In this document: positions 1-64,000 of the stretch, piece by piece
Position numbering within the stretch: the stretch's first letter is position 1
How the letters are laid out: each line of letters starts with the position of its first letter
Assembly: GCA_965153455.1 (NCBI GenBank)
Contig: OZ234493.1
Coordinates: 21,814,213-21,878,212 of the forward strand
Reading direction: 5' to 3'
DNA: 64,000 nt
Source: Sphagnum compactum
Lineage: Eukaryota
Position numbers and translations under genes: made by a program
The notes under the pieces: model-generated
The model's database searches: none
What the model was told of the DNA's origin: nothing
The model's input: the letters and a program-made list of their open reading frames with translations, nothing else

Positions 1-283
1 GAACTGCTGGAGGAATGGACAATGGTGTTGCAAAATTGATTCGGTGGGTGGATCTGCGCAGGAGCCTGTGAACTTGGAGGATACTGAAGAACATGATGCT
101 CCTCCTTCTCCAAACAGACAGGTTCGTCCATTTGCAGGCAACTCTTCTCAAGTCAGCAAGACTCCACCCACACTGAGGTCAGCAGCTTGCAAGAAGCCAG
201 GGGTGGATGCTAAGCCTCGACAAAAATTTGTTTATAAGAAATTCCCTAGAGGGGAGGGAGAGAAAACTAGTTGGAGCAGCTAA
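1..283 (+). pseudogene. 3' part of a Myb/SANT-like gene, paralog of the gene at the window end
   Basis: Bases 1-26 match 63975-64000 at 23/26 (GTAGGMDNG vs GTAGSMDNG); continues into the low-complexity ORF 44-283 in a different frame. Confidence 0.45.
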
Positions 284-964
284 GACGGTGGGCAGACTAT
301 GTGCGCATTTAGTCTGCCTGCCTCCCTTTCTGCCAGCGAATTTCAAGGGGCAGCAGGCAGAAGCCAAGGTTTGCACAATCGTGTGTGCTACCCAAAATTT
401 AGAAGCTCAAGGTGTTGTGTACTCTACTCTCAAAACAGGGATACAGGGATAGCCATTGCGTATGCCGACAACCTTAAGGTACAGCAGGGTTTCAAAGACT
501 TTACCCATCAACCCAGGAATCAAGCATCAGACTCAAAATTTTCAAAATAATAGAGTTATCCGTAAAGTCATGCCCGGTTGGGCCTGAGTTGCACCCCTTA
601 TTCGATGCTTCATCCGCTCCTGGTTGTTGTCCACAAAATCATGAAATTTTATTAAATAAGGGTATGAAATACTGAGGCTCGGGATTAAATGCACCAGGGT
701 ATAGGACATTTATAGCTTCAGTACACATAGTAGCAGTGATTGGTTGAAATGTCGTCCCCCATGTGACCAAACAGGACCAAACAGGGGGTTCCAGTGCCGT
801 CTTTGCCTGACTTTACGGATGACTTTATTGGCAAAGATTTTACAGGGCCTTGGACCGATACCGGAAACAACTACCTGGACTCAAGTCAATGCAATTAAGA
901 ATTCGATTTCTTGTGACTTTAATAAAAACGCCACGCGCGACCTTGTTCCCAGCTTTTAGCAATG

Positions 965-1140
965 ACTGCTGGCTTTACAAAGGACATTTTCAGGACTCCA
1001 CAATTCACAGCACGACCATGGAGTCCACTGCTCGGTTTACGAAGGACATTTCGGGACTCCACAAATGATGGCACGACCATAGAGTCGACTGCTGGCTTTA
1101 CAAAGGACATGTCAGGACACCACAAATGACAGCACGACAA
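965..1140 (+). repeat. ~61-bp tandem repeat x3
   Basis: gactgctggctttacaaaggaca...gcacgaccat recurs at ~965, ~1026 and ~1087; two units remain in the paralog at ~38030-38145. Confidence 0.8.
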
Positions 1141-1225
1141 TGCATGGCTCACTTTCGTTTGGCAAAACCTTAAAATCTCCGGACAAGTTTTTAAAAGACC
1201 CAAAAGATTGCACCACAAGATTTTC

Positions 1226-1553
1226 TTGGCAAAGGCTCACGTACCAGGTAGCTTCTGTAGGCAGTTATAATGAACCTTGTGGAACGGACAACGAGATAAG
1301 GTGTAAGGTGTAAGGTAAAGGTTGGGAAACACAACCTTACCAGGGAGCCTCTGCAGGTTGCTGACCCTACCAACCTCGCACAATTTGGCAAACGGTCACT
1401 TACCAGGCAGCTTCTGTAGGCAGTTATGATGAACGTTGTGGAACGGACAATGAGATACGTGTAAGGTAAAAGTTGGGAAACACAACCTTACCAGGCACAC
1501 ACTCTTACCAGGCAGCCTCTCCAGGTTGCTTACCCTACCAACCTCCCATAATT
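1226..1553 (+). repeat. ~150-bp tandem repeat, 2 units
   Basis: cttctgtaggcagttat at 1252 and 1411; same unit as the 5-copy array at 38200-45340. Confidence 0.85.
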
Positions 1554-2589
1554 TCAGCCCCATCGGTAGGTTTTTCCTTAGCAGGAATTAGGTGGGAATC
1601 TTAGGACATAAATCAATGCAAACTTTGAGGCAGTACTTCCTTCCAAATTCCAATTTCGGAGCATCCTTTTTCCGCTATACAAAAGTTAAATTCAGCACCG
1701 TTTCCCACTTGTCACTTCCTGGGAATTTGTAGGCTCTGCCAAGAGGGTCAGACATCATCTGAGGATGTGCGATCACTTGCATGTAGAAATTAGGAGCAGC
1801 TACACTAGTAATAGGGGCTGGTAATTCAAAATCAAGGAAATGTAACTTTAGATGCAAAGAATCTGGAAATAGCTTTACTTCATTACACTATCGCAGGTGA
1901 CATTTGATTATATCTTAGCATGCATGGAAAACAACCTTGTAGTGCTGCAGCAACGATGGAAAATTAACAATCAAAGAAAACCAGTAATTTGTGACATGCA
2001 ATATTTTTGACGCCTTTGAAGTATTGTCATCAATGTAGGATTAAAAGCCAACAACTTAGCAACATCGATCCAGAGTTGACAATTTTCAAAATATGGTTGG
2101 AGTTATCTTTGTGAATAATAGTTGGGAAAACTATTAGAAACAATGGCCTAATAGTCTGCAGTAGAAAAATAGTTATAATACCAGCTAGCCTCAGGTGGGC
2201 TGGAGTGAACCAGCAGCCACCAATGCACCAGTTGAGGATGAGCCCGTTCAGCCCGTTTTGCGGATGAACATCCTCCCTGCCCGTCGAGGTATTTTTTTTT
2301 CACCTCTTCTCTACCCCACCTACCTCCCCCCTCCTACCTCCTCCTACCTACCACCTACCTCCCCCCTCCTATCTACCACCTACCAACCCCACCCCCCCTC
2401 ACTCCATCGCAAGAGCTCGAGCTGTGGCTGTGGAGCTCGAGCTGTGCAACGGGAGCTGTGGAGCCGGGAGGGAGGTAGGAGCCGGGAGGTCGTGCAGCTA
2501 GAGCGGAGCGGGACCCACGCGCCCACGAAGAGGTCCACGAAGAGGTAAGATGCTTTGAGTTTTTTTTTCTGTTTTTTCTGTTTGTTTTG

Positions 2590-3565
2590 TTTGAAGAAGG
2601 CATCGCTGCCTTCTTCTTTTGTTTTTTGTAACGCAAGAAGGCGCAAAGAAGAAGGCGATGGCAAAGCTGCCGTCGCCTTCTTCTTGTTGTTTTGCTACGC
2701 TGCAGCGCAAGAAGGTGACGGCAGCGTTGCTACCATCGCCTTCTTTTTTTTTTCTTTGGCAGCGGAAGAGAAAAAAGAAGAAGGCAACGGCACTGCCGTC
2801 GCCTTCTTCTTCTTCCTCTTGTTTTGCTACAGCGCAGCAGAAGAAGGCGACGACAAAGCTACCGTCGCCTTCTTCTTGTTGTTTTGCAGCAACGCTGCCG
2901 TCGCCTTTTTTTTTTTTTTTTTTGGCAGCAGAAAAGAAAGAAGAAGAAGAAGGCGACGGCACTGCCGTCGCCTTCTTCTTTTTCCTCTTGTTTTGCTGCG
3001 CTGCAGCGCAACAGAAGAAGGCGACGTTGCTGCTGTCGCCTTCTTCTTTTTTTTGCAGCGCAAGAAGGCGCAAAGAAGAAGGCGACGACAAAGCTGCCGT
3101 CACCTTCTTCTTATTGTTTTGCTGAGTTGCAACGCAAGAAGGCGACGGCAGCGTTGCTACCGTCACCTTTTTTTTTTTTTTCTTTGGCAGCGGAAGAGAA
3201 AAAAGAAAAAGGCGACGGCACTGCCGTCGTCTTCTTCTTCTTCCTCTTGTTTTGCTGCACTGCAGCGCAGCTCCGCAGTAGGGAGAAGAAGGCGATGGCA
3301 GCTGCCGTCGCCTTCTTCGTGGAGCTGCACTGCAACGCAGCTCCACACTAGGCAGAAGAAGGCGACGGCAACTACCGTCGCCTTCTTCTTCTTTTGTTTT
3401 TTTTTTTTTTTTTCCACTTGTCGCATAGCTGTAACTTTGTATTGAAGAAGAAGAAGACGACAGCTGTCGCCACCTTCTTTGCATTGCTGCAAGCAAATGG
3501 CGAATTTGCCTTTCTTTTGTGGTGCTGCGAAGAAGGCGACAGCAGCAATGTCGTCACCTTCCTCT
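2590..3565. repeat. Array of short inverted repeats (AAGAAGGCGACGGCA / TGCCGTCGCCTTCTT)
   Basis: The motif and its reverse complement alternate many times, e.g. gaagaaggcgatggca-aagc-tgccgtcgccttcttc at ~2648-2683. Confidence 0.9.
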
Positions 3566-3661
3566 ATGCTGGTGGGTTTTATTTTTTCTTTATTGTTGCT
3601 TATGGTGTAATTCCTTAGAATTAACATTACATTAACTGGTGGTTTTTTCTTTAGAGTTGTA

Positions 3662-5210
3662 ATGGCCAAGGGAAGAAGATTGAGGAAGAGCGCTGGTGGG
3701 GAGCTGGAAATGAGGAAGGAAAATGGTACTGCGTCAGATGACGCAATTCTTCTGCCAAATGTTGTTGTGTCAGACGAGGCAATTCTTCTGCCAAATGTTG
3801 CTGTGTCAGACGAGGCAATTCTTCTGCCAAATGTTGCTGTGTTAGACGAGACAATTCTTCTGCCAAATGTTGTTGTGTCAGACGAAGCAGACGCCGAGCC
3901 ACACGTTGCTGCAACTACCGAGCAAAATATGGTTGCAGCAGATGAAACAGTTGGTGACCGAAGTATTGTTGCAATAGATGAGCGAATTGGTGCGCAAAAT
4001 GGTGCTCTATCATAATTGAAAGACAAGGATGACAGTTTGATATAGATTGTTTTAGAATTTGTGGACATTAGATTAAAGACAGATTAAAAAGATTGTACAA
4101 GTCTCTTCAAGTGTAATTATATCCGCACCTTCCATCATTTGTTGGAAGGTGTGGGATTTTTTTTATCAAAATTTTTCTATTGCAATACCTGAAAATAGTT
4201 CATGTTTATAGGAGTAGTATGTGATTAAGTGAGTTTATGTTTTGTAATACTTGCATTCTGTTTTTTGATCTTTCATTTTTTTGGTTAGGTCCGAAAGTTG
4301 AATCTGAGCAGGCTCCTTAGACACTTGCACTTCTTTGTCCACCTAATTTGGCTCGGAAGGACAAAGAATGGACGAAGGTTGGGTCGAAATGGAAGTGCAA
4401 AGTTGGCACTTGCACTGTCGCATATTGTGCCAAATGGTTGTTGACCCAGCATTTGAAGGAGGTGCATGGCTTGGTGGCAGAAAAGGCCAAACCTGGGAGG
4501 CCTTCAACTGCTGTAGGAGGTCCTTGACATCAAGACCATGCCAAAATGAATGCTCGCATCTTGGGAATTACAATGGTTGTGCAAAGGCAGAATGATCAAA
4601 ACGTGGCTAGTCGCGCTCGTGCCAAAGCACAACGCGAGTGGAAAAACCTGGTAGCTGTTGCAAAACAGTGTCAACCATTCCCAAAACCAGCTTTGGTTAA
4701 ATTAGCTTCAGAGTAATTGTTGAAGGTGTTGGGCCTCAATGCTTGGGGTGTGGGAAGTGTGCCTCGAGATGCAGCATCACGGATGGAGAAGGATGAAGAT
4801 TTACAAGGGATGATGCGATCCACCCGTTGTGTATATGCACGACAATTGAAGACGGCATGGGATGTAAAAAATTGGGATCGAGAGTCCAGTAAAACAAATC
4901 GGACAAAACAGTTGGCAGATGTTTTGGATTTTCATGAATCTAGAATGATTCATGGAAGGTAAGAAATAATAATAAGCAATGTTTATTATTTTTTTATTGC
5001 ATTTCATCCAAGGTGCATTAGGATTTAACTTGGTGGTTTTTGGGTGTTTATAGGGTTCAGGGCTAAGCACAGGAAGAGTTTGTTGCAACTGTAATTCAGG
5101 TTGAGATGCAACGCCGCCATTTTTACACTGCTCGTCATGCAGCAAAAGCTGCAAATGCAGCAACTGCATACTGAGCTAAACACGAGATTGTAGATACTGA
5201 TATGGGTTAA
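3662..5210 (+). pseudogene. MULE accessory gene: C2H2 zinc-finger protein (~384 aa, 3 exons), with in-frame stops
   Basis: Exons 3662-3989, 4289-4958 and 5054-5210 have GT/AG ends and total 1155 nt; CKVGTC-TVA-Y-CAKWL-L-TQ-H-LKEV-H fits C-x4-C-x3-Y-x5-L-x2-H-x4-H; followed by KAKPGRP; several stops at positions that are sense in other copies. Confidence 0.8.
3734..3886 (+). repeat. 36-bp coding tandem repeat (SDEAILLPNVVV) x~4
   Basis: tcaga(c/t)ga at 3734, 3770, 3806, 3842 and 3878. Confidence 0.9.
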
Positions 5211-5619
5211 GGTTTCACTCTATATAGTTAGTTAGGTTTTGTAGCCCTTTTATTTTTTGGACTACCCAATTTTGAATTTCGATCTTTTGATATGTTACAG
5301 AGAACCAACATTTTTTTTCTCATTGGGTTCTTTAGTAATTTTTCATGCACCCATTTTTGTACATCTTTTATCAATATAATAGTATCTTCTACTCACACTT
5401 GTTTTATGGGTATATGGTTAAGCATATGTCTTCTTTGTCATAATTTTCTTAGTACTTAAGATGTAAGAATCAAACCAAAGATCAAAATGAACATTGTGCA
5501 ATACTTACATCTAATATAATAGGACTCACATCACCTGAAGAGTTTTAAAACAATACACACATTTTAAACATATAATACCTACATCATTTTCTATTATAAA
5601 TCTCATAAGGAGATTTTCA

Positions 5620-5895
5620 AATATGTAATACCTGCATATAAGTCCCATAATAGTCGTTGGTTTATTTGGCATCTCTTGCAATACCCGCATATGGGCCACA
5701 AATAGTTGCTAACAGTCTTCATTCGTTGCAATACCCGCATATCGATCCATGGTATTCGCTTTGTTTTTATAACAATCCTTGCAATACCCGCATATAGTTT
5801 CCATAATAGTCGCTGGTTTTTTTTTTGCATCTCTTACAATACCCGCATATAGGTCCCATAATAGTTGCTGGTTTTTTTCATTCATTGCAAAACTT
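5620..5895 (+). repeat. ~51-bp tandem repeat with GCAATACCCGCATA core
   Basis: Core recurs about every 50-55 bp; longer array at 22769-23130, shorter at ~41830-42010. Confidence 0.8.
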
Positions 5896-7254
5896 ACATT
5901 TTTACATAAAATTAATTCAGAATAATAATTATTTTAGGTATATAAAAAGACATATTTTGGGTACCCATAGCACTTATTTGTTCGTTTGAAATGACGTTAC
6001 ATGCGGGTATTGCATCTAGGGTTTAGGGTGTTCACATAAGGTTTGCCTCAATCACCTATGGATTATTTCAGTATGAACTTGCATGTAGGTATTGCATCTC
6101 GGCCTTGGTCTTCATTCAAAGGCGCACCTAAACTACATATTTGGTATTTCAAAGCGACCTTACATGTGGGTATTACATTTAAGGTTGCCCTTTCATTGGA
6201 GGTTTTACCTTATTCACCTATGGGTTATTTTGAAATGAACTTGAATATGGCTATTGCATTTAGGGTTAAGGTTTCGTATAATTTTGACCCACTATATGAT
6301 TATTTTAACCAAGAATTTATGAACTATATATCAGAAAAGTATATAATAAAATTTCAATCAAACATAGGATTAATATGTGGGAGAGATCATTTTTATTATT
6401 ATGTGAAACATGAAAGAAAAAGTAGAAATTTATGTGCTTTGATTTCTTTTTTAACATAGTTTAAAATCTTATTAAATTAGAGACTTTATATTTATGTTTT
6501 TTGAAATCAGTATACAACTTCAAAAGGGGGGAAGAAAAAATTAACATCTTTGAAAAAAATTTAAACTTGAACTTTTTATTTTTTGATCTCAACAAACTTT
6601 GTATTGCATTCAGGGTTGGGTTTTCACATAAGGTTTGTTTCTTACCTTTGTGTGATAACTCCAACCTAATTTTCCCAATCTCTTTGAAGAAAATATAGAA
6701 TGAAATTGTATTGTTTCACATATGTCTAAACCCAAAAATTTCCCCCCAATTTAATATAAAACATTTCTGATAATTAATGTATTATTTCGAAATTTTGTCA
6801 TATAATTAAATAATTAATAGACCATTATTTCAGATAATTTAGATGAATAATTATCAAGAATTAAATAATCATTTATTTATTTGGAATAATTAACTAATCA
6901 TTTGGCTTAACTTTATTTACTTGGATAATAAAAAGTTGGATCTAAAAATCAAATTGATTAATTTGATATTTGATTAATTAACTTAAGTATATTTTTGTTT
7001 TAATAAGTTATTGAAATCACTATTTAAGATAATTATTCCATGTTATAGATTGTAAGTTCAGCTTTTTCATGAAAAATTCCTACACCAAGATAAGCTTGAT
7101 CTCAATTGTCATTGTATTATTTGTTCCACAAACAATACAACCTCTTTTCAAATTCATGAAACAAAGTAAGAATCATGGAATTCATAATCAACAACCCTAA
7201 CCTCTATACACACCTTTGTTAGCATGTTAATTTGAAATTAACTAATTATTTTGG

Positions 7255-7530
7255 AGTGACCCAAAATGTAGGTATTACATTTAGGGTAGGATCTTCATTT
7301 AAAGAAGGCTTAACCCCCACATCCGTATTTTTGGTGTGACCCAAAATGCAAGTATTGCATTTAGGGTAGGATCTTCGTATAAAGATGCTTAAACTTCACA
7401 TGCGTGCTTTCGAAATGGCCCAAAATGCAGGTCTTGCAATTAGGGTAGGATCTTCGTATAAAGATGCTTAAACGCCACATGCGTACTTTCGAAATGGCCC
7501 AAAATGCAGGTATTGCATTTAGCCTAGGGT
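7255..7530 (+). repeat. ~79-bp tandem repeat with GGTATTGCATTTAGGGTAGG core
   Basis: cccaaaatgcaggtattgcatttagggtaggatcttc...cacatgcgtactttc repeated; also at 13066-13260, 14400-14590 and 25655-26010. Confidence 0.85.
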
Positions 7531-8055
7531 TATTTCAAAGTGACTTTGTGTTTGCATATTCTAATTAAGGCTAGGTCTTCACTTCAGGGTACCCAAACCA
7601 TTTAGATGGGTTTTCTTTTAAACATGTGGGTATTGCATTTAGGCTTGTTTTTTCATTTAAACTTGCAATACCCGAACTTGTACTTACCTCTACCAACTGG
7701 AATTTTGGGTTTCATCGCAATACCTACATCTATACTTACCTTAACCAACTGGAATTTTGGGGCATAATTGCAATACTTGCACTTGTACTTACTTTTACCA
7801 ACTGGGATTTTGGGGCTTAGTTACAATACCTGCATCTAACACTAATATAATCATTATCCTTGTGTTTTTGCATTTCACAATTTTTGTGCTTATTACTTGG
7901 AAACAATAATAACCTTTGTGCAATATTAGACTTCATGTGTGTGTTGAATACATGATGTTCAAAAAATTTGGGCTATGGTTTCCTCCATACAAAATTAATT
8001 CTAAAACAAAAATTTTAGTGCCAATGGCAACAATCTTGATTAGCAATTGAAACAT

Positions 8056-10749
8056 TTATTCGTGACATCGTTTAGTACGTACATTTGTGTGATTGAGCAT
8101 TGTTTCATGCCAATCTTTGAGCCGTTTGACACTATTTCCCAATCCATCTTCTACACGGCGTAACACCAGTCCTGGGTGTGAAATTGCATTTGCCTTTGTG
8201 AGGTGTATGTTACGAATATTACATGGCAATACTCTCATGTGTGAGGTGGCATGTTCACAAAGTGTCACATCACCTTTTTTACATTCATTTGTGATCTCTT
8301 GCATTGTAGTGTCCAATTGTGCAAGAGCCTTTTCCATTGGGGTTAATGAATTTATTGTCTCATTAGACCCTACAATGGCACCCATAGGGAGATCATTTTG
8401 CTCCACGTTCATGAGCCCGTCAAATTCCATGATCCCATCATCACCTTCAAGATGATCATCTTCGTCATCATCATTGGCCTCCATATCATTTGGAATATGT
8501 GGCGGGTCTGCAAACATGTGACCCAACCCTCCACGATGTGATCCATACCATGTTCCACAGTAATGAATGATATCCTCTTGAGAAATGTCTGTGCATGTGA
8601 GAATGACATTAATTTGGTGTTTACACATGTTCCCTCGCAATGGCCATTCGCATGTGCAACAAAACATTTCGGTGAATGGGAATTTCACCGTGTAAATAAC
8701 ATTGGGAAGGCGTTGGCTCCGTACGGCCCAAGCTCCATCACTCTCAAGGGTTGGTTGGTACACATGGCTGAGTGGAATAAGGGCTGCCATTTCCACATTT
8801 CGTGTAATAATGGCCTCTATAACCTTGTTTTTTATGAAACCCATCTTTTTCATTTCCAATGTGTGCATGTAGTGTCGTGCAATGGTTGTTGTTAATCGCC
8901 ACACCAACCAGTCAATCCTACGCCTTCTAAGGCCTTTTGTGTCAAGAGCAAGCCAATGCTTCAATGCACCATGATATGATTCAATGCTCGCTTGGGTGTC
9001 TTGGTTGGAATGGGGCACTCTTCGAACACCCACCATCCATAATTCTACAAACATAAACACAATACATAAGGATGAATAACATTATACAAAATAATTTTGA
9101 ATGCTAAACCATGAAAAATATTATCACTTACCAAATTGATGGTAATAAGTCTAGAAATAGTTTGTCCACGCATCACCAGGCCTATGTTTATGAAGGCTTT
9201 CTCTCACAGCAACCCTCCCACGCTCTTTGAAGTCATTAATTGTTTCTCCATGATTGATGGACATGTACATCACATCATGAAGGTCTTGGAAGATTCCACC
9301 CCGCACTTCCACATCTTTGATTTTTTCAGTACCACGTAGGCGCCATGCTTTGAGAACATGCCAACAACAAAGGTAGATGGGAACCTTGTCCATACCCCAT
9401 ACGACCCTAATAAGGACACATATGCAATAAAATCTCATGAGTGGATGGGGTTAATAACCCATAAAATGCATTTGAAGTAATCAAGAATTTTATGAAAGAT
9501 ATTAAAAAACATTTAAGGAAATAAACACAAAGTCGATACTAAGTATAGAACTAACCGTAATGCCTTCAATTCTTGATGTGCATCATCAACGAGAAAACAT
9601 GATGGTTTCTAATGTGGCATGTGTGATAACATCTTCTCTTTTAGTGGCTTCAACCATTCGATCAAATCTTGAACTGTTTGCCTACTTGTAATGATCCAGG
9701 CTAAAGGGACACCCGTGCGATGATCATCAAACCCCATCAAGGTGAATAGATGGAATTTCATGTCATTTGTGCCAAATGTGGCATCCATAGAAATGGCACC
9801 ATTGTGACCATATGATAGCATGGACTTGCATTGAGTTGTGTTTGAATACCTATGGTGAATGGGACTTGAGTTCCGTTGATTTCACCAACATCTTGGAAAA
9901 AGAACACATCTTCTGGATGTTGGAGAGCCCAAGACCGAATTGAAATTGCAGGGTTAGTGTGTAAACGCCAACTCCCTTTCTTATGTTTCCGATCCAAATA
10001 TGCAATGTCTTGAAGCCGAATGAAATCATCTCGTGTCATGCTTTGACCCGCATTCACACGTTCCCACCAAATTGCTTTATGCTTGTCATATATTTGTTTA
10101 GTCGTGTAGCCTAAGCTTAGTTGGGCCCATATGTGGTCTTTCAATGCTTGTGACATGCGTGGAGCATAACGAGACATACGAAAAATGGACTCTAAGTCAT
10201 GCTCACCATGTGCGAATGACCCATCAATTCATGTATGGGCCTTATGATAAATTGTGATTTCAGCCACATCGGGTTGTGTGTATAGACGTTTGATTGAGAA
10301 TGACGCTAGGCATCCTCGTTTAATAGATCGAGTGTGGGTTGAATTTTCTCGATAGTCCTCTGGTCCATATCCGCATTGATACCTAAACCAAAAAACTTTC
10401 AAAACGTAAATGATTACATCTTTGGTATATGAATTATAGAAATTAAAAAGGTTAATGCCATAAATGTTTACCATGTATGCCCGAGGTGGTTTTTGATAGT
10501 TGGTTGCTTGACATCCGTTTGGCTTGGAAAGTTTTTGTAAACATTCCATTCCACAGGGGTGCTTGTATCCCCTCGTTCACCTTCCAAGAATTTCGAAATG
10601 CGAGCATATGGAACATAAGCAAATTGAATGGTCACTTTATTTTGCCCTCCATGGCATATCCCAGACGTCCACACCAAATCTTTGTTTGAGAAAGGGGACT
10701 TGGTGGGGTTTTGGACATGAATGGAATGGGACTTTGGAACCCTTCCCAT
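8056..10749 (-). pseudogene. MULE transposase with SWIM zinc finger (4 exons), disrupted
   Basis: Exons 10749-10472, 10382-9556, 9406-9132 and 9044-8056 are phase-compatible; motifs YQCGYGPEDYR, ISMDATF (D1), FLVDDA (D2), LCCWH (CxxH), IESYH (E), CTCEW...MCKH (SWIM); stops at 10229, 9609 and 9151 and a frameshift near 9838. Confidence 0.92.
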
Positions 10750-11067
10750 GATTAAAGGAAGTAGGACAAATTCCTGCACCAAGAGAATTTATAATTCTCT
10801 AAACATTCATCATTGAACAAAAACCCAAAATGCAATACATACATGGCTCCTTTAAAATCAATGTTGTGACTTGGAATTCCCATTACAACACCCATATCAT
10901 GATATAAAATACCTACTATTCCAATGTACATAACGTATAATACTTGCATTATGAACCCATATACTAAAACAAGTTTTGGCAATACCACATTGAGCTATTA
11001 AACTTCCCATCATTGAAAATGTTCACATATGCAATACCCGTATTGTACCTTAAACCCATAGTGTCTG

Positions 11068-12290
11068 AAAACCCCATGTAGCAATACCCACATAATGATA
11101 ATTAATGCACACTGTTTGAGAGGTGCAAAATGCAATACCTACCTTAAGCCATAAAACCCACACTGGTTGTGGGTAGTCAATGCATTATTCGCAGATGGGT
11201 GTGAAAAAATAATCTACAAAGGGATATTGAATATGAAATATCCGTGTAAAGGTATAAAACCTTTATTTATGGTTGTATACTTAATGAAACTTGATGCCTT
11301 TTCTATATCCAATAACTAGGAAATGAAAAGAGGTTGAATTGTGAAAATATAAACAAATTCACAAAAGAAGTAACAAGAGACAAATGCATACCTTTAAGAA
11401 TAAAAGATGACAACGTTCCACCAAAGTTTATAGTCCCAATTGAAAACGCAACCTTAAAAAATCATAATTCGTACAAAAATGGGTTAGAAAATATTAAACT
11501 CTAGCAACTATGGAACATAGGAAACAAAGGAGATTCATAATTATGGTATAGATCTAAACAAGTGAAAAGATAAAAACCAATACAATGAACAAAATTTAAA
11601 ATATAAACCTTAGGTTCTGAAATATATGAACCAAATTCCTATACACTAAATAATAAAGCATAACCTTAAAAATCCAAATGATATTTTGCAAAACCCCATG
11701 TAGCAATACCCACATAATGATAATTAATGCACACTATTTAAGAGGAGCAAAATGCAATACCTGCCTTAAGCCATAAAACACACACTGGTTGTGGGTAGTC
11801 AATGCATTGTTCGCATATGAGTGTGAAAAAATAAACTACAAAGAGATATTGAATTCAAAATATCCATGTAAAAGTATAAAACCTTTATTTATGGTTGTAT
11901 ACTTCATGAAACTTGATGCCCTTTCTATATCCAATAACTAGGAAATGAAAAGAGGTTGAATTGTGAAAATAGAAACAAAAAAACAAAAAAAGTAACAAGA
12001 GACAAATGCATACCTTTAAAAGTAAAAGATGACAACGTTCCACCAAAGTTTGTAGTCCCAATTGAAAACGTAACCCTAAAAAATCATAATTCATACAAAA
12101 ATGGGTTAGAAAATATTAAACTCTAGCAACTATGGAACATAGGAAACAAAGGAGATTCATAATTATGGTATACATCTAAACAAGTGAAAATATCAAAAAC
12201 CAATACAATGAGCAAAATTTAGAGTATATGTGAACCAAATTCTTATACACTAAAGAATAAAGCATAACCCTAAAAATCCAAATGATATTT
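11068..12290. repeat. ~620-bp internal tandem duplication upstream of the transposase
   Basis: aaaccccatgtagcaatacccacataatg at ~11068 and ~11692; same duplication at ~35630 and ~36262. Confidence 0.85.
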
Positions 12291-13065
12291 TTCCATAAGC
12301 CTCATTACAACCCTAATCATACAAACCCTAACAAAAACACGTCTTAGTGATATATGCCCTAAACCCAAAAAACTATACAAATTATATAATGCAAAATATG
12401 TTAATATTTAAAAACAATCAAATAAATTTCATACAAAACCAAAAGAGAAGATATGTCTTTTGCCTTTGTGTGGGCTTTTGTGTGATCTCTCCAACTTAAT
12501 TTTTTGCACTCTTTTTGAAGAAGATTTAGAATGCAATTGTACTACTTCACACATGTGTAAACCCTAAAAATTTCTCCCCAAATTTAGCCTACTTTAGATT
12601 AATTACTATACATTTGTGAAAACTTATTAATTAATTTATGTGTCTCAGCCCTAAACCTAAACCATAATCCAATAGTACATACTTATAATAATTACATGAA
12701 AAGAGTATTGTAATGTCCATTCAATAATAAATTAGGTAAACAAAATTTAGTAGGATTGAGGGGGGGGGGGTGGGGGTGGAAAAAATGAGTAGGTAGTTAA
12801 TTAGGTATTTGGCTATGTAAAAAACATAGATAGATAGGTAGTTAGGTAGATAGGCAAGTTAGTACATATGAAACAAATTACATTATCAAGGTGACTAGGT
12901 TTGTAAAATATTTATGTCAATAGGGTGGTTATGTATGTAGGGTAGGTTAAGTTAGTAGGGTATGTAATTAATAGGGTAGCTAGGTTAGTAGGGTAGGTGG
13001 TTAGTACAGTAGCTAGGTCAATAGGATAACTAGTTATTAGGTCAGTAGGGCATAATAAATAAGGT

Positions 13066-13776
13066 ACAAAATGTAGGTATTGCATTTAGGGTAGGATCTT
13101 CGTATAAAGAAGGCTTAAACACCACATGCGTATTTTTGGTGTGACCCAAAATGCAAGTATTGCATTTAGGGTAGGATCTTCATATAAAGAAGCTTAAACC
13201 CTACATGCGTTCTTTCGGAGTGGCCCAAATTGCAGGTATTGCATTTAGGGTTGGGTTATTTCAAAGTGATTTTGCATATGCATATTGTGTTTAGGGCTAG
13301 GTCTTCACTTAAAGGTATCCAAACCATTTAGATGGGTTTTTTTTAAATGTGGGTATTGCATTTAGGCTTGTTTTTTCATTTCAACTTGAAATACCCAAAC
13401 TTATATTTACCTCTACCAACTGGAATTTTGGGGTTTCGTTGCAATACCTACACCCGTACTTACCTTTACTAACTAGAATTTTGAGGTATTACTTGCACTT
13501 GTATTTACTTTTACCAACTGGGATTTTGGGGCCTAATTATAATACCTGTATTTAACACTAATATTATTATTATCCTTGTGTTTTTGCATTTCACACTTTT
13601 TGTGTTTATTACTTGGAAACAATAATAAGCTTTGTGCCATATTAGACTTCATGTGTGTGTTGAATACATGATGTTCAAATAATTTGGGCTATGGTTTCCT
13701 CCATACAAAATTGATTCTAAAACAAAAATTTTAGTGCCAATGGCAACAATCTTGATTAGTAATTGAGACATTTATT
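13066..13776. repeat. Internal duplicate of 7260-8058 in MULE copy 1
   Basis: 79-bp repeats followed by collinear sequence ending caatcttgattag(c/t)aattga(a/g)acatttatt; absent at the equivalent place in the 21107-37908 copy. Confidence 0.85.
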
Positions 13777-14967
13777 AAAGTAAAATATTAGTTTTGAAAT
13801 ATATGAACCAAATTCCTATACATTAAATCATAAAGCATAACCCTACAAATCCAAATGATATTTTGCCATAAGCCTTATTACAACCCTAACTATACAAACC
13901 CTAACAAAAAAAAGATTTAGTGATATATGCCCTAAACCCAAAAAACTATACAAACTATACAAATCATATAATGCAAAATAAACAAATTTAAAAAAACATA
14001 GGAAAAAATTTAGAAACCAAAATTCAAAGGTTTTAAATTATAAATATTTATTAACTGAAAGAAAATATGTTAATCTTTAAAAATAATGAAATAAATTTCG
14101 TACAAAACCAAAAAAGAAAATATGTCTTTTACCTTTGTGTGATTTTTCCAACCTAAATTTTCCACTCTTTTTGAAGAAGGTATAAAATGCAATTGTATTA
14201 CTTCACATATGTGTAAACCTTAAAAATTTCCCCCCAAATTTAGCTTACTTTAAATTAATTACTATACATTTATGAAAAACTTATCAATTAATTTATGTGT
14301 CTCAACCCTAAACCTAATGGTTAAGTTAGTAGGGTATGTAATTAATAGAGTGGCTAGGTTAGTAGGGTAGGTGGTTAGTACAGTAGCTTGGTTAGTGGTG
14401 TGACCCAAAATGCAAGTATTGCATTTAGGGTATGATCTTCATATAAAGATGCTTAAACCCCACATGCGTACTTTCGAAATGGCCCAAAATGCAGGTATTG
14501 CAATTAGGGTAGGGTCTTTGTATAAAGAAAGCTTGAACCCCACATGCGTACTTTCGAAATGGCCCAAAATGCAAGTATTGCATTTAGGGTAAGGTTTTTA
14601 GGGTAGGGTATGTAATTGATAGGGTAGCTAGGTTAGTAGGGTAGGTGGTTAGTACAGTAGCTAGGTCAATAGGATAACTAGGTATTAGGGTAGCTGTGTC
14701 AGTAGGGGATAATAAATAAGGTACCAAGGTTGGTGCAGTACTTATGAAGGTAGAAAAGTGAGCAGGGTAGAAAAGTGAGCAAGGTAGCTATGTGTGAGGT
14801 CAGGTCCAGGGAAAAACGACCAAGAACCAAAAAAAAAAGTACAATGGTCAGTAGCAAAAAGAAATGGACTGTCATGAACCCCATCCGGCTCCGAATGAAA
14901 AAATGCAAGGCATCCAGTGGACAGAACGGCCAACTGGTGCATTGGTGGCTGCTGGTTCACTCTGGCC

Positions 14968-16698
14968 CCTCAGGTGAATTTCTTAAACAGAAAAACATCA
15001 GAGATAAGAAGAGGTGTGGTAATGAACTGTTAGGACAATTGAAATGTGGAACCTTCCACACATATGCATGCCATCTCCTATAGCTAGGATATTATAGGGA
15101 GCTCTTTATCAATGAAGAAAGAATCAGTGTTGGCCGATTCTAGTTACCGGGTTACCTGGATCCTGGGTTTTTAATTTGGAATTTTTTTTACAACTGGAAC
15201 CAAAATGGGAACCAGTCAGCAACAAGAACCAAAACTGGGAACCGGCATTCAGTTAGAACCGGACCTAGAACCAGAACTGACCCCAAAACGCATTGCATAT
15301 AATTTTGGTTCTTCACTTTTTAAACTTTAAAATTCAAGCTTTCAAGTTGTTTTTCCCCCTTTCTGACTGAGGTTAGACAGGTTATTAGTTTGAGAAAAAC
15401 ATGGTGGATCAGAATAATAACAGCATCAATTTTTGAATAATAATTTGGGCTGGGCATGGGGTAGCACTAGGCATGTAGATCTTACTTCTGGAAAATGTCT
15501 CAAGTATGCAATTTTTAGAAAAAGAAAATTATTTATTTTATATATGGTCACATTCCATTGGTGGTTCAGTGCTACTAACTAGGAGAAAATAAGTTTTAGA
15601 CTCTGTGCAGGTATGTAAAACTAGATCTGATTTAGAACTGGACTCAGTTAAGGATTTATTTATTAAGAACTGTCCTGAAATGTGAAGAACTGGGTCTGGA
15701 ACTGGAGGTTCTATAATATATCCTTTAAAATCCCTGAACCACAACCTGGGGTTCTTTCACAAAAGAAAAATTGTAGGTTGGGAACCAGGCCCAGAGGTTC
15801 TCTTCAAAACTAAGAACCACCCAACACAAAAAATAACAAATGAGGGATGTTAAGCGTGCAAAACATTCGTTATAGGCGTGTATGTAATAAGAGCATCTCC
15901 ACTCCAAAATTGTAAACAATTCATTTGTGTTAAAATAGAATAGTGTTCAATGATCACTGTCCCCACCCACAAACGTCATAAAAGTCCCTTTAAACAGTCA
16001 AAATCATTTATATCTTTACATCTGGACGAGTAATTGTCACAGTCCAAATCCATAGTAGAAAAAAGATTTTAAAGGGGTTAAAATGACCATTTTTGAAACA
16101 GTCAAAATCATTTATATCTTTACATCTGGACGAGTAATTGTCACTGTCCAAATCCATCGTAGCAAAAAGATTTTAAAGGGGTTAAAATGACCATTGCAAA
16201 ATGGACATCAATACAGTAGCGGAGCAGGATTCACAACATCCCACTGCAAGATTTAATCAAAAGGGGTGTTTGCAAGTGTGGGGTGGAGATGCTCTAAGGA
16301 CATCACACAGAAAATTCTCTAAAATATGGCATATCACACCTGATAATTGCCCATCAAATACTAAATCAAAATTTCGCCTGGTTTTTATTACTGTTTCTGT
16401 CGCCATGCTATCTAGTCCACACGGTGTGGTTTTTCCTCCATTCAAGAGTCATCGGTATGGCATCTTGTCCATGCCGTATGGTTTTCCCTCCTGTCAAGAG
16501 TGGGGTAAGGTGTAATGAGTAAAAGTCTGAAATAAAGGCTGGCTCTTACATATACACAGTTTCTGAGACTTCCTTGCTGCTTTCCTTGTACTGTCACAGT
16601 CTACAATTCCTCCCATCTTCGGCAATAGTACACTCTGCAACTTGTTGACTTGTGCGCCCATTATGGAGCTCTTTGACAGAAATGCTCTGAACCTGCAG
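14968..16698. repeat. Segmental duplication block, copy A part 2 (paralog of ~45960-47243)
   Basis: aatttcttaaacagaaaaac...gagataagaagaggtgtg is shared; homology continues to acagaaatgctc...tgcag (16698 vs ~47243). Confidence 0.85.
15992..16195 (+). repeat. 104-bp direct duplication
   Basis: aaacagtcaaaatcatttatatc...ggggttaaaatgaccatt at 15992 and 16096. Confidence 0.9.
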
Positions 16699-19600
16699 GG
16701 CCGGAGTGCCCCAGCCCCCATAACTGCACCAGTTCCGTTTGGGATGAACTTGAGTTCATCCCAATTATTGGATCTCCTGCAGGCATTGAGGTTGGGTCAC
16801 TTTTTCTTCTTTTTTCTCCCTCACTTACCTCAAGGCTACCCATAAAAAAAACTTATTTGGCTGCCCAAGCATTTCAAACCCCAACTACCTACCTGACTTT
16901 TGCATCTACTTACCTCCGCCACGTCAAAAACCCTAAACCTCGTCGCCACTCAAACCTTGCCGTTGTAGTTTATAGGAGGAGAGGAACATTGTTGTAGCTA
17001 GAACTTGAGCGTAGCCAAGATAGGAGCCAGAACTTGAGTGTGAATGTAGTCATTGTTTCAAGGAAAGGTCATTGTTGTAATTTGGTTTTGGAGCAAATGA
17101 GTTGTTAAATGATTAGGAACCAAGTGTTGCTACAACATAGCAACTTAATATTGCTACAACATTGGAGTGCAACAAAATGTTGCTACAAAATCAAAGTGCA
17201 AGGAAGATGGTGTTACAAAAGACAGTGCTAGAGCAATGCTTGAAAAAACGTTGCTAAAGACAGTGCAACAAAAGATGTTGCTGAAACGCTGTTATAAAAA
17301 ACATTGTTAAACTGTTGTTGCAGAAGATGCTACCCTAGAAAACAACCTCTGCATTTGTGGCAAGTAAATGTACAACAACCCTTTTTTTTTTCTTTTTTTT
17401 TCTTTCTGGTCTATGTCCCCTTGCAAAAAAGATGATTATGAGCGTTGCGTTCGACATCACCTTCTAGTCTTCTTATGAAACCAGGGCAGAAAACAATGAC
17501 AAGTGCAACATTCGTTGTCATCTTCTAGTCTTCTTATGAAACCAGGGCAAAAGATAAAGACAAATGTACTTCATCATCATTTTCTACATTTTTTTCTTGC
17601 ATTGCAGAAGATGACAATGAGTTGAAAGGTTCGTCATCATCTTCCGTTGGTTTATTTTGGGTTGTAAAAAATGACAACGAGCCTCATGGCTCGTCGTCGT
17701 CTCTTGGTTTTTTTCCTTGTTGTCTTATAGTAGTATATTTGGACTAGTATTTTGGAGTTTGCATTGAGGCATTTGATCCAAGGAAACATTCCTCTAAATT
17801 CACAATTAGTGCATGACTTTATTATGTAACGACAAGAAAATAAAATAATAATGGTTTCATTGACAAACAATTTGTGAATGCCAAATGTCTTCTGCAAGAA
17901 ATCAAGGAAGTGGGAAGTAGGTAAGGAAGTTAAAAATGAAAACATTCTAAAAATGTGATCCATGAGGAGAGAGTTTGGTAGCTTACTATAGTGATGTTCC
18001 TTCAGCCTAGACCCCATTGCTGCTTGCTTTTGGATTAGAGCTGGAAAGAAGGACCACCCCTTGTCTCTATGTGTGTGGGCATTAAGGAGCAGCCAACCAA
18101 GTGTTTTATATTTACAAAAGATGATGACGAACCTCCCGGCTCGTCTTTTGTGTTTTCTTCTTCAATTACAGAAGACAACGACAAGCCAAAAGGCTCATCG
18201 TCGTCTTGTGGTTTTTTTTTTGGGTTGTAGAAAATGATGACAAGCCTCCTGGCTCATTGTCATCTTATGGGTTTTTTTCTTGGGTTAAAAAAGACGACGA
18301 CAAGCCTCCCAATTCATTATCACCTTGTGGTTTTTTTTCTTTGGGTTGCAAAAGATGATGACAAATTACAAAGCTCATCATCGACTTGTTTTTCTTGAGT
18401 TGCACAAGACGACCAGGAGCCTCTCGGCTCATCGTTGTTTTGTGCTAATTTTTCTTCAATGGCAAAAAACGATAACGAACCGGGAGCTCATTGTCATCTT
18501 GTGGTTTTTTTTCTTGGGTTGCAAAAGATGACAACAAGCTAGGAAGTTGCTCATCATCTTCTGCTTATTTTTTTGAGTTGCACAAGATGATGACAAGCCT
18601 CTCGACTCATCATCTTGTGCTAGTTTTTCTTAGGTTGCAAAAAATGATGATGAGCCGAGAAGTTCATCATTGTTTAGTGCATTTTTTTCGTTGTTACACA
18701 CAAAGGCGCCACATGTCATGCCCAAGAATTAATGTAATTATTATTTTTTTAAATTATTAAAAATAATAATATAAATGAATTAAATGTAGATAATTAGTCA
18801 ATATAACCAAATATTTATAATAAATATAAATGTAATAATTTAGTTTTATGATTATTATATTAATTAAATTGAATATAATGAAGAATATAAATACAATAAT
18901 TAGATTTTATAATTAGATTATATTAATTAATTTTAATCAAAAGTAATACTTCTAAATTGCAGGCATCTAAGCCTTGAAATATAATGAACAATATTTATTA
19001 TTATCAATAGTAGGAACATTTAATTTTGCAATTTTTCTTGCTACAAGTTGTTTTTCTATAAAAAAGTTGTAGCAGGTTGGAAAAAATAAGTTATTATTCA
19101 TTTTTATATGTTGTTTGTAATTGTTTGTTTAAGGGAGCTTGAAGTTCCTCAACAGTGGTGGCAATCATCACTATTGGGGAGATTCAAAGTTTTTTTTTTT
19201 TTGGATTGATTGTTGTTTAAAGATTTGAGTGCTTTTGTTGTAAGATGGCACGTCCCCGAAAAAAACTTCAACGCTAAGGAAAGGTGACTATTGATAATTA
19301 ACAACAAATGAATGTTGTAGCAAATGAGGCATAGTTATGACATTCTTGGTGCGAGAATGTTATGGAAGCCCAAATAAGCAAGAATTTTAACGAATTTTAT
19401 AGATCAACCACTGTAATTTGGTAAACATTCGCGGGTCAAGAATGTTTTGACAAGGTGCTAAATGAAGAATTTTAAAGAATTTTAATGTGCAAAATGAAGA
19501 ATGTCATCACTAGGAAATGAGGAAGAAAGTGAAGTGAAACAAAGAATTATCATCTATACTCCTATTTTTGATGGTAAACCCTAAACCCATTCCTATTCTT

Positions 19601-20675
19601 GAAAGTAATTTTTTTGTGATAGATGATATGTTTCACATGATAGGGTTTAAAAGAGTGTCATGTAACACATTGTGAATAAAAAATCCCAATCCAAACTATA
19701 AACCCCATCTTCGTTCTCTATTTGAAAATGGGGATGGAGTTTTTTTTTGCCCATTTTTTTCCAAGAAATATCCTCATCATTTTAAGGGTTTACTTGCTAG
19801 CCTATTTGTAATGCCCTCCTTGTATTAGGGTTTTCTTGTTAGTTTTTAATACTTTCATATTTTTAAAGTTCTTTTGTTGGTTTATTTGTAATACCTTCAT
19901 ATTTTGTAAGATTTTCTTACTAGTCTGTTTGCAATACCTTCATATTTTGTAAGGTTTTATTGCTCCCATATTTGCAATACTTTCATCAATCTCAAGGATT
20001 ATTTGCTGGTTTGATTTTAAATGTTGTTCTTGTAGGGGTTCTGGTGGCTTCACATGAAAGTGATCAAGTAGAAATACCAGCAAGTCATGCAATGGAAGAT
20101 GCAAATTGGGTTCACGAAGGGTCGAGGTGGAAATGCAAGATCAATGGATGCACCGACACTTATGTGGCTAAATGGTTGTTTTGTCAACATTTGGACAACA
20201 AACACAGGCTTCGCATGGAGGTAGGCAAATATGGTTGTTTTTCTATTCATGTTGGGGGACCAAAACAACAAAATCACCATGTTATGAATGTTTGAATTTT
20301 GAACAATCACATCCAAGGCAAAAACGAAATGAAAATAAGGCCTTTGATCGAATGGAGAAAAAAATGGAATCAAAGTGGGATGAACTCCAAGCCCAAGCCC
20401 AACAAATGGAACAGGTTAAATGGCCTTTGTTGGTATGTTTAGCCTCCAAGATCTTGTTGGGCATCATTGCGATTCCTGCATGAGGGGTGGAGTGCATGGG
20501 TGCACCTTGAAATGGATGAGAACCCTGTTAAGATAATTGAAAGAAGCAAAATTACCTATGTAAAGCCTTTAAAAGTTGCATGGGGTGCTCGGAATCAAAC
20601 ATTGGAGTCTAATAAGCGTAACTTAGCCCAAGAAATGGGTACAATTTCAAAATCACTCATGGGTGGTATATTTCC
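16699..20675. mobile_element. Left half of a sister MULE family (family B)
   Basis: GGCCGGAGTGCCCCAGCCCCCATAACTGCACCAGTT matches the family A TIR at 28/36 and starts exactly where host-block homology stops; same layout of ctacc tract, hairpin array (~17430-18700) and C2H2 gene. Confidence 0.75.
20036..20675 (+). pseudogene. Family B C2H2 zinc-finger accessory gene, main exon, disrupted
   Basis: WVHEGSRWKCKINGCTDTYVAKWLFCQHLDNKH aligns to WTKVGSKWKCKVGTCIVAYCAKWLLTKHLKEVH; downstream LASKILL/LKVAW match LASEQLL/LKTAW; frameshifts and stops. Confidence 0.75.
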
Positions 20676-21094
20676 TGACGCGCTCCCAAGTTCCTAGTTA
20701 AACCCAAAATGGGTCTAAGTTACTCAAATAGCGGAATTGTGAGGAACTCGGGGCACACTCCCAGCTCTCAACACTAAAAGGGGTAGAGGGGCGTGCTGAA
20801 GCTCCGGGATGGGACTAAAAAGAGTGACAAGCTTTTAATTACTCATTCGCATCTGCATCGAACCAACCAACAAGTTGGTTAGATCACTTTCTGGAGCACT
20901 TTTAGTGCTAGGACAAGCCACGGGCAACTCTGGACTCACAAGACTCACCACGGCCCGAACTCGAGGGAAGCCACCACCTTCCCCCATATAGTATTCTCTG
21001 CACCTCTCCGCGGCACCTACATCCGAATGGCTTTTTGTCCCGAGACTCCCAAGGAGGAATCCCGAAACTGTCTCGGTTTGGACTCCCGCAACTT
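20676..21094. mobile_element. Truncated LTR-like repeat fragment
   Basis: Abrupt GC-richer insert starting TG (tgacgcgctcccaag) that interrupts the family B exon; resembles an abundant moss LTR end from memory; no second end or TSD. Confidence 0.5.
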
Positions 21095-21106
21095 TACCCG
21101 CAACTT

Positions 21107-22354
21107 ATGTTGTTGCATCAGATCAAGAAATTGGTGAGCAAAATGGTGCTCTATCATAATTGAAACACAAGAATAACAGTTTGGTATAGATTGTTTTAGA
21201 ATTTATGGACATCAGATTAAATAAAGATTCAAAAAATTATACAAATTTCTTGAAGTTTAATTATATCCGCACCTTCCATCATTTGTTGGAAGGAGTGGGA
21301 TTTTTTTTATCAAATTTTTTTTATTGCAATACCTAAAAACAATTCATGTTTATAGGAGTAGTATGTGATTGTGTGATTTTATGTTTTGTAATACCTACGT
21401 TCTGTTTTTTGAACTCTCATTTTTTGGTTTAGGTCCAGAACTTAAAACTGACCAGGCTTCTCAGCCACTTGCACTTCTTTGTCGACCTAATTTGGTTCAG
21501 AAGGACAAAGAATGGACGAAGGTTGGGTCGAAATGGAAGTGCAAAGTTGACACTTGCATTGTCGCATATTGTGCCAAATGGTTGTTGACCAAACATTTGA
21601 AGGAGGTGCATGGCTTGGTGGTAGAAAAGGCCAAACCTGGGAGGCCTTTAACTTCTGCAGGAGGTCCTCGACATCAAGACCATGCCAAAATGAATGCTCG
21701 CATCTTAAGAAATGCCATGGCTGTGCAAAGGCGGAATGATCAAAAAGTTGCTAGTCACGTTCGTGCCAAAGCACAACGCGAGTGGAATCACCTGGTAGCT
21801 ATTGCAAAACAGTGTCCACCACTCCCAAAACCAGTTTTGGTCAAATTAGCTTCAGAGCAATTGTTGAAGGTGTTGGGCCTCAATGCCTTGGGCATGGGCA
21901 GTGTGCCTCGAGATGTAACATCACGGATGGAGAAGGATGAAGATTTATAAAGGATGATTCGATCCACCCGTTGTGTATATGCACGACAATTGAAGACGGC
22001 ATGGGATGTCAAAAATTGGGATCAAGAGTCCAGTAAAACAAGTCGGACAAAACAGTTGGCAGATGTTTTAGATTTTCATGAATCTAGAATGATTCATGGA
22101 AGGTAAGAAACAATAATAAGCAATGTTTAATGTTTTTTTATTGTATTTCATCGAAGGTGTGTTACGGTTTAATTTGGTGTTTTTTTGGTGTTTATAGGGT
22201 TTAGGACAAAACAAAGGAAGAGTTTGTTGCAAATGCAGTTCAAGTTGAGATGCAACGCCGCCATTTTTACATTGTTCATCATGCAGCAAAAGCTGCAAAT
22301 GCAGCAGCTGCATACCGAGCTAAACACAGGATTGTAGATATTGATATGGGTTAG
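21107..22354 (+). pseudogene. C2H2 zinc-finger accessory gene, 5'-truncated copy
   Basis: Exons 21433-22102 (670 nt) and 22198-22354 (157 nt) are the same lengths as in copy 1; ORF 21369-21950 carries the finger; stop at 21948. Confidence 0.82.
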
Positions 22355-25300
22355 GGTTTCACTTTATATAATTAGTTAGGTTTTGTAACCCTTTTATTTT
22401 TTGGACTACCCAATTTTGAACTTCGATCCTTCGATATGTTATAGAGAACCAACGTTTTTTTTTCATTGGGTTTTTTAGTAATTTTTCATGCACCCATTTT
22501 TGTACATCTTTTATCAATATAATAATATCTTCTACTCACACTTATTTGATGGGTATATGGTTAATCATATATGTCTTCTTTGTCATAATTTTCTTAGTAT
22601 TTGAGACGTAAGAATCAAACCAAAAATCAAAATGAACATTTTGCAATACTTACATCTAATATAATAGGATTCACATCACTTGAGGACTTTTAAAACAATA
22701 CACACATTTTAAACATATAATACCTACATCATTTTCTATTATAAACTCCATAAGGCCATTTTCAAATATGCAATACCCGCACATAAGTCCTAAAATAGCT
22801 GGAGGCATTTTGCATTCATTGTAATACTCGCATATAAGTCCCATAATAGCCACTGGCATTTTGCATTCCTTACAATACCCGCATATAAGTCCCATAATAG
22901 TCACTGGTATTTTGCATTCCTTGCAATACCCGCATATAAGTCCCATAATAGCCACTGGCATTTTGCATTCCTTGCAATACCCGCATATGGGCCAGAAATA
23001 GTCGCTGACATTCTACATTCATTGCAATACCCGCATATGGGTCCCGTGGTAGTCGCTGGGTTTTTTTAACATCTCTCGCAATACCCATATATAAGTCCCA
23101 CAATAGTTGCTGGTTTTTTACATTCATTGCAAAACTTACATTTTGTCATAAAATTAATTCAAAATAATAATTAATTTAGGTATATAAAAAGACATATTCT
23201 GGGTACCCAGACCACTTATTAGTTATTTTGAAATGACGTTACATGCGAGTATTGCATTTAGGGTTTAGGGTCTTCACATAAGGTTTGCCTCAATCACCTA
23301 TAGATTATTTCAGTATGAACTTGCATGTAAGTATTGCATCTAGGCCTTGGTCTTCATTCAAAGGCGCACCCAAACTACATATTGGGTATTTCAAAGCGAC
23401 CTTACATGTGGATATTACATTTAAGGTTGCCCTTTCATTGTAGGTTTTACCTTATTCACCTATGGGTTATTTTGAAATAAACATGAATATGACTATTGCA
23501 TTTAGGGTTAAGGTTTCATATAATTTTGCAATATCCACACACGTACTTACTTTCACCATTTGTAAATTTAGCCATAATTTTTTTAATAATTAAATAAAAT
23601 TTGTAACAAAACACAAAAAAAGGTATGTCTCTTACCATTTGTTAATCTCCAAGCTGATCTCTTTCAATTTCTTTAAAAATATGTATTGTATTGTTTTGCA
23701 TATAAAATTCCCCCTATAATGCATCGTAGATTTATTTTATTTACTATTAACTTGTAAAAAAACTGTTAATTAATTTACGGTTTCCCAAACTCTAAATTTG
23801 AATCATATTCCAATAGTATATACTTATAACAGTTATATGAAAAAATGTGTTTTCTTTTTGATAAATTCATTTAGTTCAAATTTAAAATGTTATAAACTAT
23901 CATAAATGCTTATTAGGCTTACATGGCCTAGGCTAGTATATTACCTATATAACTAGTAGGTTTACTTAATAAACTCAACCACCTTCAATACCTACATAGA
24001 CCATCTAAGATATTAACTTAGAAGGCCTACATTAATGAATAAACTACATAATAGGCCTATATTACGTAGGTAGCCTATTAGGTAGTTAATTAGGCTTCTT
24101 AACAAATAGCTTACTAACCTATTACTCATGTTTAGGTTAGGTTGTTTAGTTTGGTCAATGTCGACACTTTAGTCAATCTGACAACCAAGCTTAGGTTTGA
24201 GCTTTTCTTGAAGCTTACTTGTCAAGGCTATAAATTCTTGGTTTTTTTTTATGAACACTATTATGTTTTCTAGATAGTCAAGTCATTTTTCCCCTTTTGA
24301 AGGTGTTGAAAACATTACATAACAGCTTGGCCCTCACAAAGCTTTTAAAATCCACATAAACTCTAGCATGATGTCTAGGAGCTTATGAACATTTTCATAC
24401 CTAGTTATTAATCTTTTGGAAATTTTAAACTCGCATTAAAAACAAAGTTCATTAAAAATCGCAATATACGTAACCATAGGTTTATATATATATAATTATA
24501 AATAAATGTGAAAATATTATATGTATTGAAATGGATCAACAGTATAATTCCATAATATCATTATTTATATATTATGTGTTATAAATAACAATATATTTTG
24601 ACCAATATTAAAACCAATATTATACATCATAAAAAATAAAGTTTACATAAGGACTTGTGTTATATATGTATAGAATATAAAATATTTTTGACCCACTATA
24701 TGATTATTTTAACCAAGAACTTATTTACTATATATCAAAAAAGTATAAAATAAAATTTTAATCAAACATAGGATTAATATGTGGGAGAGATCATTTTTAT
24801 TATTATGTGAAACAAAAAATAAAAATTAAAATTATGTGCTTTTATTTTTTTAAAACATTATTTAAAATCTGATTAAATTAAAAACTTTATATTTATGTTT
24901 TTTGAAATGAGCATACAACTTTAAAAGGGGGGAAAAAAAAAATGAACATCTTTGAAGAAATTTTAAGCTTGAACTTTTTATTTTTTGATTTCGACAAATT
25001 TTGTATTGCATTCAAGGTTAGGTTTTCACATAAGGTTTGCTTCTTACCTTTGTGTGATAACTCCAACCTAATTTTCCCAATCTCTTTGAAGAAGATATAG
25101 AATGAGATTGTATTGTTTCACATATGTCTAAACCCAAAAAAATTCCCCCCAATTTAATATAAAATATTTCTGATAATACATGAATTATCAACAAATTTTG
25201 TCATATAATTAAATAATTAATAGACCATTATTTCAGATATTTAAATGATTAATTATCAAGAATTAGATAATCATTTATTTATTTAAAATAATTAACTAAT

Positions 25301-28300
25301 CATTTGGCTTAACTTTATTTACTTGGATAATAAAAAGTTGGATCTAAAAATCAGATTGATTAATTTGATATTTGATTGATTAACTTAAGTATATTTTTGT
25401 TTTAATAAGTGATTGAAATCACTATTTAAGATAATTATTCCATGTTATAGATTGCAAGTTCAACTTTTTCATGAAAAATTCGTACACCAAGATAAGCTTG
25501 ATCACAATTGTCATTGTACTATTTGTTCCACAAACAATACAACTTTTTTTCAAATTCATGAAACAAAGTAAGAATCATGGAACTCCTAATCAACAACCCC
25601 AACCTCTATACACACCTTTGTTAGCATATTATTTTGAAATTAATCAATTACTTTGGAGTGACCCAAAATGTAGGTATTACATTTAGGGTAGGATCTTCAT
25701 TTAAAAAGGCTTAAACCCCACATGCATACTTTCAGAGTGACCCAAAATGCAGGTATTACATTTAGGGCAAGATCTTCATATAGAGAGGCTTAAACCCCAC
25801 ATGGGTACTTTCGAAATGACCCAAAAAGCAGGTATTGCATTTAGGGCAGGATCTTCGTATAGAGAGGCTTAAACCCCACATGCGTACTTTCGGAGTGACC
25901 CAAAATGCAGGTATTGCATTTAGGGTAGGATCTTCGTATAGAGAGGCTTAAACCCCACATGCGTACTTTCGGAATGACCCCAAATGCAGGTATTGCATTT
26001 AGGGTAGGGTTATATCAAAGTGACTCTGCATGTGCATATTGTGTTTAGGGCTAGGTCTTCACTTAAGGGTATCCAAACCATTTAGATGGGTTTTTTTGAA
26101 ACGTGGGTATTGCATTTAAGCTTGTTATTTCATTTAAACTTGCAATACCCGAACTTATACTTACCTTTACTAATTGGATTTTTGGGGTTTCATTGCAATA
26201 CCTACATTCGTACTTACTTTTACCAACTGGAATTTTGGGGCATAATTGCAATACTTGCACTTGTACTTACTTTTACCAATAAGGATTTTGGGGCCTAGTT
26301 ACAATACCTACATTTAACATTAATATTATCATTATCCTTGTGTTTTTGCATTTCACACTTTTTGTGCTTATTACTTGGAAACAATAATAACCTTTGTGCC
26401 ATATTAGATTTCATGTGTGTGTTGAATACATGATGTTCAAGGAATTTGGGATATGGTTTCCTCCATATAGAATTGATTCTAAAACAAAATTCTTAGTGCC
26501 AATGGCACCAATCTTGATTAGTAATTGAAACATTTATTCATGACATCGTTTAGTATGTACATTTGTGTGATTGAGCATTGTTTCATGCCAATCTTTGAGC
26601 CGTTTGACATTATTTCCCAATCCATCTTCTACACGGCGTAACAACAATCCTGGGTGTGAAATGGCATTTGCCTTTATGAGGCGTATGTTACGAATATTAC
26701 ATGCCAATACTCTCATGTGTGAGGTGGCATGTTCACAAAGTGTCACATCGCCTTCTTTACATTCAATTGTGATCTCTTGCATTGTAGTGACCAATTGTGC
26801 AAGAGCCCTTTCCATCGGGGTTGATGAATTTATTATGTCATCAAACCCTACAATGGCACCCATAGGGAGATCATTTTGCTCCATGTTCATGAGCCCATCA
26901 AATTCCATGATCCCATCATCATCTTCAAGATGATCATCTTCGTCATCATCATTGGCCTCCATATCAGCTGGAATATGTTACGGGTCTGCAAACATGTGAC
27001 CCAACCCTCCACGATGTGATCCATACCATGTTCCATAGTAATGAATGATATCATCTTGAGAAATGTCTGTGCATGTGAGAATGACCACAATTTGGTGTTT
27101 ACACATGTTCCTTTGCAATGCCCATTCGCATGTGCAACAAAACATTTCTGTGAATGGGAATTTCACCGTGTAAATAACATTGGGAAGGCGTTGGCTCCGT
27201 ACGGCCCAAGCTCCATCACTCTCAAGGGTTGGTTGGTACACATGGGTGAGTGGAATAAAGGCTGCCTTTTCCACACTTCGTGTAATAATGGCCTCTATAA
27301 CCTTGTTTTTTATGAAACCCTTTTTTTTTCATTTCCAATGTGTGCATGTAGTGGCGTGCAATGGTTGTTATTAATTGCCACACCAACTAGTCAATCCTAC
27401 GCCCTTTAAGGCCTTTTGTGTCAAGAGCAAACCAACATTTCAATGCACCATGATATGATTCAATGCTGGCTTGGGTGTCTTGGTTGGAATGGGGCACTAT
27501 TCGAACACCCACCATCCATAATTCTACAAACATAAACACTATACATAAAGATGAATAACATTATACAAAATAATTTTGAATGTTAAACCATGATAAATAT
27601 TATCACTTACCAAACTGATGGTAATAAGTCGAGAAATAATTTATCCACGCATCACCAAACCTATATTTATGAAGGCTTTCTCTCACAGCAACCCTCCCAC
27701 GTTCTTTGAAGTCATCAATTGTTTCTCCATGATTGATGGACATGTACATCACATCATGAAGGTCTTGGAGGATTCCATCCCGCACTTCCACATCTTTGAT
27801 TTTTTCAGTACCACATAAGCACCATGCTTTGAGAAGATGCCAACAACAAAGGTAGATGGGAACCTTGTCCATACCCCATACGACCCTAGTAAGGACACAT
27901 ATGCAATAAAATCTCCATGAGTGGATGGGGTTAGTACAACATAAAATGCATTTGAAGTAATCAAGAATTTTATGAAAGATATTTAAAAACATTTAAGGAA
28001 ATAAACACAAAGTCGATACTAGGTATGGAACTAACTGTAATGCCTTAAAATCTTGAGGTGCATCATCAACGAGAAAACATGATGGTTTCCAATGTGGCAT
28101 GTGTGATAAAATCTTCTCTTTTAATGGTTTCAACCATTCGATCAAATCTTGAACTATTTGCCTACTCGTAATGATCCAGGCTAAAGGGACACCCGTGCGA
28201 TGATCATCAAACCCCATCAAGGTGAATAGATGGAATTTCATGTCATTTGTGCCAAATGTGGCATCCATAGAAATGGCACCATTGTGACCATATGATAGCA

Positions 28301-28488
28301 TGGACTCACATTGAGTTGGTGTTTGAATACCTATGATGAATGGGACTTGAGTCCCATTGATTGCACCAACATCTTAGAAAAAGAACACATCTTCCAAATG
28401 TTGGAGAGCCCAAGACCGAATTGAAATTGCAGGGTTGGTGTGTAAACGCCAACTCCCTTTCTTATGTTTCCGATCCAAATATGCAATG

Positions 28489-28625
28489 TGTCATGGCCTA
28501 GGATATTTTGGGATACTTTTGGCAATGTCATGTCCTAGGCTATTTTGGGATACTTTTGGCAATATCATGGCCTAGGATATTTTGGGATACTTTTGGCAAT
28601 ATCATGGTCTAGGATATTTTGGGAC
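28489..28625 (+). repeat. 37-bp tandem repeat x~3.6 in U3 of the LTR (also 34297-34433)
   Basis: t(g/a)tcatggcctaggatattttgggatacttttggcaa at 28489, 28526, 28563 and 28600. Confidence 0.9.
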
Positions 28626-28641
28626 TAGTATGGCTCAGGGT

Positions 28642-28767
28642 TATAAAAGGAGATAGTCTGGGGAACAACCCTTTAGCAGATCAACACCAGTTGATGGGTC
28701 AATAAAGCTTGTCTTGTCTTGTAATTCTCCACTTGTTTGTAGTCGGTCCATAACAGTTTGATCTGCT
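28642..28767 (+). promoter_or_regulatory. LTR TATA box, poly(A) signal and putative self-priming PBS
   Basis: TATAAAA at 28642; AATAAA at 28701; ttgatctgct (28758-28767) is the exact reverse complement of agcagatcaa (28675-28684). Confidence 0.7.
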
Positions 28768-28898
28768 CCTTCTTCTTGTTTGTTTGTTTTGTTGTTTTAG
28801 TAAGTAGCTAGAGGTATATTGGAGTGAAACTTGGAAAGGTTATAGAAGACTATAGGACGCTTCTACTCTCAAAGTTTCAAAAGAAAAGGATATGTTTT

Positions 28899-29551
28899 GA
28901 GAGAGATCCAAGCATTTGAAGTTTCAAGTGCAGATCTGGTTTTTTGGTCATATCTCCTTTGTGTAAGCTTTTTTGGGTCTGTAACTTTGTGATCTTATAG
29001 ATCATATAGGAATATATGTGTGAGAGAAATTTCATGTCATTTGGACTTGTATTGAGAGAGATTCAAGCATCTGAAGTTTCAAGTGCAGATCTGGTTTTTT
29101 GGTCATATCTCCTTTGTGTAAGCTTTTTTGGGTCTATAACTTTGTGATCTTATAGATCATATAGGAATATATGTGTGAGAGAAATTTCATGTCATTTGGA
29201 CTTGTATTGAGAGAGATCCAAGCATCTGAAGTTTCAAATGCAGATCTGGTTTTTTGGTCATATCTCCTTTGTGTAAGCTTTTTTGGGTCTGTAACTTTGT
29301 GATCTTATAGATCATATAGGAATATATGTGTGAGAGAAATTTCATGTCATTTGGACTTGTATTGAGAGAGATCCAAGCATCTGAAGTTTCAAGTGCAGAT
29401 CTGGTTTTTTGGTCATATCTCCTTTGTTTAAGTTTTTTTTAGGTCTGTAACTTTGTGATCTTATAGATCATATAGGAATATATGTGTGAGAGAAATTTCA
29501 TGTCATTTGGACTTGTATTGAGAGAGAGATCCAAGCATCTGAAGTTTCAAG
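28899..29551 (+). repeat. 155-bp tandem repeat x4+ in the retrotransposon leader
   Basis: at(c/t)caagcat at 28906, 29061, 29216, 29371 and 29529. Confidence 0.95.
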
Positions 29552-29590
29552 TTTGAAGATTGAAAGCGCAAAAGTGTGAGAACTACCACC

Positions 29591-30565
29591 ATGGACAACT
29601 CAGAATCCAACATCGATCTCACTCAAATCCTCGCCGCCCTTTAGCACCTTCAACAAGAAAATGCCGTGCTTAGAGACTCGGTGACCCGCCTACAGAATCA
29701 GCCACCACCTCCTGCCCCAGTACTTCCTGCTCTTGCAATGGCCGCCCAAGAGCCCAAGATCAGTCTGCCAGAAAAGTTTGATGGAACGCGCCTCAAATTT
29801 CGAGGCTTTGTCAGCCAGGTACGCCTGATCATGCAACTACACCCCCGTCGTTATTTTGATGACACCACTCGTGTAGGATTCGTTGGAACCCTACTCACTG
29901 GGACAGCTGCAGCATGGTTTGCTCCCATCCTGGAAACATCATCCCCTCTTTTACAAGATTTCAACGCCTTTATGGCGGAATTTGAAGCAGTATTTGGGGA
30001 CAGTGATAAGGCCAGGACTTCAGCCAACAAGCTGCGTCGCCTCCAGCAAAGGACACGTTCGGCCATCGTCTACGCCTCAGAATTCAGGCAGCTTGCCTGT
30101 GACGTCAATTGGGGAGAAGCTGCCTTGATCGATCAGTTTCGCTATGGGCTTCGTGATGATGTTCAAGATCTTTTGTTGACACTCGCAGACCCTTCTTCCT
30201 TCAGTGAAGCTATCACCCAGGCAATTCGGTGCGATAATCGTCTGTTCGAACGTCGCCAGGAAAAGAAAGTCACCTCCAACGCCCAGCTTTGGAACAGTCG
30301 GCCTACTACGCTCCCCTTAGTTCCCCAAACAACACCAGTTGCCCGACCTGCCTCTTTTGGACCTGCTCCGATGCAGATCGACACAGCTAAGTTTAAATCT
30401 TTGACATAAGCCGAGAAACTTCGCCGAAGGACAAACAATCTATGTCTTTACTGTGGCAACCCAGGGCATATAGCTCGTCAATGCCCTCAAAAGCTTGTCA
30501 AACTTCAGGTACAAGCTATGGAAACTCCCCAGGAGTTGGAAAACAAGAACATCCAGTCACAGTAG
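29591..30565 (+). pseudogene. gag: Gag with CCHC zinc knuckle; two in-frame stops
   Basis: ATG 29591; EPKISLPEKFDG, PAPMQID and CLYCGNPGHIARQC; stops at 29642 (TAG) and 30407 (TAA). Confidence 0.92.
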
Positions 30566-33500
30566 GAGCCGTGCGACTGGATCTCACCCAACACCACCTT
30601 TGCAAAGGCTCCTGTTCCGCTGTTGGTCCCAGTCCCAGTTTCACTCAGTATGTGGACATCATTCGTATTCCAGAAGACATACCACAAGTGTCAGCTTTGG
30701 TGGACTCCGGCGCCACCTCTTCTTTCATCGACCAAACATTTGTCGTCCAACACAACATCCCTGTGGTCAAGAAGTCAACCCCTGTTCCAGTAGAGGTTAT
30801 TGATGGGAGAACCATTGCTTCTGGTGTAATCACACACGAGACAACCCCTCTAGAACTCTGTATCGGCACGCACATGGAGAAGATTGTTCTCAACATCATT
30901 TCCACCCCTCACCATCCCATCATCCTTGGTCTGCCTTGGCTAGAAGCACACAACCCTATCATTGATTGGCGATTTAGAACCCTCACCTTCAGCGCACAAC
31001 GATGCACCTCTCAAGAACCCCACGCTCAGAAAAACACTTTGTCAAGTCCTGCCAAGAACCCTGTGGTCGAGAACCCAAAGAGGGTCGGAACCAATTCCAG
31101 TTTTATCAAGTCTGTTATGTCAAATCCTGCAGTCAAAAACCCCCGGTTGGTCAGAACGAAACCTTGTCCTGTCAAGAATCTTGTCAAGAATCCTGCCCAG
31201 AAAACCAACCCTGTCCAGATCTTCGTTGATAGAGCTGTCCCTTTCTATCGGGCTGCTAAGAATCTTCAAGTCTTCGCCATCCATGTCAACCCAGCCAACA
31301 CCACAAACCCCCAATCAGAACCAACACCTGTCAAACTTCCCAAGAAGTACAAGGACTTTGTTGATGTTTTTGAAAAGATTAATGCTGATCAGCTCCCCGC
31401 CCATAGTCCATATGACTGCCCGATTGATCTAGAAGAAGGACACTCACCACCCTTTGGTCCTATCTATGGCCTATCGGAACCGGAACTCCAAGCCCTGCGT
31501 GATTACCTTACTGAAAATCTTGCCAAGGGGTTCATTCAGCATTCCAAGTCTCCAGCCGGCGCCCCAATTTTGTTTGTCAAGAAGAAGGATGGCTCCCTTC
31601 GACTCTGTGTGGATTATCGTGGACTCAACAAGATAACCAAAAAGAATCGATATCCTTTGCCCTTGATTTCAGGTCTCCTAGATCGACTACGTACCGGGAA
31701 GATCTTCACCAAGCTTGACCTCCGTGGAGCCTACAACTTACTCAGGATTCACCCTGGTGATGAATGGAAGACAGCTTTCCGCACACGCTATGGCCACTTC
31801 GAATACACGGTCATGCCCTTCGGCCTCACCAATGCACCCGTAGTCTTTCAGCATCTGATGAATGATATCTTTCGGGATTACATGGACGAATTTGTCGTGG
31901 TCTATTTGGATGACATTTTAATCTTTTCCAAGGACCAGGAAACCCACGACAAACATGTACGATTGGTGCTTGCGACGCTGCGGGAGCATGGCTTATACGC
32001 CAAGTTGGAAAAATGTGAATTCGACAAATCTTCAGTGGCGTTCCTCGGCTACGTGATCTCTCCAGATGGCATTTTCATGGACAAGTCAAAGGTCGAGACC
32101 ATCCAGTGTTGGGCTACTCCATCCTCGGTCAAGGACGTTCAACGCTTCCTAGGGTTTGCCAACTTCTATCGTCGGTTTATCAAAGGCTACTCCAAGATCA
32201 CAACACCGTTAATAACCCTGACTTGCAAAGACAAGCCCTTCTCGTGGAATCCAACGGCCCAGGCTGCTTTTGATACTCTCAAGATGGCATTCACCTCTGC
32301 ACCCATCCTGATACATCCCGATCCTGCCAAGCCATTCATTGTGGAAACGGACGCTTCAGATTTTGCCTTGGGAGCTATTCTATCTCAATTTGGAATAGAT
32401 GGGTTGCTACATCCAGTTGCTTTTTATTCACGGAAGTTAACCAGTGCCGAAATCAACTACCAGGTCTACGATAAGGAACTTCTGGCAATCATCACGGCAT
32501 TCGAGCAGTGGAGACCGTATCTTGCCGGAGCTCAACATCGAGTCCAAGTTCTGACAGATCACAAGAATCTCCTTTATTTCACAACTACTCGGACCTTAAA
32601 TCGTCGCCAAGCACGCTGGTTTATCTTCCTAGCTGATTTCGACTTTGAGATTCAGTATCAACCCGGCACCCAGCAAGGGAAAGCTGACGCGCTATCTCGT
32701 CGTTCAGAATATGAACTTCGAGCGGGGGATGAGGCCTACGGCCAGCAGAACCAGACTTTACTCAACCCCAAGCAATTTCGAGTTGCAGCAACAATCAGCA
32801 CCCTCCCAGACTCATACCTTGTCAGGGACATCAAGATGGCAACTGAGGAAGACACCTGGGCTACCAACATCAAGAAGGAACTCCAGGAACGACCAAGGAA
32901 CCCAAATCGTGATGACTTGGATCAATTTGAGCAGCAAGACGGACTTCTCCTTCGAAATAACCTAATTTCTGTACCCAAAGGACCTATACGCCTAAAAATC
33001 CTGAGGGAATGCCACGACAACACCCTGGCAGGTCACTTTGGAATGGCACGGACTCACGAACTAGTGTCAAGGACTTACTGGTGGCCCAAAATGAACAAGA
33101 TGCTACGGGAGTATGTCAAGTCTTGTGATACATGTGCTCGATCCAAGGCTCCCAGGCATCGCCCGTTTGGACTCCTACAGCCTCTGTCGATTCCTAGCCG
33201 ACCTTAAGGATCTATTGCAATGGACTTCATCACGGACCTCCCTACTGTCAGAACCAAGAATTCAATACTGGTTGTGGTCGATCGACTCACCAAAATGGCC
33301 CATTTCACCCCTTGTTCCAAGTCAATCACGGCAGAAGAGACAGCTCAGTTAATTCTGGACAGGATCGTCCGACTGCATGGACTCCCCGAGGAAATTGTGT
33401 CCGACAGAGGTCCTCAGTTTGCATCCAAGTTCTGGCATCGTCTATTCGAGCTTCTTGGAGTTGACATTCGGCTATCTTCAGCTTTCCACCCTGAGACAGA

Positions 33501-34296
33501 TGGACAAACCGAACGGACAAACCAGACACTCGAGCAATACCTTCGCTGCACTGTGAACTACCAACAGGACGACTGGCTGGACCTACTATCTCAAGCAGAG
33601 TTTGCTTATAATAACACAACACATGCATCAACCGGGATCAGTCCATTCTTTGCCAATTACGGTTTTCATCCCAGGTTCAGCCTTAAAATTCCTGGAGACT
33701 CCGTAAACCCCTCGGCTGAAGAAAGGGCCACGAGGCTTGGATAGGTTCAACAGAACCTTATGGTAGAACTCAAGCTAACACAGGAGTGGCAAAAGAAGCA
33801 AGCAGACCGCCGACGCAAGGACCATCCAAACTTCAAGGTTGGAGACAAGGTATGGCTTCTCAGAAAGAACATTGCTACCACTCGCCCATGTGCCAAGTTG
33901 GATTACAAGCGCCTCGGACCTTTCAAAATCGCCAAATTGGTTGGTCTAGTGGCTTGCCAGTTGGAGCTTCCACCCCAGTTCAAAATCCACAATGTTTTCC
34001 ATGTCTCCCTGCTTGAGCCCTATCATGAAAACCCGATCCCAGAACGTCATCAAGAACCCCCAGCTCCAGTTGAAATTGAAGGCCAAGAAGAGTTTGAAGT
34101 TCAGGAGGTCTTGGACTCCAAGAAGATTCGTGGAAAGCTCCTGTACCTTGTCTTTTGGCGAGGTTATCCTCCTTCTGAAGCTACTTGGGAGCCTGCTGGA
34201 AACCTAGTTCATGCCCAAGACTTAATTAATCGGTTTCACCAACGATATCCTAACAAACCGGCTCCATCTAGAAGATGTCGCTTGAGGAGAGGATAA
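30538..34296 (+). pseudogene. pol: Pol (protease, RT, RNase H, integrase, chromodomain) in -1 frame; two in-frame stops
   Basis: LVDSGAT, YLDD, ETDAS, H-x6-H...CDTC, MDF/VSDRG/TERTN, FEVQEVLD...YLVFWRGY...TWEP; stops at 33205 and 33742. Confidence 0.95.
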
Positions 34297-37200
34297 TGTC
34301 ATGGCCTAGGATATTTTGGGATACTTTTGGCAATGTCATGTCCTAGGATATTTTGGGATACTTTTGGCAATATCATGGCCTAGGATATTTTGGGATACTT
34401 TTGGCAATATCATGGTCTAGGATATTTTGGGACTAGTATGGCTCAGGGTTATAAAAGGAGATAGTCTGGGGAACAACCCTTTAGCAGATCAACACCAGTT
34501 GATGGGTCAATAAAGCTTGTCTTGTCTTGTAATTCTCCACTTGTTTGTAGTCGGTCCATAACACAATGTCTTGAAGCCGAATGAAATCATCTCGTGTCAT
34601 GCTTTGACCCGCATTCACACGTTCCCACCAAATTGCTTTATGCTTGTCATATATTTGTTTGGTCATGTAACCTAAGCTTAGTTGGGCCCATATGTGGTCC
34701 TTCAATGCTTGTGACATGCATGGAGCATAACGAGACATACGAAAAATGGACTCCAGGTCATGCTCACCATGTGTGAATTACCCATCAATTCGTGTATGGG
34801 CCTTATGATAAATTGTGATCTCAGTCACATTAAGTCATGTGTATAGACGTTTGATTGAAAATGACGCTAAGCATCCTCATTTAATAGATCGAGTGTGGGT
34901 TGAATTTTCTCGATAGTCTTCTGGTCCATATCCACATTGATACCTAGACCAAAAAACTTTCAAACATAAATGATTACATCTTTGGTATACGAATTAAAGA
35001 AATTAAAAAGGTTAATGCCATAAATGTTTACCATGTATGCCCGAGGTGGTTTTTGATAGTTGGTTGCTTTACATCTGTTTGGCTTGGAAAGTTTTTGTAA
35101 ACATTCCATTCCACAGGGGTGCTCGTATCCCCTCGTTCACCTTCCAAGAATTCCGAGATGCGAGGATATGGAACATAAGCAAATTGAATGGTCACTTTAT
35201 TTTTCCCTCCATGGCATATCCCAGATGTCCACACCAAGTCTTTGTGTGAGAAAGGGGACTTGGTGGGGTTTTGGACATGAATGGAATGGGACTTTGGAAC
35301 CCTTCCCATGATTGAAGGAAGTAGGACAAATTCTTGCACCAAGAGAATTTATAATTCTATAAACATTCATCATTGAACAATTACACACAATGCAATACAT
35401 ACATGGCTCCTTTAAAATCAATGTTGTGACTTGGAATTCCCATTACAACACCCATATCATGATATAAAATACCTATTGTTCCAATGTACATAATGTACAA
35501 TACTTGCATTATGAACCCATATACTAAAACAAACTTTGGCAATACCCATGTTGAGCTATTAAACCTCCCATCATTGAAAATGTTCACATATGTAATACCC
35601 GGATTATACCTTAAACCCATAATGTCTGAAAACTCCATGTAGCAATACCCACATAATGATAATTAATGCACACTGTTTGAGAGGTGCAAAATGTAATACC
35701 TGCTTTAAGCCATAAAACCCACACTGGTTGTGGGTAGTCAATGAATTATTCGCATATGGGTATGAAAAAATAAACTACAAAGAGATATTGAATATGAAAT
35801 ATCCGTGTAAAGGTATAAAACTTTTATTTATGGTTGTATACTTAATGAAACTTGACGCTTTCTATATCCAATAACTACGAAATGAAAAGAGGTTGAATTG
35901 TGAAAATATAAACAAAAAAACAAAAGAAGTAACACAAGACAAATGCATACCTTTAGGAATAAAAGATGACAACGTTCCACCAAAGTTTGTAGTCCCAATT
36001 GAAAACGCAACCCTAAAAAATCATAATTCGTACAAAAATGGGTTAGAAAATATTAAACTCTAGCAACTATGGAACATAGATGGAACATTGGAAACAAAGG
36101 AGATTCATAATTATGGTATAGATCTAAACAAGTGAAAAGATCAAAAACCAATACAATGAGGAAAATTTAAAGTATAAACCTTAGGCTCTAAAATATATGA
36201 ACCAAATTCCTATACACTTAATAATAAAGCATAACCCTAAAAATCCAAATGATATTTTGTAAAACCCCATGTAGCAATACCCACATAATGATAATTAATG
36301 CACATTGTTTGAGAGGTGCAAAATGCAATACTTACCTTAAGCCATAAAACATACACTGGTTGTGGGTAGTCAATGCATTATTCGCATATGGGTATGAGAA
36401 AATAAACTACAAAGAGATATTGAATTCGAAATATCCGTGTAAAAGTACAAAACCTTTATTTATGGTTGTATACTTCATGAAACTTGATGCCCTTTCTATA
36501 TCCAATAACTAGGAAATGAAAAGAGGTTGAATTGTGAAAATAGAAAAAAAGAAGAAGAAAGTAACAAGAGATAAATGCATACCTTTAAGAATAAAAGATG
36601 ACAACGTTCCACCAAAGTTAGTAGTCCCAATTGAAAACGCAACCCTAAAAAATCATAATTCGTACAAAAATGGGTTAGAAAATATTAAACTCTAGCAACT
36701 ATGGAACATAGGAAACAAAGGAGATTCATAATTATGGTATAGATCTAAACAAGTGAAAAGATCAAAAACCAATACAATGAGCAAAATTTAGAGTATAAAC
36801 CTTAAAATCTGAAATATGTGAACCAAATTCTTATACACTAAATAATAAAGCATAACCCTAAAAATCCAAATGATATTTTTCCATAAGCCTTATTACAACC
36901 CTAATTATACAAACCCTAACAAAAAAACGTCTTAGTGTATATGCCCTAAACCCAAAAAACTATACAAACTATACAAATTATATAATGCAAAATACGTTAA
37001 TATTTAAATACAATCAAATAAATTTCATACAAAACCAAAAGAGAAGATATGTTTTTTGCCTTTGTGTGATCTTTCCAACTTAATTTTTTCCACTCTTTTT
37101 AAAGAAGATATAGAATGCAATTGTATTACTTCACATATGTATAAACCCTAAAAATTTCCCCCCAAATTTAGCTTACTTTAGATTAATTACTATACATTTG

Positions 37201-38388
37201 TGAAAATTTATTAATTAATTTATGTGTTTCAGCCCTAAACCTAAACCATAATCCAATAGTACATACTTATAATAATTACATGAAAAGAGCATTGTAATGT
37301 CCATTCAATAATAAATTAAATAAACAAAATTTAGTAGGGTTGAGGGGGGGGTGGGGGTGGAAAAAGTGAGTAGGTAGTTAATTAGGTATTTGGCTATGTG
37401 AAAAACATAGATAGATAGGTAGTTAGGTAGATAAGCAAGTTAGTACATAAGAAACAAGTTACCTTATCAAGGTGACTAAAATATTTATGTCAATAGGGTG
37501 GTTGTGTATGTAGGGTAGGTAGGTCAATAGGGTAGGTAGTTAGTATAGTGGTTAAGTTAGTAAGGTATGTAATTAATAGGGTAGCTAGGTTAGTAGGGTA
37601 GGTGGTTAGTACAATAGCTAGGTCAATAGGATAACTAGTTATTAGGGTAGCTGTGTCAGTAGGGGATAATAAATAAGGTACCAAGGTTGGTGCAATAGTT
37701 ATGAAGGTAGAAAAGTGAACAGGGTAGCTATGTGTGAGGTCAGGTCAAGGGAAAAACGACCAAGAACCAGAAAACAAAAGTACAATGGTCAGCAGCAAAA
37801 AGAAATGGACTGTCATGAACCCCATCCAGCGCCGAATGAAAAAACGCAAGGCATCCAGTGGACAGAACGGCCAACTAGTGCATTGGTGGCTACTGGTTCA
37901 CTCTGTTCCAGGGCCTTGTACCTATTCCACAAATAACTACCTGGAAGCAACTCAATGCAATTAAGAATTTGTTTTCTTGTGACTTAAAAAAAAATGCCAC
38001 GCGCGGACTTGTTCCCAGGTTTTACCGATGACTGCTGGTTTTACAAAGGACATTTTCAGGACTCCCCAATTGATAGGACGACCATGGAGTCGACTGCTGG
38101 CTTTACAAAGGACATGTTAGGACACTACAAATCACAGCACAACAATAGATGGCTCACGCTCCTATAAATGGCTCACCCAAAAGATTACACCACAAGTTTT
38201 TCTTGGCAAAGGCTCACTTACCAGGTAGCTTCTATAGGCAGTTATGATGAACGTTGTGGAACGGACAATGAGATAAATGTAAGGTAAAGGTTGGGAAACA
38301 CAACTTTACCAGGCAGCCTCTACAGGTTGCTTACCCTACCAACCTCCCGCAATTTGGCAAACGTTCAATTACCAGGTAGCTTCTATAG

Positions 38389-41300
38389 GGCTGGAGTGAA
38401 CCAGCAGCCACCAATGCACCAATTGAAGATGAGGCCGTTCAAGCTGTTTTGCGGATAAACCAAAAACCCATCTTCTTCCCCTGCCCATGGATTTTTCAGC
38501 CCCCTTCTCTGCCCCAAAATCTTCCCCTCCTACCTACCTCCCCCCCTCTGGCATAACCCCCCCCCTCCTACCTCCCTCACCTCATTTCTTGTTCATTCCA
38601 TCTTGAGAGCTCAGTAGAGCTCGCAAGCTTCAGCCCCACGGAGTTTCGTGACACAGGGGTTGAAGAAGGCAGGAGCTCAACATTGCACGAATGTGGAGAG
38701 CTCAACGTTGAAAATGTTGAAGGAACGGGGAGAGGAGAAGGAAAGAGGAGCGCTTCAAAAGCAAAAGAAGAAGGTAAGGTCCCTCCCTAGAGTCTATGTC
38801 CCTTTTTTTTTTTTTTTGCTTTCTACTTGAGAAGAAAAAGACGCCATCGTCTTCTTCTTTCAAGTTTTTGTTGCCATTGCCTTCTTGTCTAGTAGTGTTG
38901 CAATGAAGAAGAAGAAGATGACAGCAATGCGCCATCGTCTTTTTCTGTGGAGGTGGTGTTGAAGAAAAGAAGAAGATGACAGTAACTACCGTCGCCTTCT
39001 TCTTCTTATGTGGCAAATTTTGCAAAGAAGAAGAAGATGGCGATGGCAGCTTGCTACCATTACCTTCTTCTCTAGTAGTGTTGCAATGAAGAAGAAGAAG
39101 ACGACGACAACGCGCCATCGTCTTCTTCTGTGGAGGTGGTGTTGAAGAAAAGAAGAAGGCGACGACAGCTGCCGTCACCTTCTTCTTCTTATGTGGCAAG
39201 TTTTGTAGAGATGAAAAAAAATGCGATGGCAACTACTGTTGCCTTCTTCTTTGGCTGTTGTTGTAGAGAAGAAGATGGCGACAGTAGCTACCGTCACCTT
39301 CTTCTTGGGGGGGTGTTGCAGAGAAGAAGGTGACGATAGTAGTTGTTATCGTCGCCTTCTTTTGGGCCAGTGTTGCAAAGAGAAGAAGGCGACGGCAATA
39401 GTTGCTGTTGTCGTAACTATTACCGCCGCCTTTTTCTGGGTGGGTTTTGTAGAGAGAAGAAGGCGATGGCAACAATTATTGTCGTTGCCATTTTCTAGGT
39501 AGGTGTTGCAAAAAAAAGAAGGCGACGGTAATAGCTTCTGCCCTCGCCTTCTTCTGGGCGGGTGTTACAGAGAGAAGAAGGCAATGGCAGCAGCTGCTAC
39601 CGTTGCCTTCTTTTGGGTGGGTGTTGGAGAGAAGAAGACTATGTTGCCTTCTTTTCTATGTTTGAAAAAATGAAGAAGATAATAGCTTCTATCACCCTTT
39701 TTGATGGCTTTGTTGCAAAAAAAAGCGACAACAATTGTCGTCACTTTTTTGGTGGTTTTGCTGCGAGGAAGGTGATAGCAACAATGTCGTTGCCTTCTTC
39801 TATGGTGGTGGTGTTGTGAAGAAGGCGATGGCAGTAAGTGGACGCTTTTTTTTTTTTTTCTTTGGTATTTTTGGTTTAGTTCATTAGAATTGACAATTAA
39901 CAATGAAATGGTGATTTTTTTAATGTTGAAGGTTGTAATGGCTAAAGGAAGGAGATTGAAGAAAGGTGGTGGTGATTTGAAAGCTCACAAGAAAAATGTT
40001 GTTTCATTAGAACAGATAATTAGGAAGCAAAATGTTCATCCATTACAAACGGGACTTGGGGAGCAAAATGTTGCTCCATCAGAATTGAGACCTGGGGAGC
40101 AAAATGTTGCTTCATTAGAATTGAGAATTGATAAATCAAGCAATGTATGTGGGTTAGAGTCCATAATGGTGATAGTTTGCAATTCAAATGGTGAGATCAC
40201 TTTCAATATAGATTGAAAATTTTGATCGAAAAAATGATGGGTTAGATTGTTTTAGAATTTACGTACATTAGATTAAATGCAGATGAAAGAAATTGTACAA
40301 GTTTTTTTAAGTTTAATTATATCCGCACCTTCCATCAAATGATGGAAGGTGTGGGATTTGTTTTATCAAAAAACATTTATTGCAATACTTGAAAATAATT
40401 AAAGTTTACAGGAGTTGTATTTAATTGTGTGATTTTATGTTTTGCAATACTTGCATTCTATTTTTTGAACTCTTTATGTATAAGGTTTTAAGGTTAAGAT
40501 TTTTTTATCACAAAGTAATGACTTTTTTATTATATTTTTTGGTTTAGGTTCAGAACTTGAAACCGACTAGGCCTCTTAGCCGCTGGCACCTCCTTGTCCA
40601 CCTAATATGGCTCGAAAGGACAAAGAATGGACGAAGGTTGGGTCGAAATGGAAGTTTAAAGTTGGCACTTGCATTGTTGCGTATTGTGCCAAATGGTTGT
40701 TGACCAAACATTTGAAAGAGGTGCATGGCTTAGTGGCAGAAAAGGCTAAACCTAAGAGGCCTTCAACTTCTGAAAGAGGTCTTCGACATCAAGACCATGT
40801 TAAAATGAATGCCCACATCTTGGGATATGCCATGGCCATGCAAAGGCGGAATGATCAAAAGGTTGCTAGTCACACTCGTGCCAAAGCATAGTGCGAATGG
40901 GATAAGCTGGTAATTGTTGCAGAACAATGTCCACCATTCCCAAAACCAGCTTTGGTCAAATTAGCTTCAGAGTAACTATTGCAAGTGTTGGGTCTTAATG
41001 CCTTGGGCATGCGAAGCGTGCCTCGAGATGCATCACAGATGGAAAAGGATGAAGATTTACAATAGATGATTCGATCCACCCATTGTGTATATGCACGACA
41101 ATTGAAGATGGCATGGGATGTCAAAAATTGGGATCGAGAATCCAATAAAACAAATTGGACAAAATAGTTAACAGATGTATTGGATTTCCATGAATGTAGA
41201 ATGATTCATGGAAGGTAAGAAAGAATAAGAATCAATGTTTATTGTTTTTTTATAATTTTGTTTCATCCAAGGTGCATTAGGGTTTAATTTGGTGGTTTTG

Positions 41301-44300
41301 GGTGTTTATAGGGTTCAAGAGACAATAAAAGAAGAGTTTGTTATAAATGTAGTTCAGGTGGAGATGCAACGCCGCCATCTATACACTGTTCGTCATGTAG
41401 CAAAGCTGCAAATGCAACAGTTGCTTACCGAACTAAACATGGGATTGTACATATTGATATGGTTTAGGGTTTCCATTTTATATAGTTAGCTAGGTTTTTT
41501 CAACCCTTTCTACCCAATTTTTGAACTTTGGTCCTTTGAGAGAGAACCTTTTTTTTATTGGGTTCTTTAACATTTTTTGATCCACCATATTTGTACATCT
41601 TTTATCAATATAATATTTTCTTCTAGTCACACTTGTTTGATGGGTATATGATTAATCATATTTTTTTTCTTTTTCATATTCTTTTAGTACTTTAAATGTA
41701 AGAATCAAAACTTAAATAGGCCCATTTGAATAGGTAACATTAATTTGTCTAGGGTTTACAAAGATCAAAATGAACATAATGCAATACCTACATCCTTTCT
41801 ATTATAATTTCCATAAGGCCATTTCAAATATGCAATAGCCGCATATAGGTCTCGTAATAGTTGCTGGATTTTTACATCCATTGCAATACCCACATAAAGG
41901 TTTTGTAATAGTTGCTGGTTTTTTTTTTACATCCATTGCAATACCCGCATGTAGGTCCATAAATAATTTTTGATTTTTAACATCTTTTGTAATATTTGCA
42001 TATAAGTTTCCATTGTAATATTTATGGGACTCATATGACATAATAATCTAATCGAAGTATCAACAAATAATGTCATAATTAAGGAGTTACTAGAATTTTT
42101 TTCAAATAATGTAAATGATTGATTATCATATTTGAACAATCATTTATTTCGTAATATTAATTAACTAATTATTTGGTTGAACCTTAATTATTCAAATAAT
42201 TAAAATTTAGATTGAAAAATTAAATTAATAATTTGATATTTAATTTATTATTTTAATTACATTTTTATGTTGATAAGTTATTCAAATCATTATTTTTGAT
42301 AATTATTCATGATAATTAATTGTCATAAAATTAATTTAGGTGTATAAAGAGACATATTTTGGGTACCCAAACCACTTATTTTAAAGTGACCTTACATGTG
42401 GGTATTGCATTTAAGGTTGATTATTCACCTAAGGTTGTCCAAATCACCTATGGATTATTTCAAAATGAGCTCGCATGCAAGTATTGCATATAAGCTTTGG
42501 TTTTCATTGAAAGCCACCCAAACTACATACTGGTTATTTCGAAATGACCCTACATGTGGGTATTGCATTTAAAGTTGGGTTTACACCTTAGGTTACCTAA
42601 ATCACCTAAAGGTTATATTGAACGAACTTGAATATGGGTATTGCATTTAAGGAAACAATTATTTATTACCATTTGGTACTATTTCCAAGTTAAGTTCTTT
42701 CACTTTCTTTAAAATAAAATAAAATGACATTTCATTGTTTTAATATGTTTAAGCCCTAAAAATTCCACCCAAAATGCACCCTAGATTTATTTTAACTATT
42801 TTAAACTTGGAAAAATAATGTTAATTGATTTATATGTCCTAAACTCTAAACCTAAACCATAATTCTAACATTAAATAGTATATTTCACATTAAACCCTAA
42901 CCCCCTATATCATCAATGTGTTCATTTTTATATATGTTAAATCATATTATAAGGTGAATAAATAATTTTGAAAACATGAATTTCATGATGTATTGGCGGG
43001 GAATCAAATATTTAAAAAATAGGATTATGTTTCATAGTTAATGAATTATCACAATATGATATGGGTATTACAATAAATAAAAGTGGGTTAAGAAATATTG
43101 AACTTTAACAACTATGGAACATATGGAAACAATGGAGATTCATAATTATGTTACATATTTAAACAAATGATAAAATGAAAAACCAATACAATGAACAAAG
43201 TCTAGAATATAAACCTTAAGCCTTGATATATATGAACCAAATTCCTAAACATTAAATTATAAAACATAACCCTAAATATCCAAATGATATTTTTCCATAA
43301 GCCCTGTTACAACCCTAACTATATGAACCCTAACAAAAAAAAATCCTAGTGATGTACACCCTAAACCCAAAAAATTATACAAAGTATATACATTATATAA
43401 TGCAAAACAAATAAATTTAAAAAAACATAGGAAAAATTTTAGAAACCAATTTTTAAATTTTTTAAACTACAAAGATTTACTCACCGGAAAAAAACCTTAA
43501 TCTTAAAAAATAATCAAATAAATTTTGTAAAAAACCAAAAGAAAAGACATGTTTCTTACCTTTGTGTGATTTCTCCAAATTATTTTTTTCCACTTTCTTT
43601 GAAAAAGATATAGAATGAAATTGTATTACTTCACATATAAACCTTAAAATTCCCCCCCCCAAATTTAGCCTAGTTTAAGTTAATTACTATAGATTTGTGA
43701 AAAACTTGTTAACTAATTTATGTGTCCCAACCTTAAACCTAAACCATAATCCAATAGTACATATTTATAATAATTACATGAAAAGATGTATTATAATGTC
43801 CATTCCATAAATAAATTCAGTAAATAAAATTTAATAAAATATGCATTAACTAAACTAAAATGGCTACAATTATGACATTATTTCCATTATAAATTATTTG
43901 TAATAACTACATATGGGGACCTATGTTCATCATCCATGAATTAGGGCAAACCTTAATAAATTGATAGGTAGGATTGGAGGGCTAGGGGTGGGAAAAGTGA
44001 GTAGGTAATTAGTTAGGTATTTAGCTATGTAAAAAACATAGATAGGTAGTTGAACATAATGGTAGGTGAACATAATGATAGGTAAGAAGGTGGGTGCATA
44101 GGTAGGTAAGTAGGTAGATAGGTCGGTAGTTGGGTTAGTAGGCAAGTTAATAAGTAAAAAGAAAGTTAAAGGAGCAAAGTAAATAGGTCGTTAGAGTAGG
44201 TAAACATGAAAGTACGCATGTTAATAGGTAGGAAGAAAGTTACACTAACAAGATAACTAGGTAGGTAAGCAAGTTAGTATGTAGAAAACAAATTACCTTA

Positions 44301-44787
44301 TCAAGATGATAGGTTTGTAAAGTATTTATGTCAATAGGGTGATTGTGTATATAAGGTTGGTAAATAGTAATGTAATTAGGTTAGTAAGGTAGGTAGTTAG
44401 TACAATGGTTAGGTCAATAACGAAGTCAAGTTAATAAGGTATGTAGTTAACAGGGTAACTAGGTTAGTAGGGTAGGTAGTTAGTATAGTAGTTAAGTCAG
44501 CAGGATAACTAGTTATTAAAGTAGCTATGTCAGTAAGGGAGAATTAGTAAGGTACCAAGGTTGGTACAGTAGTTATGAGGGTAAGAAGGTGAGTAGAGTA
44601 ACTATGTGTGAGGTCAGGTCCGGGGAAAAAACAGCCAAGAACAAACCCCAAAAAAAAAGTACAGTGATCAGCAGTGAAAAAAAATGGACTGTGATGAACC
44701 CCATCTGACGTCAAATGAAAATACGCAGCCCATCCAGTGGACAGAACGGCCAACTGGTGCATTGGTGGCTGCTGGCTGACTCTGGCC
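38389..44787. mobile_element. Non-autonomous MULE (family A related), 6,399 bp, no transposase
   Basis: TIRs at 38389-38425 and 44751-44787; TSD cttctatag (38380-38388) / cttctgtag (44788-44796); hairpin array 38840-39840; retains the C2H2 gene. Confidence 0.92.
39938..41467 (+). pseudogene. C2H2 zinc-finger accessory gene, third copy, decayed
   Basis: MAKGRRLKKGGG start; exon ~40548-41214 with the finger (first Cys now Phe); last exon from ~41312; several stops. Confidence 0.78.
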
Positions 44788-47700
44788 CTTCTGTAGGCAG
44801 TTATGATGAATGTTGTGTAACGGACAATGAGGTAAGTGTGAGGTAAAGGTTGGGAAACACAACCTTACCAGTACCCTCTGCAGGTTGCTGACCCTACCAA
44901 CCTCCCACAATTTGGCAAACGCTCACTCACCAGGCAGCTTCTGTAGGTAGTTATGATGAATGTTGGGGAACACACAATGAGGTAAGTGTAAGGTAAAGGT
45001 TGGGAAACGCACTCTTACCAGGCAGCCTTTGCAGGTTGCTTACCCTACCAACCTCCCGCAATTTGGCAAACGTTAACTTACCATGTAGCTTCTGTAGGCA
45101 ATTATGATGAACGTTGTGGAACGGACAATGAGTTAAGTGTAAGGTAAATGTTGGGAAACACACTCTTACCAGGCCGTTTCTGCAAGCTTGCTTACCCTAC
45201 CAACCTCCCACAATTTGGCAAACGTTCACTTACTAAGCAGCTTCTGTAGGCAATTATGATGAACATTGTGGAACAAACAATGAGATAAGTGTAAGGTAAA
45301 GGTTGGGAAACACACTCTTACCAGGCGGCCTCCCACAATTTCAGCCCCATCGGTATGTTTCTCCTTAGCATGAATTAGGTGGGAATCTTAGGACAAAAAT
45401 CAATGCAAACTTTGAGGGAGTACTTCCTTCCAAATCCCAATTTTGGAGCATCCTTTTTCCCCAATACAAAAGTTAAATTCAGCACCATTCCCAACTTGTC
45501 TTTTCTTGGGAATTTGTTGGCTCTGCTGAGGAGGTGGGATCACTTGCATATAGAAACTTGGAGTAGCTACCCTAGTAATAGGGGCTGGGAATCCAAAATG
45601 GAGGAAATGTAACTTTAGATGCAAAGAATCTGGAAATAGCTTTACTTCATTACACTACTGCGGGTGACATTTGATTATATCTTAAGCATGCATGCAAAAC
45701 AAACTTCTAGTGCTGCAGCAACTATGGAAAATTAATAATCAAAGAAAACCAATAACTTGTGACATGCAATCTTTTTGACGCCTTGAAGTATTGTCATCAA
45801 TGTAGGATGAACAGCCAACAACTAAGCAACATCGGTCCAGAGTTGACAATTTTCAAAATATGTTGGAATTATCTTTGAGAATAATAGTTGTGGTGAAAAC
45901 TATTAGAAAGAATAGCCTAATAGTCTGCAGTAGAAAAATAGTTATAATACGAGCAAGCCTTGGTTAAATTTCTTAAACAGAAAAACGTCAGAGATAAGAA
46001 GAGGTGTGCTAATAAACTGTTAGGACAATTGAAATGTGGAACATTACAAGTGTTATAGGGTGCTCTTTACGAATGAAGAAATAATTAGTGTTGGCCGGTC
46101 CTAGTAACTGGGTACCTGGATCACAGGTTTTTAATTTTGAAAAAAAAATTCAGAACTGGAAATTAGAAATGGGAACCTGTCACCAACCAGAACCAAAACT
46201 GGCAACCGGCCCCCAATTAAAACCAGACTCAGAACCAGAACTGACCCCAAAACTCATTGCATGGAATTTTCGGTTCTTCATTTTTTCCAAAATTGAAAAT
46301 CAAAAATTCAAGTTTGAAAGGTTTTTTTTTCCTCTTCCTGACTGGGGTTAGACATGTTATTAGTTTTGAAAAAAAATTGGGGTTTGGAATAATGACATCA
46401 CCAATTTTTGAATAATAATTTGGGTTGGGGTGGGGGTGGCATTAGGCATGTTGATTTTACTTCTGGAAATGTCTCAAATATGCAATTTTCAGAAACTTTT
46501 AATTTTAATTTTAATTTTTTTTGAGTTTAGGCATGTAGTTAATGTATGTGGTCACATTTCATTGGTGTTACAGTGCTAGTACATAAAAGAAATTCATTTT
46601 TGGACTCTGTGTAGTCAGGTAAAACTAGATTCAATTTAAAACCGGACTCACTTAAGAATTTATTTATAAAAGAATTGGGAATTGGAGGTCTTGAAATGCG
46701 CAGAATGGGGTCTGGAACTGGACCAGAGGTTCTATAATATATTCTTGAAAATCCTTGAACCAGAACCCAGGGTTTTTTTGAACTTGGAACCGGGACCAGA
46801 CGTTCTCTTGAAAACTAAGAACCAGCCAAAACACAAAATAACCAATCAGGGATGTTACATCTGCAAATAATCCTTGTAGGAGTTGAGGACACCGCACAGA
46901 AAATTCATGAAATTGTGGCAAATTACACCCATAATTGAAAAACCATGTAAAAATTTCGACCGGTTTTACTTTTCCGGCTCCATAGCATCCTATTCACACG
47001 CTGGGGTTTTTCCTCCGCTCAAGGGTCGGGTATTTAGTACGTATTAAGATTTAATGAATAAATACAAAAGCCTCACGTAAAGGCCCGCTTTTACAAATAC
47101 AAAGTTTCCGAACCTTCCTGGCCGCTTTCCTTGTACCCTGTCAGTCTCCAATTCCTCGCTTCTTCGACGACAGTGCAGTCTGCATCTTAGTGCACTTGTA
47201 GCCGCGTAATCAAGCTATTTCACAGAAATGCTCCCTACATGCAGTTCCTTATACCTCCAAAACACTCTCATCTTCCGGCTCATATTCACACTCGGCTGCT
47301 CCATCTCGTGGGTCCGAAGCTTCTTTGCAAATCAGGTTTCCGCAGAATAGGTTCTTGTTTGCTTGTTGTCACAGTCGAATTGTGTCCGGGATAGAATCTA
47401 GTCTACATGATTTTTCTTCCTTTCTTTCCATTTACATTTTTCGTGTCTTGTTTTTTTAGAAAGAGTGATGACATCCTCCACGAACTAGTTTCGTGAAGGT
47501 GAGATGAGATTAGCCACCCGTTCTATTCAGATCACAACACCCATTACTGCTGGATACACAACCTGAGTTTCCTCAAACCCGTCCTCCTCATGGTCCTCCT
47601 TTCAGTTTTCCTGCTAAGTCCAATAAAATCTTTTGAACGCACTGCACAGGGGTTCTGGCGTGCTCTAAAGCATACAGCTTCGCACTTGTCCATCTCATGC

Positions 47701-48141
47701 ATTCCCTGACTGACGCGAGCAAACACCCACTTTTCCTCTCGCATGAAGGGGCTTACCTCGATCATCACCGAGTGCGCGCCCTCGATCCTCTCTGTCTGCT
47801 TGCTGTCTTTCTCTCTCATTGCTGTCGGTCGCCGGAGATTCATCGACGGTTGCCAGTCTCGAAGGAAGAAATAGCGGGAGGCCAGAGATCACTGAACTCG
47901 CCGCCTGTTCAAAGGAACCTGGAAACTTAACAAGTGTAGCGTTGCAATCAAGTCCTTTTCCAAGGCAGCTTGCAGAGTGAGGCCGAGCACTCACGTATAT
48001 CCAACCCAACGGAAGTGTTCGCCCTATCACGCTGCCGTCTTCTCTGCGGAGAAGTTAATATACCTTACAATTACGAACTTTCTTGCCGTGCTTCCAGTGC
48101 TCAACGAAGAACAAAATGAGGTCAGCCTCATTCTAGTACAA

Positions 48142-51100
48142 ATGGAGCCGAGAAATACAGAGACAGATGGGTCATCGGGGCGTCCTGTAATGAGCGACGA
48201 ACCGAATGAAAGCAGTGTAAAATCTGTGCTGACGGAGGTGACGAGAAGTAACAAAAGAGTGTTCCATGGTTCTATAATCGGCGACGAAAAGAATGATGCT
48301 ACTCTCAAATCTGAAGTATCCTTCAACACGACGGATGGGTCATCGGGGCGTCCTGTAATGAGCGACGAACCGAATGAAAGCAGTGCAAAATCTGTGCTGA
48401 CGGAGGTGACGAGAAGTAACAAAAGAGTGTTCCGTGGTTCTATAATCGGCGACGAAAAGAATGATGCTACTCTAAAATCTGAAGTATCCTTCAACACGAC
48501 GGATGGGTCATCGGGGCGTCCTGTAATGAGCGACAAACTGAATGAAAGCAGTGCAAAATCTGTGCTGACTGGGGTGACGAGAAGTAGAAGAAGAGCGTTG
48601 CGTGCTTCTAAATTATTCTACACCACGACAGATGGAAACCCGTCTGGATTGCGTGAGACCTCGTTTCCCCCGCTTCCTGCTAGCCTGGACTGGAAGGACA
48701 CGGAATGGACGAACAGGTTCGTGCACCTGTATCCTACCCTAGTGTTCTAAGCAATCCCCGTCCTACTCTGTTGAATCTATTCAAGCATAGACCGCTTCCG
48801 CATCGTCTTGTCGAAGTCTACTGGAGCCCGACAATGGCTATGACTTCTCTAAACATACATATCCTTGAGTGCTTAATTAAAAAAAATTCAAACTTTCTTT
48901 TTTGCGGTGGTGAGGTTAGGTTTCACCCAGCTAACCTTGATCGTCAGTTCTTCAGACTTACAGAAGACCCCCTTGCACTCATGAACCTAGGACCCATCAT
49001 TCTGCTGCACCTGAGGAGTTTTTCATGCCACATATCTGTTTCATGTATATAACTTCACTAGTGGCGTGTTCCAAACATGAAGATGCACACCAGAAATGCG
49101 AACTGGAATTTGAGTGAACCAGCAGTTATGTGTGTTATGTCTCTCATGGCTCTTGTGATTTCATGTGGAATTATACAGAGAGCCAGGTTGTTACACATTC
49201 ATGGAGGTGATGGAGATGACTGATAATTTTGGGAAGAGAATTGAAGAATATCGCATTGAGACAACGTACCATGGAAAGTTGCGCACCGGACAAGAAGTGG
49301 CGGTGAAAATTTGGCCAGCAAGATTACTTTCACCTGCAAAAGTGTTTCACGAGTTTGAAAAGGTTAGGAGCCCTATTTCTTGATCAACCAACCGTGTCTG
49401 ATAACTTGATAGATCCACTTCTCAATAGAATGAATTTTATTTGATCATTAAATTGCCTTGTAAAACGATTGAGCCTCAACTATGCCCTTAAGTGATCTAA
49501 GTACTTAAAAATGGTAGGACATGTTTAACACGAGCATTGAATGCATTTAAGACTGCATTCAAGGAGCCATTCAACACCCGTACTGAAGTATATTACAAAA
49601 TATTTTGCAAGCTATGAAATTGTTAATATTGGAGGAAGCTCATACCCTAGTTCCTTTTTTGCTCTTTTGCAAAAATTCATAGCCAAATGTGTGTTTGAAA
49701 TCACAGGGGCTGTGATCTGGGTGTAAAATGTGGTTTTAGGTTTGTCGAAAGTATGAAAAGTGTTGTGAACACATCGTCAAAGTGATTGGTTATTGTGAAG
49801 AAGGAGATCAACAAATTTCAATCTATGAATACATGCCTCATGGAACTTTGCGACAACATCTTCATGGTGAGTTGTTGCTTCATATTGTGCAATCCGAGAG
49901 TAAATGAATCTTTGTTGTTTTCCTAGTGAGCAGATGCTACAATTAAATTTCATTGTCTACTAGGGAATGCTTCCTTTTGTGTGTTGGAGGATATGTCACC
50001 AATGAGGTCATTGCATATGATTAGGAAATCATCATCTTATTTGTAGGTTCTTTATGCAGAGTTTGCTATAGTTGGATTTCAAAGAGTATGTTAGATTGAA
50101 ATAGAGTATGTCCAGTTGGACCCTGTATTAAGTTTACAAAATGAATTAGTTTTTTGTACTTGATTTGTTTTATAATTTTGGTTTTAAAGAGCCTTATCAT
50201 CTAGGTCTATACATCATATCTGTGTCATTCTTAAAAGGCCTCTACATTTTGATAGTGGGTGCAACTCAAGTGTGAATGTAATGCATGCAACCTAGTCTCT
50301 TTGTTGAGATTGATTATTTTTTGTGGTCAATGGTTAACAATTGTTGTTTTAGCTGTTTGTCAATTGACATTAGGTGATTAACTCCCTAGTTTCACACCCA
50401 CCTAGATGTGTATGATAAGCCTTCTTGATTCTTAAACTAAAATATTGGTTATTTCTCCCCATTGTAACAATAAATTTTTGGGGGCTAGTGTTCCTTGTTA
50501 GTTTATGCATACGTTCATCATTGGTTTGTAACTTATTTAAATGACTTCATAATTTCACTCCATTACTTTTACAGATAAAGGTGTTTTGGACTTGGAAACT
50601 CATGCATTGGACGGAAAAACACGACTCCAAATTGCCCTACACATAGCTCAAGGTAACTTAAATTTTTAAAATAATGTGTCTTATAGTTTCTTCATTGATT
50701 GACAATTTCAACTAGAGTGGGGTGATTAATTTCTGAAAGTAATATGCATGAACCTATTCTCTGACCCCAATTAGGATTCATTCCATCTAATTGTTTTTTT
50801 CAAGTTGGTCTTTCAAAGTTAAGGTTTCATTTTGGATGAGTTCTACAAGCATATGCCAAATCCAAGAATTGTAGAAAACTATCATGTACGAGTGTAATTA
50901 TCAATATCTTCATTGCATTGAACACCTCATTCACATGTAATGCTTGCTTATTTTTGTAAAGAAAGGTCTATAAGGGTAGAACCCCTTATATTTTCTACAT
51001 ATTGAAGTTTTAGTTGTGCTTTGATGAGTTGAAACCCTATGCTTGGTTGTTGAATACTTGAATTTTCATATTATTACTTATGTACATGATTTATGTGGAA

Positions 51101-64000: not shown

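Follow-up and report, generated by a model that had tools for sequence, protein, structure and literature searches.

A probable second gene, encoding a C2H2-type zinc finger protein, in a Sphagnum lineage of Mutator-like transposons

Mutator-like elements of the window and their accessory genes

The window, that is, the whole analysed stretch of 64,000 nucleotides of Sphagnum compactum DNA, holds three copies of one Mutator-like element (MULE), family A (A1, A2 and A3), and the left part of an element of the related family B (Table 1). A1 is a proven case of transposition, as established by its terminal inverted repeats (TIRs), its perfect 9-bp target site duplication (TSD), its MULE domain and an empty paralogous site; the latter was found in the self-alignment of the window near 45955-45967, where the segments 1226-2191 and 14977-15852 join. 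TIRs are present at both ends of A1 and of A3 (38389 and 44787), and both elements are flanked by TSDs in keeping with MULEs (8-11 bp, typically 9), which in A1 read CCTCAGGTG on both sides. The TIR core occurs five times in the window against 0.01 occurrences expected. A3 has retained the accessory gene and lost the transposase.

Table 1. Features of the MULEs and of their accessory genes, with positions counted from the first nucleotide of the window.
Feature	Positions	Strand	Description and basis
Left TSD of A1	2189..2197	.	CCTCAGGTG; same 9 bp at 14968-14976
Left TIR of A1	2198..2235	+	Inverted match to right end at 36/38 positions; TIR length 36-38 bp
GC-rich array of palindromic units, putative promoter region	2600..3400	.	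Between TIR and gene; self-inverted matches; tandem arrays of period 64-169
A1 accessory gene	3662-5210	+	Three exons, about 385 codons; strand opposite transposase
A1 exon 1	3662..3989	+	Begins with MAKGRRLRK; the 36-bp acidic/hydrophobic repeat (12 residues) follows in 4.7 copies
A1 exon 2 (main exon)	4289..4958	+	C2H2 finger, GRPST linker, helical domain; 3 in-frame stops
Zinc finger codons, C-x4-C-x12-H-x4-H	4396..4467	+	Conserved ligands, profile match, model
K-P-G-R-P-S-T motif codons	4489..4509	+	Column counts over 36 sequences
A1 exon 3	5054..5210	+	52 codons, 2 premature stops; stop shared by homologous copies
53-bp tandem array, downstream of A1 gene	5627..5876	+	Tandem repeats with TTGCAATACC motif
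Decayed MULE transposase of A1	8059..10788	-	ORF pieces; PF10551 at about 9546-9794; convergent with accessory gene
Right TIR of A1	14930..14967	-	Left TIR matches 14931-14968 in inverted orientation; TSD 14968-14976 adjoins
Left TIR of family B element	16699..16735	+	28/36 aligned positions as in A1 TIR
Family B accessory gene, main exon	20036..20697	+	2 internal stops in read-through translation (P0121)
A2	from 21110 to near 37909	.	Left end missing; similarity to A1 begins at 21110; self-alignment, right TIR present
A2 accessory gene, 5'-truncated	21110..22354	+	Exon 2 21433-22102, 1 stop; exon 3 22198-22354
MULE transposase domain of A2	27996-28373	-	PF10551, 34.7 bits, E 2.5e-8, cut-off 27.6
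Ty3/gypsy retrotransposon inside A2	28489-34563		Self-alignment
A3, deletion derivative, 6.4 kb	38389..44787	+	TIRs at both ends; TSD pair CTTCTATAG/CTTCTGTAG
A3 accessory gene	39938..41467	+	ATG at 39938; exon 2 with 6 stops

The sequence-only reading had proposed four homologous accessory genes in the window, and a tblastn search with the main exon of A1 recovered all of them at the places that it gave: A1 itself (4288-4959), A2 (21432-22103; 81% at the amino acid level, E 4e-122), A3 (40547-41215; 76%, E 4e-107) and family B (20077-20646; 30% over 206 amino acids, E 1e-20). Its gene limits were also exact, both for the ATG codons at 3662 and 39938 and for the stop codons ending at 5210, 22354 and 41467. 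The genes lie, as it had stated, behind a left TIR or the place where one is expected: the TIR at 2198 precedes the ATG of A1 by 1.46 kb, the TIR at 38389 precedes that of A3 by 1.55 kb, the family B gene lies 3.3 kb behind the related TIR at 16699, and the left end of A2 is lost. An orientation toward the transposase was seen in A1 and A2, in which the MULE domain is on the minus strand, but not in A3, which is without a transposase. The 3' ends of the accessory gene and the transposase gene of A1 are 2.8 kb apart. All four copies are pseudogenes, with in-frame stops in each main exon. A candidate remnant of the start of the family B gene, MARPRKKLQR followed by a stop, was noticed at 19245.

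The match of A1 to the MULE family PF10551 (34.9 bits, cut-off 27.6) is similar in score to that of A2, and no Pfam match was obtained for A3 in three minus-strand frames of 41500-44700. A SWIM zinc finger after the catalytic domain is common in MULEs, yet not universal; a weak match to PF04434 (12.6 bits, E 0.1, cut-off 19.6) was found in the A2 ORF 26981-27328, and a CxC...CxH pattern is visible in the read-through frame of the A1 transposase. The window transposase gave no Pfam match of the FAR1/WRKY type, which was looked for as a DNA-binding domain.

Two kinds of repeats accompany the accessory gene. The GC-rich palindromic array upstream of the A1 gene has a counterpart in A3 at 38870-39640. 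All 50 of the TGCAATACY sites of the window are located inside MULE spans, on both strands, and the core of this motif showed no extra conservation (pi 0.112 vs 0.122 in its surroundings, p 0.72).

Predicted architecture of the accessory protein

According to the sequence and the structural model, the protein consists of a basic N-terminus (MAKGRRLRK), 12-residue acidic/hydrophobic repeats (encoded in A1 by the 36-bp repeat at 3721-3889), one C2H2 finger, an extended conserved linker (K-x-G-R-P-S-T ... G-P-R-x-Q-D-H-x-x-M-N) and helices, the first of which is predicted by AlphaFold2 (AF2) to span about 45 residues and to be followed by three or four more. The AF2 model used here was built from 50 sequences, as the one from 13 sequences was unusable (pLDDT 43). 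Its pLDDT is 83-96 over the finger, which is modelled as two strands and a helix (beta-beta-alpha), and 82-96 over the long helix.

The four zinc ligands are kept in 27/32, 31/32, 32/34 and 33/35 of the aligned cluster representatives and are invariant in 13 proteins of families A and B. A family profile searched against PDB sequences matched TFIIIA (1tf3, E 3.5e-4) and GLI (2gli, E 1.5e-3), over the finger only, and this match together with the confident beta-beta-alpha model bears out the C2H2 assignment of the sequence-only reading. Single C2H2 fingers often score under the Pfam zf-C2H2 cut-off (25.2 bits); here the best scores were 17.3 (P0174) and 16.5 (P0277) bits, and none of the family A or B proteins gave a match. 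The top rows of a Foldseek search were weak (best E 1.1), with several C2H2 fingers among them.

The motif behind the finger had been described as AT-hook-like, which was not confirmed. Over 36 sequences the columns hold K in 30, G in 14, R in 17, P in 29, S in 27 and T in 28; the R column also contains C (9) and H (7), typical CpG-decay products of arginine codons. The resulting K-[PS]-G-R-P-S-T has no arginine before the glycine, as opposed to R-G-R-P, and no AT-hook family was matched at E <= 1. The AT-hook reading is therefore weak, and a looser hook with a GRP core may still be present.

The helical half of the protein gave no Foldseek match at E <= 0.001 when the protein model was used as a query. 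Among 48,161 chains compared with VIA-align the best Z was 5.8, and every row covered only the single long helix (residues 95-147), while an Atlas search with residues 95-241 among named clusters yielded no usable match. The predicted helical half thus matched no solved fold in these model-based searches, which is narrower than a claim of 'no known fold'.

For the accessory protein, no Pfam family reached its cut-off, either with ten family members (E <= 1) or with ORF pieces from the window, which sets it apart from PMD, ULP1 and DUF-type accessory domains. Models for VANC, PMD, Peptidase_C48 and DUF-type MULE cargo gave no Pfam match. As judged from sequence, the protein seems to belong to no described family, MURB, VANC, mutB and Spectre being compared by description only. 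Among the listed titles and abstracts on Sphagnum transposons and on MULEs with C2H2 second ORFs, none describes it; the species table (Table S1) of PMC12973397 lists six Sphagnum genomes, and the numerically labelled clusters in the supplement of that paper may hold Sphagnum MULEs.

Copies, expression and traces of selection

A single metagenome scan yielded at least 541 tblastn-confirmed genomic stretches outside the window; it returned family A only, so the context of outside copies concerns this family. The proposal that genomic matches should lie inside TIR-bounded elements was supported: of 80 metagenome loci, 22 have a left TIR upstream of the gene, and for the 20 whose upstream sequence exceeds 3 kb the number is 15. 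In these 22 loci the TIR lies 0.8-2.9 kb (median 2.0) from the gene. That the gene keeps this position within the TIRs, in the window as well as at outside loci, supports the conclusion that it is part of the element and was not captured as a fragment.

Protein searches returned 468 homologs of the A1 main exon and 39 of family B, the latter at 45-80% identity, as well as 572 clusters at 50% identity (E <= 1e-3). The 150 cluster representatives listed divide into 40 A-like and 31 B-like ones and 79 that are less than 60% identical to both. No form longer than 338 amino acids, whether extended or fused, was found, which is weak evidence. A single Atlas row (0.86) hints at green algae and is noted as a lead only. 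Families A and B have about 40% protein identity, common finger ligands, several common motifs and related TIRs; beyond the TIRs, no DNA similarity between their elements was detected in the window. Among the 120 listed A1 homologs there is none with a functional name or an assigned Pfam domain.

Nearly all copies are dead, the four of the window included, and no copy intact over all three exons was demonstrated among those sampled. C>T / G>A changes make up 2482 of the 4377 differences from the majority sequence, which is itself free of stops. Seven stop-creating variants are common to at least 10 copies, which means either that elements continued to spread after the gene was broken or that they were hit several times.

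The introns had been described as conserved, and this was backed in part, at the level of DNA and annotation. GT/AG splice dinucleotides are kept in 91-99% of copies, against 72% on average for 154 control dinucleotides (the GT donor at 3990 in 60 of 61 copies, the AG acceptor of exon 3 in 68 of 75), exon 3 is open through its 52 codons to the common stop in 32 of 59 copies, and the annotated Sphagnum protein P0091 corresponds to exon 1 joined to exon 2. It was not borne out by RNA: in 36 polyA reads of one run no GT-AG joint was present and intron 2 was covered, and the contigs of three metatranscriptome sets, in which DNA may be present, likewise lacked such a joint and extended across the introns. 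These 36 reads, at 85% likeness or more, were obtained from the 12% of the run that was read, and in all of them the first mate is on the minus strand, which fits plus-strand RNA of the accessory gene, assuming the usual stranded library type. Expression is weak and strand-specific.

The evidence for past selection on the gene is moderate. Pairwise pN/pS is 0.43 in the true frame vs 0.52-0.81 in the five other frames, and between families A and B pN is 0.46 and pS 0.85. When variants were divided into frequency classes, the ratio of nonsynonymous to synonymous changes fell from 3.27 among singletons to 1.48 among variants in at least 10 copies (Fisher p 3.6e-4), with transitions alone giving a weak signal (1.74 to 1.29). 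The dN/dS ratio departs from neutrality between subfamilies (about 0.35 for A1 or A2 vs A3) but for A1 and A2, the closest pair, it is about 1.0, and variability at codon position 3 exceeds that at positions 1 and 2 by a factor of just 1.2-1.4. The comparison of exons and introns among family A copies gave no sign of exon constraint (pi 0.126 for exon 2, 0.123 for intron 1 and 0.088 for intron 2); a confounding factor is the higher G+C content of the exons, which decay faster.

It is practically negligible that the gene is no more than a chance open frame in repeated DNA. All window copies contain stops and spliced reads are missing, as such a frame would have it; against this, the proteins of families A and B are similar at E 1e-20 with no detected DNA similarity, the zinc ligands have been retained, pN/pS is lower in the true frame than in any of the five others, and both the majority sequence and exon 3 in many copies are open.

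That the gene was captured from the host as Pack-MULE-like cargo, serves no function for the element and owes its apparent constraint to the host parent is very improbable. MULEs often capture host fragments, as stated in excerpts of PMC6446971; in family A, conservation of the exons does not exceed that of the introns, and at one pair of loci (L057/L063) an 873-bp piece of the gene stands in another context. The cargo is nevertheless complete as a gene, with a start and a stop of its own and three exons; it occupies the same place in two families that are otherwise unalignable as DNA in the window, and A1 and A2 carry a transposase alongside it. No host-type parent was present among the 468 and 39 listed relatives or the 572 clusters. 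The outcome that the sequence-only reading had named as refuting it, best matches to ordinary host genes together with neutral dN/dS, was not seen, as no ordinary host gene is among the matches.

Possible role and comparison with known systems

We conclude, with a probability of roughly 0.7, that a lineage of Mutator-like transposons in Sphagnum has the accessory gene as its second gene. This gene lies 1.5 kb inside the left TIR, faces a minus-strand MULE transposase and keeps its place in outside copies, in two families and in deletion derivatives without a transposase. The layout of its product tentatively suggests, at somewhat less than even odds, a nuclear, sequence-specific DNA-binding factor that would be made by autonomous copies and act in trans on element DNA. 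Candidate targets would be the repeated motifs of the element itself, either the TGCAATACY arrays or subterminal repeats. Once bound, the factor might help to recruit or position the transposase, in the manner of TNPA (En/Spm) or of the Myb-like protein of PIF/Harbinger, or alternatively it might keep the element transcribed, as VANC does. The transposase may have a DNA-binding part of its own, in which case a recruiting role for the accessory protein would be less necessary.

It is rather unlikely that the protein is an anti-silencing factor like VANC, which would bind the motifs of its own family and cause loss of methylation and reactivation. This role would suit an element-borne, lineage-specific and fast-diverging protein with a finger of the DNA-binding type; element-specific repeated motifs are present as possible targets, and the strong C>T / G>A decay is as expected of methylated ones. 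According to excerpts of PMC6446971 and PMC12973397, VANC, the anti-silencing protein of VANDAL/Hiun MULEs, acts sequence-specifically on its own family. On the other hand, no sequence or Pfam link leads to a VANC-type domain, the motif core lacks extra conservation, and nearly all copies are decayed, so that any anti-silencing activity did not protect them.

Doubtful, too, is a transposition cofactor like MURB, which would bind the transposase and not specific DNA and would be needed for reinsertion but not for excision. The layout of MuDR, with the second gene convergent with the transposase, is shared, and the predicted long helix and helical bundle could form a protein-binding surface. In the excerpted text of PMC12973397 and PMC6446971, MURB is an accessory protein that is needed for new insertions and binds the N-terminus of MURA, the transposase, and the former source describes active MULEs with diverse accessory proteins and variable transposase ends. 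The conserved classical C2H2 finger points instead to nucleic-acid binding, and the window transposase is too decayed to provide a clean partner.

A bolder form of the DNA-binding reading, which we regard as improbable, would make the protein the bryophyte equivalent of VANC or TNPA, namely a transcription-factor-like transposon protein that reads the TGCAATACY arrays, keeps its own family transcribed or mobile and has split, in step with the TIRs, into many specificity groups (A, B and dozens more). The basic start would then serve for nuclear targeting, the acidic repeats as an activation region, the C2H2 finger and GRP linker as the DNA reader and the long helix for pairing. If true, self-recognition specific to an element would have arisen independently in an early land-plant lineage.

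Mutator elements carry lineage-specific second genes such as mudrB, vanB/vanC and mutB; to our knowledge, few of these have a known activity, and the studied cases all come from flowering plants or fungi. What appears to be newly recognised here is an accessory-gene family of Sphagnum MULEs that is abundant in peat mosses and has the predicted layout of a DNA-binding regulator. If the protein guides the transposase or counters silencing, it would be a second, independent system in which to study how transposons recognise their own copies, and its many diverged subfamilies with related TIRs would permit a test of co-evolution between protein and target. The annotation itself is sound and provides a new accessory-gene family for moss repeat libraries, together with the warning that gene models such as P0091 are transposon genes.

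Of the known systems, MuDR of maize has a similar arrangement, as mudrB is convergent with the transposase gene, and the likeness is one of layout and not of descent. Both second-gene products are lineage-restricted and have no assigned domain family. Unlike MURB, the moss protein has a classical C2H2 finger, and its gene starts 1.5 kb inside a short TIR (about 38 bp) and not beside a long one, with the 3' ends of the two genes separated by the 2.8 kb noted above. VANC and VANB of Arabidopsis VANDAL21/Hiun are likewise extra fast-evolving ORFs in a MULE. VANDAL elements are not known to have long TIRs, whereas the moss elements have clear ones, and no sequence or domain link between the proteins was found.

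The finger resembles those of TFIIIA and GLI in its spacing and core (F/W..C....C...Y....L..H....H), but it is a single finger and not part of an array. C2H2 fingers are also found in other second ORFs of MULEs, namely in Spectre of arthropods and in mutB of Mutyl (Yarrowia), for which excerpts and a table of PMC6446971 give two ORFs, a C2H2 finger and a DNA-binding role of mutB. These elements come from other kingdoms, nothing suggests homology in this comparison by description only, and the moss protein has in addition the conserved linker and a 140-residue helical half.

A possible working model is offered by separate element-encoded DNA-binding proteins in other superfamilies, with other DNA-binding folds. 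That transposases interact with accessory proteins in En/Spm (CACTA) and PIF/Harbinger elements is mentioned in excerpts of PMC12973397. The moss elements resemble the TNPA case in that they have a motif of their own, TGCAATACY, repeated on both strands, to which the accessory protein might, purely by analogy, bind. TNPA and the Myb-like protein of PIF/Harbinger read repeated subterminal motifs and bring in the transposase.

Mutator-like elements of the window and their accessory gene

In composition and ORF content the window resembles a repeat-rich eukaryote, and sequencing runs containing parts of it are labelled 'moss metagenome' and 'plant metagenome'; it is treated here as nuclear DNA of Sphagnum (peat moss). 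Self-alignment of the window and comparison of the end sequences showed three copies (A1, A2 and A3) of a family of Mutator-like elements (MULEs), here called family A, as well as part of an element of a related family B. The coordinates are collected in the table. On each side of the A1 element stands the 9-bp duplication CCTCAGGTG, without mismatch, and both of its flanks are contiguous at an unfilled paralogous site near 45955-45967; no sequence evidence could prove transposition more directly. The MULE transposase domain was found above the Pfam cut-off on the minus strand in A2 and A1, while the Pfam analysis of the three minus-strand frames of the A3 interior gave nothing; A3 is thus a deletion derivative. 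The same goes for L042, a locus outside the window found in a metagenome scan for the main exon, which is missing exactly the transposase segment between two internal direct repeats. In A1, 79-bp tandem repeats flank the transposase region, and L042 lacks exactly the interval between them, so that recombination between these repeats seems to yield transposase-less derivatives that retain the accessory gene.

The sequence-only reading had described this second, non-transposase gene as convergent with the transposase, present in four homologs and provided, in family A, with conserved introns. Its coordinates in A1 proved exact, from the ATG to the stop, and the gene on the plus strand is indeed convergent with the minus-strand transposase, their 3' ends being separated by 2.8 kb of tandem repeats. 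The tblastn search with the main exon recovered the three further copies, with 81%, 76% and 30% amino acid identity (E 4e-122 to 1e-20). All four copies in the window are pseudogenes and dead.

Features of the window (coordinates are window positions)
Feature	Position	Strand	Description
A1	2198-14967		ends are 36-38 bp inverted repeats, first letters GGCTGGAGTGAACC
A2	21110 to near 37909		similarity to A1 from 21110; left end missing; right terminal inverted repeat (TIR) near 37909
A3	38389-44787		both TIRs; 9-bp duplication with one mismatch
B	from 16699		left 4 kb only; TIR equals the A TIR at 28/36 positions
A1 exon 1	from ATG 3662	+	open frame, 109 codons
A1 intron 1	3990-4288	+	GT...AG
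A1 main exon (exon 2)	4289-4958	+	223 codons
A1 intron 2	4959-5053	+	GT...AG
A1 exon 3	stop at 5210	+	52 codons, after intron 2
TGCAATACY sites	4181-7769, 13076-14574, 19930-19973, 21325-26247, 40381-42637	both
79-bp repeats of A1	7260-7522, 13067-13251
Palindromic arrays	2600-3400, 38870-39640; 17400-18690 (B)
Ty3/gypsy retrotransposon	28489-34563		interrupts A2
Repeat X	840-2191, 14977-16698, 37906-38389, 44788-47244
Tandem units in repeat X	1226-1554, 38203-38389, 44788-45331		about 150 bp
B/A2 junction region	16699-21110		20700-21110 unrelated
3.5-kb repeat pair	52447-55914, 58205-61684		80% identical
ORFs of the repeat pair	54520-56235, 60315-61460	+	572 aa, 382 aa
284-aa ORF	47896-48747		spans a 168-bp tandem duplication at 48162-48610 (95% identity)

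The retrotransposon inserted in the A2 transposase is of the chromovirus LTR type; its 267-bp LTRs are 99.6% identical, the 5-bp sequence CAATG is duplicated at the target, the gag and pol frames are open over long stretches (254 and 936 aa), and pieces of the integrase and chromodomain are present, so that it looks like a recent insertion. All MULE copies are hosted by copies of one other repeat, X. The right TIR of A2 lies about 480 bp from the left TIR of A3, and the outside locus L028 has a matching right-end/left-end neighbourhood; together, these observations suggest that the copies favoured one target or lie in a repeat-rich nest. Next to the left 4 kb of B come 400 bp of unrelated sequence and then the 5'-truncated A2. 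One chimeric transposition of B and A2 was ruled out, as their outer flanks have no common target duplication, which indicates a rearrangement or nested remnant. The two long ORFs of the 3.5-kb repeat pair had no Pfam match at E <= 0.01, and the 284-aa ORF, for which Pfam gave only spurious rows that were below the cut-off or had no aligned stretch (e.g., HCV NS3 protease), is probably repeat-derived.

Element membership and size of the family

We take the gene, with a probability of about 85%, to be an accessory gene that is carried by the elements and represents a new family. At least 541 stretches from the metagenome scan were confirmed by tblastn, and the 80 loci returned all belong to family A. 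In 78 of them, the exon lies within A1-homologous sequence on one or both sides. A same-strand left TIR was located 0.8-2.9 kb upstream (median 2.0) in 22 of the 80 loci. The proposed position behind a left TIR held for 15 of the 20 loci with more than 3 kb upstream, but not for the other five, of which one had a partial TIR and two had none. The remaining two, L057 and L063, are one locus sampled twice, with only an 873-bp gene piece between 387-bp direct repeats, indicating that fragments of the gene can travel, yet exceptionally. This lone piece (L057 5735-7378) comprises exon 2, intron 2 and part of exon 3, with no other MULE sequence nearby, and may be a captured or transduced fragment within another element. 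Most outside contigs are too short to show the transposase, and only the locus L066 reaches it. The B copy of the gene in the window sits behind its own B-type TIR, so the gene has occupied this position from before the divergence of families A and B.

In the word-indexed search, the A copy had 468 relatives and the B copy 39; the best named one was 'unnamed protein product [Sphagnum balticum]', and most others were nameless metagenome records. A full HMMER search, covering 1.84 billion cluster representatives, yielded 572 clusters at E <= 1e-3, of which 237 reached E <= 1e-10. Among the best 150 of the 572 clusters, 40 were A-like, 31 B-like and 79 less than 60% identical to either, and some representatives were merely 23-30% identical while keeping the same motifs. 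No functional name or precomputed Pfam domain occurred among the relatives listed, and no relative longer than 338 residues was found.

Selection, decay and transcription

The majority sequence of 83 copies is stop-free. Over 3403 pairs, pN/pS was 0.43 in the true frame, and the other five frames gave 0.52-0.81. Relative to synonymous variants, nonsynonymous ones (stops counted among them) fell from a ratio of 3.27 in singletons to 1.48 in variants present in at least 10 copies (Fisher p 3.6e-4), a signal that fades when only transitions are counted. Between families A and B, pS is 0.85 (near saturation) and pN 0.46, with no variation in the zinc ligands and several motifs. Neutral dN/dS, named by the sequence-only reading, together with best hits to host genes, as a mark of capture, was found for the two closest window copies (dN 0.080, dS 0.079) but not for each of them against A3 (about 0.35), a pattern expected under constrained propagating lineages with decay after insertion. 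In family A copies, exon 2 shows at least the diversity of intron 1 and exceeds that of both intron 2 and the 3' flank, a comparison confounded by the fact that the exons are far richer in G + C and that G>A or C>T changes make up 57% of all differences. Seven stop variants are common to at least 10 copies; only 7 of the 83 main exons are without stops (five of these full length), and no sampled locus showed a copy intact over all exons. Frameshifts occur in 5 of the 83 copies, so that decay has proceeded via point mutation rather than indels, which fits methylation-driven deamination of silenced copies. The evidence for selection on the gene is real but moderate.

Of the copies, 91-99% retain the four splice dinucleotides; 154 control GT/AG dinucleotides average 72%, with an upper decile at 97%, and the conservation is no more than suggestive. 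Intron 2 is better supported by the frame after its GT-AG splicing, which is open for 52 codons to a common stop in 32 of 59 copies, and for intron 1, the homologous annotated Sphagnum protein P0091 joins exons 1 and 2 at the same place. While these points favour the conserved introns claimed earlier, no GT-AG joint was seen among the 36 matching reads (at least 85% likeness) from the 12% read of one polyA RNA-seq run. Only 2 of these reads match at 95% or more, and they thus stem from sister copies. Read coverage is concentrated on exon 3 and the 3' end, with intron 2 at a depth similar to its flanks and zero reads on exon 1; the first mate is on the minus strand in all 36, which fits plus-strand RNA, given the usual stranded library. 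Without splicing, the protein would stop after ...IHGR, because the donor GTAAG supplies a stop, and metagenome ORFs likewise terminate there. Metatranscriptome contigs span exons and introns alike and may include DNA.

The encoded protein, its candidate targets and known systems

The exon 1 product begins with the basic stretch MAKGRRLRK (MGKRRRLRK in P0091), which resembles a nuclear targeting signal, followed by 12-residue acidic/hydrophobic repeats in variable number. Exon 2 starts with the single finger W-K-C-K-V-x-x-C-x-x-x-Y-x-x-K-W-L-L-x-x-H-L-x-x-x-H. Its reading as C2H2 was borne out when the family profile was compared with all PDB sequences and reached TFIIIA (E 3.5e-4) and GLI (E 1.5e-3) fingers, over the finger only; Pfam zf-C2H2 was weakly reached, by two divergent members only. 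In the AlphaFold2 model (50-sequence alignment, mean pLDDT 73.8), the finger forms a hairpin and helix (pLDDT 83-96), the next 25 residues are extended (about 60), and a single helix at 101-144 (82-96) precedes four shorter ones (66-89); with a pTM of 0.34, the relative arrangement of these parts is not fixed by the model. The linker motif K-x-G-R-P-S-T is well conserved, and many departures from its G and R are the expected G>A or C>T decay products of those codons. The motif departs from the canonical AT-hook and matched none of the AT-hook families; the proposed AT-hook likeness is weak. Fold and sequence comparison of the helical half gave no informative match.

TTGCAATACY occurs 22 times in the window versus 0.53 expected. 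All 50 sites of TGCAATACY, on both strands, fall within MULE copies, which occupy 53% of the window; in these counts, the three A copies are not independent. The sites lie mostly in 53-bp and 79-bp tandem arrays flanking the transposase on both sides and also in intron 1; two are just upstream of the B exon, the motif being common to both families. Conservation of the core above its surroundings was not found in 64 copies. CCTACC-type repeats lie just inside both element ends in inverted orientation and are, like the TGCAATACY arrays, candidate sites at which an element protein might bind. Palindromic (hairpin-forming) short-unit arrays also occupy the stretch from the left TIR to the accessory gene, GC-rich in family A (GAAGAAGGCGACGGC...GCCGTCGCCTTCTTC) and of other sequence but similar style in B, which could be a promoter or hairpin RNA source.

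Of the earlier interpretation as an accessory or anti-silencing factor, the accessory part stands, with the gene inside the left TIR in families A and B. That its product is a nuclear DNA-binding factor acting on element copies is a tentative view, to which we give somewhat under an even chance, and the data do not choose between a transposase-helper and an anti-silencing role. The literature search found no description of the protein in the titles and abstracts of the papers listed. A survey reports few active MULE clusters in mosses (PMC12973397), and the cluster tables of its supplement may include Sphagnum elements. A MULE with a convergent accessory gene, even a C2H2-bearing one, is of a known kind; the novelty lies in the protein family, in how abundant and diverse it is, and in its host lineage.
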